Below are positions 1 to 64,000 of a stretch of 64,000 nucleotides of DNA, one piece after another (positions within the stretch are counted from its first letter, which is position 1; each line of letters opens with the position of its first letter). Made by a program: the position numbers and the translations under genes. Location of the stretch: positions 1 to 64,000 of the forward strand of contig WGMA01000016.1 of the NCBI GenBank assembly GCA_016125285.1, read 5' to 3'. Source of the DNA: Phycisphaera sp. Lineage in GTDB: Bacteria > Planctomycetota > Phycisphaerae > Phycisphaerales > Zrk34. Below the pieces are notes generated by a model. It saw only the letters and a program-made list of their open reading frames with translations, ran no database searches and was not told where the DNA came from.

Positions 1-117
1 TCCAGCGCGGTTGGTCTCGACCACCTGCCCGGCTGGGTCCGAACCCTCGATCGCGTGCGACGCTGGATTCACGCCAAGATCCTCATCGCCTTGACCATCA
101 AACAAGGCACCACTTAA
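1..117 (+). CDS. 3' end of an unidentified CDS entering from the left window edge
   Basis: Frame 1 is open from base 1 to TAA at 115-117. About three quarters of third codon positions are G/C, like the confirmed genes. No recognisable motif. Confidence 0.3.
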   Translation, partial: SSAVGLDHLPGWVRTLDRVRRWIHAKILIALTIKQGTT

Positions 118-159
118 GGCAACTATGCAATATCCTGCTTGGAGGGAGAGGGAGTGAAC

Positions 160-1317
160 TCACTGGGCGAGCGCCTTCGCGGCGGCGGCGACGGCTGTGC
201 CCGGGGTGATCTTGACGCCCGCGGCGATGAGCTCGGCCTCGATCGCCATCATCGCCGCCAGCGTGTCGCCGGCGTCGACGTATCCCATGTGGTTCACGCG
301 GAAGATCTTGCCCTTCCACGAGGCGCCGCGGCCGTCCTGTCCGCCGGCGATCGCCATGGCGTGGTTGTCACGCACGGCGCCGCGGAACTTCGAGTCGTCG
401 ATGCCGTCGGGGTAGAAGGCGCCGGTGACCGAATCGCTGGGGCTGGTGGAGCAGAGCTTCAGGCCCATCGCGGTGAACGCGGCGCGTGTGGCGGCGGCGA
501 GCTTGGCGGTGCGGATCCAGATGTTGTCCAGGCCGATCGCCTCCATGGATTTCAGCGCGACGTTCTGTCCGCGGATCAGCGAGACGGGCGGGGTGAACGG
601 CACGTCGTTCTTCTCGTAGCTCTTGAGCCACTTGCGGAGGTCGAGGTTGTAGCAGGGCAGGCCGTCGGTCTGCTCGAGTCGGAGGATGGCGCGGTCGCCG
701 AGTCCGACGAAGCCGAGTCCGGGCGGCAGCATCATGGCCTTCTGCGATCCGGTGACGAGCACGTCGATTCCCCAGGCGTCCATCTCGACGGGCAGGGCGC
801 CGACGGCGGTGATGCCGTCGACGATGAGCAGGGCGTTGGACTGCTGGACGACCTTGGCGATCGCACGGATGTCGCTGTAGGTCGCGGTCGAGGTTTCGGA
901 GGCGACGATACAGACGACGCTGATGTCGGGGTTGTCCTTGAGGGCCTGCTCGATCTGCGCGGGGTCGACGGCGTCGCCCCACGGGACGTTGATCTTGATC
1001 TGCTCGACGCCGTAGGTGTCATAGACGTCCTGCCAGCGCTCGCCGAATTTGCCGCCGGAGATGGTCAGAGCCTTGCGACCGGGCTCGATGAGCGAGATCT
1101 GCGCGGCCTCGAAGGAGGTCGTGCCGGACCCGGCGATCGTCAGGACGGGCGACGACGTGCGGAACAGCTTCTTGAGGCCTTCGCTCATCTCTTTGTAGAT
1201 GGCCTGGAAGGCTTTGGTCCGGTGGTGAATGATGGGCTGAGCCATCTCGAGCAGCACGTCCGGCGGCACGTCGGTGGGCCCCGGGGTCATCACACGCTTC
1301 TTGAACAGCAAAGACAT
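160..1317 (-). CDS. Class V PLP-dependent aminotransferase (serine-pyruvate / alanine-glyoxylate aminotransferase-like)
   Basis: 385-aa ORF. N-terminal RVMTPGPTDVP and internal LVTGSQKAMMLPPGLG (SxQK PLP-lysine context) are typical of this family. GC3 is high. Confidence 0.85.
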   Translation of the reverse strand: MSLLFKKRVMTPGPTDVPPDVLLEMAQPIIHHRTKAFQAIYKEMSEGLKKLFRTSSPVLTIAGSGTTSFEAAQISLIEPGRKALTISGGKFGERWQDVYDTYGVEQIKINVPWGDAVDPAQIEQALKDNPDISVVCIVASETSTATYSDIRAIAKVVQQSNALLIVDGITAVGALPVEMDAWGIDVLVTGSQKAMMLPPGLGFVGLGDRAILRLEQTDGLPCYNLDLRKWLKSYEKNDVPFTPPVSLIRGQNVALKSMEAIGLDNIWIRTAKLAAATRAAFTAMGLKLCSTSPSDSVTGAFYPDGIDDSKFRGAVRDNHAMAIAGGQDGRGASWKGKIFRVNHMGYVDAGDTLAAMMAIEAELIAAGVKITPGTAVAAAAKALAQ

Positions 1318-1332
1318 CGTTTGATCCAGTAG

Positions 1333-1367
1333 TCAGGGTTCAGGGTTCAGGGTTCAGGGTTCAGCGT
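1333..1367. repeat. Tandem heptamer (TCAGGGT) x4 plus one degenerate copy
   Basis: Read directly: tcagggt tcagggt tcagggt tcagggt tcagcgt. It lies in the divergent intergenic region between the starts at 1317 (-) and 1429 (+). It contains GGG-N4-GGG-N4-GGG-N4-GGG at 1336-1359. Confidence 0.9.
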
Positions 1368-1428
1368 GGCGAGCACGCGGATCGGCCATCATAGTGTCCG
1401 TGGCGCGTCGATCAATGGCCGCGTTACA

Positions 1429-1788
1429 ATGCCGGGCATGGACGCCGACCGACCGAAACACGTGGACATCAAGAAGGACCGCGGGCTGACGCTGGAATGG
1501 CCCGACGGGTCGAGCAGCTTTTTTCCGGTGGCGTTCCTGCGCAAGCACAGTCCGTCGGCGGAGATGAAGAACCTGCGGGAGGAGATGGCGCGGAATCCCT
1601 TGACGGTGCTCCCGGCCTCGGCGGTGCACGACGGGCCGCTGACGATCACCGACGCCGAGCTGGTGGGTAACTACGCGATCCGGTTCCAGTTCTCCGACGG
1701 CCACGGCACGGGCATCTACTCGTGGGAGTACCTGCGGGAGATCGATCCGCACGAGCCGGGCGGCGGCGGGCCGAGCGGCGGGGCGTGA
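1429..1788 (+). CDS. DUF971 family protein (gamma-butyrobetaine hydroxylase-like N-terminal domain)
   Basis: ORF 1366-1788 trimmed to ATG 1429 (ATG 1438 is an alternative). LEWPDGSSSFFPVAFLRKHSPSAE and GNYAIRFQFSDGHGTGIYSWEYLR fit my recollection of the DUF971 pattern. Confidence 0.7.
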   Translation: MPGMDADRPKHVDIKKDRGLTLEWPDGSSSFFPVAFLRKHSPSAEMKNLREEMARNPLTVLPASAVHDGPLTITDAELVGNYAIRFQFSDGHGTGIYSWEYLREIDPHEPGGGGPSGGA

Positions 1789-1791
1789 TGA

Positions 1792-1913
1792 GGGAATTGC
1801 AAATTGCAGATTGGTCATTGCAAATTGCAAAGTGTCGGAGGGCCGCAGCCGTACGTTTGATCGCCGCCTCCAATGACCAATTTGAAATGTTCAATTTTCA
1901 ATTTGCAATTCCC
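1792..1913. repeat. AT-rich palindromic intergenic repeat, copy A (TTGCAAAT-type arms)
   Basis: Left end GGGAATTGCAAATTGCAGATTGGTCATTG. The reverse complement of the right end is GGGAATTGCAAATTGAAAATTGAACATTTCAAATTGGTCATTG. It starts 4 nt after the stop at 1788. G+C is far below that of the flanks. Confidence 0.85.
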
Positions 1914-1944
1914 TCGTGACTCGCGAGAGAGGTATGATCTCCCG

Positions 1945-2214
1945 ATGCCGACGATCGGGTTTACCGCCAACGTTGCGAAGTATGTCGACGTGTCGCCGCC
2001 GCGGCTGACGGGCGACACGGTGCGCGCGGCGCTGGAGGATCTGTTCGCGATCAACCCGAAGCTGCGCAGCTACGTGCTGGACGACCAGGGCGCGGTGCGC
2101 ACGCACGTGGTGGTGTTCGTCAACGGTGAAGCGATCGCGGACCGGGCGACGCTGAGCGAAGCGGTGAAGGACGATGACGAAATCTTCATCGCGCAGGCGC
2201 TGAGCGGGGGATAA
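1945..2214 (+). CDS. MoaD/ThiS-family ubiquitin-like sulfur-carrier protein
   Basis: ORF 1873-2214 trimmed to ATG 1945, because the upstream part lies inside repeat A. The 89-aa protein ends in the diagnostic C-terminal Gly-Gly (..IAQALSGG*). Confidence 0.75.
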   Translation: MPTIGFTANVAKYVDVSPPRLTGDTVRAALEDLFAINPKLRSYVLDDQGAVRTHVVVFVNGEAIADRATLSEAVKDDDEIFIAQALSGG

Positions 2215-2322
2215 GGAAATGCAAATTGAAAAATGCAAAATGCAAAATGCAAAATGTGCGCCCAGGTGCGGCGCGCATCCATTTTGCGATTTGCAATTCT
2301 CATTTTGCAATCTGCAATTTCC
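2215..2322. repeat. AT-rich palindromic intergenic repeat, copy B
   Basis: The left arm GGAAATGCAAATTGAAAAATGCAAAATGCAAAATGCAAAATG pairs imperfectly with the right arm (reverse complement GGAAATTGCAGATTGCAAAATGAGAATTGCAAATCGCAAAATGG). It starts immediately after the stop at 2214. Confidence 0.8.
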
Positions 2323-2343
2323 TCTTCAACGCGGAGTGTTCAC

Positions 2344-3435
2344 ATGATCCTCGTCGGCACCAGAAAGGGTTTGTTCTTCGTCGAAGACGGTCGCATCGCG
2401 TCGGTGCATTTTCCCGGCGTGCAGGTTCCGATGGTGCTGCGTGACCCGCGTGACGGGGCGATCTACGCGGCGCTGGATCACGGGCACTTCGGCGGCAAGC
2501 TGCACCGCAGTGACGACGAGGGCAAGACGTGGGAGGAGCTGACGCCGCCGACGTTTCCGCCGAAGCCGGACGACGTGGAGGACATCTATTGTCCGATGCG
2601 CAAGATCGTGATCCCGTGGTCGCTGAAGCTGACGTGGGAGCTGACGCCTGGCGGCGCGGACGAGCCGGGCGTGTTGTGGGCGGGCGTGATCCCGAGCGCG
2701 GTGTTCAAGTCGACCGACCGCGGCGCGACGTGGGAGTTGAATCGACCGCTGTGGGATCAGCCCGGGCGCGCGAAGTGGATGGGCGGCGGGTTCGACTACC
2801 CCGGCGTGCACTCGATCGCGGTCGATCCGGCGGACTCGAAGCACGTGACGATCGCGATCAGCAGCGGCGGCGTGTGGCAGACACGCGACGGCGGGGCGAC
2901 GTGGGCCGCGACGTCGACCGGCATGCACAACAGCTATTCGCCGCCCGGGCAGGAGGGCGAGCCCGAGGGGCAGGACCCGCACCGCATGGTCGTGTGCCCC
3001 GGCGATCCGAAGCGGGCGTGGGTGCAGCATCACTGCGGCATGTATCGCAGCGACGACGGGTGCGACACGTGGGTGGAGCTGAAGGACGTCGAGCCGTCGA
3101 CGTTCGGGTTCGCGGTGGCGGTGCACCCGACGGACGGCGACACGGCGTGGTTCGCGCCGGCGAAGAGCGACATGGAGCGCATGGCTGCGGACGCGCGGGT
3201 GGTGGTGGTCCGCACGCGCGACGGCGGCAAGTCGTTTGAGACGCTGACGAACGGCCTGCCGCAGGAGCACGCGTACGACCTGATCTTCCGGCACTGCCTC
3301 GACGTCGACTCGACCGGCGACCGGCTGGCGATGGGCTCGACGACCGGTTCACTGTGGACGAGCGACGACGGGGGCGACTCGTGGGCGACGGTGTCGGAGC
3401 ATCTGCCGCCGGTGTATTGCGTCAGATTTGGGTGA
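2344..3435 (+). CDS. BNR/Asp-box repeat beta-propeller protein (sialidase-fold / Ycf48-like)
   Basis: ORF trimmed to ATG 2344. Six Asp-box motifs are present: SDDEGKTW, STDRGATW, TRDGGATW, SDDGCDTW, TRDGGKSF and SDDGGDSW. Confidence 0.8.
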   Translation: MILVGTRKGLFFVEDGRIASVHFPGVQVPMVLRDPRDGAIYAALDHGHFGGKLHRSDDEGKTWEELTPPTFPPKPDDVEDIYCPMRKIVIPWSLKLTWELTPGGADEPGVLWAGVIPSAVFKSTDRGATWELNRPLWDQPGRAKWMGGGFDYPGVHSIAVDPADSKHVTIAISSGGVWQTRDGGATWAATSTGMHNSYSPPGQEGEPEGQDPHRMVVCPGDPKRAWVQHHCGMYRSDDGCDTWVELKDVEPSTFGFAVAVHPTDGDTAWFAPAKSDMERMAADARVVVVRTRDGGKSFETLTNGLPQEHAYDLIFRHCLDVDSTGDRLAMGSTTGSLWTSDDGGDSWATVSEHLPPVYCVRFG

Positions 3436-3453
3436 TAGCGGGCGCGTCGAGTA

Positions 3454-3591
3454 GGAACTGCAAATTGAAATTGCAGATTGGTCATTGCAAATTGCAAAGT
3501 GCCTGAAGCCTGCGGCTGCGATCGCAGTGGTGAACCTTATCGCTGGCACAATGATCCGTTTGCAATGCTCAATGATCAATTTGCAATTCCC
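3454..3591. repeat. AT-rich palindromic intergenic repeat, copy C
   Basis: It shares an identical 31-nt run (ttgcagattggtcattgcaaattgcaaagtg) with copy A and ends in the same tttgcaattccc terminus. It lies between the stop at 3435 and the start at 3622. Confidence 0.85.
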
Positions 3592-3621
3592 ATCTGGCGA
3601 CCGTGATACAATCCACGCACC

Positions 3622-5031
3622 ATGAAGGAATGGATCCCGCGCATCGTGGTGCTGGTGCTGTTCGTGGCCGTGGTCGGGCTGCCGGTGTTGTGGCGTCCGG
3701 CTGAGGCGAAGACGGACGCAGATGCGGCGCTGAAGCTCGTGGTGATCACGCCGCACAACGAGCAGATCCGGTTCGAGATCGGGCGGGCGTTCAGCAAGTG
3801 GCACGAGGCGAAGTACGGCGAGGCGGTCGACATCGACTGGCGTGCGATCGGCGGCACGAGCGACATCGAGCGCGTGCTGCTCAGCGAGTACGCGTCGCTG
3901 GCCGAGCAGGGCAAGCTCGAGGACGGCGCGGGGTACGACGTGGTGTTCGGCGGGGGCGACTACTCGTTCGACTTCAAGCTCAAGCCCGGCGTGCAGTGGA
4001 ATGGCAAGATGGAGAGCGTGCTCGAGCCGCTGGACCTCGACGACGCGTTCATCAAAGAGGTGTACCCCGAGCCGACGATCGCGGGCAACAAGCTGTACGA
4101 CCCGGAGCACTACTGGTGGGGTGTGGTGCTGTCGAGCTTCGGCATCGTGTACAACCGCGACGTGCTGAGGCTGCGCGGCGTGCCCGAGCCGAAGACGTGG
4201 GAAGACCTCGGCGACCCGAAGCTCGCGGGGTGGATCGCGCTGGCGGACCCCGAGCACTCGGGCTCGGTGAAGGTGACGTACAACGCGATCGTGCAGAACT
4301 ACGGCTACGAGCGCGGGTGGGCGACGCTGCGACGCGCGTGCGCCAACGCGCGGTACTTCTCCAACAGCAGCTCGAAGGTGCCGCTCGACGTCTCGGCGGG
4401 CGAGGCGGCGGCGGGCATGTGCATCGATTTCTACGGGCGATACCAGGCGAACGTCGTCGGCGCGGACCGCGTGGGCTTCGTCGCGCCGGCGGGGCAGACG
4501 GTGGTGACCGCGGACCCCGTCGCCGTGCTGCGCGGCTGCCAGCGCCCCCAGCTCGCCGAGCGGTTCGTGCGGTGGCTGCTGAGCACCGAGGGGCAGCTGC
4601 TGTGGAACGTGCCGGTCGGCCACGCGGCGGGGCCGGAGAAGTTCGGCCTGCGACGCATGCCCATCCGGCGCGACGTGTACAAGCCGTACCTCGGCGAGAT
4701 GATCGACCGGGTCGACCCCTTCGAGATCGCCAGCCCGCTGCCGGCCGGCACGCCGAGCTACTTCAGCGTGATCGGCCCGGTGATGCACGCGATGGCGATC
4801 GACATCCACGACGACCTGCGCGACGCGTGGCGGACGATCAACCAGACGACCGACGAAGCGCAACGCGCCGAGATGCTCAAGCTGTTCGACGCGATGCCGC
4901 TGACGAGCGACGAGCTGCTCGCCCGCAAGGCGGAGTGGAAGAAGAACCCGGACACGCAGATCGCCGACCGCCTGGCGTGGACGACGTTCTACCGGGACAA
5001 CTACCGGCGCATCGTTGAGATGGGACGCTGA
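3622..5031 (+). CDS. Extracellular solute-binding protein (ABC-type, family 1 / iron(III)-polyamine-like), membrane-anchored
   Basis: 469 aa with an N-terminal hydrophobic anchor (RIVVLVLFVAVVGLPVL). The overall pattern resembles periplasmic binding proteins (LKLVVITPHNEQI.., GSVKVTYNAIVQ). The family call comes from recollection, not a search. Confidence 0.55.
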   Translation: MKEWIPRIVVLVLFVAVVGLPVLWRPAEAKTDADAALKLVVITPHNEQIRFEIGRAFSKWHEAKYGEAVDIDWRAIGGTSDIERVLLSEYASLAEQGKLEDGAGYDVVFGGGDYSFDFKLKPGVQWNGKMESVLEPLDLDDAFIKEVYPEPTIAGNKLYDPEHYWWGVVLSSFGIVYNRDVLRLRGVPEPKTWEDLGDPKLAGWIALADPEHSGSVKVTYNAIVQNYGYERGWATLRRACANARYFSNSSSKVPLDVSAGEAAAGMCIDFYGRYQANVVGADRVGFVAPAGQTVVTADPVAVLRGCQRPQLAERFVRWLLSTEGQLLWNVPVGHAAGPEKFGLRRMPIRRDVYKPYLGEMIDRVDPFEIASPLPAGTPSYFSVIGPVMHAMAIDIHDDLRDAWRTINQTTDEAQRAEMLKLFDAMPLTSDELLARKAEWKKNPDTQIADRLAWTTFYRDNYRRIVEMGR

Positions 5032-5035
5032 CGGC

Positions 5036-5057
5036 GCGACCCGCCGAAGCGGGTCGC
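5036..5057. terminator. Stem-loop between convergent genes (candidate bidirectional terminator)
   Basis: GCGACCCGC-cgaa-GCGGGTCGC forms a perfect 9-bp stem. It lies between the stop at 5031 (+) and the stop at 5064 (-). There is no clear U-tract. Confidence 0.5.
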
Positions 5058-5063
5058 ACCGGG

Positions 5064-6137
5064 TTACGCCACGAGTTCTTCGGGGCGGTACTGCTCGAAC
5101 ATCTTCTTGTCCTGGGCCTTCATGTACGCGGCTTCGCCGGAGATGGTGCCGGCCTTGATGAGTTTCATCAGGCCCTGGTCCATCGTCTGCATGCCGTCAC
5201 GCGAGCCCATTTCGATCATCGACACGATCTTGGAGATGGCGCCGTCGCGGATCATCTGCGACATGCCTTCCTTGCGGACGAGGATCTCCTGGCAGGCGAC
5301 GCGGCCCTTGCCGTCGGCCTTGCGGAGCAGCTGCTGCGAGAAGATCGCGCGGACCGACTCGCTGAGCATCGTCCGGATCATGGGCTGCCGGCCGGAGGGG
5401 AACACGTCGATGATGCGGTCGATGGTCTTCGCGGCGGAGTTGGTGTGCAGCGTGCCGAACACGAGCAGGCCGAGCTCCGCGGCGGTCAGCGCGAGCGAGA
5501 TGGTCTCGAGGTCGCGCATCTCGCCGACGAGGATGACGTCGGGGTCTTCGCGGACGGCGGCGCGGAGGGCCTCGGCGAAGCCGTCGGTGTGCTGGCCGAC
5601 CTCGCGCTGCGTGATGACGGACTGCTGGTTCTCGTGCACGAATTCGATCGGGTCTTCGATGGTCACCACGTGCTTGGAGTATTCCTTGTTGACCTTGTCG
5701 ATGATGGCGGCGAGGGTCGTGGACTTGCCCGAGCCGGTCGGCCCGGTGACGAGGCAGAGGCCGGAGCGGTAGTGCGCGGCGTCGGCGATGGCGTCGGGCA
5801 GGCCGAGGTCCTGGCAGGTGAGGATCTTGTCGGGGATCTGACGGAAGACGGCGCCGTAGCCATGGACCTGCTTGAGGTAGTTGCAGCGGAAACGGGCGAC
5901 GCCCTCGAGGCCGTACGCGAAGTCGAGGTCGCCGGTCTTCTCGTACCGTTCCCAGAGGACCGGCTCGCAGATCTCGACGAGGTACGTGCGCAGCATGTCG
6001 CGCGTGAGGATGGGGTGTCCCTCGATGGGGTGCAGCTCGCCGTGCACGCGGACCTTGGCCGGCTGGCTCTGCAGCAGGTGCAGATCGCTGGCGCCGTTGG
6101 CTTTGACGTATCGGAACAGTTCGTCGATCTTGGCCAT
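5064..6137 (-). CDS. pilT: Type IV pilus retraction ATPase PilT
   Basis: 357 aa of canonical PilT size. It has Walker A GPTGSGKSTT, VTIEDPIEF, REDPDVILVGEMRD and GTLHTNSAAKTIDRIIDVFP. An RBS GAGAGG precedes the ATG. Confidence 0.9.
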   Translation of the reverse strand: MAKIDELFRYVKANGASDLHLLQSQPAKVRVHGELHPIEGHPILTRDMLRTYLVEICEPVLWERYEKTGDLDFAYGLEGVARFRCNYLKQVHGYGAVFRQIPDKILTCQDLGLPDAIADAAHYRSGLCLVTGPTGSGKSTTLAAIIDKVNKEYSKHVVTIEDPIEFVHENQQSVITQREVGQHTDGFAEALRAAVREDPDVILVGEMRDLETISLALTAAELGLLVFGTLHTNSAAKTIDRIIDVFPSGRQPMIRTMLSESVRAIFSQQLLRKADGKGRVACQEILVRKEGMSQMIRDGAISKIVSMIEMGSRDGMQTMDQGLMKLIKAGTISGEAAYMKAQDKKMFEQYRPEELVA

Positions 6138-6176
6138 AGTGTTTGCCTCTCGGGTCTAAGCGAGCGGTCGGGTGCC

Positions 6177-7829
6177 TTACTTGAATCGTCTGGGGTCCTC
6201 GGCGACCTTGATCGCCTCTTCCTTGTTGATCGTACCGCTCTGGACCAGCTCGTCGAGCGATTCGTCCATCAGCTTCTGGCCGACCTTGCGTCCGGTCTGC
6301 ATGACCGAAGGCAGCTGATAGGTCTTGGAGTCGCGGATCAGGTTGGCCACGGCGGTGGTGACGTAGAGGGTCTCGAGCGAGGCGACACGGCCGGAGCGGT
6401 CGTTCTTGCGCACGAGCTGCTGCGTGATGATGCCGCGGAGCGACCCGGCGAGCATCGTGCGGACCTGGGCCTGCTGGTCGGCGGGGAACACGTCGACGAT
6501 GCGGTCGATGGTGCGCGCCGCGGACTTGGTGTGCAGCGTGCCGATGACGAGGTGGCCCGTTTCGGCGGCGGTCATCGCGAGGCTGATGGTCTCCAGGTCG
6601 CGCATCTCGCCGATCATGATCACGTCGGGGTCCTCACGCAGCGCGGCCTTGAGCGCGGCGGAGAACGACTCGGTGTGCGGGTGCACCTGACGCTGCGTGA
6701 CGTTGCAGCTTTTCGACGGGTGCAGGTATTCGATGGGGTCCTCGACGGTGATGACGTGGTCCATGCGGTTTTCGTTGACGCAGTTGACCAGCGCCGCGGC
6801 GGTGGTGGACTTGCCACAGCCCGCGGGACCGGTCACGAGCACCAGCCCCTGCGACCACTCGGTCAGCGCCTCGAGGCTGTCGGGCATGCCGAGCTGCTGG
6901 AGGGTCGGGACCACGGACGGGATGATGCGGAGGATGATCGACGGGCCGCGGAACTGCATCAGCGCGTTGGCGCGGAATCGGCTGAGGTGGGGGTGTTCCC
7001 ACGACAGGTCGAGGTCGCGGTGCTCGGTGAAGATCTCGCGCTGCTCGTCGTCGAGGAAGCCCATGACCATGCGTTCGGCCATCTCGAAGGTGATGGGCGG
7101 TTCGTCGAAGAAGTGCAGCTCGCCGTGCAGCCGACAGAACGGTCGCGACCCGGCGGTGAGGTGCAGGTCGCTGGCGCCCATCCGGCAGGCCGTGTAGAGG
7201 AAACGCCACGCGTCGTCGTCGAGCCGGGGATCGTCGTCGGGCTTGGGCGGGACGTCGATCTTCGCGCCCGGCGCGGCGGGCTGCGCGCCCGGTCGGGGCG
7301 GCGCCGGCCGGTTCGGCGGCGGCGGTGGCGACGCGGCGGGGGGCGCGGCTTCCTCGAAGGAGAACTGCTTTTCCTCGACGGGCTCGGGCGGCGCCGGGGG
7401 GCGCGCCGCCTCGGCGGGATCGGTCGCGGGCACGACGTCGCCGAACAGCGCCGCGACGCGCTGGCCCACCTTCGCGACGACCGCGTCGTCGAGGAAGCCC
7501 TTGCGCTTGAGGATCCTGCGGATCGGCATGCGCCCGCCGGACTTCTCGAACTCCGAGAAGCACTCCTTCCACTGCTCGGGGGTGAGCAGCTTGTTGAGCG
7601 TCAGCAGGTTCTTCCACACGCGTGTCTCGACGATGACGCGCATGAGCGGGATCTTCTTCGGCGGGACCAGCCCGCTGGTCATCAGCATCGTCTGGAAGGG
7701 GATGCGGCCCTGCTGTTCCTTGAACTTGCCGACGACCTCGGCCCACTGCTCCTCGGTCATCAGGTTGTTCTGCATCACGACCTGATACCAGATCTGCAGG
7801 ACGATCTCGGTGCCTTGGGAGTCGCTCAC
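6177..7829 (-). CDS. PilT/PilU-family ATPase with a roughly 200-aa N-terminal extension (helical repeats plus Pro-rich linker)
   Basis: The C-terminal ~345 aa form a PilT core: GPAGCGKSTT, ITVEDPIEY, REDPDVIMIGEMRD, GTLHTKSAARTIDRIVDVFP and AVANLIRDSKTYQLPSVMQTG. The N-terminus has repeated ..EQW.E.. helices and PAPPEP/PPPPPNRPAPPRP. GTG start with a GGGAGGG RBS. Confidence 0.85.
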   Translation of the reverse strand: MSDSQGTEIVLQIWYQVVMQNNLMTEEQWAEVVGKFKEQQGRIPFQTMLMTSGLVPPKKIPLMRVIVETRVWKNLLTLNKLLTPEQWKECFSEFEKSGGRMPIRRILKRKGFLDDAVVAKVGQRVAALFGDVVPATDPAEAARPPAPPEPVEEKQFSFEEAAPPAASPPPPPNRPAPPRPGAQPAAPGAKIDVPPKPDDDPRLDDDAWRFLYTACRMGASDLHLTAGSRPFCRLHGELHFFDEPPITFEMAERMVMGFLDDEQREIFTEHRDLDLSWEHPHLSRFRANALMQFRGPSIILRIIPSVVPTLQQLGMPDSLEALTEWSQGLVLVTGPAGCGKSTTAAALVNCVNENRMDHVITVEDPIEYLHPSKSCNVTQRQVHPHTESFSAALKAALREDPDVIMIGEMRDLETISLAMTAAETGHLVIGTLHTKSAARTIDRIVDVFPADQQAQVRTMLAGSLRGIITQQLVRKNDRSGRVASLETLYVTTAVANLIRDSKTYQLPSVMQTGRKVGQKLMDESLDELVQSGTINKEEAIKVAEDPRRFK

Positions 7830-7954
7830 GACGGCGCCCTCCCGTCGCGACGACGCTCACGCCGAGCCGCGACCGGACCGGTCGGGGGTGTCCGCCGGCG
7901 ACCGTGACTCAAACGCATGGGTGTCGGGTCGTCCATCGTGGGTGCGCGTCCGTG

Positions 7955-10120
7955 TCAGAACAGCTTGTTGGGGTTCTCCGCGGCCTTCATCGCGTCGTCC
8001 TTCGTGATCACCCCGGACTGCGCCAGCTCCTTGAGCGAATCGTCCATCAGCTTCTGGCCCTGCTTGCGTCCGGTCTGCATGACCGACGGCAGCTGGAACG
8101 TCTTGGAGTCGCGCACGAGGTTGGACACGGCGGTGTTGACGTAGAGCACCTCGAGCGCCGCGACGCGGCCGGAGCCGTCGGCCCTGCGGACGAGCTGCTG
8201 GGTGATGATGCCGCGCAACGCCTCGGAGAGCATCGTGCGGACCTGCGCCTGCTGGTCGGACGGGAACACGTCGACGATGCGGTCGATCGTGCGCGAGGCG
8301 GACTTGGTGTGCAGCGTGCCGATGACGAGGTGGCCCGTTTCGGCGGCGGTCATCGCGAGCGAGATGGTCTCGAGGTCGCGCATCTCGCCGATCATGATCA
8401 CGTCGGGGTCTTCACGCAGCGCGGCCTTGAGCGCCGCGGCGAAGGTCTTGGTGTGGATCGGCACCTGCCGCTGCGTGACGTTGCAGTTCTTGGACGGGTG
8501 GATGTACTCCACCGGGTCCTCGACGGTGATGATGTGGTCTTTGCGGTTGGAGTTGACCAGGTCGACCAGCGCCGCGGCGGTGGTCGACTTGCCGCAGCCG
8601 GCGGGCCCGGTCACGAGCACCAGGCCCTGCGTCCACTCGGTCAGGCGGCCGAGGCTGGCGGGCATGCCGAGGTCGTCGAGCGTGGGGATGGTCTTGGGGA
8701 TGATGCGGAAGATGATCGACGGGCCGCGGAACTGCATCAGCGCGTTGACGCGGCATCGGCCGAGTTCGTCGCCGCCGTCGAACGAGAAGTCGAGGTCGCG
8801 GTGGCGCAGGAACTGCTGCTGCTGTTCGTCGTCCATGAAGCCGAGCACCATGCGGCGGGCGCGGTCGGGCGTCAGCTGCGGGGCGTCGAAGAAGTTCAGC
8901 TCGCCGTTGTGGCGCATGAAGGGGCGCGACCCGGCGGTGAGGTGAAGGTCGCTGGCGCCGGCCTCCACCGCGGCCTGGAGAAACTGCCGCGCCTCGGGGT
9001 CCAGGTCGTTCGGCGCTACCTCGCACTCGACACGCGGCTTATCGTCGGCCGCCTCCGGCACGCCCACCTTTGACGCCAGCGGCGCGATCGGCTTGGGCGC
9101 CACGAGCTTCGGCCCCTCGGGCTTCGGACGCGCGTCCGGCGAGATCGACGCCGAGCTGTCGAAGACGATGATCTTCTCGGTCGGCTCGCTGTCGTCGAGG
9201 TCGATGGCGTCGAGGTCTTCCTCCTCGCGTTCGATCGACAGCAGGTTCTCCTCCGCTTCACCGACCATCCGCGTGTTGGCGTCCTCGGTGGTCTGCGAGG
9301 TCCACTCCATCTCGCCGACGCGCTTGCGTCGCGCGGCGCCTTCGGCTTCCTCTTCGTCGGTCAGGTCGATGTCGTAGTCGTCGCCGTCCTCGTCCTGCAG
9401 CTCGACGACATCGGCGTCTTCCTCGAGGGCGTCCATGCTGATCGCGCTGCCGCCGGGCGCGGACGGCGCGGCGGTGGGCGGCGGCGGTGGGGGGGCCTTG
9501 GGCTTCGGCGGTGGCGGCGGTGCGGGATCGTCCTCAAGGGCGTCCATGCTGATGGCGCTGCCGCCGGGCTTGGGGGGCGCGGTCGGCGGGGGAGGCGGCG
9601 CGGCGGCCTTCCGGGGCGGAGGCGGCGCGCTGGCCTGCGGCGCGGGCGCGGCGTTGTCCGGCCACTTGCCGAGGATCAGGCGGAGCCGAGCCTTGATGTT
9701 GTTCGCCATGTCCTCCCGGACGTAGCCCTTGTCGATCAGGATCTTGTCGATCGGCACGCCGGCGTTCTGCTTCTGCAGCTGTTCACACTCGGCCCACTGA
9801 TCCTTGCTGATGACCTTGCTCTGCAGCAGCATCATCTTCAGGACCTCGACCTTCGCCGCGGAGCGCAGCTGGACGATGGTCTTTTCATCGGCCAGGCCGT
9901 TGTTGTGCAGGATCGTCTCGATCTGGATCTTCGCCCCGGCGTCGTTGTACGCCTTGTGGATCGCGTCCCAGACCGGTCGTTCGAGAATCTTGTATTTCAG
10001 CAGGACGTGCTGCCAGACCTGTGCGCGCGTCGCGGCAAGGGCGGCCTGTTCACGTTTCAAGCTTTCAGGAGAGGGACTCAAATCCGCTTCCTTTGAATCA
10101 CCACCGGCCCGAGCGTTCAC
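7955..10120 (-). CDS. PilT/PilU-family ATPase with a roughly 370-aa N-terminal extension (helical repeats, poly-Pro and acidic disordered region)
   Basis: The PilT core is very similar to that of 6177-7829: GPAGCGKSTT, REDPDVIMIGEMRD and AVSNLVRDSKTFQLPSVMQTG. The N-terminus carries T2SSE_N-like helices, PPPPP tracts, a duplicated GGSAISMDALE[DE]D motif and long D/E runs. The start (GTG 10120) is uncertain. Confidence 0.8.
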   Translation of the reverse strand: MNARAGGDSKEADLSPSPESLKREQAALAATRAQVWQHVLLKYKILERPVWDAIHKAYNDAGAKIQIETILHNNGLADEKTIVQLRSAAKVEVLKMMLLQSKVISKDQWAECEQLQKQNAGVPIDKILIDKGYVREDMANNIKARLRLILGKWPDNAAPAPQASAPPPPRKAAAPPPPPTAPPKPGGSAISMDALEDDPAPPPPPKPKAPPPPPPTAAPSAPGGSAISMDALEEDADVVELQDEDGDDYDIDLTDEEEAEGAARRKRVGEMEWTSQTTEDANTRMVGEAEENLLSIEREEEDLDAIDLDDSEPTEKIIVFDSSASISPDARPKPEGPKLVAPKPIAPLASKVGVPEAADDKPRVECEVAPNDLDPEARQFLQAAVEAGASDLHLTAGSRPFMRHNGELNFFDAPQLTPDRARRMVLGFMDDEQQQQFLRHRDLDFSFDGGDELGRCRVNALMQFRGPSIIFRIIPKTIPTLDDLGMPASLGRLTEWTQGLVLVTGPAGCGKSTTAAALVDLVNSNRKDHIITVEDPVEYIHPSKNCNVTQRQVPIHTKTFAAALKAALREDPDVIMIGEMRDLETISLAMTAAETGHLVIGTLHTKSASRTIDRIVDVFPSDQQAQVRTMLSEALRGIITQQLVRRADGSGRVAALEVLYVNTAVSNLVRDSKTFQLPSVMQTGRKQGQKLMDDSLKELAQSGVITKDDAMKAAENPNKLF

Positions 10121-10253
10121 CGCGGAAATGGCGCGTACGCAGTAACTTCCGCAGTATAGACACGCCCACGAATTGCGCCAAGGTGACCCGGCGGCCGCGA
10201 CGCCCCGTCGTAGACCGCCGGCCTCCCCGGTTTATGTCGAGCCTGCCGCAGCT

Positions 10254-11030
10254 TCAGAGCGGATCGCTCTCGTCGCCGCTGGAGGCCTCCTCGCCGCCGA
10301 GCTCTTCCTCGTGTGTCGAGCCGCCGTCCTCCTCGTCGTCGAGTTCCTCCTCGATGATCGAGTCCTTCTCGGTTTCGGTCGTGACGGCGGTGAACTCCAG
10401 CAGGCGGTTGATGCGGCGGCGGACCAGGAACAGCAGGGGCACGTGCGGGATGCGACGCAGCTCCTGCCGGCCGGTGGCGCTGTAGACGATCAGCGTGCCC
10501 GCGCCGCACATCAGGAACTCCAGCAGGTCGGGGTACGTCGTGCGGACGCGCTTGGCGCCGCGGGCGAGCGAGTCGTCGGCCCGGCCGAACGCGTAGTGTT
10601 CAAACTCGTTGTGCGAGATCCGCCAGCGGTGGTTGATCCGCACCCACACCATCATGATCGCGAACGGGATCGCCAGCAGGATGCTCAGCGCCATGCCGAA
10701 CCCCCTGTCGTAGTGGGCGTTCAGGCCGTCGAAGAAGTCATACATCGCCTTGAAGACCATGATGTCGTACGCGTCGCTCAGCCAGCGTCCGGCGAAGAAC
10801 AGCAGGCCCGCGATCACGACCCACACGAACGCGTAGTTGCGCTCGACGTCGACGCTGATGGTCATGATGACCGCCAGCATGATGAGCAGGTAGGTCCACC
10901 CGATGAGCGGGATCTGCGGCAGGAAGTACAGCAGCGGCCCGGCGACGATCAGCGGCCACGTGAACAACAGTTTCGGGTAGGTGTAGAACGTGACCGCTTC
11001 GCGGTCCTTGCGGGGTTTGTGTCCTGCCAT
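10254..11030 (-). CDS. Hypothetical integral membrane protein with an acidic C-terminal tail
   Basis: ORF trimmed to ATG 11030, which a GAGGAG RBS precedes. There are about four hydrophobic helices, a soluble domain, and a tail EEELDDEEDGGSTHEEELGGEEASSGDESD. I did not recognise a family. Confidence 0.6.
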   Translation of the reverse strand: MAGHKPRKDREAVTFYTYPKLLFTWPLIVAGPLLYFLPQIPLIGWTYLLIMLAVIMTISVDVERNYAFVWVVIAGLLFFAGRWLSDAYDIMVFKAMYDFFDGLNAHYDRGFGMALSILLAIPFAIMMVWVRINHRWRISHNEFEHYAFGRADDSLARGAKRVRTTYPDLLEFLMCGAGTLIVYSATGRQELRRIPHVPLLFLVRRRINRLLEFTAVTTETEKDSIIEEELDDEEDGGSTHEEELGGEEASSGDESDPL

Positions 11031-11220
11031 CGGATCGCTCCTCATGAGTGAGGGACTCGCCGGTTGCGCGGGGCGCTCGGCGGGGGGTTCACGTGGCCTG
11101 TGTTATCGATCGATCGTCGCCACAGGTCAAATCCACAACGTGTGTTTGTGATGATTTTAGGTTGGCGGGGGGTGGCGTCGACGGCAAAAGGCCTACGCGG
11201 ATTCACGAACGTGGCAAGGC

Positions 11221-14200
11221 TCAGCCCGACCCGTCCGGCGGACGCCGACGCTCCACCAGCTGACGCAGCTGCGGGATCAGCCGCCTGAGCAGGTCCAGCA
11301 GGTGTTCGATCGACTCGGGGTGCTCGACGACGGCGTGTTCGTCGGCCTCGATGCTGCGGCTCACCGCCTCGGCCTCCTTCGACCCGAAGATGCCCAGCGA
11401 CCCCGCCAGCCGATGCACGAGGCGGTGAACCGACTCGGTGTCGCCGTCTTGCACCGCCCGGCGCAGGTCGTCCGAAACCGCTTCGCTCTCCTTCGCAAAC
11501 AGCTCGACGATCTCGGTCAGCAGCCCGTGGTCGTCACCGGTGCGGTCGAGCACCTCGTTGAGGTCGTAGAGCACGGCGCCGTCACCGTCGCCGTCACGGT
11601 CGTCTCGCCCCGTGCCGCTGGTCGACCTGTCCCGGTCGCCCCGAGTGGTGTTCGTCGGATCGTCGGGTTCGCTCGTCACGCTGCGCGCCAGGGCGTCGCG
11701 CAGCGTGTCGCGCCGGATCGGCTTGGACAGGTAGTCGTCCATGCCCGCGTCGATGCACCGCTCGCGGTCTCCGGCCATGGCGTGTGCGGTCATCGCGATG
11801 ATCGGGACGTGCTCGCCGGTCTGACGCTCGGCGACGCGGATGCGACGCGTGGCCTCGAGGCCGTCCATCTCCGGCATCTGCACGTCCATCAGCACCACGT
11901 CGTAGCGCGTCGCGCCGCGCAGCGCCGCCAGCGCCTGTCGGCCGTTGCCCGCGACCGACACGCGATGGCCCTCGCGCTCCAGCAGGTGCGTCGCGACGAC
12001 CTGGTTGGTCACGCCGTCTTCCACGAGCAGGATGTTGAGCGAGCGCACCGCCGCGTCGCGCCCGGTCTCGTGTGACGTGGGGGCCTGGAGCTCCAGCGTT
12101 TCGGCGATCGCGTCAAACAGCTCGGACTGTTTGACGGGCTTGATGAGGTACCGACGGATGCCGACCTGCGCGAGGCTCGCGGTGTCGGCGAAGCGATGTG
12201 CGGAGGACAGCATGATCAGCCGCGTGCCGCGCAGGTTCGGCGTGTCCTTGATCCGGCGCGCCAGATCGAAGCCGTCCATGCCGGGCATCATCGCGTCGAG
12301 CAGCGCCAGCGGGTAGGGATCACCGGCCTCGGCGGCGCGGGTCAGCTCGGCCAGCGCCGCCGCACCATCGGCGACGACGGTTGGCGCCATGCCCCAGTTC
12401 TCCACCAACTGCTTGAGGATGCGGCGGTTGGTTACGCTGTCGTCGGCCAGCAGCAGCCGCACGCCGTCGAGCGACTCGTGCCGGTGGGCGGGTTGTTTGT
12501 CGGCGATCTCGAACGACGCGCTGAAGTGAAACGTGCTTCCCACGCCGACCGTGCTGACCACGCCGAGCTGCCCGCCCATCATCTCCACGAGCCGCCGCGA
12601 GATCGTCAACCCGAGTCCCGTGCCGCCGTAACGCCGCGTGGTCGACGAATCCGCCTGGGCGAACTCGTCGAAGATCCGCCCCAGGTGCTCGGGCGCGATG
12701 CCGATGCCCGTGTCGCGTACGGTGAACTTGAACGTCGCGTGATGGTCGTCGCGCGACTCGTTCGCCACGGTGACGACGATCTCGCCGCGCTCGGTGAACT
12801 TGATCGCGTTGCCGACGAGGTTGACCACGACCTGCGCCAGCCGCGGCGCGTCGCCGATCAGCACGTCGGGCACGTCCGGCGGGATGTCGTACGCCAGCTC
12901 CAGCTTCTTCTCCGACGCACGCGACCCGAGCATCTGCAGCGTGTTGCCCAGCAGGTCGCGCAGGCCGAACGGCTCGGCGTGCAGCTCGAACCGACCGGCC
13001 TCGATCTTCGACAGGTCCAGGATGTCGTTGATCAGGTCGAGCAGCGACATCGCCGAACGCTCGAGCATGTTCAGGTATTCCTTCTGAGCCTTGTCCAGGT
13101 CGCTGTCGCTCAGCAGCTGCGCCATGCCGATGATGCCGTTGATCGGCGTGCGGATCTCGTGGGACATGTTCGCCAGAAAATCGCTCTTGGCGCGGTTGGC
13201 CTGCTCCGCGGTGGTCTTGGCGATCTGGAGCTCCTGCGAGGCTCGCTCCATCGCCTCCTGCGCCTGCTTCATCGCGGTGATGTCGATCGAGTACATGATC
13301 ACGCCGCCGATCTCGCCGTCGGCGTCGCGCCACGGGCGCACCTCCCACATCAGCCACTGCACCGTGCCGTCGGGGCGCTCGAAGCGGTCCTCGTCGCAAG
13401 TCTCGGTCGCCCCCGCCAGGCAACGCTGGTGGATCTCCTTCCACCGGGCCGGCACCTCGGGGAACACGTCGTAGTGGCAACGCCCCTCCAGCGACCGCAG
13501 CGGCAGGCCGTAGTCCACCAGCCACTGCTCGGAGTGGCAGATGTAACACATGTCCCGGTCGAACATCGCCACGCCGACCGGCGCTTCCTTGACGAACTGC
13601 TCGAGCGTGTCGGCGGTCGCCCGAAGCTCCTGCTCGGCCTGGACGCGCTTGGTGATGTCCGTCGCGATCCCCGCCACCGCGTAGATCTTCCCCTCGTCGT
13701 CGCGCAGCGGGAACTTCAGCGACAGGTAATTCCGGAGCCCGTCGTCGTGCGGCATCGTCAGCTCGGACTGGATCGTCTGCCCGTTCGCCGCGACCTGCTG
13801 GTCCACCAGGAACGCCTCGGCCAGCTCCGCGCGGAACAGGTCCCGCGCCCGGCGGCCGTGCACCTGGACGTTGGTCAGCCCGAACACACGCTCGAACTGC
13901 CTGTTTACGAGCGTGAAGCCGTGGTCGAGGCTCTTGATGTAGACCACCGCCGGCATGAAGTCGATGATCGCCTTGAGCTGCTGCTCGCTGCGGGTGCGGT
14001 CGGCCAGCGCCTGCTTCTGCGCCGTGATGTCCATGATCACGCCGTCCAGCCAGCCGACCTCGCCCGTCAGGTCGTCGTGGATCGCCTGTCCCGACTCGCC
14101 GACCCAGCGGATCGAGCCGTCGGCGTGGACGATGCGGTACTCCATCGAGTAGGGCTCGTCGCGGTCGACGTGCTCGCGCACGATGCGGTCGACGCGGTCG

Positions 14201-15471
14201 GTGTCGTCGGGGTGGATGACGCTCTCGAAGGATCGCACGCGGTTCGACACGAAGTCGGACGCGGGGTAGCCGGTGATCTGCTCGATGCGGTCGCTGAGGT
14301 AACGCATCGTCCATTCTTCATCGAGGTCGCAGCGGTAGACCGCGCCGGGAATGTTGTCGACGAGCGTGCGGTACTGCCGCTCGGATCCGGTCAACGCCTC
14401 CTGCGCGACGCGGCGTTCGGCGGCTTCGCGTGTCGCCTCCGCGGCCTTCTGCTCGGCCTCGGTGCGCGCGGCGACGACCGCGGACTGCTGGCGGTGGAGG
14501 AACCCCGCGACGATCAGGCCGCCGATCGCCACGACCAGCCCCGCGACGATCACCTCGATCAGCGCCTCCCGCAGCGGCGCGTACGCCAGCGCCTCGGGCT
14601 GCTGGGCGACCACCGTCCACCGCTGCCGCGCGTAGGTCACGGGCATGAAGCTCGCCAGCACCGGCTCGTCGAGCCGCGGGTCGACGTAAGTGAGCGTGGC
14701 GCTCTTGCCGAGCGACGCCTGGATCTTCGGTTGCGTCGCGTACACGTCGTTCAGCAGCCGCGGGTCGCTCTCGTCGGGCGCGATCGCCGAGTGCCCGATC
14801 ACCAGGCCGCGCCGATCCAGCAGGATCACCTGCACGCCCTCGGCGATCGGCAGGTCAGACAGACGACGCGTGAACGTGTCGAGCCGGTACTGGTAGCACA
14901 GCACGCCGTGCACGCCCTCGTCGTCACGCACCGGCGTGGCGACGGTCACGACATAGGGCTGCGGCGCGGCGCGGCGCTGGTACGGCTCGGAGACGTACTG
15001 CGACCACTTCTCCGACACGCCGCGGAACCAGTCGCGATCGGAAAAGTCGACGTTGAGCGATTCGGGCGCCGCGGGGTAGTCGCACCACAGCACGCCCTTC
15101 TCGTCGGTCACGAACGCGCGGTCGACGTCGTCGTATGACTCGACGAGCGTCTGGAGCTTCGTGCGCAGCCCCGCGGCGTCGTGGCGGCTGACCATGTCAA
15201 TGAACTCGTCGGAGCCGGTGTAGATCGCCGCGTGCTGGCTGAGGTAGGACAGGTCGTTGGCGACGTACTGGCTCGTGAGCCGCGCCGCCGCCTCGCTCGC
15301 CGCCAGCGCCTGCGCGCGGATCGTGTGACTGACGATGACATACGCCGACCCGCACAACAGGAACACCGGCGCCATCAGCAGAACGACAAACACATAAAAC
15401 CACCGACGCGGACGGTTGTTGTCGCGTGTCTCGGCATCTCCACCACGTGCATTACCCTGCGTCTCTGACAA
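11221..15471 (-). CDS. Hybrid sensor histidine kinase (Cache-like sensor, multiple PAS, HisKA-HATPase, two receivers, HPt)
   Basis: 1416 aa. It has an N-terminal TM, a periplasmic region and a second TM, followed by several PAS/PAC modules. It also has the H-box [14 protein letters not shown], ATPase boxes DTGIGI / [13 protein letters not shown], receivers with [11 protein letters not shown] and [12 protein letters not shown], and a C-terminal HPt ([11 protein letters not shown]). Confidence 0.9.
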
Positions 15472-15675
15472 TCGCCATACCCCCAGGCGAGTACTCCCCC
15501 ATGGTCGACCGGATCACAGTTGTGTCCGACGGACCCCGATACGAATAGACCTGCTCCCATTCAGGATATAGACGCGCGTCGTCGCAGACAATCGTGGGGA
15601 ATGTCCTTTTGAATTTATTAAGGCGTCAATATGCACAGCAATCTCCTGCAATCGCGCAGCCGTGACCCGCGGCCC

Positions 15676-16710
15676 TCAGCCGTGAATCGCTTCGCCGCCG
15701 ACGTCAGCCAGCTCGTTGTATATCTCCGCGAACACGTCCTGGGCGTCGTTGAACGCCTCAACGATGTCGGGGTCAAAGTGCTTGCCCGACTCGGTATTGA
15801 TGATCTGGCACGCCCGGGCGTGATCGACCTCATCCTTGTACACACGCTTGGAGCGGATCACGTCGTACGCGTCGGCGAGGGCCACGATCCGAGCCGCCAG
15901 AGGAATGCCGGTCTTACGGTCGCGTCCGGCGCGTCCCTCCGGGTAGCCCGTGCCGTCGAACTTTTCATGATGCGACAACACCAGGTCCCGCGCCATCGAC
16001 AGGAACGACGCGGCGGGAAACCGTTTGATCGTCGTATCCAGCACCCGCGCCCCGCGCACGGTGTGCTTGGTCATGATCGCAAACTCCTCGGGTGTCAGCT
16101 GCCCGGGCTTGAACAGCACGCGGTCCGGCACCGTCACTTTGCCGATGTCGTAGAGCGGACAGACCTGCATCAGGATCAACCGGAACTCCGCCGTCACCTC
16201 GTTGATGTATCGCGGGTGCGTCGCCAACTCCTCGGCCAGCGTCATGCAGTACCGCCGCACGCGCTCGAGGTGGTTCGAGCCAGGCCAGTCACGCGCCCCG
16301 GCCAGCTTCGCCAGCGCGAACACCATCGCGTCCCACGACTCGGCCCGCGCGATCCGACGACCGGCGTTGAGCCGCAGCCGCAACTCGTCGTCGTTGAACG
16401 GCTTGATGATGTAATCGTCCGCCCCGGACTCCAGGCCAACCCGCACGTGGTCCGGATCGCGGTGACCCGTCAGCAGCACGATGTAGGTGTACGTGTGACT
16501 CTCCCGCGCGCGCACCGCCCGGCACAAGTCCACGCCGCTGACGCCCGGCATCTCCCAGTCCGCGAGGATCACGCGGAACGGGCGCGTGCGCAGAACCTCC
16601 AGCGCCTGGGCCCCGTGCTGCGCGACGGTGACCTTCCAGCCCCACTGCAGCAGCCTGGCCCGCAGCAGCGCGCGCGTCGTCGTGTCGTCATCAACGACCA
16701 GAATCTCCAC
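15676..16710 (-). CDS. Response regulator with HD-GYP domain (c-di-GMP phosphodiesterase, RpfG-like)
   Basis: The receiver is canonical (VVDDD, ILADWEMPGVSG, LLTGH, IIKP). It is followed by HD-GYP signatures (YDIGK, SHHEKFDGTGYPEG). Confidence 0.9.
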   Translation of the reverse strand: MEILVVDDDTTTRALLRARLLQWGWKVTVAQHGAQALEVLRTRPFRVILADWEMPGVSGVDLCRAVRARESHTYTYIVLLTGHRDPDHVRVGLESGADDYIIKPFNDDELRLRLNAGRRIARAESWDAMVFALAKLAGARDWPGSNHLERVRRYCMTLAEELATHPRYINEVTAEFRLILMQVCPLYDIGKVTVPDRVLFKPGQLTPEEFAIMTKHTVRGARVLDTTIKRFPAASFLSMARDLVLSHHEKFDGTGYPEGRAGRDRKTGIPLAARIVALADAYDVIRSKRVYKDEVDHARACQIINTESGKHFDPDIVEAFNDAQDVFAEIYNELADVGGEAIHG

Positions 16711-16798
16711 GATACCCCCTTCCGAACAACACGTAGCCCTTTGATGTCCGAGGCTTTACTATAACCGCATTGGGCGGCGTCCGGGAAGAAAGGCGCGC

Positions 16799-16826
16799 AA
16801 AAAAGCCCGGGTCGTCGGACCCGGGC
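16799..16826 (-). terminator. Rho-independent terminator of the 16857-18128 gene
   Basis: On the minus strand: GCCCGGGTC-cgac-GACCCGGGC followed by TTTTTT. The stem is a perfect 9 bp. Confidence 0.75.
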
Positions 16827-16856
16827 CTCGTTCGATATCCACCGTGTCGGGTCGTC

Positions 16857-18128
16857 CTACTGCTTGACGTCGAAGCAGAAGAACAGGTCCTGGTCACGCA
16901 GGTACAGCTTGCCGTCGCTGATCACCGGGTGGACCCAGATCTTGCCGCTCTTGCGGGGCTTGTTGGTCTTCGCGGGCAGATTGAGGCGGCCGTGCTCCTT
17001 CCAGCCGTCCTTGCTCGCCTCGATCAGCACGCACGTGCCGTCGCTCTCGCTGTACAGGTACAGCATGCCGTCGGCGTAGGTGCACGAGCCCTTGCCCAGG
17101 TCGCGCGAGCTCCAGATCATGTCGCCCGACATGAAATCCTGGCAGACCCACGCCGAGTCGTTGTGACCGTAGAGCTGCTCGCCCACGCGGACCACGCCGC
17201 CGTGGTGGTTCTTCATCGTCTTGTTGTCGTAGACGATCTCCGCGGACTTCGAGTCGTCGGCGATCTTGATCAGCATGCAGCCCTGGCCGTAACCCGACGT
17301 GATGTACACGTGACCGTTGTGGTAGATCGGCGTAGGGATCACCGCCGTCTTGCCGTGCCACGGCACCGACCAAAGCAGCTTGCCGTCCTTCGCGTCGATG
17401 CCGTTGACGCTTTCGACACGCAGCTTGACGTACTGACGCTTGCCGTTGTGATCGATGGCGATCAGCGACGAGTAGTGGCCCGCGTCCTTGAAGTTGTCCG
17501 ACTTCCAGATGATCTCGCCGGTCTTCTTGTTGAACGCGTAGCAGGGCCCGTTGCCGCCGGCGGTGGCGACCACCTGGTCGCCGTCCACGAGCGGCGACTG
17601 CGTGTAGCCCCAGCCCTCGGTCTTGCCGCCGAGCTTGTTGAGGTCCTGCGTCCACAGGCTCTTGCCGCTCGTCGCGTCGATGCACGCCAGCTCGCCCTTC
17701 GAGCCCATGCAGTACGCCTTGCCGTCGTCGATCGTCGGCGTCGAACGCGGGCCGTCGCCCCAGTTGTTGTCGTAGTGCGAGCCGACCGGCGTCGACCAGA
17801 TCATCTTGCCGTTCGACGCGTCGAGGCAGTGCAGTTCCTCGCCGTTGCCGCGGTCGGACATGATGTAGATGCGCCCTCCGACGACCGACGGTCCCGCGTG
17901 CCCGATCCCCAGCGTGTCGATCTGCCACACGAGCTTCGGGCCGCCCTCGGGCCACTGCTTGAGCAGTCCGGTCTCCGACGAGCGGTCGGTGCGATCCGGC
18001 CCGCGCCACTGCGGCCAGTCCGCCGCCATCGCCGCCGACGCCAGCGCGAGCGCCGCGCCGGTGATGATCATGCTCGCCGTTCGCGTCGCCCACGGCGTCG
18101 CTACGTTCTTACCTCGCGCGTTGGTCAT
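16857..18128 (-). CDS. Secreted PQQ-like beta-propeller repeat protein (BamB-family fold)
   Basis: 423 aa with a signal peptide (..ALALASAAMAADWPQWRG). Repeated motifs include G.IY.., DG.LY and W-rich blades. A GAGGGA RBS is present. Confidence 0.8.
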   Translation of the reverse strand: MTNARGKNVATPWATRTASMIITGAALALASAAMAADWPQWRGPDRTDRSSETGLLKQWPEGGPKLVWQIDTLGIGHAGPSVVGGRIYIMSDRGNGEELHCLDASNGKMIWSTPVGSHYDNNWGDGPRSTPTIDDGKAYCMGSKGELACIDATSGKSLWTQDLNKLGGKTEGWGYTQSPLVDGDQVVATAGGNGPCYAFNKKTGEIIWKSDNFKDAGHYSSLIAIDHNGKRQYVKLRVESVNGIDAKDGKLLWSVPWHGKTAVIPTPIYHNGHVYITSGYGQGCMLIKIADDSKSAEIVYDNKTMKNHHGGVVRVGEQLYGHNDSAWVCQDFMSGDMIWSSRDLGKGSCTYADGMLYLYSESDGTCVLIEASKDGWKEHGRLNLPAKTNKPRKSGKIWVHPVISDGKLYLRDQDLFFCFDVKQ

Positions 18129-18373
18129 GCTGCGTGTCCCTCATCAATCGTGTTGGTGGTGCGTGCCGGTTCCAAAGTGTCGGCAGATTATACCGTCGTC
18201 ATCGCCGCCGGGTTCGAGTATTCATAGGCGAAAGGGGTTTTTGGTCAGATGCTTTACATGCGGTGGGCTGGGGTTGATACTGAACAGGTCCACATGGGGC
18301 CGGCGATCCACTCGACGCGCCCCCGTTCCGTGGTTCACAACGTCCTGTCCAACCGCCCAAAAGGGGGTCGCAC

Positions 18374-18625
18374 GTGCGTTGGCTTTGTCGATTCCTGACC
18401 GTCACGATCATGATCCTGCTGTCGAGTGCGCCGCTTCTGGCGCAGGAACCGGGCAAGGGTGAACGCGTCGTGGTCGATAGCGGACTGGGCACCGGCGGCA
18501 AGGCCGCGCTGATCATCTTTATCATTCTCGGCATCGCCGTGGTCGTCATGGGGATTCTGCTGTGGACCAGCGGCCAGAGCCGGCGCACCCGCGCGATGAA
18601 CCGCACGGGTATCCGGCGGTATTGA
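18374..18625 (+). CDS. Small hypothetical membrane protein (signal peptide plus one TM)
   Basis: GTG start preceded by AAAGGGGG. The sequence has LLSSAPLLAQEP, then the TM segment AALIIFIILGIAVVVMGILLW and a basic tail. No homology was recognised. Confidence 0.45.
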   Translation: MRWLCRFLTVTIMILLSSAPLLAQEPGKGERVVVDSGLGTGGKAALIIFIILGIAVVVMGILLWTSGQSRRTRAMNRTGIRRY

Positions 18626-18741
18626 CTTCGCGGTCACGTCTCGCGGCGGCCCTTGCTGTACACCGCCGCCCGATTGTTAGAATATGTTGCACGTCCAAAC
18701 GCGTACGGGTCCCGTCTTTCAGCCCTGAGGCACCGCATCGC

Positions 18742-19092
18742 ATGATCCTCGTCGCCACCTACAGCTCGCGCTATTGCGTCGCGATCAAGAAGTTCGTCGA
18801 GGACCTCGGCTATCACGCCCTGGCCACGACCGACGGCGAGGACGCCTGGGAGATCTACCGCGGCCGAAAGAAGGAACTCGAACTCGCCATCCTCGACGCC
18901 AACCTCCCGCACAAGTCCGGCGTGTCCATCATGCAGGAGATCCGCGCCGGCGATCCCAAGTTTCCGATCATCCTGCTCTTCCGGTCCGAGCAGAAGCACT
19001 TCATCGAGGAAGAGAACGTCCACTGCCTCAACAACCCCGTCGACCGGGAAGTGCTGCGCGAGCTCGTCATCGAAACGACGATGTTCGGCTGA
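18742..19092 (+). CDS. Stand-alone receiver-like (REC) domain protein, atypical
   Basis: ORF 18562-19092 trimmed to ATG 18742. It has an alpha/beta receiver pattern with the acceptor context LAILDANLPHKSG. It lacks the N-terminal acidic pair (ILVATYSS) and the conserved Lys (CLNNP). Confidence 0.6.
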   Translation: MILVATYSSRYCVAIKKFVEDLGYHALATTDGEDAWEIYRGRKKELELAILDANLPHKSGVSIMQEIRAGDPKFPIILLFRSEQKHFIEEENVHCLNNPVDREVLRELVIETTMFG

Positions 19093-19104
19093 TCGCGCCC
19101 CGCC

Positions 19105-20487
<1,383 letters not shown>

Positions 20488-20521
20488 GGCCGCAGTATAA
20501 CTTCGCGATCCTCACGATGTG

Positions 20522-20551
20522 GTGAAATTCACTAGCATTAGTGAAAATCAC
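20522..20551. promoter_or_regulatory. Candidate enhancer (UAS): two copies of an 11-bp near-palindrome
   Basis: GTGAAATTCAC (20522-20532) and GTGAAAATCAC (20541-20551). They lie about 70-100 bp upstream of the -24/-12 element and just upstream of the divergent activator gene. Confidence 0.55.
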
Positions 20552-20620
20552 TATATCCTCCAGGACATTAGAAAATACGTATCTTTATTAAATAAAGAGC
20601 ATTATGCGTAATTTTGGCTC

Positions 20621-20636
20621 TGGCACGTCTGTTGCA
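20621..20636 (+). promoter_or_regulatory. Sigma-54 (RpoN) -24/-12 promoter
   Basis: cTGGCACGtctgTTGCAt: TGGCAC at 20621-20626, a 5-nt spacer, and TTGCA at 20632-20636. This is a near-perfect match to YTGGCACGrNNNTTGCW. It lies about 50 nt upstream of ATG 20686. Confidence 0.8.
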
Positions 20637-20685
20637 TTGTGATAGGCGGGGAGAGCGACGATCACTGGAAGAAAGGATCAGAGGG

Positions 20686-21051
20686 ATGCATAGCTCCCGC
20701 AAGATATCGGTACGCGACTGGCTCACGAGACTGGCCATCCTCGGCATCGTCAGCTTCATGGTGATTGGCGCCGAGCAGGTCACGCTTCAGTGGACCTACC
20801 CCACGACGCTCAGCGAGCTGGCCGTTCAGCAGCTCGAGGCGTCGAACGACGTCGCCGAGGCGATGCGTATCCAGAGCGACCTGCGGCACACGCTGACGAT
20901 GGTCTGCGAGTCGCTGGTCGTGGCGGTCGCGCTGGTCCTGTTCACCGGCCCCGTAGTGGCGCTGTTCCAGCGTCGCACCTCCGACGAAGGCGCAGGCGAT
21001 CGCGATGACGACGCCGACGCCGCCGCGCTCCGGCGCGCGCGGGGCGCCTGA
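20686..21051 (+). CDS. Small hypothetical membrane protein (two TM) with an acidic tail
   Basis: ORF 20614-21051 trimmed to ATG 20686, which follows GGAAGAAAGGA..GAGGG. TM segments are LAILGIVSFMVIGA and LVVAVALVLFTGPVVALF. Confidence 0.55.
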   Translation: MHSSRKISVRDWLTRLAILGIVSFMVIGAEQVTLQWTYPTTLSELAVQQLEASNDVAEAMRIQSDLRHTLTMVCESLVVAVALVLFTGPVVALFQRRTSDEGAGDRDDDADAAALRRARGA

Positions 21052-21171
21052 ATCACCACCCGCCACTGAATCCTCGTTGACCCGTGCGCCAAACGTGCGC
21101 GCCGGGAAGACGCCTCACACCCACACGCGGCTCGGCCGCGCACGCTCACCGTACGTGAAAGGACACCGAAG

Positions 21172-22224
21172 ATGACACGCCAAACACTCAAACTGCTCGT
21201 CACGCTCACGCTCGTCGCCGTCATGACCACCGGCTGCAAGCCGTACGATAAGCCCGAATTCGAGGAGATTGACACCTCGGAGACCGGCTTCCTCATCCCG
21301 CTCGAGGGCGACACGACCAAGCAACAGTCGTTCGAGTCGGAGACCTACCTCGACCAGCGCAAGGTCGCGGCCAAGCGCGTCGAGATCCCGCACCGCTGGG
21401 TGCAGACCGGCCGCGCGTGGTGGGCCGGTCAGTGGATGGACATGGTCCGCCTGGTGAAGGTCGACCGCTCGCCGGTGACGCGCGAGTGGACCGCCGAGGC
21501 GACCAGCGGCACGTCGAAGGCGAACCAGGCGATCTGGATCGAGTCGAAGGACTCGGTCGGCTTCAGCGTCGGGTTCAACTGCACGGCGTACATCCAGGAG
21601 CCCAACACGGCCAAGTTCCTCTACATGTACCGCAGCAAGTCGCTGGCCGACATGATGGACACCGAGGTGCGTGCGCGCATCCAGTCCGTCGCCGCGGAGG
21701 TCGCCGCGGAGTACGACCTCGACGAGCTCCGCTCCAAGAAGCAGGAGATCATCGACAAGGTCCGCACCGATGTCATCCCGTTCTTCGAGCAGCGTGGCAT
21801 CAGCATCACCACGATCGGCATGTTCGGCGGGTTCACCTACCAGAACGTCGCCATCCAGAACGCGATCGACGAGACGTTCGTCGCGCAGCAGCTGAAGGTC
21901 GTGGCCGACGCGAAGCTCAAGGCGCAGCTCAAGGAGAACGAGGTGATCGAGCTCGCCGCGAAGGCCGAGGCGAACAAGGCCGAGACGATCGCCACCGGCG
22001 AGGCCGCCGCGATCACGAAGGTCGCCGAGGCGACGTCCAAGGCGCAGAAGGACCCGCTGTTCATCCAGCTGCGACTGCTCGAGGTCGAGAACGCCCGCAT
22101 CGCCAAGTGGGACGGCAAGTACCCCGTCTACATGATGCAGCTCGGCCAAGGCGACACCCAGACCCAAGCGCCGCAGATGCTCCTGCAGCTTCCTCCTGTC
22201 AGCGCGACCAGCGTGTCCCGCTGA
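21172..22224 (+). CDS. SPFH/Band-7 (prohibitin-homology) domain lipoprotein
   Basis: Lipobox LVAVMTTGC. An SPFH-like core is followed by an Ala/Lys/Glu-rich coiled coil (AKLKAQLKENEVIELAAKAEANKAETIATGEAAAI). The RBS is GAAAGGA. Confidence 0.65.
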   Translation: MTRQTLKLLVTLTLVAVMTTGCKPYDKPEFEEIDTSETGFLIPLEGDTTKQQSFESETYLDQRKVAAKRVEIPHRWVQTGRAWWAGQWMDMVRLVKVDRSPVTREWTAEATSGTSKANQAIWIESKDSVGFSVGFNCTAYIQEPNTAKFLYMYRSKSLADMMDTEVRARIQSVAAEVAAEYDLDELRSKKQEIIDKVRTDVIPFFEQRGISITTIGMFGGFTYQNVAIQNAIDETFVAQQLKVVADAKLKAQLKENEVIELAAKAEANKAETIATGEAAAITKVAEATSKAQKDPLFIQLRLLEVENARIAKWDGKYPVYMMQLGQGDTQTQAPQMLLQLPPVSATSVSR

Positions 22225-22267
22225 CCGCGAGCCCGCCGCTCGCTTGAGAGCCCTTCCGGGGCTTTCG

Positions 22268-22299
22268 GGAGCCGACCGTTAAGTCGGTCGGCTCCTTTT
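22268..22299 (+). terminator. Rho-independent terminator
   Basis: GGAGCCGACCG-ttaagt-CGGTCGGCTCC, a perfect 11-bp stem, followed by TTTT. Confidence 0.85.
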
Positions 22300-22349
22300 G
22301 AGAAGTCGCAACCCTGTGGATCGATCAGTCGATCAGATTGGAGACACCG

Positions 22350-22811
22350 ATGACACGCATGCCTGACGAATCGTTCGTGGACACCCGTGGGATTACGGTC
22401 CCGGTCGCGGTGGGCGGGCGGATGGTCGCGGCGCCGCTGCTGCCGGTGGTCAGCCCGCCGGTGTGGGCGGAGATCGGGTTGATCGCGGTGCGCGAGGGCC
22501 GGTTGGCCGTGGCGCAGCCGCCGCAGTGCGAGCCGCACCTGATCCTGTGGGACCCGGAGCTGGAGCGAGCGGCGTGGTCGATCCCGCTGGCGCGCGTCAC
22601 GGGCGTGGCGCACTTCGGCTGGTGGTGGTGGCGCACGTGTCGCCTGTCACTCGACGACGGCGAACGCGTGCTGATCCACGGCGACCTGGGCGACTTCGAC
22701 GTCCTGCTCGAATTCGAGCTCTGGCAGCGCGGCATGCCCCGCTACGACGCTGACGACCCGCGGTCGCTGTGGCATCCGACGCACTGGATCGACGTGGCGG
22801 AGAGGAACTGA
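22350..22811 (+). CDS. Hypothetical protein (Trp-rich, no recognised family)
   Basis: ATG 22350 lies 6 nt after GGAG. 153 aa. The stop TGA at 22809-22811 overlaps the next start (ATG 22811). Confidence 0.5.
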   Translation: MTRMPDESFVDTRGITVPVAVGGRMVAAPLLPVVSPPVWAEIGLIAVREGRLAVAQPPQCEPHLILWDPELERAAWSIPLARVTGVAHFGWWWWRTCRLSLDDGERVLIHGDLGDFDVLLEFELWQRGMPRYDADDPRSLWHPTHWIDVAERN

Positions 22812-23398
22812 TGAACGCGATCTGGAAAATGGCGACAAAGCGCATCAAAGTCAAAGAGTCGCGAGTGGTGTCTTGGTTGTGTGTCGGATTCTTTGTCGCA
22901 AGCGCCGTGTGCCTTGTAGCGAGCTTTTGGGGTTCGTTGTTTGGTCCCGAGGTCTTGGATTTACTTGGCGCGCTCGGCTTCTTCATCACTGTGATCGCTT
23001 TTTTGACCTCCGGGTCCGAGGCAGTACGTGATTACATCGCGAAGCGGCCACGCGGCCTCGCGCCTGATTGGCTACGACCGTGGCGTTGGTTCTTGATTGT
23101 CAGCGCCATAGTTTTAGCAGCGATCGTCATTGCGTCTGGAATCCCGATGTTTCTGTACGCAGATGGCGTTGCATCGAGTTCGGGTCCAGTGTTTGAGCAC
23201 CGTGCAGTGTACGAGTTGTGCAATCACGGCACGTATACCACCGTGTCGCGCTGGCGGTACCTGGTCGTGGGCACATCGTTCATCGTGGGGTGGCACGGCG
23301 GCATAGCCTTCATGGACCTGATCGGACTCATTTACTTGTTGTTCGGTGTCAAGAGATCCATGAATACGAAAAACAGCACCGAAGGAGGTGCGACGTGA
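22811..23398 (+). CDS. Hypothetical four-TM membrane protein, compositionally atypical
   Basis: ATG 22811 overlaps the preceding stop. There are four hydrophobic helices. The first 100 nt are about 51% G+C by hand count, and A/T-ending codons are frequent (aaa, ttt, tta, gta, tct). Confidence 0.55.
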   Translation: MNAIWKMATKRIKVKESRVVSWLCVGFFVASAVCLVASFWGSLFGPEVLDLLGALGFFITVIAFLTSGSEAVRDYIAKRPRGLAPDWLRPWRWFLIVSAIVLAAIVIASGIPMFLYADGVASSSGPVFEHRAVYELCNHGTYTTVSRWRYLVVGTSFIVGWHGGIAFMDLIGLIYLLFGVKRSMNTKNSTEGGAT

Positions 23399-24078
23399 AA
23401 AGGAAATTCTTTCAGTTTGTTCGCGTCCTGGCGGCGGTGTGCATGCTGCTGGGTGGGATTGGGTATTTCGGTTCGCTGTCGATCAACAACGGGTCGACGG
23501 ACTGGCTCGGCGACAACGTCGAGCTGCCGCTGGGGGACCTGACGGACGTGGAGGTCGACGGCGATGGCCACGTGTACTGCGCGTTGCAGGGTTACCACCG
23601 CGTGCAGGTGTACGACGCGGATGGGCGCTTCGTGCGCGGCTGGCAGGTCGAGTCGCAGACGGGGCGCTTCCGCATGCAGCTCGGCGATACGGGCCACGTC
23701 GAGGTCGCGACGCTGCGCGGCGACATGCTGTTCGTCTACGACACGAACGGCAAGCTGCTCGACGCACGCGACGGCGGTCACACGGCGTACTTCGCGTTCG
23801 GCGAGGGGCACGACCGCGTCGCGCCGCAGCAGGGGCGTGACGGTCACGTGTACCGCGTGGCCGACGCGCAGCTCTATCCGCACGTCGTGCGCTGCGACGC
23901 GACCGACGGCGGCGGCGCGAAGGAATCGACGGTGGTGTCGATGCCGTTCTACTACTGGCCGTTCATGGCGCCGGTGCCCGCGCTGCCGATGTGGATGGGC
24001 GGGATCTTCACGCTGATCCTCACGGACAAGCGTTACGGGGATTCGAGCAGCGTGGCGACGGCGGTGACGGCGGACTGA
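23395..24078 (+). CDS. Hypothetical membrane-anchored protein with a beta-strand repeat (NHL/propeller-like) ectodomain and a C-terminal TM
   Basis: GTG 23395 overlaps the stop at 23396-23398 (GTGA). The N-terminal TM is VLAAVCMLLGGIGYFG. Repeated motifs are DG.VY / DG.FV / NGKLL. The C-terminal TM is WPFMAPVPALPMWMGGIFTLIL. Confidence 0.5.
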   Translation: MKRKFFQFVRVLAAVCMLLGGIGYFGSLSINNGSTDWLGDNVELPLGDLTDVEVDGDGHVYCALQGYHRVQVYDADGRFVRGWQVESQTGRFRMQLGDTGHVEVATLRGDMLFVYDTNGKLLDARDGGHTAYFAFGEGHDRVAPQQGRDGHVYRVADAQLYPHVVRCDATDGGGAKESTVVSMPFYYWPFMAPVPALPMWMGGIFTLILTDKRYGDSSSVATAVTAD

Positions 24079-24160
24079 GCGCGGCGTGCGGCGCGACGCA
24101 TCTGCGCGCCGCGCCCGCTCACGCATGCACCGCTACGCATCGCAACGAAAGGAGACAACG

Positions 24161-24460
24161 ATGTCGAACGATCGAAACACTGGAACGGGTTGGTGGGCGA
24201 GCCTGTCCTGGCCGCACGCGATGATGTTCGCGTGGGTGGCGTTCAATCTGGCGATCGGCCCGCTGGTGATGTTGCCGCTGCTGCGTGACCTGATGTCGGC
24301 GACGCCGCACGACGCGCGGGGGCTGCCGATGGACCTGGCGCTCGGCTGGGCGAGCGTGTTCCTCGGCGTGCTGATCGTGCTGGTGATGGCCGAGCGGGTG
24401 CGCGAGCTGCTGCAGGCGCCGAAGCGACCGCGGCTGCGGCGCAGGCGCCGTCGCAAGTGA
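24161..24460 (+). CDS. Small hypothetical membrane protein with a poly-Arg tail
   Basis: ATG 24161 follows AAAGGAGAC. There are two or three TM helices. The C-terminus is KRPRLRRRRRRK. Confidence 0.5.
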   Translation: MSNDRNTGTGWWASLSWPHAMMFAWVAFNLAIGPLVMLPLLRDLMSATPHDARGLPMDLALGWASVFLGVLIVLVMAERVRELLQAPKRPRLRRRRRRK

Positions 24461-24482
24461 TCGCGCGTCGCGCAGTCGTTCG

Positions 24483-25979
24483 CTACTTGATCGACGCGAG
24501 CTTCGCGTCGAGCTTGGCTCGCATGTCGTCGAGGACCTGCTTGTGCTGCGGGTCCTCGGCGAGGTTGGTGAACTGGTGGGGGTCCTTTTCCATGTCGTAC
24601 AGTTCGACGCCGCTCTTGCCGTCGTTGTATACGATCAACGCCCAGCGGTCGGTGCGCAGCATGTGGTCGGCGTCGTTGCGCAGCGTGTAGACCGACTCGT
24701 GCACGGCGGGCGCGTGGTCCGGGTCATTGACGACGGACGCGAGGCTCTTGCCCTGCACGTGCGGCGGGATCGGCAGGCCGCAAAGCTCCGCGAGCGTGGG
24801 GTAGATGTCGATCTGTTGGCCGAGCGCGTCGGGCGCGCCGACGGGGCGACCGGGCGCGGCGACGATGAGCGGGATGTGCGTCGTCTCCTCGTGCAGGTGC
24901 ATCTTCTGCCACAGCTCGTGCTCGCCGAGCTGGTAGCCGTGGTCCGCGGTGAACACGACGATCGTGTTGTCGCGGAGGCCGAGCCGGTCGAGCGCGCCGA
25001 GGATCTTGCCGACCTGTGCGTCCATGTAAGACACCGCCGCGTAGTACGCTTCGAGCACCTTCTGCTTCTTGAGCGTCGTGTCGAGCCCGCGCTTCTGGCT
25101 GTCGTTGTGTCGCCCGGCTTCGGGGATGTCCGCTTCGTCGTTCTCCACGCTCAGCGCCAGCTTCATCTCCTCCGCGGGGTACGGCTCGAAGAACGACGCG
25201 GGCGCGACCAGCGGCACGTGCGGTCGCACCAGACCCACCGCGAGGAAGAACGGCTTGTCGTCCTTGCCGTGCTTCTCCAGCAGTTCGACCGCCTTCGCCG
25301 CGGTCTTGTGATCGGCCTGCTCCGTGCCATCGCTCGCGCCGCGCACGACGTAGAACGCGCTTCCATAACCCAGCGCGTAATGGATGTCGTGGTTCGGGTC
25401 GGGCTTGAGGCGATCGTGCGACAGGTGCTCGTGCACGCCCTCGGTCCACTGCTCGGGCGCCTGGCTGTTGAATCGTTCGGTCCACGACGCTTCGTGGTCG
25501 GGGCCGTCGACGCCCGCCGTGATGTCGCCCGGGACGCGCATGTGATAGATCTTGCTGACGCGCGCGGTGTAGTAGCCGTGGTCGCGGAACTGCTGCGCCA
25601 TGGTGGGGCGGTCGCCCATCCGCTTGGTGAAGCCGTTGGCCTGAGCGTTGGAGGTCACGCCGATCACCTGCGCGTACATGCCCGACATCAGCGCCGCACG
25701 CGACGGCCCGCACACGGGGTACTGGCAGTACACGCGTGTGAAGCGCGCCCCGCGCGCCGCCAGCGCGTCGAGGTTCGGCGTCTTGCACTGCGTGTTGCCG
25801 TAGCAGCCCAGCGATTGCGAGCCCAGGTCGTCGGAGATGATGAACAGCACGTTGGGCTTGCGGTCCGCGGCGCGCAGCGGCGTCACGCAGGCGAGCAGCG
25901 CGGCGGTGATGAGCACGGCGATCAGGCATGCAAGCGGGGCGGCATCGGAGCGGACGGATAAACGGTCGGGCGTCGTCAT
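24483..25979 (-). CDS. Cys-type sulfatase (formylglycine-dependent)
   Basis: ORF trimmed to ATG 25979. A signal peptide is followed by KPNVLFIISDDLG and the active-site motif CGPSRAALMSG. Confidence 0.9.
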   Translation of the reverse strand: MTTPDRLSVRSDAAPLACLIAVLITAALLACVTPLRAADRKPNVLFIISDDLGSQSLGCYGNTQCKTPNLDALAARGARFTRVYCQYPVCGPSRAALMSGMYAQVIGVTSNAQANGFTKRMGDRPTMAQQFRDHGYYTARVSKIYHMRVPGDITAGVDGPDHEASWTERFNSQAPEQWTEGVHEHLSHDRLKPDPNHDIHYALGYGSAFYVVRGASDGTEQADHKTAAKAVELLEKHGKDDKPFFLAVGLVRPHVPLVAPASFFEPYPAEEMKLALSVENDEADIPEAGRHNDSQKRGLDTTLKKQKVLEAYYAAVSYMDAQVGKILGALDRLGLRDNTIVVFTADHGYQLGEHELWQKMHLHEETTHIPLIVAAPGRPVGAPDALGQQIDIYPTLAELCGLPIPPHVQGKSLASVVNDPDHAPAVHESVYTLRNDADHMLRTDRWALIVYNDGKSGVELYDMEKDPHQFTNLAEDPQHKQVLDDMRAKLDAKLASIK

Positions 25980-26040
25980 GCGGCGATCCTTATGTGTTGG
26001 GTCTTGTAACAACGGCGCGACCGGAGGGCGAGATGGCGTG

Positions 26041-26787
26041 TCACCGCCCGAATCGATAGGTGTCGTCGTATTCGCGAGCGCCGCCGCCGTCGCCGTACTG
26101 CTCGTCGATGCCGGGCGAGATCAGCAGGTACTCCGCGGAACGGAGCGGGATGCTGAGGGTGTTGCGATCGGTCGCCGAGGCGGTGGTCCGCCAGTAGTCG
26201 ACGGGGTTGTCCGCGCCGACGAGCGTGTTGTTGTGCGCGAGGTTGAAGCGGCCACCGTTGTCCCACACGTCGGCCCCGGCGCCGCCGAGCGTGCCGGTCG
26301 CCCCGGCGTTGTCGGCGCGGTAGTAGAGCACGCCGCGTTTCGACTGGCTCGTCGCGACCGTCAGCACCCAGCGTCCCGGCGCGCTCTCGGCCAGCGTCTG
26401 CTTCTCGGTCTGGATGTTGAGGTACGGGCCGTACGACTTGCCGGTGAGCGACGCGTCCTTGGTCCACCCGTAGCCCATCTGGCCGTCGACGCCGTTGGGC
26501 TGCGGCCCGACGAGCGCCTGCGCGAGGATCTCGCCGCCGCTCCATGCGCCGAAGCAGATCGGCGCGGTGGCCTTCGTGTAGTCGCTGGGCGGGTAATCGT
26601 TGAAGTCGTTGTGGTAGGCCTGCAGCGCGATGCCGGTGTTCGTCAGCAGCTGCACCTCCCACGGGTTGGGCCTGATATTGGCGATGGTCGGGATGAGGAT
26701 GCCGAGCAGCGCGATGATGATCGCGATCACCACGAGCATCTCAACGATTGTGAACCCGCGGCGTGTGTGCGGCTGGTCGGTCGGCAT
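26041..26787 (-). CDS. Prepilin-type N-terminal cleavage/methylation domain protein (pseudopilin-like)
   Basis: ORF trimmed to ATG 26787. RRGFTIVEMLVVIAIIIALLGILIP is a class III signal with Phe+1 and Glu+5. Confidence 0.8.
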   Translation of the reverse strand: MPTDQPHTRRGFTIVEMLVVIAIIIALLGILIPTIANIRPNPWEVQLLTNTGIALQAYHNDFNDYPPSDYTKATAPICFGAWSGGEILAQALVGPQPNGVDGQMGYGWTKDASLTGKSYGPYLNIQTEKQTLAESAPGRWVLTVATSQSKRGVLYYRADNAGATGTLGGAGADVWDNGGRFNLAHNNTLVGADNPVDYWRTTASATDRNTLSIPLRSAEYLLISPGIDEQYGDGGGAREYDDTYRFGR

Positions 26788-26895
26788 GGCGTGTCTCCCT
26801 TTGCGGAATCGGCGATGGCCCCGTGCGTGATCTGCGTGCGGGATTATAGGCACGGGATCAGCCGGGCGACGGCGACGGGGCGTTGCCGGGAATCG

Positions 26896-29800
26896 CTATT
26901 TCGCGTCGAGGCATGTGATCGAGCCGTCGACGCCGCTGACATAGAGCTTGCGGTTGGCCGCGGCCATGCCGTTGAACACCGGCGGGGTGTCGAGGCGTGA
27001 CTCGAACAGTCGCTGGCCGGTCTTGGCGTTGACCACCCAGAACAGGGCGCCGCTCTTGCCCGCCCACGCGTCGCCCTCTTCCTTGATCTGCTTCTGAGTG
27101 ACCAGGTCGGAGAGCTTGCGGAACGCCTGCTCCTCGTTGACCGCGTCCTCCGGGCCGGACATGAACAGGTTGCCCTCCGACAGCACGAGGCCGCGGACGA
27201 ACATGGGGATGTCGGTCGTCCAGTCGTACGGCACGTCGAAGCCGGGCACGGCCTTTTCGGGCTCGGTGTTGGGCGAGCCTTCTCCGGCGGCGACCTCCGT
27301 CTCGCTCGCCCGGCCGTCGAACCTCAACGCCTTGCCCGCGCGGCCCGGCGCGGTGCTCGCACCGTCGACCGCGCCGTTGAGCTGGTTGCCCGACGCGTCG
27401 GTCGCCTTGCCGTCGTCGAACCCGAACGCGACGACCAGGCCGTCGGCGTCGGGCTTCGCGTCGGCGTCCGCGGGGGCCGCGGCGTCGGCTGCGATCTGCG
27501 CCTCGCTGCGCGCCTTGCGGTAGATCCGCACGTCGTCGATCAGCCCGGTGAATCCGACGGCGCGCTTGTACTCGCCGACCGGCGTCTCATCGTCCGTGCC
27601 GATCGACACGCCCTCGATCGGGTCCTTCGGCAGCGGGCCGTCGGCCCTGGCGGACGCGGCGAGCTTGCCGTCGATGTACACCTTGAGCGTTCCGTCGCCG
27701 TCGAGCACACCGGCGAGGTGCACCCACTTGTTTTCGTCGACCGTGTGCTTCGCCGTCGCGTCGGTGATCTTGCCACCGTTGCGCAGGGCGAATACGGGGT
27801 GTGCGTCGTCGAGATAGAGCGTGAAGCCCATCGCGCCGCCGCCGCGTGCGAGGATGACGCCGTCGGCGCTGGCGGGCTTGATCCACGCCTCGACGGTCAC
27901 CGGTGACTTGGCCGTCGACAGCTTCGGCGCGTTGGCGAGACGCACGACGGTCGACCCGGTCGCGTCACCCTTGCCCGCGTTGCCCTTGCCATCGCCGCCC
28001 TTACCGTTGCCCTTGCCCGCGTTCTTGTTGACCGGCGTCTCGCCGCGGCGGACCGCCGGGTTGCTAACGCCGCCGTTGTCCGGCACGTCCTGAGACGCGC
28101 CCTTACGCGGCGACGAGAACAGGTGGTTTTCCATCGGCGTGGTCCACTTCCAGTACTCGGGCTTGCGGCCGAACCCGTAGATCGTCGTGTCGTCCGACAC
28201 GAGCACGCGACCGGCCGGGGCGCTCTTGCCCGCGCGGTAGTAGCCCTGCCAGCCGCTGACGTACATCGTGCCGTACATCCAGTACGTGCGGTGCCAGTAG
28301 CTGTCGTCGAGGTAGCCGGTCGGGCTGAAGATGTGCGCGTGCTCGACACCCTGCACGGGGTCCGGCGCGCCCTGGTCGGCGTCGGCCTTACGCGGCATCG
28401 CGCTGAGCGGCAGGCGCTTGCCCGACAGGTCGAACGGCTGCGACCGCATGTACACGAACCGATCGTCGCACGACAGCACGTCCGGCAGGCCCACCGGCAT
28501 GTTCAGCCAGCTGACGAAGTCCGTGATCTTCTTGCCCGTGCCCTCTTCGCGGTCGTCCATCTTCGTGATGCTCAGCAGGCCGCCCGTCGCCGGGTCGAGC
28601 CGGTACATGCGGATGCCGCCGTCGAGGAACATCGACCGCCCGGCCACGCAGTACAGCACGTCGTTCTCGATCAGCACGCTGCCGTTGACCGGCCAGAGCG
28701 ATTCGATCTGATCGAACGACATCGTCCGTTGGTCCACGAACGCCGCGAGGAACCGCCACGCCAGCGCGCCGTCGCTCGCACGCAGCGCGTACACGTAGCC
28801 GTCGTTCGAGCCGAAGTACACGCGGCCCTTGTGGTACGTCGGTGGCGAGTCGACGCGGCCGCCTGAGGTGAACGACCACAGCGGCTTGCCCGTGTCGGCG
28901 TCGATCGCGTGCACCGTGTGCGTGTCGATCGACGCGACGAACACCTTGTGATCCGCCACGACCGGCGCGGTCAGCTTGCCGCCGATCGGCGTCTTCCACG
29001 TCGTCTGCAGCGACGTGGGCACGATCGTGCTGGCGTGGCCGCTGCGCTCGTTGTCGTGCCGGAACGTGGGCCACTCCTCGACGCTGCTGACGCGCGGGTC
29101 GTCGAGGTCGTAGCCCGGGCCGCGCGTCAGGCGTTTGTCGTCGGCGACCGGCACGAGCGGTTTGTCCGCGGCGGGCGCCAGGGCGTTGAAGCCCGACAGC
29201 TTGGCCTCGAGGTAGCAGGCGCAGGGATGTTGCGGAGCGTAGGTCAGTCCGTTGGCGGGCATCACGCCGTACAGGCACGCGCCGCGCACGAAGTGGTTCG
29301 TGTCCCAGCTCTCCTTCTTGACGTCGATGTACTCGATGCCGGTGCGCGACATCATCAGGTACTTGTCCGTCGCCTTGCCGCGGTAGCAGCGGTGGTGGAA
29401 CCAGTACGTCTGCACGTCCGGCTCGAACGACCGCTTCACCTCGCCGGTGCGCGGGTCACGCCCGGTGAACAGGCCCTCGGCGCGGCCGCTCGTCGTCTCG
29501 CCGGTCCACACCAGCCCGTCGACGACCATCAGGTCCTCCGCCGAGCGATAGCCCGAAGCCGGGTGCGGCGCGTTCCACAGCACCTTGCCCGTCGCCAGAT
29601 CCAGCGCGGACATGCTGTCGACGTCGCGGCTCCATCCGCCCGAGCCCGAGCCCGCCTTCTCGCCGCCCGCGAACAGCACCACATCCTTATAGATGACGAG
29701 CGTCGGCGAGAAGAACGGACGCATCTCGGCCGATCGCGCCACCGGTTCGGATCGCCACGCGACTTCGCCCGTGTCGCGCTTGAGGCACACGACGCTCTCT

Positions 29801-30954
29801 CCGTCGTGGAACACCGCGTAGGGCCCGCTGACGGCCAGCGTGTTCGGCAGGACCTTCTTCTTGTCCTCCCACAGCGGTTTGCCGGTTGCCGCGTCGAGCG
29901 CGATCAGCGCCCACACGTCCTTCTCGGTCCACGCCACGCCGCGGCGCTTGGCCAGCGCTTCCGCGCCCGGGTCGGACAGCCGCATCACCGAGTACACCAC
30001 GCCGTCATCGACGAGGATCTCGGCCGTGTTCTCGGTGCCCTTGTAGGTCAGCACGGTCTCGCCGGTCGCCGCGTCGATCGCGGTGATCGGGCCGTCGATC
30101 GTCATGGTCACGTACACGCGGTCGCCGACGGCGACGAGGCGTCGCGGCAGCTGCGCCGGGCCGTTCTTCAGCCCCCAAAGGTTCGGCTGCCAGTCGTCGA
30201 TGTCGCGCTTCCAGAGGATCGTGCCGTTGAACGCGTCGCGCGCGATCAGCTTCCACTCGGGCGGCAGCAGCACCGACACGCGGGGCGCCTCGTCGAAGAT
30301 CGTGAACACGCGGCCGTTCGCCGACACCATCGCGCTGAGGCTCGACATCTTGTCGTGGTGCCGCGAATACCGCGGGCCGGACACCCACTGCAGGCGGCGG
30401 GGCGGGCCGACCACCTCGTCGTGCGCCACCGCGTTGTTCGTCGGGTCGTGCAGGTAGTGCGTCCAGTCGTCGATGTTGCTCGGGCGCGGCTTGACGGTCT
30501 TGTTCCACGTGTCGCCGCTGCGGACCATCGCCACGCCGTTCGGCGCCAGCACACGCGTGACCTCCTCCATCGACACCGCGTCCGCATCGGAGACGACCAC
30601 GAGGTTGACGAGGTTGTCGATGAGCGGGATCGACCTGCCGTGGAGGTGATCGATCGTCACGCGGCCGTACGCGCCCAGCGCGTTGATGCGATCGCGTGCG
30701 GCGTTGACGTCCTTCGCGTCGGCGTCGAGGCCCAGCGCGTTGAAGCGTTCACCCGCCAGCGCCGCGGTGAGCTTGCCGTCGCCGCAGCCGACGTGCACGA
30801 TGAGCCCGCCGGTGACGCCGCTGGTGTCGAGGATCTGCTTCGCCTCCGCCGCGCTCGCGGCGTCCACTTCGGCGGCCATCGCTGCGCCGCTTCCGGCCAG
30901 CGTCAACAGCAGCATTCCGCACGCCACACGACAGAGCAACGCAGAGACACGCAT
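26896..30954 (-). CDS. Large secreted multidomain protein: class I methyltransferase-like fold, PQQ-like beta-propellers and a LamG/ConA-like domain
   Basis: ORF trimmed to ATG 30954, with signal peptide LLLTLAGSGAAMAAE. SAM motif I-like sequence LIVHVGCGDGKLTAAL is present. Many propeller blades follow. The LamG-like region includes VTVEAWIKPASADGVILARGG and LIDDVRIYRKA. Confidence 0.75.
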   Translation of the reverse strand: MRVSALLCRVACGMLLLTLAGSGAAMAAEVDAASAAEAKQILDTSGVTGGLIVHVGCGDGKLTAALAGERFNALGLDADAKDVNAARDRINALGAYGRVTIDHLHGRSIPLIDNLVNLVVVSDADAVSMEEVTRVLAPNGVAMVRSGDTWNKTVKPRPSNIDDWTHYLHDPTNNAVAHDEVVGPPRRLQWVSGPRYSRHHDKMSSLSAMVSANGRVFTIFDEAPRVSVLLPPEWKLIARDAFNGTILWKRDIDDWQPNLWGLKNGPAQLPRRLVAVGDRVYVTMTIDGPITAIDAATGETVLTYKGTENTAEILVDDGVVYSVMRLSDPGAEALAKRRGVAWTEKDVWALIALDAATGKPLWEDKKKVLPNTLAVSGPYAVFHDGESVVCLKRDTGEVAWRSEPVARSAEMRPFFSPTLVIYKDVVLFAGGEKAGSGSGGWSRDVDSMSALDLATGKVLWNAPHPASGYRSAEDLMVVDGLVWTGETTSGRAEGLFTGRDPRTGEVKRSFEPDVQTYWFHHRCYRGKATDKYLMMSRTGIEYIDVKKESWDTNHFVRGACLYGVMPANGLTYAPQHPCACYLEAKLSGFNALAPAADKPLVPVADDKRLTRGPGYDLDDPRVSSVEEWPTFRHDNERSGHASTIVPTSLQTTWKTPIGGKLTAPVVADHKVFVASIDTHTVHAIDADTGKPLWSFTSGGRVDSPPTYHKGRVYFGSNDGYVYALRASDGALAWRFLAAFVDQRTMSFDQIESLWPVNGSVLIENDVLYCVAGRSMFLDGGIRMYRLDPATGGLLSITKMDDREEGTGKKITDFVSWLNMPVGLPDVLSCDDRFVYMRSQPFDLSGKRLPLSAMPRKADADQGAPDPVQGVEHAHIFSPTGYLDDSYWHRTYWMYGTMYVSGWQGYYRAGKSAPAGRVLVSDDTTIYGFGRKPEYWKWTTPMENHLFSSPRKGASQDVPDNGGVSNPAVRRGETPVNKNAGKGNGKGGDGKGNAGKGDATGSTVVRLANAPKLSTAKSPVTVEAWIKPASADGVILARGGGAMGFTLYLDDAHPVFALRNGGKITDATAKHTVDENKWVHLAGVLDGDGTLKVYIDGKLAASARADGPLPKDPIEGVSIGTDDETPVGEYKRAVGFTGLIDDVRIYRKARSEAQIAADAAAPADADAKPDADGLVVAFGFDDGKATDASGNQLNGAVDGASTAPGRAGKALRFDGRASETEVAAGEGSPNTEPEKAVPGFDVPYDWTTDIPMFVRGLVLSEGNLFMSGPEDAVNEEQAFRKLSDLVTQKQIKEEGDAWAGKSGALFWVVNAKTGQRLFESRLDTPPVFNGMAAANRKLYVSGVDGSITCLDAK

Positions 30955-31153
30955 GGAAAACACTCCACTGGGGAACCGTCGATTCAACTCAAAAGCGGAT
31001 CACGACCGATCGTCAGCCGCGTGCCCGCAATCCAGTGTAGGCCGTCTTAACCTTTTAGGAAAACGGGGTCGCCCAGATACCCGCGTGCGTGCTAAAGTGG
31101 TTCACCTACCGACGGACTGGGCATTCGTCGATACCCCCAACCGGAGACGCCGC

Positions 31154-31927
31154 ATGTTTTCACGCGATCACCGCCTCGCTGTCACCGCCGCCATCGCCTT
31201 GCTCGCCGCGCTCGTCGTTGCCGTGCTGGGCGCCACGCCCGTGCGCGCCGCCGACAAGCCGATCCACCTGTTCATCCTCTCCGGACAGTCGAACATGGCG
31301 GGGATGAAGCCCGAGGCGGGGTTCGTGCCCGAAGCCAACAAGCTGTTCGCCGACGGCGAGGTGGTCTACATCAAGGTCTCGCAGGGCGGTCAGCCCATCC
31401 GCCTCTGGCTGGAGACGTGGAACGACATCGCCAAGAAGCACGGCCTGACGACGATGTCGACCGGCACGAAATTCTACAAGCCGATCCTCGAACAGGTCGC
31501 CGAGAAGCTCAAGGGAAAGCCCGCGCCGAAGACGGTGACGTTCTGCTGGATGCAGGGCGAGCGCGACGCGAAGGAGCATCTCGACGCGGCGTACGAAGAG
31601 GCGATGATGACATTGATCGCGGACCTTCGCCGCGACCTCAAGCGTCCGGACATGTACTTCGTGATCGGCCGCCTGAGCGACTTCGGCAAGCCGGACAACA
31701 AGCCCTGGCAGGCCGTGCGCGACGCGCAGGTGAAGGTCGCCAACGACGACCCGCGCGGCGCGTGGATCGACTGCGACGACCTGAACAACAAGGAAAAGGG
31801 CGGCAAGCAGTACGACGACCTGCACTACACGCCCGAAGGCTACAAGACGATGGGCGAACGCTACGCCCGCCAGGCGCGCCTGATGATCGACGGCAAGAAG
31901 CCCGCGGCGGACGGACGTCCGCAGTAA
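31154..31927 (+). CDS. Sialate O-acetylesterase-like SGNH/DUF303 carbohydrate esterase
   Basis: ORF 30683-31927 trimmed to ATG 31154, because the upstream part overlaps the previous gene. A signal peptide is followed by IHLFILSGQSNMAGM, CWMQGERDA and DDLHYTPEGY. Confidence 0.75.
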   Translation: MFSRDHRLAVTAAIALLAALVVAVLGATPVRAADKPIHLFILSGQSNMAGMKPEAGFVPEANKLFADGEVVYIKVSQGGQPIRLWLETWNDIAKKHGLTTMSTGTKFYKPILEQVAEKLKGKPAPKTVTFCWMQGERDAKEHLDAAYEEAMMTLIADLRRDLKRPDMYFVIGRLSDFGKPDNKPWQAVRDAQVKVANDDPRGAWIDCDDLNNKEKGGKQYDDLHYTPEGYKTMGERYARQARLMIDGKKPAADGRPQ

Positions 31928-31962
31928 TCGCCGCCAAGTCAATCGGCGGGCGCGCGACCGGC

Positions 31963-32454
31963 TCACCCACCCAGGTCGTAGAGCAGCCCCGGTCGCGCCG
32001 CGGCGAGCGCGTCGGCGGCCTTTGATGTCACGCGCGTGCCGCGCGCTTCGAGCATGGTCAGGCCGGTCATGCCCTGCAGGTGCGCCAGGCCCGCGTCGGT
32101 CACCTGCGTGCCCGACACGTTGAGCAGGCTCAGCGTGCCCAGGCCCGTCAGTTGCGACAGACCGGCGTCGGTGATCGACGTGTCCGACAGGTCCAGCGAC
32201 GTCAGCCGCTTCATCCCCGCCAGCTTCGCCAACTGATCGTCGGTGACCGTGCTGCCCTTGAGGATGACGTACGCGTTCCACTCGTCGGCCGCGATCGCGT
32301 CGATCTGCGCGTCGCTGATCTGCTGCCCCGACAGGTCGGCGGTCTTCGTCTTCGGCGGCTCGACCGCATCGCCCCCGCAGCCGATCATCGCCAACGCCAC
32401 CGCGCACACGACAACCACGCAGCCCCCGCGCCGCAAGCTTCGCGCATCACACAT
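31963..32454 (-). CDS. Leucine-rich-repeat lipoprotein
   Basis: ORF trimmed to ATG 32454. The lipobox is LAMIGCGG. The LRR units are LTSLDLSDTSITDAGLSQL, LSLLNVSGTQVTDAGLAHL and LTMLEARGTRVT. Confidence 0.7.
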   Translation of the reverse strand: MCDARSLRRGGCVVVVCAVALAMIGCGGDAVEPPKTKTADLSGQQISDAQIDAIAADEWNAYVILKGSTVTDDQLAKLAGMKRLTSLDLSDTSITDAGLSQLTGLGTLSLLNVSGTQVTDAGLAHLQGMTGLTMLEARGTRVTSKAADALAAARPGLLYDLGG

Positions 32455-32748
32455 CCGGTCGCCTCCTGTTGACGTCTTCCCCTCAAAGGCAGATAGCATC
32501 AACCCTCGTTTGATTACCGAGCGATCGGTTCCGGCATCGTAACTCGTGTGTGGATTGGGTGTAGCGTCGCGAGAACACCGGCGTCTTCGGCGATGTCATG
32601 CAAAAACTTGGCACGCGCGTGTAATGCATTTTCTCCCGGCGTTATCTGGTAGTGGAGCCGGAGAACGAGCACGGGGCACCAGCTATTTCCCCAAATGTAG
32701 AACGGATCGCGTCGTGCAACACGCGATCGGCGTCACGAGGAGCGACCC

Positions 32749-33552
32749 ATGACCACGCGGGTTCGGCGGTTGAGATCGACCAGGGGATTCACGCTCGTCG
32801 AGCTGCTGGTGGTCGTGTCCATCATCGCGCTGCTGATCGCCATCGTGCTCGCCCCGGCCTACGAGAACATCCAGTCCGTGGCGGGGCAGACGGTCTGCGC
32901 GTCGAACATGCGTCAGATGGGCGTGGGCATGGTCAGCTACGGCGTGACCTGGGGCTACACGCCCGCGTCGTACACACGCTACAACGCGTGGTCGCTCCGC
33001 GGCGTCAACGAGGTCTGCGCCGTCTGGCCCGCGCAGATCCGCAGCCACACCGACGGCAACACCGACATCTTCTACTGCCCCGTCTCCGAGCCCGCGGCGC
33101 GCTGGGTCCGTCAGTACGGCTCCGGCAACCCGGCGCGCTACGGCTACGACGAAGACGAGTACTGGGTCGCCGCCCATCCCACCGGCGGCACCAGCTACGG
33201 TCACAACAACGACGGCACACGCTCGCACCTCTCAGAGACCACCGGCCATCTCCTGGGCCTCAGCGACAACCCCGACCTCGCCAGCAACTACGTGCGCATC
33301 TCCGCCATCCGCGCCCCCGGGCAGTTCATCTGCTTCGGCGACTCCAAGCTCGACGACAAGTGGGACGCGTTCATCGACTACGGCGTGCCCGGCGAGGACA
33401 TCTCCGAACGCCACCACGGCGGCGGCAACATCCTCTTCGGCGACGGACACGTCGAGTGGATCCACTCGCCCGAATACGAAGATAACGCCTGGACGTACGC
33501 GATCGACCCGGACCACGGTCGCATGTGGAACAACGACAACAAGTACCCGTGA
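32749..33552 (+). CDS. Prepilin-type N-terminal domain protein with H-X9-DG (DUF1559) C-terminus
   Basis: [23 protein letters not shown] at the N-terminus and HHGGGNILFGDGHVEWI at the C-terminus. Confidence 0.85.
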   Translation: MTTRVRRLRSTRGFTLVELLVVVSIIALLIAIVLAPAYENIQSVAGQTVCASNMRQMGVGMVSYGVTWGYTPASYTRYNAWSLRGVNEVCAVWPAQIRSHTDGNTDIFYCPVSEPAARWVRQYGSGNPARYGYDEDEYWVAAHPTGGTSYGHNNDGTRSHLSETTGHLLGLSDNPDLASNYVRISAIRAPGQFICFGDSKLDDKWDAFIDYGVPGEDISERHHGGGNILFGDGHVEWIHSPEYEDNAWTYAIDPDHGRMWNNDNKYP

Positions 33553-33594
33553 TCCTTCAGCCGCGCCCAACGGCGCCCGCCGCGACCAACACAC

Positions 33595-34101
33595 GTGACC
33601 GAACTGCCCACCCGATTCCGCGACTGGACCAACCGGTACTCCGCGCCCGTGACGGTGCTGTGCCTCGTGGTGCTGCTGCTCTGCGGCGCGACGCTGTTCT
33701 GGTCGAAGTCCGCCAGCAGCGTGCCGATCGAGCACCAGGCGTGGTACCGCGACTCGGTGACCGGCGAGACGTTCATGGCCGCCGAGCAGCTGCCGCCGAT
33801 CGTCAGCCCCGCGGGCAACCCCTCGGCGCGCGTGTACTACTACGGGTGCGGCGCGTGCGGGGACGACGATCGTTTCGTCGGCTACTACTACAAGCTTTCC
33901 GACGGGGCGATGCGGCGCATCGCCGAGAACCCGCAGCTCGAGGCCGCGGCATGGGGCCCGCGGTTCCCGGGTCGCATGTACTCGCTGGACGGCGAGACGT
34001 GGGTCGAGGCGCCGGACCCCGCGTCGGCGGGCGTCGGCGCCGCGCTCGCCAAACGCTGCTCGGCGCCCAACTACCTGCGCGAGTGTCGCGAAGGCCCGTG
34101 A
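33595..34101 (+). CDS. Hypothetical membrane-anchored protein
   Basis: GTG start. The N-terminal TM is VTVLCLVVLLLCGATLFW. The Cys-containing ectodomain includes YYYGCGACGDDD. No family was recognised. Confidence 0.45.
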   Translation: MTELPTRFRDWTNRYSAPVTVLCLVVLLLCGATLFWSKSASSVPIEHQAWYRDSVTGETFMAAEQLPPIVSPAGNPSARVYYYGCGACGDDDRFVGYYYKLSDGAMRRIAENPQLEAAAWGPRFPGRMYSLDGETWVEAPDPASAGVGAALAKRCSAPNYLRECREGP

Positions 34102-34141
34102 CGCAGACGCTGCGCAGCGCACCGTTCCACATCGAGGCACG

Positions 34142-35014
34142 ATGACCCGCAACCGCACGACATCACAATCACGCCAACCCCGCCGCGGCTTCACGCTCAT
34201 CGAGATGCTCGTGACCCTCGCGATCATCGCCGTGCTGCTGGGCATCCTGCTCCCGGCGATGAGCAAGGCGCGCAAGCGCGTGATGGCGGTCGTCGGCGAC
34301 TGGAACATCCCCACCGACAACCTCGTGGCGTTCTATCCGCTGCTCGGCGCAGACGTGCCCGGGCGGCTGCCCAACAACCTCGGCAGCCCGAAGGTCGTGT
34401 TCGACCAGGACGCGCAGCTCGATGTCATCGAGTTTGATGGTTCGTTCACGCTCGGCGTGCTGCCGCCGGTGTTCGACAACCGCCAGGAGCTGACGGTGAT
34501 GTTCTGGGCGAAGGGCGACGACGCGCTGCCGCAGGCGACCGCGGCGTTCTGGCTCGAAGGGCCCGGCGCGGGCGGACGCGTCGCGCTGGTGCACCTGCCG
34601 TGGTCGAACGGCAACGTCTACTTCGACGCGGGCGACGGCTCGTGCTGCCCCGACCGCATCTACACCGCCGTGCCGCCCGAACTCTACAAGGGCGAGTGGA
34701 CCTTCTGGGCGTTCACGAAGAACGCGAAGACCGGCGAGATGAAGATGTATGCCAACGGCGAACTGATCGCCAGCGGCTCCGGGCACAAACGCGCGATGGC
34801 CGACACCGCGAGCCTGTGGATCGGCTCGGCGCCCGGCGGCGCCAATCGGTACCGCGGCCGGATGATGATGCTGGGCTTCTACGATCGCGTGCTCGACCCC
34901 GAGCAGATCAAGGAGTACGCCGCCGCCCAGCCGGGGCTCGTGCAGGCGTACCAGGGCAAGCTGTCCAGCCGCATCAACGCCGTGGGCAAGGGCCTGCGGA
35001 CGGTTAAGGAGTGA
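34142..35014 (+). CDS. Prepilin-type N-terminal domain fused to a LamG/ConA-like lectin domain
   Basis: RRGFTLIEMLVTLAIIAVLLGILLP is followed by LTVMFWAKGDD, WTFWAFTKN and YRGRMMMLGFYDRVLDPEQI, which is the LamG pattern. Confidence 0.75.
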   Translation: MTRNRTTSQSRQPRRGFTLIEMLVTLAIIAVLLGILLPAMSKARKRVMAVVGDWNIPTDNLVAFYPLLGADVPGRLPNNLGSPKVVFDQDAQLDVIEFDGSFTLGVLPPVFDNRQELTVMFWAKGDDALPQATAAFWLEGPGAGGRVALVHLPWSNGNVYFDAGDGSCCPDRIYTAVPPELYKGEWTFWAFTKNAKTGEMKMYANGELIASGSGHKRAMADTASLWIGSAPGGANRYRGRMMMLGFYDRVLDPEQIKEYAAAQPGLVQAYQGKLSSRINAVGKGLRTVKE

Positions 35015-35050
35015 TCCACGAGCGCGGCGCAGGGCGCATAGATCACGTCG

Positions 35051-35338
35051 ATGGCCCTGATGCTTTATTGGATGGCGATCGGACTCTGCGTCGGCGCGTT
35101 CGGCGGATGGTTCACCGCGCGGTGGGGCGAGCCGATCGGCGAGGCGATGTATGTGTCGGCGCGCGCCGCGGCGTTTTGGGCGTTCGTGGCGACGCTGCCG
35201 TGGCTGATGCCGTATGGGTGGGCGGGCTTCTTGGCGTCGCCGTTGCTGCTGGGCGGCGCGGGCGTTTGTGCGTCGCCCGCGGGGCTGATGGGCGCACTGA
35301 TTACACGCGAACTGCACGAACTGTCGCGGTCGGGGTAA
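35051..35338 (+). CDS. Small hypothetical membrane protein
   Basis: 95 aa with three hydrophobic helices and high GC3. No family was recognised. Confidence 0.4.
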   Translation: MALMLYWMAIGLCVGAFGGWFTARWGEPIGEAMYVSARAAAFWAFVATLPWLMPYGWAGFLASPLLLGGAGVCASPAGLMGALITRELHELSRSG

Positions 35339-35358
35339 TCAGCCGCGTGACCAGCCGG

Positions 35359-35571
35359 TCACCACTGATCGTCGTCGACCTCGTCGAGAAAACCGATGAC
35401 GTCGCTGTCGGACGGGCTGCCCGCCGCCGCGGCGACATGGGGCAGGTCCTCGACGACGACGTGGATCGTGTTGCCGCACGGCTCGCAGCGGATCACCTTG
35501 CCGATGTACTCGAAGGGGATGCCGTGCTTCCGGCCGCAGTGCGGACAATAGATCTTGAACAGCTCAGCCAT
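35359..35571 (-). CDS. Small zinc-ribbon protein (MJ0042-type CxxC...CxxC) with an acidic tail
   Basis: ATG 35571 follows GAGG. The sequence is MAELFKIYCPHCGRKHGIPFEYIGKVIRCEPCGNTIHV with a tail DEVDDDQW. Confidence 0.55.
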   Translation of the reverse strand: MAELFKIYCPHCGRKHGIPFEYIGKVIRCEPCGNTIHVVVEDLPHVAAAAGSPSDSDVIGFLDEVDDDQW

Positions 35572-35820
35572 GGTCAACACCTCGCTTCAGGCGTCAACGG
35601 TCGCATCGAACGACCGCGAAACAGAACGACACGCGGAAGGCGTGTGGAGGTGTAAAGGAGCGGCGCCCCGCCGGGGGGATCGACGGAGCGCCGTGGTGGT
35701 GAGGATCTCGGTAAGGCGGTCGCGGCCGATGTGCGTCGGCGTCGGGTTCGCGGTCTCCGGTCGATCGGACCGTGACCCGCGGATGCGTGCGTGCGACCTG
35801 TCAATGCAGTCAGCCATTGC

Positions 35821-36051
35821 TTATTGCGTCGCGGTTTCGGGCTTCTTGGTGTTGCTGACGTTGATCACTTGCGGCTGCGTGCCGTCGGTGTCTTCACCGG
35901 GCGACGCAAACGCCGCGGCGGGCGCCTCCGTCGGGGGGCCCATGATGATCGGTCCCCGCGCGTTCGGCGCCGAACCGTTCTCCGAGCAACCGCCCAGCGT
36001 CAAAGCGAACACCGCGAACAGAATCGTGATGGAACCTGCGAGCCTCGACAT
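35821..36051 (-). CDS. Small lipoprotein
   Basis: ATG 36051 follows AAGGGA. MSRLAGSITILFAVFALTLGGC is a lipobox. I preferred it over the mirror-frame + ORF on RBS and n-region charge. Confidence 0.5.
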   Translation of the reverse strand: MSRLAGSITILFAVFALTLGGCSENGSAPNARGPIIMGPPTEAPAAAFASPGEDTDGTQPQVINVSNTKKPETATQ

Positions 36052-36522
36052 GACTATCCCTTTCAACACAACGGTATCAAATACCACTTGACGTGAATCA
36101 CTCAGCAAACCGGGTTGTGAGTCCCAATCCGCAAACCACTTTCGCCCGTGTGAGACGTGCCGGAACACGGAGCGAAATTGAACGCAACCGACTCGCCTGG
36201 CAAGGAAAATCCCAACGAAACCCCGTACAGGGAGCCTTGCAAGGCCGTCCGTGGGGTCAACACGCTTGAAAGAACGCATGTGACATCACGAACAAGAACA
36301 ACTTGTCTGGTTAGGTGCGGGTCGGCGCTGCTTGACCGTCAGGGAGGAGAGATGAATAAGGCCGGGTACTGAATAACCTGACGTTCAAATTTCAGCGCGT
36401 GTCTCGATTACCGCAAAGCAATGATGTGAAACTTCTACTTCCGTTACCAAATGAACAGTAGCAACGGTCGAAATGAGAGTCAACTATTTGGTTAAAAAAT
36501 TGGGCAAGTTCCATGCGGTATT

Positions 36523-37737
36523 TCACGTCGGCTTGGCGTCGTCGTTGGCGCGTGATCCGGCGGTCTGCTGGCGGTATCGGCCGGGCGTGACGCCGAGCCG
36601 CCGCTTGAAGAGCGTCGCCAGGTGCTGCGGGTGGGCGAAGCCGGTGCGCCGGGCGATCCGCTCGAGCGTCAGGTCCGTGTCGCGCAGTAGCCGCTGCACG
36701 TGCTCGAGGCGGACACGCGTGATCTCCGCCTTGGGCGATCGGCCGAGCGCGGCGCGCATCTTCCGCTCCAGCGAACTCCGCGACATCGGCACGGCGTCGA
36801 GCACGTCCTCCGTCGTGATGCCCCGGTCGGCGTTCTCGCGGATGAACCGCACCGCATCGGCGATGTCTGCGTCGGCGATCGCCACGACGTCCGAAGACTG
36901 ACGCGTGACGATGCCGATCGGCGGCACCTCGATGGCGCGCGGCTTCGTCGGCGTCTTCGCGCCGCGCCCGCCGCGCCCGCGCATCAGGCCGTCCAGCAGC
37001 CGCGCCGCTTCGTAGCCGATCCGCTCGGCGTTGAACGTCACGCTCGACAGCGGCGGCGTCGACATCAGGCAAAGCGACTCGTCGTTCTCCGCGCCGACCA
37101 CCGCCATCTCCTCCGGCACCGCCACGCCCGCGCGCCGGCACGCGTCCAGCAGCCAGAACCCCAACTGGTCCGTGCACGCCAGCACGCCCACCGGCTTAGG
37201 CAGCGACGTCACCCACGCCGCGAGCCGCTCCTGCTCGCGCTCCCACTCGCGCGGCTTCTCCCGCTGACCCGCCGCGTGGTACACGCTCACCTCGTGCCCC
37301 AGCTCGCGCAGGTACTTCACGAACGTGTCCCGCCGCTGTGCGAAGTACGCCTGCGTGTCAATGTCGTACACGGCGAACCGCGTGAAGCCGCGGTCGATCA
37401 GGTGCTCGGCGACCATGCGCCCCAGCGCCGCGTTGTCGACGCCAACGAACGGCAGGTCGTGCCGCAGGTGCGTGGCGCGCAGCTCCACCGCCGGCAGCCC
37501 GAGCCGACGGATCACGTTCGCCGTCGCCTGCACCTCCGTGCGCGTGAGGATCCCGTCGCCTCGCCACCGGCTCAGCCACGGCGGGGCGTTCGTGTCCAGG
37601 TGCCGCAACTCCACGTACAGCGACCACGGCCCGTGCTCGTCGACGTAACGCTTCACCCCGCGCAACAGCCCGCGGCCGTAGCTCCGCGACGTCTCGATCA
37701 GCAACGCCACGTGCGGCGTCTTACGCGTGCGCGCCAT
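36523..37737 (-). CDS. XylR-like transcriptional regulator (periplasmic-binding-protein-type sugar sensor plus AraC-family HTH)
   Basis: ORF trimmed to ATG 37737. The N-terminal LacI/PBP-like fold includes VALLIETSRSYGRGLLRG. The C-terminal AraC HTH includes SRSSLERKMRAALGRSPKAEI and GFAHPQHLATLFKRRLGVTPGRYR. Confidence 0.8.
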   Translation of the reverse strand: MARTRKTPHVALLIETSRSYGRGLLRGVKRYVDEHGPWSLYVELRHLDTNAPPWLSRWRGDGILTRTEVQATANVIRRLGLPAVELRATHLRHDLPFVGVDNAALGRMVAEHLIDRGFTRFAVYDIDTQAYFAQRRDTFVKYLRELGHEVSVYHAAGQREKPREWEREQERLAAWVTSLPKPVGVLACTDQLGFWLLDACRRAGVAVPEEMAVVGAENDESLCLMSTPPLSSVTFNAERIGYEAARLLDGLMRGRGGRGAKTPTKPRAIEVPPIGIVTRQSSDVVAIADADIADAVRFIRENADRGITTEDVLDAVPMSRSSLERKMRAALGRSPKAEITRVRLEHVQRLLRDTDLTLERIARRTGFAHPQHLATLFKRRLGVTPGRYRQQTAGSRANDDAKPT

Positions 37738-37858
37738 GTTGCGCCTCCGATCCGGGGGAAATCGCGTGACAAAAATTCGCAATAAGTTTACGCAATTCGT
37801 GAATGACACGCACGCGCCGCGCGTCGGATAATGGCCCGTAACCGATCACCGAGGCACG

Positions 37859-38650
37859 ATGACCATGAGCCACAACCGCCGCACTGCCTTCACACTCATC
37901 GAACTGCTCGTCGTCGTGTCCATCATCGTGTTGCTGGTCGCGATCCTGCTCCCGGCGATGAGCAAGGCGAAGGAGTCCGCCCGCCGCGTGGTCTGCGCGT
38001 CGAACCAGCACCAGATCGGCCTGGCCCAGACCTACTACGCCAACGATCATCAGCAGCGCCTGCCCCCGGCGTTCCGCGGGCTGACCTCAAAGAACGTCTT
38101 GCCGCACATCATCTCCGAGGACGTCTGGCCGCTGCTGCGCGACCGCAATCGCCTCACCGCACAGGTGATGTTCTGTCCGTCGAGCTACCGCCCCGTCAGC
38201 GGGACCACCGAGCGTGTCGGCGCGCCGGACGACGACCTGACGCTGTGGGCGGGCAACTCGTCCTGGCCGAGCGGCTGGGAGATCGGCTACTTCGTGCTCG
38301 GCAACATGTGGGGCATGTCGCCCGGCGCGACGGACCCGAAACCGGACGTGAAGATCACGCCGCGCACGCTCGCGGACCCGGGCATGTCGCACCTCACCGC
38401 CGACAAGAACATCTCGTGGCAGGCGAACACGAATACGGGCCTGCAGTGGATGGCTCACCCGGCCGACCGCGAAGGCACGACGATGCCCGACGGCACGAAT
38501 CGCGGCTACCTCGACGGCCACGTCGAGTGGGTGTTCCCCGACCACATGGGCCGCGACGAGACCGCGCTCGAGCCGACCGGCACGTGGATGTGGGGCGGCG
38601 TCGAGAAATACGACCACTGGACGCCGGGCGATCGACGCTACTACTGGTGA
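37859..38650 (+). CDS. Prepilin-type N-terminal domain protein, DUF1559-like
   Basis: [27 protein letters not shown] at the N-terminus and [10 protein letters not shown] near the C-terminus. Confidence 0.8.
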
Positions 38651-38651
38651 C

Positions 38652-40037
38652 ATGAATCCACTACACCAACAACACGACCGCTTAATGACCGCGTGCGTCG
38701 TCGCGCTGCTGCTCGTCGTTGGCGCGTTCGCGTCCACCGTGGCTCGCGCCGACGACAAGCCCAACTTTGTCGTCATCCTCACCGACGACCAGGGCTACGC
38801 GGACCTGGGCTGCTTCGGGTCGCCGACGATCCACACGCCGAATATCGATCGCATGGCGCGCGGCGGCGTTCGGCTCACGAGCTTCTACGCGGCCGCGCCG
38901 ATCTGCACGCCCACCCGCGCCGCGCTGATGACCGGCTGTTACGCCACGCGTGTCGGCCTGCCCACGCCGCTGCACGTCTTCGACGAGATCGGTCTCAACC
39001 CGGCCGAGGTCACGCTGCCGGAGGTCCTCCAGCAGCGCGGCTACCGCACGGCGTGCGTCGGCAAGTGGCACCTGGGTCACGCGCCGGCGTTCTATCCGAC
39101 GCGCCACGGCTTCGACGTCTACTGGGGCACGCCGCTCGGCCACATGTTCGACCGCCCCGCGGTAGGTAAGGCGGTGGGCGACACGTCCGACCTGTTCCTC
39201 GACAACGAGACCGCGATCGCGTTCCCCGACCACGGCGATCTGACCGAACGGCTCACCGACGTCGCGGTGCGATTCATCGCCGAGAACAAGCGGCGGCCGT
39301 TCTTCCTGTTCGTGTCGCACCCGATGCCGCACGAGCCGCTGGCCGTGTCGCCGCGCTTCGCCGGCAAGAGCAAGGGCGGGCTGTACGGCGATGTGATCGA
39401 GTGCATCGACTGGAGCACGGGCCGCATCCTCGCCGCGCTCGAAGAGCACGGGCTGACGGAGCGCACCGTCGTGATCTTCACCTCCGACAACGGCCCGAAG
39501 AAGGGGCACGGGTCGGCCGCGCCGCTGCGCGGATTCAAGCATCAGCCCTACGAAGGCGGCGTCCGCGTGCCGTGCGTCGCGTACGCGCCGGGGCGCATCC
39601 CCGCCGGGCGAACCGTTGACGCCATCACGACGGTCATGGACCTCTATCCGACGCTCGCCGGTCTGGCCGGTGCGCCGGTGTCGCCGCAGCAGGTGCGCGA
39701 CGGCAGGGACATCTGGCCGCTGCTGACCGGAGAGTCGAACGCCGAGCCGGCGCACCGTGAGTTCTTCTACTTCGTCCGGCACGGCGTGCTCGCCGGCGTG
39801 CGCGACGAACGCTGGAAGCTGCTCGAGCAGAAAGGGCTGACGGAGCTATTCGACCTCGTGGCGGACATCAGCGAATCGAGCAACGTCGCCGGGCAACACC
39901 CCGAGATTGTCGCGCGGCTGACCGCGCGCATGCAGGCGTTTGAGAAGGACGTGACGGAGACCAAACGCCCGCCCGCCGGCGCGAAGGCGACGACGCACGT
40001 GAGCAACGGGCAGCAGCATCAGGAGCAACGGCAATGA
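38652..40037 (+). CDS. Cys-type sulfatase (arylsulfatase A family)
   Basis: A signal peptide is followed by KPNFVVILTDDQGYADLGCFG and the active site CTPTRAALMTG. It starts 1 nt after the upstream stop. Confidence 0.9.
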   Translation: MNPLHQQHDRLMTACVVALLLVVGAFASTVARADDKPNFVVILTDDQGYADLGCFGSPTIHTPNIDRMARGGVRLTSFYAAAPICTPTRAALMTGCYATRVGLPTPLHVFDEIGLNPAEVTLPEVLQQRGYRTACVGKWHLGHAPAFYPTRHGFDVYWGTPLGHMFDRPAVGKAVGDTSDLFLDNETAIAFPDHGDLTERLTDVAVRFIAENKRRPFFLFVSHPMPHEPLAVSPRFAGKSKGGLYGDVIECIDWSTGRILAALEEHGLTERTVVIFTSDNGPKKGHGSAAPLRGFKHQPYEGGVRVPCVAYAPGRIPAGRTVDAITTVMDLYPTLAGLAGAPVSPQQVRDGRDIWPLLTGESNAEPAHREFFYFVRHGVLAGVRDERWKLLEQKGLTELFDLVADISESSNVAGQHPEIVARLTARMQAFEKDVTETKRPPAGAKATTHVSNGQQHQEQRQ

Positions 40038-40933
40038 TGAGACGACGTGAATTCTGCAAGACGATCGGCGTAGCCACGGGCGCGGTGCTCGGTGCACGCC
40101 TCGGCGTCGGCGCGGCCCACGCGGCCGATGCGCCGTTCAAGCTCAACTACCTCGTCGCATCGGCGTTGTACGGCAAGCTGCCGCTGGCGGAGGTCCTTCC
40201 GGAGGTATCGAAGCTCGGGTCGACGCACATCGACATCTGGCGACTCAATCACGCCAATCAGCGCGAGCAGATCGACGCGATGGGGCTCGACGCGTACGCC
40301 TCGCTGCTCGACCAGCACGACGTCAAGATGGCGTGCACGACGATCTGGGGCGGCGACTTCGTGCCCGAGCTCGACTTCGTCAAACGCTTCGGCGGCGACA
40401 CGCTCGTGACCGGCTTCGTGCCCGACTCGAGCAAGAAGGGCGACACAATCCAGACGCTGCTCGATAAACACCGTGCGGGCATCGAGAAGGCCGCGAGCCT
40501 CGGCGTGACCGTCGCGTTCGAGAACCACGGTGCGTCCATCGACGACATGCGCCGCTTCGCCGACGCGATCCGCGACATGAAGGGCGCCGGCATCGCGTTC
40601 GCCCCGTATCACCTGCCGCAGGACCCCGCGGCGCTGGCGTCGTTGATTGAACACATGGGCCCGACGATGAAGCTGTTCTACGGCTGGCAGCACGGCATGG
40701 GCTGCATGACCAAGCTGCCGAAGGAGCAGGAACTGCTGCAGCTGCCCGGTCGCGGCGACCTCGACTTCACGCCGCTGCTCACGGCACTCAAGAAGACCCA
40801 TTTCACCGGCTGGACCGAGATCTTCATGCACCCCACGCCGCGCGGCATCCCGATCATGCCCACCGCCGCGGAGGTCACCGCGGAGATCAACCGCGCACGC
40901 AACTATCTCGAACAATGCCTCGCGAAGGCGTGA
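40034..40933 (+). CDS. Tat-exported sugar phosphate isomerase/epimerase (xylose-isomerase-like TIM barrel)
   Basis: ATGA overlap with the upstream stop. The twin-arginine leader is MMRRREFCKTIGVATGAVLG. The TIM-barrel pattern includes THIDIW, VAFENHG and WTEIFMH. Confidence 0.7.
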   Translation: MMRRREFCKTIGVATGAVLGARLGVGAAHAADAPFKLNYLVASALYGKLPLAEVLPEVSKLGSTHIDIWRLNHANQREQIDAMGLDAYASLLDQHDVKMACTTIWGGDFVPELDFVKRFGGDTLVTGFVPDSSKKGDTIQTLLDKHRAGIEKAASLGVTVAFENHGASIDDMRRFADAIRDMKGAGIAFAPYHLPQDPAALASLIEHMGPTMKLFYGWQHGMGCMTKLPKEQELLQLPGRGDLDFTPLLTALKKTHFTGWTEIFMHPTPRGIPIMPTAAEVTAEINRARNYLEQCLAKA

Positions 40934-40974
40934 TTGTCATCAGTAACCCCATCGACCGCACGAAGGAAGCACCC

Positions 40975-41562
40975 ATGAGTAACAAGGTTCTTATCGTCAT
41001 CGGCGACGCGTCCGAGACGCTCGACACGATGTATCCGTTCTACCGCCTGCAGGAGGCGGGGTTCACGCCCGTCGTCGCCGCGCCGGAGAAGCGGAAGTAC
41101 CAGATGGTCATGCACGAGGTGAAGCCCGGCTGGACCATCACCAAGGAGTGGGAGGGCTACACGATCGACGCCGACGTGGCGTTCGCGGAGATCGACCCCG
41201 ATGACTACGCCGGCATCTTCTTCAGCGGCGGGCGCGCGCCGGAGTACATCCGCTACGACGAGGACCTCGTGCGCGTCACGCGGCACTTCTTCGATCGCGA
41301 CAAGCCGATCGCCAGCGTGTGCCACGGCGTGGAGATCCCGGCGTACGCGGGCTGCGTGAAGGGCCGACGGATGGCGACCGTGCCGAAGTGCAGGTTCGAC
41401 CTGGAGGTGTGCGGCGGCGTGTTCGTCGACGAGGCGTGCGTGGTGGACGGCAACCTCGTGAGCGGGCGCACGTTTCACGACAACGGGCGGTACTTCGGCG
41501 CGTTCATCAAGCTGCTCGAAGAGGCGCGTGCGGCGGCAAACGCGGAGGCGCGCAGCGCGTGA
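40975..41562 (+). CDS. DJ-1/PfpI family protein
   Basis: ORF trimmed to ATG 40975. [11 protein letters not shown] and the nucleophile elbow [12 protein letters not shown] are present. Confidence 0.8.
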
Positions 41563-43826
41563 GGCTGACGCTCTACATCTCGATGATGGCGACGTTGCTC
41601 ATGTGCGGACTCGCGCACGCGGCGGATGCGCCGCAGGCATCGCACCCGATCGTGCCGGGCTTCGAGCGGTTCTACGCGACCGGCGAACTCGACGACGCGG
41701 CGCTGGCCGACGGCGGCGAGTTGCTGCTGGCCGAGCTGAACTGCGTGGCGTGCCACGCGGTGGACGACGCGACGCGCGCCCGGCTCAACGCTAAGCCCGC
41801 GCCGGACCTGACGAACGTCGGCACGCGCCTCGATCGAACAGCGATCCGCGACATGATGCTCGCCCCGCACACGCTCAAGGCGGGCACGACCATGCCCGCG
41901 ATGTTCGCCGGTGACGACGGACCGAAGCGTATCGGCATGATCGTCAGCTTCCTCGCGTCGCTGAGCGGCGCCGGGGCGGACGGCGAGCGCGCGTCATCGT
42001 CGGCGCCGTCGCCGGGCGGTTCCGCTGAGCGCGGACGTACCGTGTATCACACCGTCGGCTGTGTGGCGTGTCACGACGCGGATCGCGGCACGGGTGACAG
42101 GGCCGAGGCTTTGCCAACGTCCGTGCCGATCGCGCTGGCGGGGCGATACGACGTGTCGGCGCTCGCGGCGTTTCTGCGCGATCCGTTGGCGGCGCGACCG
42201 GCGGGGCGCATGCCCGCGACGCACCTGACGGCGCAGGAGGCCGCGGACGTCGCGGCGTACCTGCATCAACGGCTGGAGAACGACACGGGTGAAGGGCCGC
42301 CACACCTGGGCCGCATGCCGGCGCACGTCATCGCCGAGGGACAGCGTCAGTTCACCGAGCGGGGCTGTGCGGCGTGCCACACGGTCACGATCAACGGCCG
42401 ACGCCTCGCGTCGACGCGCACCGCGCCGTCGCTGGCGACGCTGCAACCCGAACAACGCGCCGGTTGCATGAACGCCGAGGCGACCGATGGCGTGCCGCAC
42501 TACGGACTCAACGACCGGCAGCGTGCCGCGCTGACCGCGGCGATCGTCCGGCTGCGCGATGACAACATCAAGCCGCTCACACTCGCGCAGCGCGTCGATC
42601 GGACGATGACGCAGCTCAACTGCTACGCGTGTCACAAGCGCGGCGACAAGGGCGGCGTCGAGGCCGAGCGCGCGGCGTATTACACGGTGACCGAGCCGAA
42701 GGCCGAGGCGCTGGGCCCCGAGGGCAAGCTGCCGCCGGTGCTGACGATGGTGGGGCGGAAACTGACGCGCGAGGCGCTCGGTGCGGTGCTCGCCGGCAAA
42801 GCGGATCGCGTGCGGCCGTACATGGGCGTGCGCATGCCGGCGTTCGGCGCGGCGGCGACCGCGCATCTTGTCGACGACTTCGACAAGGCCGACGTGTGGG
42901 ACCACCCGATCCAAATCGACACGTCGGGTGGACTGCGTCACCAGCGCGAGCGGTACGGTCGCTCGCTGATCGGCGTCGAGGGCCTGAACTGCGTGACGTG
43001 TCACGGGATCAAGGGCAAGGCGTCGCTCGGCGTGCCCGCGCCGGACCTGACGTACGTGACGCATCGGCTACAACCGGAGTACTTCAAGGCGATGCTGCTG
43101 AACCCGCAGGCGTTGCGGCCAGGCACGATGATGCCGCCGCTGTTCACGGGGCGGAAGAACGCGGACATCGAGATCGAGCAGCTGTGGACGTACCTGAAGG
43201 AGGCGGACCAGCGACCGCTGCCGACGGGGCTGCTGGATCGCGGCACGTACGAGTTGAAGCCGGACGCGACGAGCGGGCCGATCGTGTTCCGCACGTTCAT
43301 GGAAGGACCGAAGGGCGAGGCGCTGACACGTGCGATCGCGGTGGGGATGCCGTCGAAGACGCACGCGGCGTTCGACGCGACGCGCGGTGCGTGGGTGATG
43401 GCGTGGCGCGGCGCGTTCATCGACGCGATGGGCACGTGGGACGACCGCTTCGCGCCGCTGGCCAAGCCGCTCGGCGACGACGTGCGCGCGCTGCCGGTCG
43501 GGCCGACGCTGGCGCGGCTCACGAGCGGCGACGCGAAGTGGCCCGGCGCGTGGGCCGATCGCGACGTTTACCGCTTCGGCGGATACCGCGTCGGTAAGGA
43601 CGGCGGGGTGACGATGCTTTACACGGTCGACGGCTTGTCGGTGGAGGACACGCTGCACGCCGCGTCGGACGGGCACGGGCTGCGGCGAACGGTGAAGCTG
43701 AGCGCTCGTGGCGGTGAGGATGCGGCACGCGACTGGTGGTTCCGCGGCTACGGGCACACCGCGGAACCACGGCGCGTGTCGCTGACCGACGGCGTGGAGA
43801 CGATCGAGGAGGTGATCACGTGGTGA
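41559..43826 (+). CDS. Secreted multi-CxxCH c-type cytochrome domain protein (PVC-type heme-binding)
   Basis: GTG 41559 overlaps the upstream stop (ATG 41583 is an alternative). The signal peptide is [16 protein letters not shown]. There are five CxxCH motifs: CVACH twice, CAACH, CYACH and CVTCH. Confidence 0.8.
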
Positions 43827-45355
43827 ACGTGCGCTTAACGATGCTGGCGATCGCGACGCTTGCGCTCGCCGCGACGTGCGCGTTCGGCGCGGCGACGCCG
43901 CCCGACGCGTCGGCCGAGTCGGCGCAACGCCAAGCGGCGCGCGCCGACGAGATCGCGCGACACTACCAGACGGTCACCGTCCCGTTGCCCAGCGGGCTCA
44001 AGCTCGAGGCGAGCGGCCTGGCGGCGTTGCCAGACGGGCGACTCGCGATCGCCATCCGCAAGGGCGAGGTGTGGATCGCCGACGGCGTCGAGTCGAAGAC
44101 GCTCACCGACAAGAACGTGCGTTTCACCCGCTTCGCATCCGGTCTGCACGAGCCGCTCGGTCTGACGCTGCACGACGGTGACCTCTACACGACGCAGCGC
44201 AGCGAGGTGACGCACCTGCGAGACACCGACGGTGACGGCGTGGTCGACGAATACCTCACCGCCGGGACGGGCTGGGGCGTGTCGGGCAACTATCACGAAT
44301 ACGCGTACGGCCCGGTGTTCGATCACGCAGGGCGCATGTGGGTGACGCTTAACACGACGATCGGCAAGCCGCTCGTCGATGACGTGGCGTGGCGCGGCTG
44401 GTCGATGGTGCAGGACAAGCCCGGCGGGGACATGCGGCCGGTCAGCGCGGGCCTGCGCTCGCCGATCGGCATCGGCGTCAATCACGAGGGCGATGTGTTC
44501 GCGACGGATCACCAGGGCAACTGGTTCCCGACGTGTCCGCTGCTACACCTCAAGCCCGGCGCGTTTCACGGACACGCCGATGCGCTCAAGTCATCGAAGC
44601 TGGCGGGCGCGACAGTCACCGGCATCGGCAAGCTGCCGGAAGGTAAGACGGTCGGCGAGGTGGCGCAGCTTGTGTCGCAGTATCAACTCCCGGCGGTGTG
44701 GTTCCCGTACGGCAAGATGGGGCAGGGCACGACGGGGATCGTGTGCGACGAGACCGGCGGGAAGTTCGGGCCGTTCGAGCACCAGTTCTTTGTCGGCGAG
44801 TTCACGCTGTCGCGCGTGAGCCGGGTGTGGCTGGAGAAGGTCGGCGGCGAGTATCAGGGCGCGTGCTTCCCGTTCCTGGCGGGGTTTGACTCGGCGGTGG
44901 TGTCGCTGGAGTTCGGGCGCGACGGTTCGCTGTTCGTCGGCGAGACGAACCGCGGGTGGAACTCGGTCGGCGTGCGATCCTTCGGGCTGCAGCGCGTGCG
45001 ATTCACGGGCAAGACGCCGTTCGAGATCCAGTCGATGAGCGCGACGTCGGACGGGTTCGTGCTGACGTTCACCGAGCCTGTCGACACGAAGACGGCGGGC
45101 GACCCGGCGGCGTACCGCATGAGCAGTTACACGTACCGCTACAGCCCGGCGTACGGCGGCGACGAGACGAACACGCGGCGGCTCACGATCAGCGCCGCGC
45201 GCGTGCTCGACGAGCGCCGCGTACGGCTGACCGTCGACGGCCTGCGCGCGACGTACGTGCACGAGCTGCACGCCGAGGGCGTGCGCGCCGCCGACGGACG
45301 CACGCTGCTGCACGCCGAGGCGTACTACACGCTCAATCGCATCCCGTCGGAGTGA
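43823..45355 (+). CDS. Beta-propeller dehydrogenase-like protein (PVC putative membrane-bound dehydrogenase / sorbosone-dehydrogenase-like)
   Basis: GTGA overlap with the upstream stop, plus a signal peptide. [54 protein letters not shown] and [13 protein letters not shown] are present. I recall the family pairing with CxxCH proteins in PVC genomes. Confidence 0.65.
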
Positions 45356-45390
45356 TCGGCGTAGCACCGTGCGACATCCCTGAAAATGAC

Positions 45391-45426
45391 CAATGCCCGA
45401 GGCGCTCCACTCGCCATCGGGCATTG
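45391..45426. terminator. Stem-loop between convergent genes (candidate bidirectional terminator)
   Basis: CAATGCCCGA-(16 nt)-TCGGGCATTG forms a perfect 10-bp stem. Confidence 0.55.
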
Positions 45427-45455
45427 CTCGTTTGTGTCGAACTGATCTGTCGTGT

Positions 45456-46652
45456 TTACCGCTGCGCCTGCAGCGGTGTCGACTGCATCCGCTGCCAGCC
45501 GACGGTGGAGCCGACGTTGGGGTCGAGATTGGCGTTGTTGGACAGCAGGTATTCGCCGGACTCGGAAACCCACACGTCGCGGTAGCTGCTGGGCAGGTCG
45601 ACGGTGTTGCCGGTGTAGGGGTTGGCGTACTGATCGACGCCGCGGACGTAATTGGAGAACTGGCGATTGACACGGTCGTAGGTGCGCTGCTGGTTCTCGT
45701 ACGCGGATCGGTTGATCTCGCGGATCTCGTCGCTGGCGCGGGCGATGTAGCGGCTCAGCTCGCCGGCGCTGCGGATCGCCCCGGCCTGGCGGTTGTTGAA
45801 CAGCTGCACGACGTAGAGGTATTCGGTGAGCCACTCGGGGCTGACGCGGACGCTCGACACCATCGCGTGCATCACGTCGGACCGCGCGTTGAGCTGACCG
45901 GCGGGGGCGCGGAACGAGTAGAGCCGCACCGGCGTCCACAGCGTCGTGCCCGGCGCGACGGGGCTGGTGGTGTAGGCGATCGCGACGTAAAAGTCTTCTT
46001 CGTACGCGACGCCGTGGAAGTAGTACGCGATGCGGATGCGTTCGGCGGAGACGGTCTTGCGGGTGCTCGGCTCGGCGATGGACGTGGCGAGCGTCTGCGC
46101 GACGTCGCGCATCTCGCGGTGGTCGACGAGGCGCGGCTGGATGCCCGGGCGGATGCTCGGCAGCAACTGGTCGACATACTGCACCGGCGACAGCGGCCGA
46201 GCGACGATGTTGCCGAGGTAGTTGCTGCCCTCGGGGAATCCGTAGTAGCCGCGATCGGACCACGTGTAGTTGATCGACGGGTAGACCTGCAACGCCTCGC
46301 CGCCGTCGGGGTTCCACGCCAGCATCGACACGGCCGCGAGGTTCGAGCGGTCGTGCATCCACACCACGCCACCCTGGCTGCGCCAGCCCTGCGGCACGAG
46401 CATGCGGAACGCTTCGATGTTGTTGATCTGCGCGTCGCGGACGACGAGCGGCGCGAGGCGCACGGCCTGGCCCGCCAGCGACGGATCGGCCTGCTGGCCG
46501 CGCGTCGCCGCGGGCGCCGCGATCAGGATCGCCACCACGATCGCCGACCCGAGCCCGCGCCCCGGACGTCTCGGCCCGCGCGGCTTACGCTGCACGCCCC
46601 GACTCGACTGTTCTCGATTCCCCCGCATCGAACTGTGATTCAGCGTCTGCAT
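45456..46652 (-). CDS. Hypothetical secreted protein
   Basis: ORF trimmed to ATG 46652. A basic N-terminus precedes the hydrophobic segment AIVVAILIAAPAA. 398 aa with high GC3. No family was recognised. Confidence 0.5.
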   Translation of the reverse strand: MQTLNHSSMRGNREQSSRGVQRKPRGPRRPGRGLGSAIVVAILIAAPAATRGQQADPSLAGQAVRLAPLVVRDAQINNIEAFRMLVPQGWRSQGGVVWMHDRSNLAAVSMLAWNPDGGEALQVYPSINYTWSDRGYYGFPEGSNYLGNIVARPLSPVQYVDQLLPSIRPGIQPRLVDHREMRDVAQTLATSIAEPSTRKTVSAERIRIAYYFHGVAYEEDFYVAIAYTTSPVAPGTTLWTPVRLYSFRAPAGQLNARSDVMHAMVSSVRVSPEWLTEYLYVVQLFNNRQAGAIRSAGELSRYIARASDEIREINRSAYENQQRTYDRVNRQFSNYVRGVDQYANPYTGNTVDLPSSYRDVWVSESGEYLLSNNANLDPNVGSTVGWQRMQSTPLQAQR

Positions 46653-46828
46653 GACCTTTCCCCTGTCTGGCCCACGACGTGGCATCGCCGGGCGTTCTTG
46701 TCTTCGTGTTCCTCACCGCAACGCCGTGTTGCGTGCTGTATACCCGAACAATAGTGTTCAAAATACACGAAGTCAAAGAATCGGGGAAATAACGTACATT
46801 TCGCATAAGTTGGGCTGGAAACGGAGAT

Positions 46829-48145
46829 TCAGGTGAGGCTCAGCGGGCCGTCGGCGCAGTAGTCGGGGTTGCCGAAGGTGTTGATGCGGTGGCCGAACCC
46901 GTGGGCGAGCGCCATCAGCAGGCGGTTGTGGGCGACGCCCTTGAACTTCAGCGAGCGGCCCATCTTGAAGTCGAGCCCGCCGCCGACCAGCACGAACGGG
47001 ATGTTGTCCAGCGTGTGGCTGTTGCCCTTGCCCAGCTCGTTGGTCCAGACGATCAGCGTGTTGTCGAGCAGCGTACCCTCGCCGCCGGGCTCGGGCGTCT
47101 CGGCGAGCTTCTTGGTGAGGTACGCCAGCTGCTCGCAGTACCACTTGTTGATGCGTGTGAGCTTGTCCTTCGCGTCGTTGTTGGAGTCCGGCTCGTGCGA
47201 CAGCCCGTGGTGTCCCTCGTCGATGCCCAGCCAGCGCATCTTCGCCTGCCCGACCGAGCGGGTGAACTGCAGCGTGGCGATGCGGGCGAAGTCCGCGGCG
47301 AAGCTGTTGACCAGCAGGTCGATCTGCGTCTGGCTGATCTTCGGCATGTTGTCGTTGTCTTCGACGATGCCCGGCTCGAGCGTCGGCACGGCGTGGTCGT
47401 TGCCGCGCTGCTTCGACGCCTGCAGCTCGCGCTCCATCTCGCGCACCCACTGCGCGTGCTCCTCGAGCAGGCGGCGGTCGTCGGCGCTGACACGCGTGCG
47501 CAGCTTAGCGAGGTCTTCCTGCAGCTCGTCGAGCACGCTCTTGAGCGACTCCTGGTCCTTCACGCGGCCGTACATCTTGTCGAACATCTGGTACGGGTCG
47601 TCGATCGGCGCCAGCGGCTGGTTCGGCCCGGCGTACGACATGCGTGTCCAGGTGTCGGCGCGTTCGGGCACCATGACGCCGAACTCCAGCGAGCCGAAGC
47701 GCGTGCGCGTCGCGGCGTTCTTCTGCAGCTGGTTCTTGATCTCCTGGTCGATGGAGATGCCGCTGGACCAACCGGCGGGCGTGTGCGAGCCGCCCTGGAT
47801 GTTGCCGGGGAACAGCTCGATGCCGGTCAGCAGGCAGCCGATGCCGCGCATGTGGTTGTCGCCGTCGCCGCGCACCTTGTCGCACACGCCGTTGAGGAAC
47901 AGCGTGCGGTTCTTGAACGGTTCGAGCGGCGAGGTCGAGTCCTTGAGGTTGTAGTTTTCGCCTTCCTCGCCGGGCCAGAAGTTCTCGGGGATCACGCCGT
48001 TGGGGCTGAACATGACGATCAGCCGCTTCTTGCGCTGCGTGGTCTGCGCGAAGCCGAGGCTGGGCATGTTGAGCAGGAACGGCAGGGCGGCGGCGCTGAG
48101 GCCGAGCTCCTGCATGAACTGTCGTCGTGTCTGTGGCTTGCCCAT
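46829..48145 (-). CDS. DUF1552 family protein (Tat-type leader)
   Basis: [54 protein letters not shown] and IPFVLVGGG are present. It lacks the GGWDTH signature that I would expect of DUF1501. Confidence 0.7.
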
Positions 48146-48166
48146 GGCGCTACTCCTTGCCCTTCC

Positions 48167-50572
48167 TCAGTTCGATTTCGCCTCGGCCTTCGGTCGGTCG
48201 GGTGCGGTGGTCGCGATGGTCACCGCGGCGTTGACGATCAGGTCGCGGATGTTGTAGCCGTGCGCCGCGAAGTCGCGACGCAGCTGCTCGGCCTTGTCCT
48301 GACCGTAGGCCATCATCGACTGCTTGGCCAGGTGATGGAACAGCTGCATGACGAACGCGTCGTGCGTCTCTTCGCTCTCGGCCAGGAAGCTGGCCAGGTC
48401 GTACGCGTCGTTGAAGTTGCGGACCTTGCCGGTCGGCAGCTCGTACGCGCCGCGCGCGTCGATCGGCTTGCCGAACTCCTTGTCGCGGAACCGGCCCACG
48501 GCGTCGAACTGCTCGAGCGTGAAGCCCAGCGCGTTGATCATCCCGTGGCACGCCTGGCACGCCTTCGGCTCGGTCTGCAGCGTCACGCGCTGACGCGTGG
48601 TCATGCCCGGGTGCAGGTCCGGCGCGAGCGGCGCGACGGCCTTCGGCGGCGGACGCAGCGCCCGGCCCAGCACGCTCCGCACGATGAACACGCCGCGGTG
48701 GATCGGCGACGTGGCGTCCGGGTACGCGAACCGCGCCAGCACGTACGGGTGCGTCAGCACGCCCACGCGCTTCGGCGTCGTCGCGGCGACCTTCTCGAAC
48801 GGCGCGTCCTTCGGCAGGTTCACGCCGTAGTACGCGCCGAGACGACCGTTGACGTACATCGCGTCGGACGTCAGCAGCTGGCGGAAGTCGCCGCTGCCGT
48901 TCCACACCACGTCGTCGAGGAACAGGTCCAGCGACGTCCGCAGGTCCGAGGTGACCGCGGCGTCGAAGCCCTTGAACTGTTCCTTGTCCTTGGCCATGTC
49001 CGGCACCTGCTCGATGTCGAGCCAGTAGTGCATGAACTGGCGGACCTTCGCGTGGCAGCGCGGGTCGTCGAGCATGCGCTGCGCCTGCCGGGCGACCTGG
49101 TCGGGCTTGGCGAGCTGGCCCTTCGCCGCCGCGTCGAGCAGCTGCCGATCGGGCAGCGAATCCCACAACGCGAACGACAGCCGCGACGCCTGCGCGTACG
49201 CGTCGTCCTCGTCGCCGCCGAGGTTGTGGTACAGGAACCGCGGTGACTCCATCGTCAGCATCACCACGCGTTTCAGGCCGAGCTTGATGTCGTCGGCGCC
49301 CTCGAACTGCTTGTCGACGTAGAGGCGACGCTCGAAGTCGGTCAGCGGGCGGCGGAAGGCGCGCTCGACGAACGTCGCGGCGAACGCGCGGACCTTCTCG
49401 TCGCGCTTGTCGTCCTTGATGCGCGTGTTCGACAGCTCGTACATGTGCCCCACGACGTAGTCGGCGACCTCGATCGCCGCGCCCGTCGTCGCGTCCGCCC
49501 ACGCCTTGGACACCGACGACCCGCGCTCGTAGCCGACGCTGCGATCGTCCGGCGGGAACGGCGTGTTCAGCACGCAGACCTCCGTCGCGCTCGTCGGCGA
49601 CAGCACCCGCGCGGGCACGACCTCCACCTCGCGGTGCGGCGGCCGCCACCACAGCTCCACGAAGCTGTGCTCGGGCAGCTTGCTCTTGTGCTCCTTCTCG
49701 TCGCCCACGCCCTGGCTGTGACACGAGAACTCCACCGCCAGCGGGTACACCTGCCCGGCGATCAGGAAGATCGTGCCGCGGTACTCGATCTGGTTGCCGG
49801 ACTTCACCCACGCGTCGATGAACGCGTCCTTGGTCTCGGAGAACTCGTTATCGTCGCGGTTGCCGCGGCCGTCCTGGTTCAGCCAGAGGCGCACGGCGTG
49901 ATCGCTCTTGAGGATGAACTCGTAGTTGCCGGTCTCCGGCGCGACCAGCGCGCCGCTCCAACGGGCGCTGAAGCCCTTGGGATCGAACCTGTCGTACAGC
50001 GGGTTGGACTTGTCGAAGTGCGCCAGCACGGACGGCTCGATGCGCTCTTCGAGGCGGTCACGCCCCATCGAGCGGCCCTTGAAGAACTCGGCGCGCAGGC
50101 CGTCACGCTTGTCGAGGCTGACGTTGCGGCGGAACGAGCCGATCAGGTCGGCCACGACGTTGCGGTGCTGCGTGACGGTCAGCCGCGACAGCTCGATCCG
50201 CGGCGGGCGGTGACGGGCCTGGGCGATCGGCGAGTAGAACGCGTCGTAGATGTAACGCGACACCGCCTCGGCGTCCTTGCCGACGCACTGCTCGGGCTTG
50301 TCGTCCGGCATCGATTTGGTGACGTAGTTGGTCAGCTGGGGGACGGTCTTGTCGCCGACGAGCGGCTTGGAGTACTCGCCCTTCACGCCGCCGCCGGTCT
50401 TGCCGTGGCACGACGCGCACCGCTTCATGTAGATGCTTTCGCCGGGCTCCTCGGCGCGGCCGGTGGCCGTCGCCAGCAGCGCCAACACGACCACGCCCGC
50501 GACGAAGACCGCGGTGTGCCCTGGATGACGCGTGCCCAACCCAAAGTGAAACTTCCGCTTCGGGGTCATCAT
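48167..50572 (-). CDS. DUF1592/DUF1588/DUF1585-type planctomycete cytochrome-c domain protein (partner of DUF1552)
   Basis: ORF trimmed to ATG 50572. It has the N-terminal heme motif CASCHG. It has a DUF1588-like segment VGVLTHPYVLARFAYPDATSPIHRGVFIVRSVLG. It has a DUF1585-like segment CQACHGMINALGFTLEQFDAVGRFRDKE. Confidence 0.75.
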   Translation of the reverse strand: MMTPKRKFHFGLGTRHPGHTAVFVAGVVVLALLATATGRAEEPGESIYMKRCASCHGKTGGGVKGEYSKPLVGDKTVPQLTNYVTKSMPDDKPEQCVGKDAEAVSRYIYDAFYSPIAQARHRPPRIELSRLTVTQHRNVVADLIGSFRRNVSLDKRDGLRAEFFKGRSMGRDRLEERIEPSVLAHFDKSNPLYDRFDPKGFSARWSGALVAPETGNYEFILKSDHAVRLWLNQDGRGNRDDNEFSETKDAFIDAWVKSGNQIEYRGTIFLIAGQVYPLAVEFSCHSQGVGDEKEHKSKLPEHSFVELWWRPPHREVEVVPARVLSPTSATEVCVLNTPFPPDDRSVGYERGSSVSKAWADATTGAAIEVADYVVGHMYELSNTRIKDDKRDEKVRAFAATFVERAFRRPLTDFERRLYVDKQFEGADDIKLGLKRVVMLTMESPRFLYHNLGGDEDDAYAQASRLSFALWDSLPDRQLLDAAAKGQLAKPDQVARQAQRMLDDPRCHAKVRQFMHYWLDIEQVPDMAKDKEQFKGFDAAVTSDLRTSLDLFLDDVVWNGSGDFRQLLTSDAMYVNGRLGAYYGVNLPKDAPFEKVAATTPKRVGVLTHPYVLARFAYPDATSPIHRGVFIVRSVLGRALRPPPKAVAPLAPDLHPGMTTRQRVTLQTEPKACQACHGMINALGFTLEQFDAVGRFRDKEFGKPIDARGAYELPTGKVRNFNDAYDLASFLAESEETHDAFVMQLFHHLAKQSMMAYGQDKAEQLRRDFAAHGYNIRDLIVNAAVTIATTAPDRPKAEAKSN

Positions 50573-50874
50573 GGCGGAATTCAATGCCGCGAGAACGCGA
50601 AAGTGAAGCGCCGGCAGAATTTTGTAGAGCGATTGAGACAAATGCGTGTGCCCGTGGAGGTTCGTGTCGAGCGACGCGGCGCGTCGCTCTATCGATCTAT
50701 TGGCCCGAACGCGCGGATTGTTACGCGCCTGGCGGCGGTCGGGGACTGATTGATTCGTGCAGTGCTTTGATTCGATCGGAGCTTGGTTCGGCGAGGTTCT
50801 TGCCCCTACAATGCGGCCACGATCGCTCACGTGGGCACGTGGGTGGGCACACATACACGTCCAATTCAGATGGG

Positions 50875-53787
50875 ATGGGCTTCATGGTACGGAACGTTAC
50901 AGTTGCTCTGTTGACGGTCCTGCTGGCGGTCGCCGCGCCGATGTACGCGGCGGCGCCGGTGCAGGAGATTTCCAAGTCGATCGACGCCGAGGCGGGGCTG
51001 GTGGTGGTGATCGGCGGCGGCGCCGACACCGCGGACATCGCCGCGGGCCTGGGCAACGGCGACCGGCTCGTGCACGTGATCGCCTCGGACTACGCCGAGC
51101 TCAAGCGTGTCAACGACGCGGTCGCCAAGGCGAACCTCAAGGGCTGCGTCACCGTCGAGGTGCTGGGCCTGGCGACGCTGCCGTACCGCGATCACCTGGT
51201 CAACGCGATGGTGATCACCGACGCGGACAAGGCGGCGAAGGCCGGGCTGAAGATGGAAGAGGCCACGCGGAGCGTCATCCCCGAGGGCGTGATCGTGCAG
51301 TGCCGCGGCGGCAAGGTTCAGGTCACGCGGACGCCGGTGCGTAACGACATGGACGTGTGGACCCACCGCTACCACGCGGCGGACGGCGTGCCGGTGTCCA
51401 ACGACAAGGTGTTCGCGATGCCGATCGGCTTCAAGTGGAACGCCGACCTGCCGATGAACTTCGACAACCCCGAGCGGGCGGCCAACCGCTACTCGTCCAC
51501 GCGGGCGCTGATCGTCGACGACGGCCGCATCTTCACGTTCAGCGAGTGTGTCGTGGAGAACCTCGGCGAGGGCGTCAGCTCGAAGTTCGGCACGGATCAG
51601 TACCTCACGTGCCGCGACGCGTTCAACGGCCGGCTGCTGTGGCGCAAGAACGTCGGCGACACCTACTACGGCGGGCTGTACATCGAGAACACCGCGCCGC
51701 TGATCAGCACGGGGCGTCGGCTCTACACGGCCGGGGCGAACGGCAAGATGGAGGTGCTCGATACGCGCAGCGGCGAGACCGTGCGTGAGCTGCCCACGAA
51801 GTTCATCCCCGGCGTGATCGCCGCGTCGCAGGGCGTGGTGGTGACCACGACGTGGTCCGGCGGCAAGCAGATGGGCTCGGTCAAGCATTACGACCGCCGG
51901 CGCATGGACTGGGAGATCAGCGCGGGCACGGTGGAGGCCTACGACGACGCGACGGGCAAGCTGCTGTGGAAGAACGACACGCTGGGCACGTCGCTGCTGA
52001 TCGCCGACGGAACGGTGTTCATCGTCAACCGCAACGAGCGGGACGCGCTGGAGGCCGAGCACAACAAGCGTCGCGAGGGCGTCGACCTCAAGCACCCGCC
52101 GCAGAAGGTCATCGCGTACGACCTGAAGACCGGCAAGCAGGTCTGGTCGGTAGACGACACGAGCTTCAATGTCAGTGACCAGCCGCTGAGCCTGGAGTCG
52201 GCGGGTCGCGGCGCGGTGGCGGTGGGGCTGGACGGTCGGTCGAAGGTCGCGATCCTCGCGGCCGACAGCGGCAAGCTGCTCGAGGCCGACGCGCTGAAGG
52301 AGGCGAACGACTACTTCTTCCGCTTCCGCAACCACATCTGCACGCCGGTGCTGCGTGTGGGCGACGTGGTGTTCAACAACCGCGGCGGCAACATCAAGGA
52401 CGGCAAGTCGAACACAAACTTCGGCGGCGCCCGCGCCGCGTGTCTGACCGGCACCGTGCCCGCCTACGGCGCCGGGTACATCGCGCAGAATTGGTGCCGC
52501 TGCTCGCCGGGCCAGATCCCCGGCCTGCTCGGCGTGGCGCCGATCGGCAAGGTCCCCACGCCCGAGGAGATGGAGGTCCCCACGCAGCCGATCAAGCTCG
52601 GCGACTACAGCGAGGGCGAGGACGGCGTGGCGCACCCGTCGAACTGGACGTCGTTCCGCGGCAACGCCGAGCGTAGCAGCAGCGTCGCGATGGACGTGCC
52701 CGACGACGTGAAGGAGAGCTGGTCGGTCAAGCTCGCCGGCGACGAGCTGGCCGGCACGATCCAGCGTGACTGGCAGTCGTACCTCAACAGCCGCCTGACC
52801 GCGCCGGTGCTCGCGGACAACCTCGCGATCGTCGGCGATATCGATCACAACGAGATCATCGCGTTCGACACCGCCAAGGGCGCCGTCAAGTGGCGGCACA
52901 TGCTCAGCGGCCGCGTCGACACGCCGCCGACCGTCTACAAGGGCATCGTGCTCATCGGCGATCACACCGGCTACGTCACGGCGCTGAAGGTGAAGAACGG
53001 TCAGCCGATCTACAAGCTGCGGATCGCGCCCGACGAGAAGCGGATGATGTCGTACGGCAAGGTCGAGTCGGTCTGGCCGGTGATCGGCGGCGTGCTGGTC
53101 GCCGAGGGCAAGGCGTTCGCCTCGGCGGGGCGCACGCAGGGCTCCGACGGCGGCCTGGTCGTCCGCGCCTTCGAGCCGGAGACCGGCAACCCGATCTGGG
53201 CGCAGGCCATCCCGCAGTCCAGCCCCGAGCTGACCGAGAAGAAGCCCAAGCGCAACGACGCGCTGGCGCGGCACGGCGAGTTCGTCACCGTCATGGGCCA
53301 CTGGCTCCGCCTCGACAACGGCGCGTTCGCACCGAAGCCCGAAGGCGACACGCTCGACATCGGGCTCGAAGGCCTCTACAGCTGGAACTGGACACGCCTG
53401 GGCGACCGCAAGTTCATGGCGATCGGCTACGGCTCGATCAAGGGCGACACCATCGCGTGGAACGACAGCTACGCCGTGACCACCCGTCACGACAGCAGCG
53501 GCCTGATCGCCTCGCGCGTCGACCCGAAGAAGGTCCGCGGCTTCCCCGGCCTGCCCAACATCTATCAGCCCACGTGCATGGTCGTGTGCAACAACGCCCT
53601 GATCCAGGGCGGCGCCATCCTCGACCAGCCCGCTGACAAGGGCTTCATCCGGGCCGTCAGCCTCACCGACGGCAAGGTCCTGTGGGAAAAGAAGTACACC
53701 AAGAAGCTCGCGTTCAACGGCCTGGCGGTCGATAACGGCGGGATCCTCGCCAGCTTCGACGACGGGTCGGTCGTCTGCCTCAAGTAA
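50875..53787 (+). CDS. Secreted methyltransferase-like fold plus PQQ-like beta-propeller protein (paralogue of 26896-30954)
   Basis: ORF trimmed to ATG 50875 (ATG 50884 is an alternative), with signal peptide LLTVLLAVAAPMYAAAP. The motif I position is degenerate (LVVVIGGGADTADIAAGL). Many propeller blades follow. The C-terminus ..DDGSVVCLK resembles ..VDGSITCLDAK of the paralogue. Confidence 0.75.
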   Translation: MGFMVRNVTVALLTVLLAVAAPMYAAAPVQEISKSIDAEAGLVVVIGGGADTADIAAGLGNGDRLVHVIASDYAELKRVNDAVAKANLKGCVTVEVLGLATLPYRDHLVNAMVITDADKAAKAGLKMEEATRSVIPEGVIVQCRGGKVQVTRTPVRNDMDVWTHRYHAADGVPVSNDKVFAMPIGFKWNADLPMNFDNPERAANRYSSTRALIVDDGRIFTFSECVVENLGEGVSSKFGTDQYLTCRDAFNGRLLWRKNVGDTYYGGLYIENTAPLISTGRRLYTAGANGKMEVLDTRSGETVRELPTKFIPGVIAASQGVVVTTTWSGGKQMGSVKHYDRRRMDWEISAGTVEAYDDATGKLLWKNDTLGTSLLIADGTVFIVNRNERDALEAEHNKRREGVDLKHPPQKVIAYDLKTGKQVWSVDDTSFNVSDQPLSLESAGRGAVAVGLDGRSKVAILAADSGKLLEADALKEANDYFFRFRNHICTPVLRVGDVVFNNRGGNIKDGKSNTNFGGARAACLTGTVPAYGAGYIAQNWCRCSPGQIPGLLGVAPIGKVPTPEEMEVPTQPIKLGDYSEGEDGVAHPSNWTSFRGNAERSSSVAMDVPDDVKESWSVKLAGDELAGTIQRDWQSYLNSRLTAPVLADNLAIVGDIDHNEIIAFDTAKGAVKWRHMLSGRVDTPPTVYKGIVLIGDHTGYVTALKVKNGQPIYKLRIAPDEKRMMSYGKVESVWPVIGGVLVAEGKAFASAGRTQGSDGGLVVRAFEPETGNPIWAQAIPQSSPELTEKKPKRNDALARHGEFVTVMGHWLRLDNGAFAPKPEGDTLDIGLEGLYSWNWTRLGDRKFMAIGYGSIKGDTIAWNDSYAVTTRHDSSGLIASRVDPKKVRGFPGLPNIYQPTCMVVCNNALIQGGAILDQPADKGFIRAVSLTDGKVLWEKKYTKKLAFNGLAVDNGGILASFDDGSVVCLK

Positions 53788-53820
53788 GGCCGACACGCGA
53801 CAGCACGACACGCATCGACC

Positions 53821-53847
53821 AACGCCCCGTGCCCCGCGCGGGGCGTT
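53821..53847 (+). terminator. Candidate terminator stem-loop
   Basis: AACGCCCCG-(9 nt)-CGGGGCGTT, followed by gtcttg. The U-tract is weak. Confidence 0.5.
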
Positions 53848-54066
53848 GTCTTGCGCCGCGGCGATCCGCCAGTGTGGGCCGGTTGGCGCGGTTCGAGCCA
53901 AAATGCCACGCCGGCGCGGACCGCGCGGCGGTGGTCGGGATACAATGCCCCCGCACCGGGACCGGGCGACGGCCCACCCCGCTGACCGTCCGACGGCGTT
54001 GTCGGGCGGGAGGTCACACGCGTGACCTCGACTACTCAATCGCGATGGGCACGCGAAAGGATCGAT

Positions 54067-55119
54067 ATGCGTTCTTATCTGGCAGCGGCCATGGTTCTGG
54101 CGTTCGTGCTCCCATCGGTTTTGCGGGCGGAGGCCGGCGTGACTTACGAAGGCGACAGCGGCCCCGGCAAGGGCAAGCACATCGTGTTCATCGCCTCGGA
54201 CCACGAGTACCGCGGCGAAGAAACCTGCCCCGCGATCGCACGCATCCTCGCCAAGCGCTACGGGTTCAAGTGCACCGTGCTGTTCGGGCTCGACGGCGAG
54301 GGCAACGTCAAGGCCGGCTCGTCGAACATCCCCGGCATGGAGGCGCTCGACGACGCGGACATGCTGTTCCTGTTCATCCGCTTCCTGGCGCCCGACGACG
54401 AGTCGATGAAGCACTTCGTGGCGTACCTCGAGCGCGGCGGTCCGGTCCTCGGGCTGCGGACGTCGACCCACGGGTTCAACGGCCTGAAGGGCGACTACGC
54501 GAAGTACAACTACAACAACGGGGACCCCAACTTCGAGGGCGGCTTCGGCCGTCAGGTCCTCGGCGAGACGTGGAACCCCAAGAAGGGCGCCGGTCACTAC
54601 GGCAGCAACCACAAGTACAGCACGCGCCTGCACACCGTGCCGGAGCAGGCGAGCCACCCGGTGATGACCGGCTGCAAGGACATGCACGTCATGGCGGGCG
54701 CCTACTCGGCCGTGCCCCAGCCCAACTCCGTCATCCTCGCGACCAATCAGGTGCTGGATAGCATGTCGCCCGACGCCAAGCCGCTCGAAGGCAAGACGCC
54801 TCAGCCGGCCGTGTGGGTGCGGACGTACCAGCTGCCGGGCGGCAAGGAGGGCCGGGCGTTCTGCTCCACGCAGGGCGCGTCGCAGGACATCCTCAGCGAC
54901 GACTTCCGCCGCTGCATCATCAACGGCGTGTTCTGGTGCATGGGGATGGAGGACGCGATCAAGGCGGACATGGACGTGTCGTTTGTCGGGCCGTACAACC
55001 CCGCAACGTTCGCGTTCGGCGGCGAGCGCAAGGGCGTGAAGCCGGCCGACATCGCGGGCTGGGACACGCCGATCTGGAACCCGGACGCACCGACCGACGC
55101 CCCGAAGAAAAAGAAGTGA
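54067..55119 (+). CDS. ThuA-like (class I glutamine-amidotransferase-fold) secreted protein
   Basis: ORF trimmed to ATG 54067, with a signal peptide. KHIVFIASDHEYRGEE, DMLFLFIRF and RRCIINGVFWCMG fit the ThuA-domain pattern as I recall it. Confidence 0.6.
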   Translation: MRSYLAAAMVLAFVLPSVLRAEAGVTYEGDSGPGKGKHIVFIASDHEYRGEETCPAIARILAKRYGFKCTVLFGLDGEGNVKAGSSNIPGMEALDDADMLFLFIRFLAPDDESMKHFVAYLERGGPVLGLRTSTHGFNGLKGDYAKYNYNNGDPNFEGGFGRQVLGETWNPKKGAGHYGSNHKYSTRLHTVPEQASHPVMTGCKDMHVMAGAYSAVPQPNSVILATNQVLDSMSPDAKPLEGKTPQPAVWVRTYQLPGGKEGRAFCSTQGASQDILSDDFRRCIINGVFWCMGMEDAIKADMDVSFVGPYNPATFAFGGERKGVKPADIAGWDTPIWNPDAPTDAPKKKK

Positions 55120-55129
55120 GACGCCATCC

Positions 55130-56794
55130 ATGATGACGATTCGACAATCCGCGTTCTGCGCCGGAGTGATGTTCGTTGCGATGCTGGCGCTGTTCGTCGC
55201 CGTTTGCCATCCCCAACCGGCGCACGCGGCGGCGGCGGCGCCCGGCAAGCGCCCGAACGTCGTGTTCATCCTCGCCGATGACATGGGCTACTCGGACCTG
55301 GGCTGCTACGGCGGCGAGATCGAGACGCCGAACCTCGACGCGCTGGCGGCGGACGGGCTGCGCTTCACGCAGTTCTACAACACCGCACGCTGCTGGCCTT
55401 CGCGTGCGGCGCTGATGACCGGGTATTACGCGCAGCAGGTGCACCGCGACGGGCTGCCGGGCTTGGGCGGCGGCGGTGGGGGCAGGCGTCAGGAGTGGGC
55501 GCGGCTGCTGCCGGACTTCCTTGCGCCGCTCGGCTACCGCAGCTATCACAGCGGCAAGTGGCACATCGACGGCAAGGTGCTCGACGCGGGGTTCGACCAC
55601 TCGCTCGACGTGCGCAATCACGGCGACAACTTCACGTGCAAGGGCAACCTGGTCGACGACAAGCCCGTCACGCCGCCGGCCGACGAGTCGGGCTATTACT
55701 CGACGACGGCGATCGTCCAGCACGCGATCGACTGCCTGAAGGATCACGCCGCGCACTACGCCGGCCGGCCGTTCTTCAGCTACGTCGCGTTCGTCGCGCC
55801 GCACTTCCCGCTGCAGGCCCCGCAGGACGACATCGCCCGCTACGCCGGCAAGTACGACGCGGGCTGGGACGTGATGCGCGAGCGGCGTTTCGCGCGGCAG
55901 AAGGAGCTCGGCGTCGTCAACACCACGCTGTCGAAGCTCGAGCCGGACGTCGGCCCGCCGTACTACTTCGCCGACGCGTTCGAGAAGCTCGGCCCCGGCG
56001 AGGTCCGGTACCCGGTGCCTTGGGACCAGCTGACCGACGAGCAGAAGAAGTTCCAGTCGACGAAGATGTCGATCCACGCGGCGATGGTGTACCGCATCGA
56101 TCAGGAGGTCGGGCGGCTCGTCGCGCAGCTCAAGGCGATGGGGCAGTTCGACAACACGCTGATCTTCTTCGCGTCGGACAACGGCGCCAGCGCGGAGATC
56201 ATGGTGCGGGCGGGCGGCCACGATCCAAGCGCCCCGCCGGGCAGCGCCAAGACGTTCCTGTGCCTGGGGCCGGGCTTTTCGAGCGCGTGCAACACGCCGC
56301 ACCGGCGGCACAAGACCTGGGTGCACGAAGGCGGGATCAGCACGCCGCTGATCGTGCACTGGCCGGCGGGCATCAAGGCGCACGGCGAGCTGCGGCACAC
56401 GCCGGGCCACTTCGTCGACATCATGCCGACCGTGCTCGAGGTCGCCGGCGGTGAGAAGCCGAAGCGGTGGAAGGGCGAGGCGCTGCCGCCGGCGCCCGGT
56501 CACAGCCTGGTCGCGGCGTTCGCCGATGACGTGACGATCGCGCGCGACCACCTGTGGTGGCTGCACGAGGGCAACCGCGCGATCCGCGTGGGTGACTGGA
56601 AGCTCGTGGCGGCGAAGGGCGATCCGTGGGAGCTGTACGACATGACGTGCGATCGCGCCGAGTCACACAACCTCGCGGCCCAGAAGCCCGAACTCGTCGA
56701 GCGGCTCGCAGCCGAGTGGGACGCGCAGACCAAACAGATCAGCGAGTTGGCGAAGCAGACCGCGGACCTCGGCGGCAGGGCGAAAAAGAAATAA
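55130..56794 (+). CDS. Cys-type arylsulfatase
   Basis: A signal peptide is followed by RPNVVFILADDMGYSDLGCYG and the active site CWPSRAALMTG. SDNGAS is also present. Confidence 0.9.
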   Translation: MMTIRQSAFCAGVMFVAMLALFVAVCHPQPAHAAAAAPGKRPNVVFILADDMGYSDLGCYGGEIETPNLDALAADGLRFTQFYNTARCWPSRAALMTGYYAQQVHRDGLPGLGGGGGGRRQEWARLLPDFLAPLGYRSYHSGKWHIDGKVLDAGFDHSLDVRNHGDNFTCKGNLVDDKPVTPPADESGYYSTTAIVQHAIDCLKDHAAHYAGRPFFSYVAFVAPHFPLQAPQDDIARYAGKYDAGWDVMRERRFARQKELGVVNTTLSKLEPDVGPPYYFADAFEKLGPGEVRYPVPWDQLTDEQKKFQSTKMSIHAAMVYRIDQEVGRLVAQLKAMGQFDNTLIFFASDNGASAEIMVRAGGHDPSAPPGSAKTFLCLGPGFSSACNTPHRRHKTWVHEGGISTPLIVHWPAGIKAHGELRHTPGHFVDIMPTVLEVAGGEKPKRWKGEALPPAPGHSLVAAFADDVTIARDHLWWLHEGNRAIRVGDWKLVAAKGDPWELYDMTCDRAESHNLAAQKPELVERLAAEWDAQTKQISELAKQTADLGGRAKKK

Positions 56795-56949
56795 TCGACG
56801 CCGCGATGCGGCGCACCGGCTAGAATCACAGCGTACTTCCCGATGGCGTGCCAGACGGTATCCCCAACATGTCCGTCACCCGCACGCCGGCGGTACTCGG
56901 CAAGAACAGGACCGTGAGAGTCGTTTCGAGCCCCTTCTTCGCAAGGAGT

Positions 56950-57561
56950 ATGGTTATGCGTGTCATCATCGGAACGGCGATCGGCGTCACACTGGGCATT
57001 GTCCTCGTCGCAGCAATCTTCAGGCCGTGGCGGGACCGGGCGGTCGAAGGGCCGGTCACGTCAACGGTCTCACCGCCGGTGGACGTGGTCAGCGCCACGC
57101 CGCCAACGGAACCGACGCCCGCCGCGCCGGCTGCCAAACCGACGGCCGCTCAGCCGTCTACCGAACCGACGCCCGTCACGGCCGTCCCGCGTGTCCCTGC
57201 GACGCCGCGGGCCTCGATCATCCACGGCTATCCGCCAAACTCGGACCAAGACCCGCTGGTCAGGGCGCTGGCGGACCTGGAGCGTCAGCTCAAGGACGCG
57301 GCAAGCGCGGGCGATCCCGATCCCGAGACGCTGCGAACGACGGTCGCGAGGCTGCTCCAGTTGAGTGACTACGCGCAGCGGCTGTACGACGTCCACAGTG
57401 GGTTTCCGCCGCACATGGCGCGGGTAGCATCCGACGCCAGGCTCCTCGCTGACGAGTACATGCCGGGCGTCAGCAAGCAGCCGCGCAAGCCTTTGAGTGA
57501 GATGCCGGACTGGTTGCGGGCATATGGCGTAAGCGTCAAGCCGGCTGTTCCGACGTCTTAG
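56950..57561 (+). CDS. Hypothetical membrane-anchored Pro/Thr-rich protein
   Basis: ATG 56950 follows AAGGAG. The TM is VIIGTAIGVTLGIVLVAAIF. A PTEPTPAAPAAKPTAAQPSTEPTP linker and a helical C-terminal domain follow. Confidence 0.5.
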   Translation: MVMRVIIGTAIGVTLGIVLVAAIFRPWRDRAVEGPVTSTVSPPVDVVSATPPTEPTPAAPAAKPTAAQPSTEPTPVTAVPRVPATPRASIIHGYPPNSDQDPLVRALADLERQLKDAASAGDPDPETLRTTVARLLQLSDYAQRLYDVHSGFPPHMARVASDARLLADEYMPGVSKQPRKPLSEMPDWLRAYGVSVKPAVPTS

Positions 57562-57589
57562 GCGCGATGTTTCGCGCGGTGCGGGCATG

Positions 57590-57617
57590 AAAAAAGGCGA
57601 CTCCCGGAGGAGCCGCC
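57590..57617 (-). terminator. Rho-independent terminator downstream of tRNA-Phe
   Basis: On the minus strand: GGCGGCTCC-tccg-GGAGTCGCC (one G.U pair) followed by TTTTTT. Confidence 0.7.
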
Positions 57618-57621
57618 AATG

Positions 57622-57694
57622 TGGGCAAGGGCGGACTTGAACCGCCGACACCGGCATTTTCAGTGCCGTGCTCTACCAGCTGAGCTACTTGCCC
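57622..57694 (-). tRNA. tRNA-Phe (anticodon GAA)
   Basis: The 73-nt cloverleaf was folded by hand: acceptor GGGCAAG/CTTGCCC, D arm GCTC-AGCTGGTA-GAGC, anticodon arm CGGCA-CTGAAAA-TGCCG, variable loop GTGTC, T arm GGCGG-TTCAAGT-CCGCC and discriminator A. CCA is not encoded. Confidence 0.95.
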
Positions 57695-57734
57695 GGTAGA
57701 GGACGGAACATCATTAGACCGTGCGGTGGCTTTG

Positions 57735-58259
57735 TCAAGTTCCGGCGTCCGCGTCGACGTTGGCGGGTCGCGTGTCGGGCTCGGGTGCGGTGTGTTGGCC
57801 GGTCGCCGGCACGCCGGAGGGCGCGTGGGTCGGTGGGGCGGCGAGGAGGCGTGCACGCTGCAGCGTCAGGTCGGTCATCGTGCGCTCGTGGATCTGGCGG
57901 ACCTGCGCGAGCGTGCGTTCGGTGAGCAGCCTGAGGCGGGGGTTGTCCGCGGCCCGCCGGTCGTGCAGCATCGTTTCGAGGCTGTCGCTGAGCGTGACGA
58001 ACGCGGCGCGCTCGTCGGCGATGCGGCGGTCGATCGTCGCGAGGCGCACCGTCGCGTTGCGGGCCGCGACCTGCACCGACGTGGACACGTGGCCGACGGT
58101 CACGGCCATGAGTCGATCCAGCGGCAGGTCGAACAGGTCGGCGTACGCGAAGTTCTTGGGCGATGCCTTGGGTTCATCGGCGCGCGGCGCGGTGCCGGCC
58201 AGCGTTGCGGCGCAGCCGCAGACGATCACGATCAACCCGGTTCGATAACGTTTCGACAT
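57735..58259 (-). CDS. Hypothetical lipoprotein
   Basis: Lipobox LIVIVCGC. 174 aa with a helical middle region and a Pro-rich tail. No family was recognised. Confidence 0.5.
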   Translation of the reverse strand: MSKRYRTGLIVIVCGCAATLAGTAPRADEPKASPKNFAYADLFDLPLDRLMAVTVGHVSTSVQVAARNATVRLATIDRRIADERAAFVTLSDSLETMLHDRRAADNPRLRLLTERTLAQVRQIHERTMTDLTLQRARLLAAPPTHAPSGVPATGQHTAPEPDTRPANVDADAGT

Positions 58260-58366
58260 TCCTAAGCCACCCCATTTGATTTCCCCGTGACGAGAAAGTT
58301 AGCGGAGGTCGGCGTGTCGTTCAAATCGGGCGATGGGGTATCCGCCCGTGTCGCTAACGCGGGGCG

Positions 58367-58411
58367 ACACAAAACCCGACGCCGGCACACGCGAGATGCG
58401 CCGGCGTCGGG
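58367..58411 (-). terminator. Rho-independent terminator of the 58439-59302 gene
   Basis: On the minus strand: CCCGACGCCGGC-(13 nt)-GCCGGCGTCGGG, a perfect 12-bp stem, followed by TTTTGTGT. Confidence 0.75.
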
Positions 58412-58438
58412 TGGAACGTTGTGGGGCGGGCGAGCGGT

Positions 58439-59302
58439 TTACGGCTGCGGCCAGGCGAGGCGGACGGTGAAGCCGGACGGCAGCTGCTCGTCGGGGTTGT
58501 CGATGGTGAACACGCAGCGGAAGGTCTGGCTGGCGGGCTCGATCTGGGGCTCGACGCTCTTGAGCTTGCCGATGACGGTCTTGCGTGTGCGGTTGACGGG
58601 CGGGCCGGCGTAGAAGGTGTACTCCTTGCCGATCTGCAGCTCGCCGTAGAGCTGCACGGGCAGGAACATCTGCGCCTCGAGCGGGTTGAGCGCGATCATG
58701 TAGATGATCACGTCGTCGCTGCGGTTGTTGGAGACGGTGGCGCCCTCTTCGACGCCGAGCTGGAGGATGCGTCCGTCGAACGGCGCCTTGATCTTGTAGC
58801 GATCGAGTCGGAGCTGCTCGAGGTCGAGCGACGACTTGGCGCGGTCGAGGTCGATCTGGGCTCCGGTCTGCTGGAGCTCGCGCTGCCGGAGCTCGAAGTC
58901 ACCGATCGCCTTCTTCTCGAGCAGCCGCTTGGCCTGGTCCACCTGCAGCTTGGCCTCCTCGAGCAGGGCGGCGCGGCGGTCGACCTCGAGCCGGGCGGCC
59001 TCGACCTGCACGATCTGCAGCTCGTCGTCCATCACCGCCAGCACGTCGCCTTCCTTGACCGAGTCGTCCTCATCGACGTTGATCTTCTTGATCAGGCCTT
59101 CGAGCGGCGCCATGAGCGACACCTTCTTCGACGGCTTGACGAGTCCGGTAAGTCTTTCGTCGTCGGGGGTGATCGGCTTGAGCTGCAGGGGCTGCTCGAT
59201 GTCGCCCGCCGCGGCGCCCTGACTCTGGCCGGTCGAAACCGACGCGACGGCCAGCGCGGCGAGCACGGCGGTGAAGCAGAATAACCTTGACAAAGTTTTC
59301 AT
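58439..59302 (-). CDS. Periplasmic membrane-fusion protein (HlyD / RND-adaptor family)
   Basis: ORF trimmed to ATG 59302 (ATG 59305 is an alternative), following AGGAGG. It has a signal peptide. The biotinyl-lipoyl-like hairpin includes GLIKKINVDEDDSVKEGDVLAVMDD and IKAPFDGRIL. A coiled coil and a beta-barrel follow. Confidence 0.8.
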   Translation of the reverse strand: MKTLSRLFCFTAVLAALAVASVSTGQSQGAAAGDIEQPLQLKPITPDDERLTGLVKPSKKVSLMAPLEGLIKKINVDEDDSVKEGDVLAVMDDELQIVQVEAARLEVDRRAALLEEAKLQVDQAKRLLEKKAIGDFELRQRELQQTGAQIDLDRAKSSLDLEQLRLDRYKIKAPFDGRILQLGVEEGATVSNNRSDDVIIYMIALNPLEAQMFLPVQLYGELQIGKEYTFYAGPPVNRTRKTVIGKLKSVEPQIEPASQTFRCVFTIDNPDEQLPSGFTVRLAWPQP

Positions 59303-59406
59303 CATTCCTCCTAATGCCTCATCTTGCGCTTGGATTCGGCGTTCGTCGCCAACTATTGTATCCAAGTCGCCGGTGGAGTCAGGGTAGCCAGAGAGATGAG
59401 TTTCGC

Positions 59407-61335
59407 ATGAGTCAGACGGCCGATCAAGTTCAGCGGCTCGTTCAGCAGGCGTTGGGCGAGTTCGAGCAGCAGATGTCCAGCGACGAGAAGCCCTCGTCGG
59501 TGCTGACCAAGATGATGGAAACGCTGCTGCGCACGACGCAGGGCGTGGGCGCCGTGGCGTGGATGTTCAAGGACCCCGAGCACCCGGAGTTCACGTCGGT
59601 GGCGCAGGTGGGCCCGGCGTCGCCGCTGGTGTTCGACCCCGAGGGCCGCATCCAGACGCCCGTGCGTGAGGTGCTCCAGCAGAGCGCGTCGCAGGGCAAG
59701 CCGATCATCGTCGCGCCCGATCAGCCGGACTTCCAGAAGACGGACCTGCACAACACGTGTCAGTTCATCGTGCCGATCGACGCGATGGGCCGCACGCTGG
59801 GCGTGGTGCAGCTGATCCACACCAAGGACCTGGACCCGAAGGTCTACCGCCAGTTCGTGATGTTCACGCAGCAGGCGTCGCGTGCGGCGGGGCTGTACCT
59901 GGCGCGGCGTCAGAGCAACGTGCTCCGCGAAGACCTCGACGCGGCGACGCGCATGCTCAAGATGTCGCACCAGCTGGTCAAGGTCTCCACGCCCGAGGAC
60001 CTGATCCACGAGCTGGCGAACCTGGCGCGCAACGCGCTGAAGGCGCAGCGCATGTCGGCGGTGGGGTACTGGCGGAACAAGACGGAGGTCGCGTTCAGCG
60101 ACACGATCGAGGTCAACCGCAAGGCGGTGGTCGTGCGGACCGTCGAGCTGCTCGCCGAGGTCGTGCGCGACCGGCGCGTGCCGATGGTGTTCCTCCGCGA
60201 CCAGGAGCTCGAGCCGGAGGAGCAGTCGCTGCTGCCGCTGCTGGAGGATCTGTACAGCCACGGCGCGGCCGAGGCGATCGTGCTCACGCCGCTGATGGTC
60301 GACAAGAAGGTCGTCGGCGTGCTGATCGGCGAGTACGACGACGCGGAAGAGGCGTCGGCGCGATCGGCGACGCAGAGCGAGGTCGCCGGTCAGGCGGCGC
60401 CGCTGCTGAACCAGGTCGTCGAGTGGCGCTACCGCCCGCTGCGTCGCACGAGCGACCTGCTGGCGTCGATCCGCCGCAGGCCGATGTCGTCGATGGGCAA
60501 GGTGGCGGTGGCGGTCGCGATCGTCTGGTTCGTGATCCACGTGCTGTTCTTCGTGCCGATGCCGGTGTCGGTGTTCGGCGAGGCGCGTCTGGAGCCGGCC
60601 AAGCTGGCGCTGATCACGGCGCCCGAGGCCGGGCGGATCAGCGACGTGAAGATCGTCAACGGTGAGGCGGTGGAGCGCGGCCAGGTGCTGGCGACGATGG
60701 ACGACATCGACCTGAAGCTGGAGCTGGCGGAGATCGTGCAGAAGATCAGCGGCGAGCGGGTGGAGCTGGAGGCGTCGCGTCGCGAGGGCGACCGGCCGAA
60801 GCTTCAGGCCTCCCAGCTCCGCATCGAGCAGTATCAGCTGCAGAAGCAGTCGCTGGAGCGCAAGATCGAACGCGCGCAGGTGCGCACGCCGATCGGCGGC
60901 GTGGTGCTCGACGACCGCCCGCAGCGGCTGATCGACCGCACCGTCGCGCAGGGCGACGAGCTGATGAGCGTGGCGGACCTCACGGAGTTCGAGCTGGTGA
61001 TCGACCTGCACGAGGAAGACCTCGCGGCGGTGGAGGAGGCGATCCGCGACGGCAAGGAGGTCGAGGTGTCGTTCCTCAGCCGCCCCTGGCCGGACCTCGT
61101 CCAGCACGCGAAGGTCACGAACATCGAGCAGCTGTCGCCGACGAGCCGCCCCGACGAATACCAGAAGCAGCACGTGTTCCGCATCATCGTGCCGATCGAG
61201 CTGGAGGGCCTGAGCCCGCAGCTGGTGCTGGCGAACCCGACCGGCCGCGCCAAGCTGATCACGCCGCCGCGCAGCATCGCGTACGGCGTGTTCGGCGGCG
61301 TGTGGCGATTCCTGAAGATGACCCTGTTCTTCTAA
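59407..61335 (+). CDS. Tandem GAF domains, one TM and a HlyD-type membrane-fusion domain in one protein
   Basis: ORF trimmed to ATG 59407. Two GAF-like regions are present (..QFIVPIDAMGRTLGVVQLIH and ..LTPLMVDKKVVGVLIGEY). The TM is VAVAVAIVWFVIHVLFFV. The HlyD hairpin includes ITAPEAGRISDVKIVNGEAVERGQVLATMDD and VRTPIGGVVL. Confidence 0.8.
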   Translation: MSQTADQVQRLVQQALGEFEQQMSSDEKPSSVLTKMMETLLRTTQGVGAVAWMFKDPEHPEFTSVAQVGPASPLVFDPEGRIQTPVREVLQQSASQGKPIIVAPDQPDFQKTDLHNTCQFIVPIDAMGRTLGVVQLIHTKDLDPKVYRQFVMFTQQASRAAGLYLARRQSNVLREDLDAATRMLKMSHQLVKVSTPEDLIHELANLARNALKAQRMSAVGYWRNKTEVAFSDTIEVNRKAVVVRTVELLAEVVRDRRVPMVFLRDQELEPEEQSLLPLLEDLYSHGAAEAIVLTPLMVDKKVVGVLIGEYDDAEEASARSATQSEVAGQAAPLLNQVVEWRYRPLRRTSDLLASIRRRPMSSMGKVAVAVAIVWFVIHVLFFVPMPVSVFGEARLEPAKLALITAPEAGRISDVKIVNGEAVERGQVLATMDDIDLKLELAEIVQKISGERVELEASRREGDRPKLQASQLRIEQYQLQKQSLERKIERAQVRTPIGGVVLDDRPQRLIDRTVAQGDELMSVADLTEFELVIDLHEEDLAAVEEAIRDGKEVEVSFLSRPWPDLVQHAKVTNIEQLSPTSRPDEYQKQHVFRIIVPIELEGLSPQLVLANPTGRAKLITPPRSIAYGVFGGVWRFLKMTLFF

Positions 61336-61370
61336 GCGTCGGTTGATCGACACGCGGACCCGCACACCCC

Positions 61371-63620
61371 ATGGCGCACCTCCCGTTCCAACCCGAACCG
61401 CCTCAGCCGCCGCAGCACGGCGTGGACGACGAGCCGTTCCAGCGCGACAACTCCGGCCAGGCCGAGCAGGCGATGTCCGAGCCGCTGCCGGCGGTGCGCA
61501 AGGACCTGGAGATCAGCCCGCAGCTGTACCTCGGCAAGATCGTGTACGTCGTGAAGGACCCGGTGAGCCTGACGTATTTCCGCCTCAAGCCCGCCGAGCA
61601 CTTCGTGCTCAAGAACCTCGACGGCCAGGCCAGCGCCAACGACATGGCGCGGAAGCTGGCGCGTCACTTCCCCGAGCAGCCCGCCGACGCCGAGCAGGTG
61701 ATGGTCTTCATCCGCATGCTGCAGGGCTCGGGCCTGCTGCTGGGCCGCGGCGAGTCGCACGGCGAGTGGATCCGCGAGAACCGCGACGAGCGCCGCCGCA
61801 AGAACGTCATGGCGCAGTGGTTCAACTTCCTGTTCATCAAGATCCCCATCATGGACCCGGACCACCTGCTCGACGACATCTACAGCTTCGTGCGGTTCTT
61901 CATGAACCGAAAGACGATGTGGCTGGCGGCGATCTTCCTGGTCTCGTCGCTCGTGGCCATCGGGCTCCACCTCGACCGCGTCGGCGCGCTGAAGTTCCCC
62001 GTGCTCGGGTGGATCAACGCCCTGATGCTCACCGGCACGTTCCTCACGGTGAAGGTCATCCACGAGTTCGGGCACGGCCTGGCCGCCAAACACCGCGGCC
62101 TCGAAGTGCACGAGATCGGCGTGATGATGATGGTGTTCTTCCCTGTGTTCTACGTCGACGTGTCCGACGCGTGGATGGTCACGCGGCGATCCGACCGCCT
62201 GTGGATCAACGCCGGCGGCGTGTACATCGAGTGCCTCTTCGCCTCCATCGCCGCGTGGGTGTTCCTCAGCACCGACCCCGGCGTCGTCAACCAGATCGCG
62301 TTCAACACGATGCTCGCCGCGTCGGTCACCACCGTGCTGTTCAACGCCAACCCGCTGCTGCGGTACGACGGCTACTACTTCCTGATGGACTGGCTGGAGA
62401 TCCCCAACCTCCGCTCCAAGGCCGGCAACTACTGCGGCTACCTCGCCAAGCGCTACCTGCTGGGCATGGACGAGGAGGTCCCGCCGCACGAGGCGTCGAC
62501 CCACCCGATCTTCATGCCGCTGTACTCCGCGGCCGCGGGCGTCTACCGCTGGGTCGTGGTCTTCGGCATCATCGCCGTCGTCTGGCACCTGCTCGATCCG
62601 TACGGCCTCGAGGTGATCAGCGCCATCATGGGCATCGTCGCCGTCGTCACCATGCTGCTGCTGCCGCTCGGACAGATGCTCTCGTTCGTCTGGTCGCAGC
62701 AGAAGGCGCGCACCGGCAGGCAGGTCGCGATCAGCGTGCTCGGCGTCGTGGCGCTGTTCGGCGTCGCCGCCGGCATCCTCGCCATCCCCACCGATCAGAC
62801 CGTCAAGCACCCCGTCGTCGTCCTCGCCGTCGAGCGCCAGCCCGTGTTCGCCTTCGTGCCCGGACGCGTCGACGAGGTCCACGTCGACGACGGCCAGTAC
62901 GTCCACAAGGGCGACCCGCTGCTGACCCTCCGCAACCCGCCGCTCGTCGATCGCCTCGACCAGCTCGGCGTGTCGCTGCGGCTGACCCAGCTCCAGCTCG
63001 AATCCTCACGCATCGACGGCCGCATCGACGTCGTCGCGTCGCTCACCACGCAGATCAAGCACATCCGCGAGCAGATCGACGTGACCAACGAGAAGATCGC
63101 CGAGCTGGTCGTCCGCGCCCCGATCGACGGACGCATCCAGACCTACCGCCGCCTGCAGACCCTGCTGGGCATGATGGTCGACCGCGGCGACGAGATCGCC
63201 CTGGTCGTCGGCGACCAGCAACGCGAGGTCGACATGGTCCTGCCCGAGACCGACGCCTCGCTCGTCGAGGTCGACGACCGGGTCAACGTCCGCCTCTGGG
63301 GCTCGGCCGAGTTGGCCCGGGTCGGCCACGTCGAGCGGGTCGGATCGCAGATTCTCAAGTCCCTGCCCCACGAGGCCCTGTCCTCGCGGTTCAAGGGCGA
63401 AGTGGACACTGTGCCCACCAGTCAGTACAATTCCGCCCCCAGCACGCCGTCCGTGATCGCCACGATCACCATGGACCCGGGACAGGCGCCGCTGCCGCTC
63501 GACGGCAGCACCGGACGCGGCTCGATCATCGTGGAGGAGAAAGTGACCCTCGCCGCCCAGCTGTGGCGCAGGATCCGCCAGGTGATCAGTCCCGACTATC
63601 GCCTGTGGATGATGAAATAA
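61371..63620 (+). CDS. PqqD-like N-terminal domain, M50 (site-2 protease family) membrane metalloprotease and a HlyD-type membrane-fusion domain in one protein
   Basis: HEFGH lies at 62061-62075 and the second M50 motif NPLLRYDG at 62349-62372. The N-terminus reads YVVKDPVSLTYFRLKPAEHFVLKNLDGQASANDMARKL. The C-terminal hairpin includes GRVDEVHVDDGQYVHKGDPLLTL and VRAPIDGRIQ. Confidence 0.8.
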   Translation: MAHLPFQPEPPQPPQHGVDDEPFQRDNSGQAEQAMSEPLPAVRKDLEISPQLYLGKIVYVVKDPVSLTYFRLKPAEHFVLKNLDGQASANDMARKLARHFPEQPADAEQVMVFIRMLQGSGLLLGRGESHGEWIRENRDERRRKNVMAQWFNFLFIKIPIMDPDHLLDDIYSFVRFFMNRKTMWLAAIFLVSSLVAIGLHLDRVGALKFPVLGWINALMLTGTFLTVKVIHEFGHGLAAKHRGLEVHEIGVMMMVFFPVFYVDVSDAWMVTRRSDRLWINAGGVYIECLFASIAAWVFLSTDPGVVNQIAFNTMLAASVTTVLFNANPLLRYDGYYFLMDWLEIPNLRSKAGNYCGYLAKRYLLGMDEEVPPHEASTHPIFMPLYSAAAGVYRWVVVFGIIAVVWHLLDPYGLEVISAIMGIVAVVTMLLLPLGQMLSFVWSQQKARTGRQVAISVLGVVALFGVAAGILAIPTDQTVKHPVVVLAVERQPVFAFVPGRVDEVHVDDGQYVHKGDPLLTLRNPPLVDRLDQLGVSLRLTQLQLESSRIDGRIDVVASLTTQIKHIREQIDVTNEKIAELVVRAPIDGRIQTYRRLQTLLGMMVDRGDEIALVVGDQQREVDMVLPETDASLVEVDDRVNVRLWGSAELARVGHVERVGSQILKSLPHEALSSRFKGEVDTVPTSQYNSAPSTPSVIATITMDPGQAPLPLDGSTGRGSIIVEEKVTLAAQLWRRIRQVISPDYRLWMMK

Positions 63621-63685
63621 ACTACCCCCGGGGCACGTCGCCACGGGATTCAGTGAGATCGAGAAAGAAGAAGGAAGGTTTAGCA

Positions 63686-64000
63686 ATGGCTAAGGACAAG
63701 AACGACGACAAGACCACCCCGGAATCCGCCGAGCACGCCACCGCCGGTGCGGGCGACACCGTCAGCGCCCCCGCTGAGCAGACTCCCCCGCGCGGCGCCC
63801 AGCTCCGCCTCGACGAGTCCAACGTGCAGTGCTTCTACTCCTCGACGACCCGTCTCTCCGGTTCCGCCGAAGAGATCACCATCGACTTCGCCCAGGGCAT
63901 CCGCCCCGTCGGCCCCAACGCCGCCGTCCTGAAGATCGACGCCCGCGTCGTCATGTCCCCCTGGGGAGCCAAGCGCCTCGTCCAGGCCCTCGAGCAGACC
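63686..64000 (+). CDS. DUF3467 family protein (5' part; continues past the window end)
   Basis: This ORF is absent from the ORF track because there is no stop before the window edge. I translated it by hand from ATG 63686, which follows GAAGAAGGAAGG: MAKDKNDDKTTPES...LRLDESNVQCFYSSTTRLSGSAEEITIDFAQGIRPVGPNAAVLKIDARVVMSPWGAKRLVQALEQT. This fits my recollection of the DUF3467 pattern. Confidence 0.65.
   Translation, partial: MAKDKNDDKTTPESAEHATAGAGDTVSAPAEQTPPRGAQLRLDESNVQCFYSSTTRLSGSAEEITIDFAQGIRPVGPNAAVLKIDARVVMSPWGAKRLVQALEQT

Follow-up and report, generated by a model that had tools for sequence, protein, structure and literature searches.

Membrane-fusion proteins (MFPs) are textbook pump accessories, and the best-known members are the adaptors of tripartite efflux (MacA, AcrA/MexA, EmrA and HlyD), for which TriABC provides a two-adaptor precedent; the membrane-proximal domain is the part of an adaptor that contacts RND pumps. 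In peptidase-containing type I secretion, such as colicin V CvaAB-TolC and NHLP bacteriocin export, a C39-ABC exporter is combined with an MFP and TolC, and one subunit of the NHLP systems has a nucleotide-binding sensor domain. Giant RTX proteins are likewise exported by classical ABC-driven type I secretion. Site-2 proteases are classically signalling enzymes that are controlled by accessory domains (PDZ, CBS). The LapD/LapG system pairs a GGDEF-EAL protein, LapD, with a cysteine protease of the periplasm, LapG. Protein sorting is known from pairs of a signal and an enzyme, i.e., LPXTG/sortase, PEP-CTERM/exosortase and GlyGly-CTERM/rhombosortase. The RRE-fused site-2 protease of the daptide pathway, MpaP, cuts off the leader peptide (bioRxiv 10.1101/2023.03.08.531785).

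The locus described in this study lies at the end of a 64,000-nt stretch of Phycisphaera sp. DNA (the window) and, judged from its sequence, it represents a widely conserved and uncharacterised gene set of the Planctomycetota and Verrucomicrobiota. What is new here is the homology to the daptide protease, a TolC gene in the operon of the Verrucomicrobiota and the adjoining LEPR-XLL genes; the gene set may be the missing machinery of an export signal that is carried by giant surface proteins and has been an orphan for 20 years. No description of this architecture was found in the literature, which agrees with the first-pass annotation, in which no characterised system of this composition was known. 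Recomputing the ORFs and searching Pfam returned the same four genes, domains and gaps of 35 nt and 65 nt as had been annotated initially, and the terminator that was ascribed to the short MFP was also found (stem and T-tract at 58412-58374). The features are as follows:

58374..58412, minus strand: intrinsic terminator of the short MFP (17-bp stem with 12 G-C pairs, then TTTGTGT), 27 nt past the stop
58439..59302, minus strand: short MFP, 287 aa, with a signal/anchor sequence, lipoyl domain, alpha-hairpin and beta-barrel, and without the membrane-proximal domain
59303..59406, no strand: divergent spacer of 104 nt with a 7-bp inverted repeat, a sigma-70-like site and the short MFP ribosome-binding region
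59407..61335, plus strand: GAF-GAF-TM-MFP fusion (GAF-MFP), 642 aa
59497-59886, plus strand: GAF-A of GAF-MFP, residues 31-160 (Pfam GAF, 33.1 bits against a cutoff of 22.4)
~59992-60381, plus strand: divergent GAF-B (Pfam, 17.1 bits, E=0.008, sub-threshold in the window copy)
60502-60558, plus strand: single strong TM segment of GAF-MFP, residues 366-384
60565-61332, plus strand: MFP part of GAF-MFP, HlyD domains at residues 387-581 (Pfam)
61371..63620, plus strand: fusion of an RRE, a site-2 protease (M50) and an MFP (M50-MFP), 749 aa
61509-61727, plus strand: RRE of M50-MFP
61908-62702, plus strand: membrane core of the M50-MFP protease, HExxH at residues 231-235 and NxNPLLRYDG at 325-334
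62715-62780, plus strand: TM7 of M50-MFP
62787-63617, plus strand: MFP part of M50-MFP with an alpha-hairpin, HlyD domains spanning 492-663 (Pfam)
63686..64000, plus strand: DUF3467 gene (PF11950), truncated by the end of the window
L001 7844-7873, outside the window (window-equivalent ~64188-64217): second terminator, ~95 nt past the DUF3467 stop, closing the GAF-MFP/M50-MFP/DUF3467 unit

Both transcription units, that of the short MFP and that of GAF-MFP, M50-MFP and DUF3467, are therefore closed by terminators. In the spacer between them, the inverted repeat CTTGGAT/ATCCAAG is present at 59329-59335 and 59360-59366, and its coordinates had been given correctly; however, it is no better than chance, because an inverted repeat of at least 7 bp arises in 14% of the shuffles of the same 104-nt spacer and because it is missing from the four relatives with the same divergent layout. 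A promoter scan of the spacer placed a sigma-70-like site for the minus strand at 59382-59355, and the ribosome-binding region of the short MFP, read as its reverse complement, accounts for the conserved CCTAATG.

M50-MFP was recognised by the Pfam Peptidase_M50 model (29.6 bits against a cutoff of 27.2), and its AlphaFold model (pLDDT 88.6) has seven TM helices and a β3-α3 RRE-type fold. In the model, which also contains a beta-hairpin at 248-263, the catalytic motifs are placed in two helices (214-241 and 305-326), and H231, E232, H235 and N325-G334 were invariant in 88 sequences. Based on these features, the protein is predicted to be a seven-TM site-2 metalloprotease with an intact active site. 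The PqqD-like domain that was initially annotated at its N-terminus scored slightly below the Pfam cutoff (21.6 against 23.4 bits), and it is borne out by the modelled fold, in which the strands (47-72) and helices (74-119) of the RRE have a pLDDT above 85; PF05402 is also recorded for many homologs. In the model, this RRE-type domain, for which peptide recognition and binding are predicted, is cytoplasmic. Residues R43, D45, Q51, G55, K62, D63, P64, Y69, R71 and G85 were invariant in the 88 sequences, and conservation of the RRE is among the highest within M50-MFP, whereas not one column of the MFP part is invariant, which suggests that the RRE may have a single conserved ligand. The C-terminus is a complete periplasmic MFP module with a hairpin at 523-549/552-577 of the model, and it matched MacA, MexA, EmrA and AcrA in Foldseek (E~1e-13).

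The first-pass annotation missed that the protease module appears to belong to the RiPP-type RRE/site-2 protease group. The N-terminal 430 residues of M50-MFP match NCBIfam NF041824 (daptide_HExxH) end to end (residues 66-430, E=1e-49), and the YydH/LiaK model NF058609 gave 45.9 bits. A daptide metalloprotease equivalog was ruled out, as the NF041824 score of 169.7 bits is under the equivalog cutoff of 300 and no aminotransferase, methyltransferase, decarboxylase or precursor gene was found nearby in the relatives of the window and the clustered related loci.

In the case of GAF-MFP, the tandem GAF arrangement proposed initially was upheld for the family, because GAF was the top Pfam match of the GAF-B segment in nine of ten orthologs, two of which exceeded the cutoff that the window copy does not reach. 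Moreover, the GAF-A and GAF-B halves align in register (hhalign). The GAF domains are cytoplasmic and are joined by one TM helix to the MFP module; as judged from domain identity, they probably regulate, and may gate, the machine. The short MFP is periplasmic, has an N-terminal hydrophobic segment (residues 4-22) and the Pfam domains HlyD_3, Biotin_lipoyl_2 and HlyD_D23, which also occur in the other two MFP proteins, and is a member of a cluster of ~320-aa MFPs that is present in 49 of the 62 informative species loci. It passed the RND_mfp model TIGR01730 (158.8 bits against a cutoff of 94.9), and the lack of the membrane-proximal domain follows from the match, which spans only model positions 13-243 of 322.

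The DUF3467 gene that was reported 65 nt after M50-MFP was confirmed by its domain (43.2 bits against a cutoff of 25, Pfam), but its linkage holds only in some lineages: it accompanies the system in 13 of the 37 species loci with full flanks and in none of the Chthoniobacter-like loci. The full gene (L001 7342-7749) encodes 135 aa and would end at the window-equivalent position 64093; in its model, a disordered tail of 41 aa precedes a β3-α core, and no PDB entry was matched by sequence or, to a significant degree, by fold. The family is mentioned incidentally in one paper, and the locus provides a context for it.

The M50-MFP family was detected in at least 589 species genomes across the Planctomycetota and extending to the Verrucomicrobiota, and the gene set is co-conserved in three planctomycetal classes and the Verrucomicrobiota. 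GAF-MFP accompanies M50-MFP in 60 of the 62 informative species loci and was present in 36 of the 39 metagenome loci; the gene-neighbourhood conservation that was suggested as a check of the pair extends beyond the phylum. Initially, no pump, ATPase or outer-membrane channel had been seen in the window; this stands for ABC ATPases, RND pumps and the TolC family, whose queries gave no tblastn match in the 64 kb. Additionally, unbiased ORF clustering of 84 related loci revealed no transporter families, no conserved pump accompanies the system in ~165 loci and neither an ATPase nor any other component for energy coupling is linked to it. A peptidase-containing ABC exporter was rejected, with no ABC ATPase in the window and none conserved in the related loci. 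Extending the sequence beyond position 64000 revealed no pump downstream: in this genome DUF3467 is followed by the terminator that closes the operon, and the next gene in the closest relatives encodes an alpha/beta hydrolase or an S13 peptidase. The proposal that the MFP scaffold serves a protease rather than a pump is supported, since no pump follows and the genes are co-conserved.

A possible outer-membrane partner was found in relatives. A TolC-family gene (OEP) directly follows M50-MFP in 20 of the 24 Chthoniobacter-like Verrucomicrobiota loci; in two annotated Verrucomicrobiota contigs it begins 4-5 nt past M50-MFP, and the copy in L088 scored 141.5 bits. Thalassoglobus neptunius (L075) and L072 also have OEP-like genes ~1 kb downstream, and there is none in the window or near the system in the closest relatives, L004 and L006. 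Because the TolC gene follows M50-MFP so frequently, the MFP modules would very likely bridge to an outer-membrane duct, which lends support to the envelope-spanning character assumed in the first-pass annotation.

The genes beside the system, which the first-pass annotation had also missed, provided a second line of evidence. The LEPR-XLL motif is regarded as an export signal without assigned machinery (PMC8567305), and no assignment was found by us in the literature. Studholme et al. first noted it in 2004 (cited in PMC8567305). In Tuwongella immobilis, 52 LEPR-type genes are reported (PMC8567305), which is ~1% of its genes by a rough estimate of gene number. The motif also heads giant RTX proteins in Proteobacteria, including Vibrio (PMC10868602). 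Large, non-orthologous proteins with a LEPR-XLL ('Planctomycete extracellular') N-terminus adjoin the system in at least five lineages, and they share a basic N-region followed by LExLExRxL. They include giants of ~7,000 aa in five Phycisphaerae loci, an S8 peptidase of ~1,400 aa in eight Isosphaeraceae loci and an FG-GAP protein of ~1,600 aa in eight Chthoniobacter-like loci, among others; the N-terminus in L003 reaches the cutoff of the LEPR-XLL model NF012209. No LEPR-type gene was found in the window or near the system in L004 and L006. A motif scan gave 37 hits compared to two in reversed-sequence controls, and the clear hits numbered 24 in the 1.11 Mb lying up to 5 kb from the system compared to two in the 0.68 Mb further away. 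This ~3- to 7-fold local enrichment within the loci is only indicative, because LEPR-type genes are common, the related loci lack independence and detection of giant genes is uneven close to the locus ends. The putative clients of the system are most likely the LEPR-XLL/Planc_extracel surface proteins (NF012209, PF07595; RRLxxExLExRxLLA).

Taken as a whole, including the LEPR-type clients and the steps proposed below, we give an even chance to the reading that the PVC group has an envelope-spanning machine that is built around a protease core instead of a pump, of which the locus would encode the inner-membrane and periplasmic part. The three MFP paralogs would co-assemble into one adaptor ring atop the protease that docks a TolC-like channel, which in this Phycisphaera genome would be encoded elsewhere. 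In the cytoplasm, the RRE would catch a client by its conserved N-terminal leader, which the protease would cleave at the membrane's inner face, and the processed client, whole or in part, would move outward through the MFP/TolC duct. It is feasible that the GAF-GAF module tunes the activity upon binding a cytoplasmic ligand and that DUF3467 is a small cytoplasmic accessory, e.g., an adaptor or chaperone. The evidence for this machine is comparative throughout, and it counts against it that there is no obvious route for a 7,000-aa protein across the inner membrane, be it through a site-2 protease or alongside one. The same is true of LEPR-XLL on the RTX giants of Proteobacteria, of the window being without a LEPR-type or OEP gene, of the missing linked ATPase and of the patchy linkage of DUF3467. 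More specifically, we suggest tentatively, as a possibility rather than a probability, that the system is dedicated to processing and secreting the giant surface proteins of the Planctomycetota and Verrucomicrobiota that are headed by the orphan RRLxxExLExRxLLA signal, a signal that is without a Sec-type hydrophobic core. If true, this would amount to a new type of secretion pathway with an RRE-guided site-2 protease as the signal peptidase, a ring of three MFP paralogs and a TolC channel, controlled by GAF domains and without an ABC transporter.

Maturation and export of a small ribosomal peptide (bacteriocin- or RiPP-like) is unlikely, even though, among named families, the protease module is closest to RiPP leader peptidases (daptide_HExxH and YydH/LiaK), 'PqqD family peptide modification chaperone' is a common NCBI name in the M50-MFP family and GAF-MFP has weak matches to the NHLP bacteriocin HlyD model. 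Under this explanation, the RRE would bind and M50 would remove the leader of precursors encoded elsewhere in the genome, and the peptide would then exit via MFP/TolC, in analogy to the peptidase-containing ABC exporters. However, no conserved precursor-like ORF (down to 30 aa) or modification enzyme was found in ~165 loci, the operon of the window leaves no space for a precursor because its gaps are just 35 and 65 nt, and the daptide score is below the family cutoff (169.7 compared to 300 bits). Moreover, a presence in at least 589 species genomes is a lineage-wide housekeeping pattern, unlike that of a sporadic biosynthetic cluster. Regulated intramembrane proteolysis or a surface-protein release switch without any export, in which the MFP/TolC scaffold would position the protease at giant-adhesin channels and the GAF domains would relay a nucleotide signal, seems distinctly improbable. 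Its logic is that of the LapD/LapG control of the LapA adhesin and of RseP- and SpoIVFB-type signalling, and it is consistent with the signalling tradition of site-2 proteases, with GAF-GAF being tied to the protease via paired MFP modules, with the giant adhesin-like genes adjoining the system and with the LEPR-XLL-headed RTX-type giants of Vibrio. Yet no sigma, anti-sigma or other transcription factor gene is conserved nearby in the 84 related loci, the RRE is cytoplasmic in the seven-TM model and there is no LapD or LapG homology; additionally, a dedicated duct is favoured over mere co-location because the TolC gene of the Verrucomicrobiota shares an operon with the protease. Ordinary tripartite efflux with a pump encoded elsewhere and incidental M50 and GAF fusions is very improbable despite the TIGR01730 match of the short MFP, the resemblance of the MFP folds to MacA, MexA, AcrA and EmrA and an RND pump 3 kb from the system in Mucisphaera-type loci, because that pump has its own adaptor, lies on the opposite strand and is limited to a single lineage, the ~165 loci show no conserved pump alongside the system, the short MFP is without the membrane-proximal domain and the fusions, catalytic motifs and RRE are strictly conserved, which makes it unlikely that they are incidental.

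A phylum-wide MFP assembly that serves an intramembrane protease, in some lineages together with TolC, would widen the roles of tripartite machines and would extend RRE-guided site-2 proteases past natural-product clusters. Planctomycetes and Verrucomicrobia make many giant surface proteins, and the locus is a genetically testable candidate for the machinery of their signal. Similar to the known pairs of sorting signals and enzymes, unrelated cargo with one short terminal motif is found beside a conserved membrane protease in several lineages; here, however, the motif is N-terminal and non-hydrophobic, the enzyme family is different, the partners are MFP and TolC and the link is a putative one drawn from neighbouring genes. 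The LapD/LapG-LapA system shows no sequence relationship to the locus and resembles it in logic only: a nucleotide-type sensor in the cytoplasm is combined with a TolC-like channel and with a protease whose target is the N-terminal part of a giant surface protein. MpaP and the related RRE-fused site-2 proteases (NF041824; NF058609) share the N-terminal PqqD-like RRE and the M50 intramembrane metalloprotease, whereas in this system the protease runs on into a seventh TM helix and then a complete MFP in the periplasm, two more MFPs are paired with it, neither precursors nor biosynthetic genes of daptides or other RiPPs lie nearby, and the score is below the family cutoff. As in the C39-ABC exporters, a leader-specific protease would be physically joined to an MFP/TolC duct, with TolC in the operon of relatives, but there is no ABC protein or ATPase, a site-2 metalloprotease takes the place of the C39 cysteine protease, and the protease is fused to an MFP, one of three paralogs, and not to a pump. 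The tripartite adaptors have the same lipoyl/alpha-hairpin/beta-barrel fold, the N-terminal TM anchor resembles that of EmrA and HlyD and multiple paralogs are precedented; in contrast to them, the MFPs of this locus have no cognate pump, the short one is without the membrane-proximal domain, and two of the three carry GAF-GAF or RRE and M50 modules.

The locus at the end of the window was found to encode three HlyD-type membrane-fusion proteins (MFPs), one of which is fused to an intramembrane protease. The four ORFs of the first-pass annotation were recovered at the positions given there, and the plus-strand genes are 35 and 65 nt apart.

58439-59302, minus strand: short MFP gene (ORF, Pfam and NCBIfam)
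59407-61335, plus strand: GAF-MFP gene, tandem GAF domains, a transmembrane segment and an MFP (ORF and Pfam)
61371-63620, plus strand: M50-MFP gene, a PqqD-like RiPP recognition element (RRE), an M50 protease and an MFP (ORF, Pfam and NCBIfam)
Fourth ORF, plus strand, truncated in the window: DUF3467 gene (Pfam)

As had been proposed, the short MFP gene has its own terminator, a 17-bp hairpin with a T-tract (58412-58374, minus strand); a 174-aa ORF past it is conserved in no related locus and was rejected as a member of the system. An identical contig (L001) extends 283 nt beyond the window and holds the complete DUF3467 gene, which encodes 135 aa, as well as a terminator-like hairpin about 95 nt 3' of it, and thus the plus-strand unit comprises GAF-MFP, M50-MFP and DUF3467 and then ends. 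The 7-bp inverted repeat that had been pointed out in the divergent spacer does exist, but an operator role for it did not hold, as it was equalled or exceeded in 14% of the spacer shuffles and is missing from four related loci with the same layout, L004, L006, L007 and L008. The sequence CCTAATG, which is kept in the spacers of these loci and in the window (59303-59320), is the reverse complement of the ribosome-binding region of the short MFP gene and not a regulator site. The locus is separated from the upstream genes by a tRNA-Phe (GAA) gene (57621-57694, minus strand). A 554-aa ORF (55130-56794, plus strand) has the sulfatase active-site motif ARCWPSRAALMTGYY, a motif-level call; L053 and L075 have homologs of it in their flanks as well. 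Very long ORFs antisense to real genes (50866-55284, 59353-61365 and 61332-62906, all minus strand) are ordinary artefacts of a G+C content of about 67%, and their clustering across loci merely reflects conservation of the sense genes.

The proposed PqqD-like-M50-MFP composition was borne out for Peptidase_M50 (29.6 bits against a cutoff of 27.2) and the HlyD-type domains, while the PqqD match (21.6 bits) fell slightly below its cutoff. For residues 66-430, NCBIfam ranked the daptide biosynthesis intramembrane metalloprotease first (E=1e-49, covering model positions 25-368 of 379) and the YydH/LiaK epipeptide protease second. The daptide enzyme is described as an intramembrane site-2 protease that carries an RRE at its N-terminus and removes the leader peptide (bioRxiv 10.1101/2023.03.08.531785). 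Because the score is under the daptide family cutoff and no daptide genes were found at this locus, M50-MFP is a relative rather than a member of that family. Its active site is intact: in an alignment of 88 sequences, HExxH (H231, E232, H235) and NxNPLLRYDG (residues 325-334) were invariant, as were ten residues of the RRE, and the MFP part had zero invariant columns. A confident AlphaFold model (pLDDT 88.6, pTM 0.70) has a β3-α3 RRE, seven transmembrane helices with the β-hairpin of site-2 proteases, the last helix at 449-470, and a complete MFP whose hairpin measures 26+26 residues. This number of helices gives a cytoplasmic RRE and a periplasmic MFP. In a fold comparison, the MFP part resembled MacA, MexA, EmrA and AcrA at E~1e-13.

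The short protein, which had been called a classical MFP, passed the TIGR01730 RND-adaptor model (158.8 bits, cutoff 94.9), and according to its NCBIfam match it is without the pump-contacting domain. Of the tandem GAF domains that had been proposed for GAF-MFP, the first was detected at residues 31-160 and the second stayed below threshold in the window copy (17.1 bits); the latter is supported at the family level, since 9 of 10 orthologs have GAF as the best Pfam family for this segment, two of them above the cutoff, and the two GAF halves align in register. One strong transmembrane segment (366-384) and HlyD-type domains complete the protein. The fourth ORF does encode DUF3467, as had been suggested; its predicted structure has a disordered tail and then a β3-α core, for which the fold search gave no match. 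In the DUF3467 proteins that are linked to the system, the disordered N-terminal tail is acidic or Gln-rich (63686-63830 in the window and the DUF3467 alignment), and the core is preceded by a short conserved strand, [LV]x[LV]D[ED][ST], which might be a docking motif.

The protein collection contains over 3,400 relatives of M50-MFP; their names are all generic, for example 'HlyD family efflux transporter periplasmic adaptor', 'PqqD family peptide modification chaperone' and 'putative peptide zinc metalloprotease protein'. A scan with one genome per species found them in at least 589 genomes; the best 80 of these were all Planctomycetota (Phycisphaerae, Planctomycetia, Isosphaeraceae, Pirellulales and Kuenenia) except for one MAG labelled Verrucomicrobiota, and with this MAG as the seed, a second protein search gave matches named Chthoniobacter and Chthoniobacteraceae. 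All ORFs of 84 loci were then clustered without prior labels, and partners were counted over the 62 loci with enough upstream sequence. M50-MFP was present in all 84, and the co-conservation on which the first-pass reading depended was established, as GAF-MFP accompanied it in 60 of 62 loci and the short MFP, in a cluster that includes the window's copy, in 49. Pfam-annotated neighbourhoods agreed with the clustering. The usual order on one strand is GAF-MFP, short MFP, M50-MFP; in the window's subclade, the short MFP gene is inverted upstream. DUF3467 was found within 10 kb of the system in 13 of 37 full-flank loci, where it is arranged in three ways.

Queries with ABC ATPase, RND pump and TolC-family proteins gave no match in the whole 64 kb, as had been stated, and no pump was found downstream of the window, where there is a terminator and where the next gene in relatives encodes a hydrolase or an S13 peptidase. 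Additionally, no transporter family was found near the system among the ORF clusters of the 84 loci. The analysis shows the protease as the sole inner-membrane partner of the MFP modules. Mucisphaera-type loci have an S13 peptidase and a GNAT acetyltransferase directly 3' of DUF3467, and about 3 kb downstream the opposite strand encodes an RND pump together with an adaptor of its own; this synteny is lineage-specific.

L003 15505-20156, minus strand: RND pump region
L170 15666-20341, minus strand: RND pump region
L171 15496-20159, minus strand: RND pump region

A candidate partner in the outer membrane, encoded in the same operon, was found in one phylum. In two annotated Verrucomicrobiota contigs, a gene for a TolC-family outer-membrane channel (OEP, PF02321) starts 4-5 nt 3' of M50-MFP, and the copy in L088 was confirmed (141.5 bits, cutoff 22). 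When metagenomes were scanned with these Verrucomicrobiota sequences as seeds, two clades emerged (L090-L131 and L133-L169). The Chthoniobacter-like clade has the operon GAF-MFP, short MFP, M50-MFP, OEP, with OEP present in 20 of the 24 loci with enough downstream sequence and DUF3467 in 0 of 16; in the second clade, OEP was found in 0 of 23 loci and DUF3467 directly upstream in 12 of 14. Linkage to OEP and to DUF3467 is thus mutually exclusive between the two clades. Two further loci, that of Thalassoglobus neptunius (L075) and L072, likewise have OEP-like genes 3' of M50-MFP. It is very likely that the MFP modules bridge to an outer-membrane duct, as MFPs usually do, and the operonic OEP is the strongest evidence for this.

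Candidate clients were found among the neighbouring genes. In eight Chthoniobacter-like loci, a glycine-rich FG-GAP protein of about 1,600 aa is encoded 146 nt upstream of GAF-MFP on the same strand. The Mucisphaera-type loci L003, L170 and L171 have genes of about 7,000 aa in divergent orientation to GAF-MFP, and similar giant genes follow the short MFP in L007 and L008. In Isosphaeraceae-type loci (L086, also L021, L023, L025, L032, L039, L048 and L050), an S8 peptidase of about 1,400 aa lies just downstream of M50-MFP in convergent orientation, and DUF3467 comes after it on the same strand.

L098 229-5064, plus strand: FG-GAP protein, N-terminus ...IEALESRIAPA
L111 328-5142, plus strand: FG-GAP protein, N-terminus ...IEALESRIAPA
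L086 12934-17151, minus strand: S8 peptidase, basic stretch and then an LEPR-XLL-type motif, e.g. RIEAVQALESRQLLAPVV

All of these proteins start with a basic stretch and then LExLExRxL(L/A), as in LQLEALEPRVLLTT, IEALESRIAPA and QALESRQLLAP; RLQLEALEPRVLLTTLFGG is an example of a candidate leader peptide of the LEPR type. A Sec-type hydrophobic core was absent from all of these N-termini. The L003 N-terminus reached the cutoff of NF012209, 'LEPR-XLL domain-containing protein', and weakly matched PF07595, 'Planctomycete extracellular'. Scanning 2.18 Mb for the motif gave 37 matches, about 26 of them clear, against two in the reversed sequence. Taking the 52 motif genes of Tuwongella immobilis and the approximate size of its genome, the background is presumably about one such gene per 130 kb. 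Clear cases numbered 24 per 1.11 Mb within 5 kb of the system against 2 per 0.68 Mb beyond, a rough estimate at the level of loci that is only indicative of local enrichment, since loci that are related do not count as independent, detection is uneven for giant genes at the ends of loci, and no LEPR-type gene was found near the system in the window or in its closest relatives, L004 and L006. The literature treats the motif as an export signal lacking an assigned machinery, and the products of the 52 such genes in T. immobilis include eight of the ten longest proteins of that species (PMC8567305). An RTX protein of about 8,000 aa in Vibrio begins with the motif as well (PMC10868602); the motif is therefore not confined to the PVC group.

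In the favoured mechanism, the three MFPs would assemble as a single ring atop the protease and dock TolC, the RRE would capture a conserved N-terminal leader, the protease would cut it off and the product would travel outward, with the GAF domains adjusting activity and DUF3467 acting as a cytoplasmic accessory. The main weakness of this export reading is the energy source. It is a tentative proposal, and in our view a rather unlikely one, that the system serves LEPR-signal proteins as a new secretion pathway. A small-peptide (RiPP-like) exporter whose precursors are encoded far away remains as a rival; clustering of ORFs of at least 30 aa in the Chthoniobacter-like loci gave no conserved precursor peptide. 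In Planctomycetales bacterium ZRK34 (L002 15132-17232, plus strand), a B12-binding radical SAM gene and then a 108-aa ORF lie 3 kb downstream; they could be a RiPP-like pair and are not conserved at other loci. A proteolytic switch or an adhesin-release device in the style of LapD/LapG also remains. There is little support for ordinary efflux with a pump encoded far away, given the strict conservation of the fusions and motifs and the lack of a pump-contacting domain in the short MFP. Full-text literature searches turned up no account of an M50/HlyD/PqqD fusion, of GAF-MFP or of machinery for the LEPR-type signal. Each part belongs to a known family and the combination matches no characterised system, and we rate it as a tripartite machine of the MFP/TolC kind in which a protease takes the pump's place.

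Follow-up and report, generated by a model that had tools for sequence, protein, structure and literature searches.

The closest described relative of the locus analyzed here is that of Kamneva, Poudel and Ward (2015; PLoS One 10:e0129066, PMC4452313), in which GAF/HlyD, Peptidase_M50/HlyD and HlyD proteins are encoded together with a secondary SecA_DEAD protein in Planctomycetes, Verrucomicrobia and Proteobacteria. These authors reported OEP/TolC in some of the loci, noted that components can lie elsewhere in the genome, took the GAF domain to imply a regulatory or sensory role and gave the function of the locus as unknown. Our literature searches returned no follow-up to their paper, and nothing relevant on DUF3467, on GAF + MFP + M50 or HlyD/M50/PqqD combinations, on a planctomycete site-2 protease with HlyD, or on LEPR-XLL. 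The fusion of GAF domains to a membrane-fusion protein (MFP), as well as its partnership with an M50 protein, has been known since 2015, and the architecture, which an earlier sequence-only reading of this DNA had found unusual, is therefore no unnoticed oddity.

The DNA analyzed here is a stretch of 64,000 nucleotides (the window). It resembles the 2015 locus in encoding a GAF plus HlyD/biotin_lipoyl protein, a Peptidase_M50 plus HlyD protein and a separate HlyD/biotin_lipoyl protein, and differs from it in that the defining secondary SecA_DEAD gene is neither in the window nor beside its closest relatives. Searches by tblastn with a SecA-like paralogue and Pfam scans of ORFs found no SecA_DEAD gene in the 64 kb, which stop 0.3 kb past the module, nor does the window hold a TolC-like gene, a LEPR-motif protein or a cargo gene. 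Similarly, no SecA_DEAD, TolC-like or LEPR-motif genes occur within 10 kb in ZRK34 and a TARA contig, which are the closest of the relatives that have long flanks. Because these genes are absent from the window, the place of its module in a complete system rests on homology of the core genes, which are arranged as follows:

58439..59305, minus strand: short MFP gene (288 aa), divergent from the GAF-MFP gene
59306..59406, no strand: divergent intergenic region of ~100 nt between the short MFP and GAF-MFP genes
59407..61335, plus strand: GAF-GAF-TM-MFP gene (GAF-MFP), 642 aa protein
61371..63620, plus strand: PqqD-like/M50 metalloprotease/TM/MFP fusion gene (M50-MFP), 749 aa, 35 nt 3' of the GAF-MFP gene
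63686..64000, plus strand: DUF3467 gene (Pfam PF11950, E 4.3e-11), cut by the window end; full length 135 aa in the homologue P0202

The short MFP matches TIGR01730 (RND_mfp) at 158.5 bits (cut-off 94.9) as well as Pfam HlyD_3, Biotin_lipoyl_2 and HlyD_D23, and has a signal-peptide-like hydrophobic segment at its N-terminus (aa 5-23). Its orthologues (42-46% identity) occupy the same position in four related loci (L001, L002, L008 and L009), and a terminator-like hairpin (58412..58374) lies 3' of the gene. The divergent intergenic region presumably holds the promoters of both the short MFP and GAF-MFP genes; it contains one weak sigma-70-like match, on the minus strand (59382..59355). Small ORFs next to the short MFP gene, of 174 aa in the window and of 146 and 180 aa in relatives, were considered as substrates and dropped because they are unrelated to each other. 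At the other end of the module, the DUF3467 protein in the window is 100% identical to P0202 and has no sequence match in the PDB, and its AF2 model, built from 3 sequences, is poor (pLDDT 48.8). A SecB-like identity for this protein was also considered, and found no support in an hhalign comparison with an approximate E. coli SecB sequence (probability 0.2%). PADLOC returned no defense-system match for the four module proteins.

For the GAF-MFP gene, the listed ORF spans 59287..61335, while the real coding start is the ATG at 59407, as the N-terminus that it gives, MSQTADQ, is kept in 11 homologues (45-64% identity). A protein identical to the whole 642 aa (P0001) is encoded on a Logan contig. 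The gene, all on the plus strand, can be divided into the following segments:

59491..59835, plus strand: GAF1, compact (~115 aa), aa 29-143; AF2 strands 48-54, 62-68, 100-102, 117-126 and 129-139
59836..59991, plus strand: long connecting helix between the GAFs, aa 144-195 (AF2 helix 144-191), as in tandem-GAF dimers
59992..60426, plus strand: GAF2, aa 196-340
60427..60558, plus strand: juxtamembrane segment with the RPLRRTS motif (aa 343-349) and single TM helix (aa 362-384)
60559..61275, plus strand: periplasmic MFP domain, aa 385-623 (AF2 384-623), with lipoyl domain, two-helix hairpin (aa 434-489) and beta-barrel
61276..61335, plus strand: C-terminal amphipathic helix, aa 624-642 (...VWRFLKMTLFF; AF2 helix 624-641, low pLDDT), and stop codon

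This anatomy agrees with what had been read from the letters, namely two GAF-like modules in the N-terminal part, one TM helix and a complete HlyD-type periplasmic domain. Pfam GAF (PF01590; E 9.3e-8, 33.1 bits, cut-off 22.4) matches in two stretches, one of them at aa 31-160, and GAF_2 (PF13185) scores 30.2 bits (cut-off 28.6). A phmmer search of the PDB with the single N-terminal sequence gave no match and a profile was needed; with a profile of the N-terminal 345 aa, both halves match solved GAF domains, GAF2 at profile positions ~173-346. The AF2 model (mean pLDDT 81, domains mostly 80-92) shows the GAF fold twice, each an antiparallel sheet with flanking helices, joined by the long helix, although the relative placement of the domains is unreliable given a pTM of 0.39. 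There is one strong TM segment (hydropathy peak aa 366-384; AF2 helix 362-382), and this membrane anchor is followed by the lipoyl (barrel-sandwich), alpha-hairpin and beta-barrel elements of a HlyD-superfamily MFP, with Pfam HlyD_D23 at aa 387-573 and HlyD_3 at aa 492-581. Foldseek searches of the PDB matched MacA, MexA, EmrA and ZneB together with the tandem GAFs of PDE6, PDE5 and CyaB2 (E about 1e-10), and PDE2A was matched as well.

The generic likeness of the fold to MacA, MexA and EmrA, together with the NCBI name of the ZRK34 orthologue ('efflux RND transporter periplasmic adaptor subunit'), would fit an ordinary efflux adaptor that serves an RND, ABC or MFS pump encoded elsewhere. However, TIGR01730 reaches 46.7 bits on GAF-MFP against a cut-off of 94.9, the conserved neighbors of the module in ~16 loci include no RND, ABC or MFS gene, the invariant partner is instead the M50-MFP fusion, and both the GAF-GAF region and the C-terminal helix are family-specific. 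We therefore regard a role in ordinary efflux as highly improbable, and the NCBI name as misleading for this family.

At least 139 clusters at 50% identity have the full architecture. An exhaustive search found 156 cluster representatives at E<=1e-30, most of them aligned to profile positions 1-642 in a single stretch, and the architecture is thus no chance match; likewise, 139 of 164 retrieved family sequences are 600-730 aa long. The earlier idea could have failed on an N-terminus that does not model as GAF or on orthologues that routinely lack it, and neither is the case. Matches of 277-307 aa in the exhaustive search, considered as a possible GAF-less clade, mostly have V as their first residue or start at the TM helix, and have the appearance of truncated gene calls. 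Some members (P0109) have three further canonical GAFs added. A genome-contig locus search with alignment A1 returned two loci only, and when A2, a diverse alignment, served as profile in a word-indexed search, the matches were almost entirely generic MFPs and GAF kinases. Column conservation in the GAF regions, where W52 (94% of the family) and P123 (91%) stand out in GAF1, is 0.31-0.38 and so about level with the 0.39 of the MFP part; the best conserved region of the family is the C-terminal helix (mean 0.42), with its ...LF ending present throughout alignment A2.

What the GAF domains do is less certain. The sequence-only reading had assigned them ligand sensing and the gating of an envelope complex, and this claim was not established: a regular-expression search for the cNMP-type NKFDE signature (N-K...F-x3-D-E) found it in 0 of 139 family members, and the GAF region of the same members has no conserved Cys or His of the bilin/heme type, with no Cys/His column above 51%. 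We only infer a role in sensing or gating, and the GAFs could equally be docking or oligomerization modules. In one such scheme, which otherwise leaves the export machine proposed below unchanged, they would be structural modules that dimerize the adaptor in the cytoplasm and offer a docking surface for SecA2, DUF3467 or a cargo leader. This would account for the missing signature and the lack of a conserved Cys or His, and it agrees with most of the conserved residues being at typical structural GAF positions (the W in beta1, the DR motif), with the compactness of GAF1 and with tandem GAFs, such as that of the matched PDE2A, being classic dimerization modules. Against it, N205, R208, R215, S231 and E309 of GAF2, the most conserved polar residues of the cytoplasmic part, are kept at 79-97% across the 139 members even though the sequences are 18-25% identical, which a binding site would fit too, and the three extra GAFs of P0109 resemble added sensing capacity. 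A purely structural role is a serious possibility, if not the one that we would expect.

More can be learned from the neighboring genes. The end of the GAF-MFP gene lies 35 nt before the ATG of the M50-MFP gene at 61371, and the operon link suspected from this spacer is strengthened by synteny, as the two genes adjoin in each of 8 lineages, metagenomic or planctomycete, and in all seven of the alphaproteobacterial replicons in which both were looked for. Their products have paralogous MFP domains, the hairpins of which align with just one one-residue gap, at the distal end. DUF3467 adjoins the module in L001, L002, L004, L006, L008 and L011 as well as in 6 alphaproteobacterial replicons. Comparison by hhalign shows the window protein to be homologous to the proteobacterial GAF-MFPs (probability 96.4%, E 1e-9), and Pfam GAF matches six of the seven of these that were tested. 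On alphaproteobacterial plasmids and chromids, the genes overlap or nearly abut in the order giant protein, DUF3467, GAF-MFP, PqqD-M50-MFP, SecA_DEAD, short MFP and sometimes TolC, with examples in Pontibrevibacter, Methylosinus, Mesorhizobium, Thalassospira, Pseudosulfitobacter and Alisedimentitalea. More widely, many genomes have genes for a secondary truncated SecA ATPase and a TolC-type outer-membrane protein next to the core.

Planctomycetes, marine Alphaproteobacteria and related groups commonly have giant, repetitive proteins of 6,000-13,000 aa on their surface. The giant genes of Pontibrevibacter, Thalassospira and Pseudosulfitobacter carry a LEPR-XLL domain (NCBI names; NF012209 32.6 bits), and that of Alisedimentitalea has no LEPR motif in its annotated first 120 aa. 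At the planctomycete-type locus L001, a 6371-aa neighbor begins ...LETLEPRLLL, and both of the large neighbors at L010 have LEDRYLL or LEPRCLL after an Arg-rich stretch. Because LEPR-like N-termini may be common in Planctomycetes, the argument from adjacency is weaker there, and the strong cases of LEPR cargo are proteobacterial. The module probably exports giant surface proteins. On balance, we incline to the view that GAF-MFP is an adaptor subunit of a dedicated, multi-adaptor machine for giant-protein export, whose core consists of the short secreted MFP, GAF-GAF-TM-MFP, the PqqD-like/M50/MFP fusion and the small DUF3467 protein.

The M50-MFP protein bears on this proposal and on two alternatives to it. 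It matches Peptidase_M50 (29.6 bits, cut-off 27.2), HlyD_3 and HlyD_D23, while PqqD scores 21.6 bits, under its cut-off of 23.4, and NCBIfam daptide_HExxH scores 169.7 bits over aa 66-430, under a cut-off of 300. The protease motifs HEFGH (aa 231) and NANPLLRYDG (aa 325) are kept in all 8 lineages, HExxH and NxxPxxxxDG being invariant. As the M50 part finds its top NCBIfam matches in the daptide and YydH/LiaK RiPP proteases, and NCBI names some orthologues 'PqqD family peptide modification chaperone', the module might instead mature and export a small RiPP- or bacteriocin-like peptide, with the PqqD-like/M50 protein trimming the leader of a small precursor, the MFPs channeling the product out and the giant neighbors being incidental. 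MFPs take part in the export of microcins and bacteriocins, which also favors this possibility. We nevertheless consider it unlikely, since no conserved small precursor gene or modification enzyme is found beside the module in ~16 loci, the only conserved small gene is DUF3467, which belongs to a widespread family, and the giant gene stands first in the tightly coupled operons.

The second alternative is regulated intramembrane proteolysis, wherein the adjacent site-2-type M50 protease would cut GAF-MFP, which is a single-pass protein of type II (N-in), within the TM helix and so free GAF-GAF as a cytoplasmic signal. The topology of GAF-MFP is that of S2P substrates, the M50 active site is invariant and the paralogous MFP domains could bring the two proteins together. 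The region around the helix is also well kept, with an RPLRRTS juxtamembrane motif that is invariant in the close subfamily (R343, P344, L345, R346 and S349) and Pro residues at the periplasmic end of the TM helix (P384, 83%). However, the freed GAF-GAF would have no output domain, the PqqD-like leader-binding domain on the M50 protein points to a substrate with a peptide leader, and export is the role indicated by operons with giant cargo, SecA2 and TolC. Conservation is also highest in the MFP domain and C-terminal helix, which is unexpected for a mere tether. Taken together, these points make such proteolysis quite improbable.

Returning to giant-protein export, the paralogous MFP domains would together form a single adaptor ring that spans the periplasm above the M50 membrane domain. 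The machine would export or process very large surface proteins with an N-terminal, Arg-rich LEPR-XLL leader, which the PqqD-like domain and the M50 site would recognize and remove, and SecA2 would serve as energy source. The adaptors have no large cytoplasmic part other than the tandem GAF, which may then serve in cytoplasmic control or docking, much as the cytoplasmic N-terminus of HlyD couples the engagement of substrate to the recruitment of TolC; its binding partner may be a small-molecule signal or else SecA2, DUF3467 or cargo. We advance more tentatively the possibility that these components form a distinct, as yet unnamed envelope-spanning secretion system for giant LEPR-XLL-leader surface proteins, made up of a truncated SecA motor, three different MFPs, TolC, a DUF3467 factor and an M50 leader peptidase that is equipped with an RRE and also serves as inner-membrane platform, in which the tandem GAF would be a cytoplasmic gate that couples a metabolite, a second messenger or cargo engagement to channel assembly or opening. 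If the GAF module truly gates the machine, a cytoplasmic signal input would be built into a periplasmic adaptor. In either form, the conserved operon of giant gene, secondary SecA, protease-adaptor fusion, two more adaptors, DUF3467 and TolC is a concrete candidate machine that can be tested genetically.

Among known systems, HlyD of the E. coli hemolysin type I system offers a parallel to GAF-MFP: it too is an MFP anchored in the inner membrane, extended at its N-terminus into the cytoplasm and continuing after one TM helix into periplasmic lipoyl, hairpin and barrel elements, and both adaptors go with secreted proteins that are very large and repetitive. The cytoplasmic part of HlyD is involved in substrate-triggered recruitment of TolC; unlike that of GAF-MFP, it is ~60 aa long and has no GAF fold. 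HlyD works with an ABC transporter and a C-terminal signal, whereas the partner of GAF-MFP is M50-MFP (with SecA2 in other genomes) and the candidate LEPR-XLL signal is N-terminal. The module is not a canonical type I secretion system, as it has no ABC gene and its GAF-MFP scores 28.3 bits with TIGR01843 against a cut-off of 208.65. The tandem GAFs of PDE2/5/6 and CyaB2 are ~12% identical to those of GAF-MFP, which lack NKFDE, and their output is a catalytic domain, in contrast to a TM helix and periplasmic adaptor in GAF-MFP. The RiPP M50 proteases (daptide NF041824; YydH/LiaK NF058609) share with M50-MFP a PqqD-like N-domain followed by a multi-TM HExxH protease, while M50-MFP scores under the family cut-off, continues into an MFP domain and has no RiPP precursor or modification genes nearby. 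TriABC-OpmH of Pseudomonas aeruginosa needs more than one distinct MFP in one assembly, with an RND pump as transporter; several MFPs are thus common to it and to the module, but it has neither GAF domains nor a protease.

Relative to the locus described in 2015, for which PMC4452313 is silent on DUF3467, the PqqD-like domain, the intact protease motifs and the giant LEPR-XLL neighbors, three observations are new here. DUF3467 is a further conserved member of the module; the catalytic motifs of the M50 domain are invariant and the domain resembles RiPP leader peptidases; and the alphaproteobacterial operon opens with a giant, often LEPR-XLL, protein and can close with TolC.

Domain matches and structure prediction agree on the anatomy of GAF-MFP, the protein that joins tandem GAF domains to a membrane-fusion protein (MFP). 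Its open reading frame is listed as 59287..61335 (+) and opens with TTG, while translation from the ATG at 59407 gives 642 aa beginning with MSQTADQ, an N-terminus kept in homologues (45-64% identity, all ~640 aa). The two GAF-like modules, single TM helix and HlyD-type domain put forward in the sequence-only reading are confirmed by Pfam matches and by the order of elements in an AF2 model. Pfam GAF matches two stretches (E 9.3e-8, 33.1 bits against a cut-off of 22.4), and further matches are to GAF_2, HlyD_D23 (aa 387-573), HlyD_3 and Biotin_lipoyl_2. The model (alignment of 12 sequences, mean pLDDT 81) has a pTM of 0.39 and is to be trusted for individual domains only:

Elements of GAF-MFP in the AF2 model
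before aa ~29: N-terminal helix
aa ~29-143: GAF1, compact
aa 144-191: inter-GAF helix
aa ~196-340: GAF2
aa 362-382: TM helix
MFP part: two-helix hairpin (aa 434-489) and beta-barrel
aa 624-641: C-terminal helix

This architecture is a property of the family. When 1.84 billion representatives were searched exhaustively with a profile, 156 scored E<=1e-30, most of them 620-720 aa long and covering profile positions 1-642 in one stretch; short matches resemble truncated gene calls. Length falls within 600-730 aa in 139 of the 164 sequences retrieved, and the order GAF1, linker, GAF2, TM, MFP, C-terminal helix is kept down to 18% identity to the window protein. Orthologues therefore do not routinely lack the GAF domains, a loss that would have spoken against the earlier reading. 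Conservation of the GAF regions is about equal to that of the MFP part and is highest in the C-terminal amphipathic helix. In P0109, a metagenomic homologue of 1019 aa, the GAF region shared by the family is preceded by three extra near-identical canonical GAFs (Pfam GAF in four stretches, 212 bits).

Among 139 family members, none carries the cNMP-type NKFDE motif and there is no conserved Cys or His; one alternative is that the GAF region is purely structural. On the other hand, GAF2 residues N205, R208, R215, S231 and E309 are kept at 79-97% and thus form a candidate site.

The GAF-MFP gene lies within a short module:

Neighbouring module genes in the window
58439..59305 (-): short MFP, divergent from GAF-MFP (TIGR01730, 158.5 bits), with a strong terminator-like hairpin after the gene
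61371..63620 (+): M50-MFP, 749 aa, in which a PqqD-like domain, M50 metalloprotease, TM helix and MFP are fused (Pfam/NCBIfam); the 35-nt gap from GAF-MFP given in the sequence-only reading is borne out
63686..64000 (+): DUF3467 gene, running past the window end

A tRNA-Phe (GAA) gene (57621..57694, -) lies between this neighbourhood and an upstream membrane-protein gene. Elsewhere the window holds three consecutive genes for T2SSE-type secretion or pilus ATPases (357, 550 and 721 aa; 5064..10120, -), a 1416-aa hybrid sensor kinase (11221..15471, -; dCache, several PAS, HisKA/HATPase, two receiver domains and Hpt) adjoined by a receiver/HD-GYP-like (HD_5) response regulator (15676..16710, -), and a planctomycete-specific pair encoding a DUF1552 (HXXSHH) and a PSD/PSCyt/PA14/cytochrome c protein (46829..50854, -). 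Sulfatase genes at 24483..26012, 38652..40037 and 55130..56794 fit a polysaccharide-degrading Phycisphaerae lifestyle.

The GAF-MFP/M50-MFP pair is present in every independent lineage examined, accompanied in most by the short MFP and DUF3467. M50-MFP carries both protease motifs, HEFGH and N(G/A)NPL(L/I)R(Y/F)DG, in 8 of 8 lineages and is therefore presumed active; regulated intramembrane proteolysis of GAF-MFP itself is one rival reading. Among curated families the protease comes closest to RiPP leader peptidases (daptide protease model, 169.7 bits over aa 66-430, under the membership cut-off), and small-peptide export is another alternative. The MFP parts of GAF-MFP and M50-MFP share 26% identity, and the only gap between their aligned hairpin regions is one residue long and distal; this is consistent with co-assembly. 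An ordinary efflux adaptor is a further rival; no ABC, RND or MFS transporter is conserved near the module. DUF3467, a conserved companion across phyla, has no PDB sequence match or detectable SecB similarity, and its AF2 model is poor. Enterobacterial (E. coli, Citrobacter; H43-H50) and Azospirillum (H27-H41) plasmid proteins that carry the annotation "HlyD family efflux transporter periplasmic adaptor subunit" match the M50 part at ~30-33% identity over ~220-290 aa, so M50-adaptor fusions may exist in other, unrelated contexts.

Complete operons are carried by annotated alphaproteobacterial plasmids and chromids. In Pontibrevibacter nitratireducens the order, with overlapping stop and start codons, is LEPR-XLL protein (31.8-kb gene), DUF3467, GAF-MFP (618 aa), PqqD-M50-MFP (713 aa), SecA_DEAD (661 aa, including the preprotein cross-linking domain), short MFP and a hypothetical protein. 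By hhalign this 618-aa GAF-MFP is a homologue of the planctomycete GAF-GAF region (probability 96.4%, E 1e-9). Mesorhizobium, Pseudohalocynthiibacter, Pseudosulfitobacter and Alisedimentitalea have variants of the same plan, and a TolC gene is present in addition in Methylosinus and Thalassospira. At loci L019 (NZ_CP049813.1 64187-82651), L021, L024 and L014/L017, giant LEPR-XLL/LamG/Ig-like genes spanning 12-39 kb are followed by DUF3467, GAF-MFP, PqqD-M50-MFP, SecA_DEAD, short MFP and sometimes TolC. NCBI variously misnames the SecA_DEAD gene "prepilin peptidase" or "DEAD/DEAH box helicase"; Pfam finds SecA_DEAD, PP_bind and P-loop_SecA. On three of these replicons the giant first gene bears the NCBIfam LEPR-8K (LEPR-XLL) N-terminal domain.

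Giant neighbours also occur on metagenomic contigs, where genes for 11,254-aa (L006 1-7510) and 6,371-aa (L001 1-7922) proteins directly adjoin the module. The latter, a Peptidase_M10 protein with a LEPR-XLL-type N-terminus, begins with an Arg-rich stretch followed by LETLEPRLLL; L001, whose GAF-MFP shares 51% identity with the window protein, is a planctomycete-type locus. So is L010, where LEDRYLL or LEPRCLL occurs in each of the two large neighbours. The distant planctomycete-type locus L004 has a BBP7 outer-membrane protein gene near GAF-MFP and, just upstream of it:

5040..7004: 654-aa SecA_DEAD paralogue
7102..7326: 74-aa ORF

The rest of the 64-kb window contains no SecA paralogue, TolC or LEPR-motif protein.

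From the anatomy, conservation and synteny observed, together with the intact protease motifs and cross-phylum homology, we propose that the three MFPs would come together as a single periplasmic adaptor complex that sits over the M50 membrane domain and docks to a TolC-type channel. Recognition of the LEPR-XLL leader would fall to the PqqD-like domain and its removal to the M50 site, and SecA2, the secondary SecA, would supply energy. The tandem GAF could act in the cytoplasm as a control or docking element, in a role comparable to that of the HlyD cytoplasmic N-terminus.

A locus of this kind was described by Kamneva, Poudel and Ward in 2015 (PMC4452313), with four components (secondary SecA_DEAD, Peptidase_M50/HlyD, HlyD/biotin_lipoyl and GAF/HlyD/biotin_lipoyl) and OEP/TolC in some cases. 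Those authors proposed SecA2 as the ATPase, the M50 protein as a potential membrane component and, for the GAF protein, a role in regulation and sensing, and gave the locus function as unknown. We found no experimental follow-up in the literature. The earlier observation stands and its interpretation is partly supported; because this paper anticipated both the architecture and that interpretation, novelty is limited. DUF3467, the PqqD-like domain and the putative link to giant LEPR-XLL cargo receive no mention in the 2015 paper (PMC4452313); what keeps the locus of interest is its putative connection with export of giant LEPR-XLL proteins, and what its GAF module does. Although no SecA2 adjoins the module in the window, its locus belongs to the same type as the SecA_DEAD locus of 2015.

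Follow-up and report, generated by a model that had tools for sequence, protein, structure and literature searches.

A single chain of 749 residues encoded in a genome sequence of Phycisphaera sp. joins a PqqD-like domain of the RRE type, an M50 (site-2 protease) membrane core and an adaptor domain of the HlyD type. This raises the question as to which substrate such a protein would recognize and cleave, and whether the product is then exported. The gene occupies positions 61371 to 63620 (plus strand, ATG start) of the window, by which is meant the whole stretch of 64,000 nucleotides that was analysed (WGMA01000016.1:1-64000), in agreement with the earlier description of this ORF. Computation finds three recognizable folds, intact catalytic residues and a consistent predicted topology in the protein, and a conserved operon around its gene. 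The reading that we favor, at a rough probability of 0.55, is that the fusion protein serves as the leader-recognizing and leader-cleaving core subunit, in the inner membrane, of an envelope-spanning secretion/processing module devoid of an ABC transporter. As judged by its neighbors in two phyla, this module probably handles the processing and export of giant LEPR-XLL surface proteins. It is this substrate class that constitutes the new lead; a fusion of RRE and M50 domains is already known from daptide biosynthesis (MpaP).

The gene family itself has been described bioinformatically by Kamneva, Poudel and Ward (2015; PMC4452313) as a type-I-secretion-related module made of GAF+HlyD, Peptidase_M50(+HlyD) and HlyD/Biotin_lipoyl proteins. 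These authors linked the module to secondary or truncated SecA_DEAD proteins and sometimes to OEP/TolC genes, termed the M50 similarity “weak”, proposed the M50 helices as a pore and noted that the genes of the partners may lie at other places in the genome. The gene family and the three-protein set of that study are those of the window, where the GAF+HlyD and HlyD/Biotin_lipoyl members are co-located; the truncated SecA, absent from the window, is found next door in Bremerella (locus L037) and on alphaproteobacterial plasmids. That study is silent on PqqD/RRE, DUF3467, the conservation of the catalytic motifs and any substrate. Our literature searches found no work that pairs M50, HlyD and PqqD, or RRE and HlyD; “M50” occurs only by accident in reviews on adaptors, and DUF3467, DUF4347 and LEPR-XLL receive incidental mentions only. 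In terms of nomenclature, the family carries at least four conflicting annotation names.

Architecture and topology of the fusion protein

The AlphaFold2 model of the full chain, computed from a 44-sequence alignment, has a mean pLDDT of 85 and, together with Pfam and Foldseek, bears out the first-pass annotation, which had recognized PqqD-like, M50 and HlyD parts in one polypeptide. The membrane core (residues 180–470; 61908..62780, plus strand) is made of seven helices spanning residues 180–199, 214–241, 273–300, 305–325, 381–411, 414–444 and 449–470, with a β-hairpin (248–263) between the helix that bears the HExxH motif and the next one. The loops on the inside carry 2+5+2 lysine and arginine residues versus 2+0+0 on the outside; this distribution and the number of helices place the N-terminus, and with it the RRE domain, on the cytoplasmic side and the HlyD part on the periplasmic side, where it had been expected. 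From this predicted topology it follows that the zinc site would lie close to the cytoplasmic surface of the membrane.

The periplasmic adaptor domain (residues 473–749; 62787..63620, plus strand) is recognized by HlyD_3 (46 bits), HlyD_D23 (43 bits) and Biotin_lipoyl_2 (34.5 bits), all above their cut-offs, and is modeled as lipoyl half-motifs, an α-helical hairpin (523–549 and 552–577) and a β-barrel. Because the α-hairpin is poorly conserved among homologues, no clear conserved tip for docking onto TolC can be delineated.

An intact site-2 protease core

The core resembles solved site-2 proteases in its fold and scores 29.6 bits against Peptidase_M50 (cut-off 27.2). Both catalytic motifs lie exactly where the first-pass annotation had located them. 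The zinc-binding HEFGH motif (62061..62075, plus strand; residues 231–235, with H231, E232 and H235) sits within helix 214–241, while NPLLRYDG (residues 327–334; nucleotides 62349–62372) is part of the second motif NANPLLRYDG (62343..62372, plus strand; residues 325–334, with N325, N327, P328, D333 and G334), which follows helix 305–325 and in which D333 is predicted to bind the zinc as its third ligand. HExxH is kept without exception by the 44 homologues and by 16 sequences drawn from two phyla; NxxPxxxxDG is likewise invariant in the 44 homologues, and its N325, P328 and D333 in both phyla. The expectation that orthologues keep an intact M50 site thus holds for 44 planctomycete and 10 proteobacterial homologues. 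As the motifs persist across two phyla at 23–27% overall sequence identity, the alignment points to selection for catalysis.

Among the M50 enzymes, SpoIVFB strips the N-terminal pro-sequence from a protein that is not membrane-spanning, pro-sigma-K, and accessory domains, such as CBS or the PDZ domains of RseP, gate the access of substrates. The fusion protein has the core fold and motifs in common with both, from which it differs by its seven helices, its cytoplasmic RRE, its periplasmic adaptor and the lack of any sigma-factor context.

The RRE domain and its relation to peptide maturation

The resemblance of the N-terminal segment to PqqD was confirmed by its fold. The cytoplasmic domain (residues ~46–120; 61506..61730, plus strand) is modeled as three strands (47–53, 56–63 and 68–72) followed by three helices (74–81, 89–99 and 107–119), the order found in the winged-helix fold of RREs, and the ten top Foldseek matches of the isolated model are RRE proteins only (TfuB1, CteB, TbiB1 and PqqD). 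PqqD (PF05402, cut-off 23.4 bits) is just missed when the whole protein is scanned (21.6 bits at residues 60–123) and is exceeded when residues 36–140 are scanned alone (25.1 bits); it is matched by 22 of 22 homologous N-terminal domains, with a best E-value of 4.6e-8. Planctomycete homologues share R43, D45, Q51, G55, K62, D63, P64, Y69, R71 and G85 without exception, and R43 and R71 are invariant in the proteobacterial ones too. An RRE takes up its leader peptide as an additional strand alongside strand three, and the strong conservation of this strand here (66–72, with Y69 and R71) is suggestive, from the alignment, of a possible role in leader binding.

In MpaP/DapP, the daptide proteases, an RRE is fused to an intramembrane site-2 protease that removes an N-terminal leader after its recognition by the RRE. 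The MpaP family (NF041824) is the best-scoring one for the fusion protein, with 169.7 bits and an E-value of 1e-49, a score that does not reach the cut-off of 300; residues 66–430 align to positions 25–368 of the 379-position profile. YydH of the Bacillus yydFGHIJ locus, another M50 protease implicated in peptide maturation and the precedent initially put forward, is thereby displaced: the YydH/LiaK family (NF058609) gives a weak match of 45.9 bits (E-value 5.5e-12, cut-off 225) and, since its 246-position profile matches the M50 core only (residues 207–352), covers neither the RRE nor the HlyD domain. Moreover, the radical-SAM epimerase and ABC transporter that neighbor YydH have no counterpart here. 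Unlike the fusion protein, MpaP is devoid of a HlyD domain; it acts on peptides of ~25 residues from a modification gene cluster, none of whose genes is present here, neither the MpaB/C/D/M neighbors nor small precursors ending in threonine being found near the fusion gene. To date, daptide gene clusters have been described in Gram-positive bacteria (Microbacterium, Staphylococcus).

These similarities raise the possibility of a RiPP-type maturation, in the spirit of the first-pass annotation, which had proposed a search for small ORFs with leader-like sequences: the RRE would bind the leader of a small peptide, the M50 core would remove it, as happens with daptides or YydF, and the HlyD domain would pass the mature peptide on to an exporter. 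The two top NCBIfam matches are indeed RiPP proteases (daptide_HExxH and YydH/LiaK), RiPP pathways typically involve RRE domains and there are weak matches to the NHLP bacteriocin HlyD model TIGR03794. The scores are nevertheless far under the family cut-offs, and all-against-all clustering of 3,594 ORFs of 25–160 residues from 85 loci returned only DUF3467, infA and shadow frames, so that a conserved precursor is unsupported. Neither modification enzymes nor ABC exporters recur near the module. In contrast to a biosynthetic gene cluster, nearly all planctomycetes have it, as a single-copy operon whose surroundings vary, and its conserved cargo-like neighbors encode giant proteins. A small-peptide substrate is therefore improbable.

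A conserved module of three adaptor-type proteins

The first-pass annotation dealt with the single chain; the fusion protein does not act alone, however, as its gene belongs to a conserved module that encodes two further proteins of the HlyD type. Immediately upstream, its stop codon separated by 35 nucleotides from the fusion gene, lies the gene of a 642-residue protein (59407..61335, plus strand; Pfam GAF, HlyD_D23 and HlyD_3) in which a single transmembrane helix separates the cytoplasmic GAF domain(s) from an adaptor domain on the periplasmic side. The second partner is a small adaptor of the HlyD/RND_mfp type (58439..59302, minus strand; 287 residues) with an N-terminal signal sequence, which matches TIGR01730 RND_mfp with 158.5 bits (cut-off 94.9) and is accompanied by a terminator-like hairpin (58412–58374, minus strand); its gene is transcribed divergently in the window and located between the other two in Planctomycetia. 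In a survey with HMMs built from domain envelopes, the GAF-TM-HlyD gene was found within 4.5 kb upstream in 57 of the 63 planctomycete loci with enough upstream DNA, and both partners at 49 of these 63 informative loci.

Sixty-five nucleotides past the fusion gene begins a DUF3467 gene (63686..64000, plus strand), which crosses the end of the window and encodes 135 residues in full. At 14 planctomycete loci a DUF3467 gene lies no more than 4.5 kb from the fusion gene, and DUF3467 adjoins the module on plasmids of Thalassospira, Methylosinus, Pontibrevibacter and Pseudohalocynthiibacter. A kinship of DUF3467 with the chaperone SecB was considered and dropped, as neither a PDB profile search nor hhalign against E. 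coli SecB revealed any similarity.

Relatives of the fusion protein are encoded in at least 582 GTDB species genomes, the best 80 of them all labeled Planctomycetota except for one Puniceicoccaceae MAG. A search with the RRE-M50 part alone retrieves 3,238 representatives (E ≤ 1e-30), and among the best 150 almost every one has the length of 700–760 residues expected of fused proteins; the full-length architecture is also present on 69 proteobacterial plasmids, at 25–29% identity. As the same chain recurs in thousands of proteins, the three-part fusion is not a product of chance.

No ABC, RND or MFS transporter gene was found beside the module, whether in the window, at the 85 loci from planctomycetes or in the 13 plasmid contexts from Proteobacteria. 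The sole type I ABC gene seen, in Phyllobacterium, lies ~5 kb off on the opposite strand and has its own HlyD. RefSeq product names and the strong adaptor fold would suit an ordinary efflux-pump adaptor, in which the M50-like helices serve as a mere membrane anchor devoid of proteolytic activity; with no pump gene at any locus examined, and with both catalytic motifs invariant across two phyla despite the low sequence identity, this is highly improbable.

The GAF-TM-HlyD partner brings in another possibility, regulated intramembrane proteolysis, in which the M50 core would cut a single-pass type-II protein, for example this partner or an anti-sigma factor, and the HlyD domains would be periplasmic gate or oligomerization modules comparable to the PDZ domains of RseP, with no export involved. 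The partner is single-pass with its N-terminus inside, a topology typical of site-2 protease substrates, the fold of the fusion protein resembles RseP, a GAF domain implies signal input, and a regulatory role for the GAF protein has also been suggested by Kamneva et al. (PMC4452313). Yet no conserved sigma, anti-sigma or DNA-binding gene lies nearby, and signaling would leave unexplained the RRE, the recurrent TolC, the truncated SecA and the giant LEPR-XLL neighbors; we regard it as quite unlikely.

Giant LEPR-XLL proteins as candidate substrates

In two phyla, the module is repeatedly adjacent to giant LEPR-XLL proteins, TolC, SecA-like genes and DUF3467. Proteins of 1,400 to about 12,900 residues adjoin it on proteobacterial plasmids and in several planctomycetes, and their N-termini, where readable or annotated, carry a basic, non-hydrophobic LExLEPRxLL (LEPR-XLL) leader, for example MKKRSSKQQQAKQPARKKSRLQLEALEPRVLLTTLFGG. 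An adjacent giant ORF is present in 11 of the 13 proteobacterial plasmid contexts. Where a giant is present, TolC is usually adjacent to the module, and so is a truncated SecA in Alphaproteobacteria; the truncated SecA proteins beside many modules keep the preprotein cross-linking domain.

On an IncF plasmid of E. coli, an IS-flanked operon encodes a giant of 4,459 residues (N-terminus RRLRPRAHRFALESRQLFDGAAL, plus DUF4347), TolC, the small adaptor, a HlyD protein and the fusion protein; the gene order is the same on an Azospirillum plasmid. NZ_CP030920.1 and NZ_CP081687.1 are examples of E. coli records with this operon. In Thalassospira and Methylosinus the module operon likewise includes TolC; the plasmid order is LEPR-XLL protein (28 bits against NF012209, cut-off 17), DUF3467, HlyD, fusion protein, small adaptor and TolC in Thalassospira, and giant (IIFDTLEPRVLLNAD), DUF3467, GAF-HlyD, fusion protein, truncated SecA, small adaptor and TolC in Methylosinus. 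An annotated LEPR-XLL giant lies immediately upstream in Pseudosulfitobacter and Pontibrevibacter (genes of 38.7 kb and 31.8 kb, respectively), and giant ORFs adjoin the module in Sinorhizobium, Rhodobacteraceae M382, Pseudohalocynthiibacter and Tistrella.

In Planctomycetota, a protein of 7,141 residues with the N-terminus KKSRLQLEALEPRVLLTT is the divergent neighbor of the operon in Mucisphaera. Eight ORFs with an N-terminal LEPR-type motif were found in 780 kb of planctomycete flanks, six of them within 1 kb of the operon versus 18% expected (binomial p = 7.8e-4), the cases being partly dependent since three Isosphaeraceae share synteny and two Phycisphaerae are related; scrambled-motif controls gave 0–1 matches. 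Most planctomycete loci have no adjacent LEPR-type substrate, and at most of them tblastn found no TolC or SecA; a truncated SecA_DEAD neighbor is missing at 83 of 85, the two exceptions being L031 and the Bremerella locus. The window contains no LEPR-type ORF and, by tblastn, no TolC or SecA-like gene, from which it follows that substrate and outer-membrane channel would be encoded elsewhere in the genome.

Scanned as short N-terminal fragments, the leaders of Mucisphaera (17.6 bits) and of locus L013 (19.1 bits) pass NF012209 and that of L006 (15.5 bits) falls just below; those of E. coli, Isosphaeraceae, Bremerella and Pirellulales (L074) give no match, nor do 400-residue N-terminal fragments from E. 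coli or Mucisphaera. The E. coli and Isosphaeraceae leaders fit the LEPR motif by eye only. The daptide leader motif ELExMEAP resembles LExLEPR, an overlap of only 5–6 residues that could be due to chance. With a maximum hydropathy (Kyte-Doolittle, 12 residues) of 0.8–1.7, hence no hydrophobic h-region, and 5–10 lysine or arginine residues among the first 30, the LEPR leaders are not Sec or Tat signals. The substrate, left open by the first-pass annotation, is thus narrowed by gene neighborhoods to a candidate class, giant LEPR-XLL proteins as opposed to peptides.

A giant substrate could also be processed without being exported by the module, the fusion protein acting as a protease dedicated to the leader removal or quality control of LEPR-XLL proteins that are translocated via Sec, with SecA or SecA2, or via an unlinked type I system, and the HlyD domains only tethering the protease to an envelope complex. 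SpoIVFB sets the precedent of an M50 enzyme that merely removes a pro-sequence, many modules are accompanied by the truncated SecA proteins mentioned above, and neither an inner-membrane channel nor an energy source is evident in operons of the E. coli and Azospirillum type. The leaders are nonetheless devoid of the hydrophobic core of Sec signals, and the grouping of three adaptor-type proteins, TolC and cargo in one IS-flanked operon is hard to explain without a duct; processing alone is unlikely.

Proposed mechanism and comparison with secretion systems

In the favored reading, with the fusion protein as the core subunit of an ABC-less secretion/processing module, the cytoplasmic RRE would capture the N-terminal leader of the substrate, made of a basic stretch followed by LExLEPRxLL, and hand it to the M50 catalytic center, located close to the cytoplasmic surface of the membrane. 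The protease would cut the leader off, as MpaP does with daptide precursors and SpoIVFB with pro-sigma-K. [quoted passage not shown] By this route the substrate would exit, in the typical case a giant surface protein with repeats; DUF3467 may act as an accessory factor, as may a truncated SecA ATPase in some lineages. That one chain couples recognition to cleavage and release, a general idea already present in the first-pass annotation, gains support from computation.

Type I secretion systems offer further parallels. Peptidase-containing ABC transporters (CvaB/CvaA/TolC) couple the removal of an N-terminal leader to export, and the cargo of giant-adhesin systems (LapA/LapEBC) consists of giant repetitive adhesins. 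The module shares with type I systems the HlyD-type adaptor, the TolC channel and a cargo gene in the same operon; it differs from them by having three different adaptors and no ABC transporter of the HlyB type. In CvaB-type transporters, a C39 cysteine protease is carried by the ABC protein, whereas here an M50 metalloprotease is carried by the adaptor, and the putative export signal is an N-terminal LEPR-XLL leader, neither of the double-glycine type nor a C-terminal signal of the RTX type.

It is conceivable, at somewhat less than even odds, that the module constitutes a distinct ABC-free secretion pathway, which nearly all Planctomycetota would possess and which would be mobile through plasmids of Proteobacteria, E. 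coli IncF plasmids among them. In this pathway the fusion protein would at once receive the signal, act as signal peptidase and contribute to the duct for LEPR-XLL cargo, which counts among it some of the largest proteins of bacteria (about 4,000 to 13,000 residues), with DUF3467 and truncated SecA as chaperone and motor. If so, it would represent a new type of secretion system, provide a substrate class and a mechanism for a module with thousands of members and give the LEPR-XLL leader and DUF3467 their first assigned function. It would also explain how giant LEPR-XLL surface proteins exit without the Sec, Tat or C-terminal type I signals looked for at the termini examined, and extend to protein secretion the RRE, which has until now marked natural-product pathways for small peptides; for Planctomycetota, whose envelope biology is poorly understood, it may be a major export route. 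The compact IS-flanked operon of the E. coli plasmid, with its five genes for cargo, TolC, two adaptors and fusion protein, would then offer a directly tractable experimental system.

Domain organization and conservation of the fusion protein

The fusion gene (61371-63620, plus strand) encodes a 749-aa polypeptide joining a PqqD-like RiPP recognition element (RRE), an M50 protease core and an HlyD-type adaptor domain; on re-check, the ORF and both plus-strand catalytic motifs, HEFGH (62061-62075, residues 231-235) and NPLLRYDG (62349-62372, residues 327-334), lie exactly where the first-pass annotation had placed them. HlyD_3, HlyD_D23, Biotin_lipoyl_2 and Peptidase_M50 (Pfam) score above their gathering thresholds, while PqqD reaches 21.6 bits over residues 60-123 of the whole protein (threshold 23.4), 25.1 bits with residues 36-140 by themselves, and matches 22 of 22 homologous N-terminal domains. 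In an AlphaFold2 model (44 homologues as input, mean pLDDT 85), residues 47-119 form three strands and then three helices, and seven membrane helices come after them: HExxH is inside helix 214-241, residues 248-263 form a β-hairpin before the next helix, and NPLLRYDG comes directly past helix 305-325. The adaptor domain, with its lipoyl, hairpin and barrel parts, extends from residue 473 onwards, and its hairpin is weakly conserved. When the N-terminal domain is modelled separately (pLDDT 87), the best ten Foldseek matches are all RRE proteins. Seven helices, together with K+R counts in the loops of 2+5+2 (inside) and 2+0+0 (outside), predict a cytoplasmic RRE and a periplasmic HlyD domain; the zinc site would therefore lie near the cytoplasmic face.

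Across 44 homologues (30-53% identity), H231, E232, H235, N325, N327, P328, D333 and G334 are invariant, as are R43, D45, Q51, G55, K62, D63, P64, Y69, R71 and G85 of the RRE. The three outcomes named beforehand as refuting the architecture, namely a non-RRE fold, a dead protease core in orthologues and a cytoplasmic HlyD part, were all looked for, and none was seen.

This is a large conserved family and not a one-off fusion. At least 582 species have a relative (GTDB scan, each species represented by a single genome), the best 80 of these relatives bearing Planctomycetota labels throughout, bar one Puniceicoccaceae-labelled MAG. A search with the RRE-M50 part by itself finds 3,238 cluster representatives (E≤1e-30), and the best 150 of them are almost all of fused length (700-760 aa). 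The best 120 homologues of the whole protein are nearly all full length (700-770 aa, with a few fragments), and the named organisms among them are planctomycetes. Their database names conflict (HlyD adaptor, PqqD chaperone, biotin/lipoyl-binding protein, Peptidase M50, 'putative peptide zinc metalloprotease'), and the identical protein of an NCBI Phycisphaera sp. MAG is named 'HlyD family efflux transporter periplasmic adaptor subunit'.

The operon in the window and in Planctomycetota

Upstream of the fusion gene, across a gap of 35 nt, lies a gene for a 642-aa GAF-TM-HlyD protein (59407-61335, plus strand), and a DUF3467 gene (63686-64000, plus strand, running past the window end) starts 65 nt downstream; no terminator-like site was found between these three genes. 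A signal-bearing RND_mfp-type adaptor of 287 aa is encoded divergently upstream (58439-59302, minus strand). Directly past this small adaptor gene is a strong terminator-like hairpin (58374-58412, minus strand) with a 17 bp stem, 12 of whose pairs are G-C, and a T-rich tail; it is consistent with a divergent transcript of this gene alone. About 750 nt past the 3' end of the small adaptor gene is a tRNA-Phe (GAA) gene (57621-57694, minus strand), with a 174-aa ORF in between. A 1,472-aa ORF at 50866-55284 (minus strand) was rejected as a shadow frame of high G+C content; plausible genes on the plus strand overlap with it, at 50584-53787 (1,067-aa signal-peptide protein), at 54022-55119 (365-aa ORF) and, with its first part, at 55130-56794 (554-aa ORF). 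Within the window there is no LEPR-type substrate, TolC or SecA-like gene.

With HMMs for the GAF, M50 and HlyD parts and for DUF3467, built from the fetched loci, GAF-HlyD was found at most 4.5 kb upstream of the fusion gene in 57 of the 63 planctomycete loci with enough upstream DNA, and both partners, GAF-HlyD and the small adaptor, in 49. DUF3467 lies within 4.5 kb in 14 planctomycete loci, past the fusion gene in Phycisphaerae and Bremerella and ahead of GAF-HlyD in Pirellulales and a Kuenenia-labelled MAG. GAF-HlyD went undetected in this range in six loci (L012, L047, L050, L055, L073, L076), from Sedimentisphaerales, Thermoguttaceae, Mariniblastus and a Pirellulaceae MAG. In five, the HMMs detect no partner anywhere in the locus; in L047 (Thermoguttaceae), a separate HlyD ORF of 331 aa lies some 1.5 kb upstream. 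The absent partners may be encoded at unlinked sites or have diverged beyond the reach of the HMMs. At about ten Pirellulales-type loci (including L043, L052-L054, L059, L060 and L067), infA (IF-1) lies divergently some 0.5-0.8 kb upstream of GAF-HlyD, probably as lineage synteny. No pump gene adjoins the module at any locus examined; this, together with the invariant catalytic residues, contradicts the idea of an ordinary efflux adaptor.

Relation to known systems

The same module was already described in 2015 (Kamneva, Poudel & Ward, PLoS One; PMC4452313). It consists of three proteins, GAF+HlyD, Peptidase_M50(+HlyD) and HlyD/Biotin_lipoyl; a truncated 'secondary SecA_DEAD' protein is a frequent companion, and OEP/TolC genes are found with it in some cases. 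These authors proposed a type-I-secretion-like machine drawing ATP from SecA_DEAD, with a pore from the M50 helices, and mentioned neither PqqD/RRE, DUF3467 nor a substrate.

The fusion protein and its module are kin to tripartite/type-I-like secretion, leader-cleaving export and RRE-site-2 proteases. Daptides were discovered via the architecture of an RRE with an intramembrane site-2 protease, MpaP, which removes the leader. The NCBIfam model of this protease is the best family match of the fusion protein (E 1e-49); its 169.7 bits are far under the cut-off of 300, which makes the fusion protein a relative and not a member. YydH, the RiPP-type precedent of the first-pass annotation, is far more distant (45.9 bits versus a cut-off of 225). 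RiPP maturation itself is unlikely: the leader-like small ORFs it would call for are not conserved in 85 loci, where DUF3467 and infA are the only conserved small ORFs around the operon, and modification genes are lacking. The interpretation in that annotation is partly supported: its overall logic stands, without its RiPP flavour and its precedent.

Relatives on proteobacterial plasmids

A tblastn search of PLSDB recovered the full-length architecture, at 25-29% identity, on 69 plasmids of proteobacteria, 52 of them with at least 80% query coverage; neither the catalytic motifs nor R43 and R71 of the RRE vary across the two phyla. On E. coli IncFIA/FIB plasmids, an IS5/IS1-flanked operon of five genes (locus L088 6830-26581, NZ_CP081687.1 44829-64580) encodes a 4,459-aa 'Ig-like' protein, TolC, the small adaptor, HlyD and the fusion protein, and no ATPase. 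The 'Ig-like' protein begins with MTTIKNRRLRPRAHRFALESRQLFDGAAL, followed by DUF4347. An Azospirillum plasmid has the same gene order.

The plasmid contexts are strikingly uniform, with a giant ORF adjacent in 11 of the 13 examined. In Thalassospira the order is a LEPR-XLL protein (NF012209, 28 bits, cut-off 17), DUF3467, HlyD, fusion, small adaptor and TolC; in Methylosinus, a giant protein (...RRAKIIFDTLEPRVLLNAD), DUF3467, GAF-HlyD, fusion, truncated SecA, small adaptor and TolC. RefSeq-annotated LEPR-XLL giants lie directly upstream in Pseudosulfitobacter and Pontibrevibacter (gene lengths 38.7 kb and 31.8 kb), and giant ORFs stop just ahead of the module in Sinorhizobium (>5,340 aa), Rhodobacteraceae M382 (2,306 aa) and Pseudohalocynthiibacter (2,547 aa). 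In Tistrella, a protein starting ...ALAQALEPRMMFDAAG is encoded 4 kb from the module.

In a rival reading, the fusion protein would serve regulated intramembrane proteolysis, with either the type-II GAF-TM-HlyD partner or an anti-sigma factor as its target; this reading lacks a sigma context and leaves the RRE, TolC and the giant-protein neighbours unexplained.

DUF3467 and truncated SecA

DUF3467 proteins (98-135 aa, no transmembrane segment) accompany the module in Planctomycetota and Alphaproteobacteria (L090 12678-12974, L094 15693-16013, L098 17812-18093, L099 7641-7985), and on alphaproteobacterial plasmids their gene is flanked by those for the giant LEPR-XLL protein and for GAF-HlyD. 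Fifteen planctomycete sequences share 17 invariant residues, among them D43, Y51, R56, E62, E63, D67, R87 and A95-K96-R97. No SecB-like signal was found by PDB profile search or by hhalign against E. coli SecB.

The truncated SecA (L094 20171-22087, L093 21080-23104, L098 22088-24073, L087 11090-13048, L037 2463-4484) combines SecA_DEAD, PP_bind and P-loop_SecA in 638-674 aa, without the wing/scaffold domain. Pfam verifies these domains in Methylosinus and Pseudosulfitobacter, where RefSeq names the protein 'prepilin peptidase', in Rhodobacteraceae M382, where the name 'preprotein translocase subunit SecA' is right, and in an unannotated Bremerella ORF. A 661-aa Pontibrevibacter gene in the same position bears the name 'DEAD/DEAH box helicase'. 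The Bremerella locus (L037) has the complete set: the 673-aa SecA, likewise with SecA_DEAD, PP_bind and P-loop and no wing/scaffold, GAF-HlyD, small HlyD, fusion protein and DUF3467.

LEPR-XLL giant proteins as likely substrates

In Mucisphaera, a 7,141-aa protein with the N-terminus MKKRSSKQQQAKQPARKKSRLQLEALEPRVLLTT (NF012209, 17.6 bits) adjoins the operon, as do similar N-termini in L005, L006, L016, L037 and L074. Planctomycete flanks (780 kb of DNA, ORFs of at least 300 aa) hold eight LEPR-type N-terminal motifs, of which six are no more than 1 kb from the operon, where 18% would be expected (binomial p = 7.8e-4, the cases not all being phylogenetically independent); scrambled motifs gave 0-1 matches. 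LEPR-XLL leaders are K/R-rich and without a hydrophobic core, and thus unlike Sec or Tat signals. ELExMEAP, the motif of daptide leaders, is similar to LExLEPR, and since the RRE is homologous in both proteases, this likeness fits a shared recognition mode.

Judged from gene neighbourhood and leader motif, LEPR-XLL giant proteins are likely substrates of the module, a hypothesis new relative to the searchable literature. The leader would be bound by the RRE in the cytoplasm and removed by the M50 protease, whose site is predicted close to that side of the membrane, three HlyD domains would build a periplasmic duct to TolC, and the giant protein would be exported with regulatory input from GAF and help from DUF3467 and, if present, the truncated SecA; what was computed here is the topology behind the cleavage step and the presence of the parts. 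Less probably, the module processes the leader only, another machine exporting the protein. E. coli allows a direct test of the substrate hypothesis: of 5,426 complete genomes of this species, 24 carry the fusion gene of the plasmid operon at ≥99% identity (21 places on plasmids, 4 on chromosomes). The gene also occurs in Citrobacter (PLSDB tblastn).
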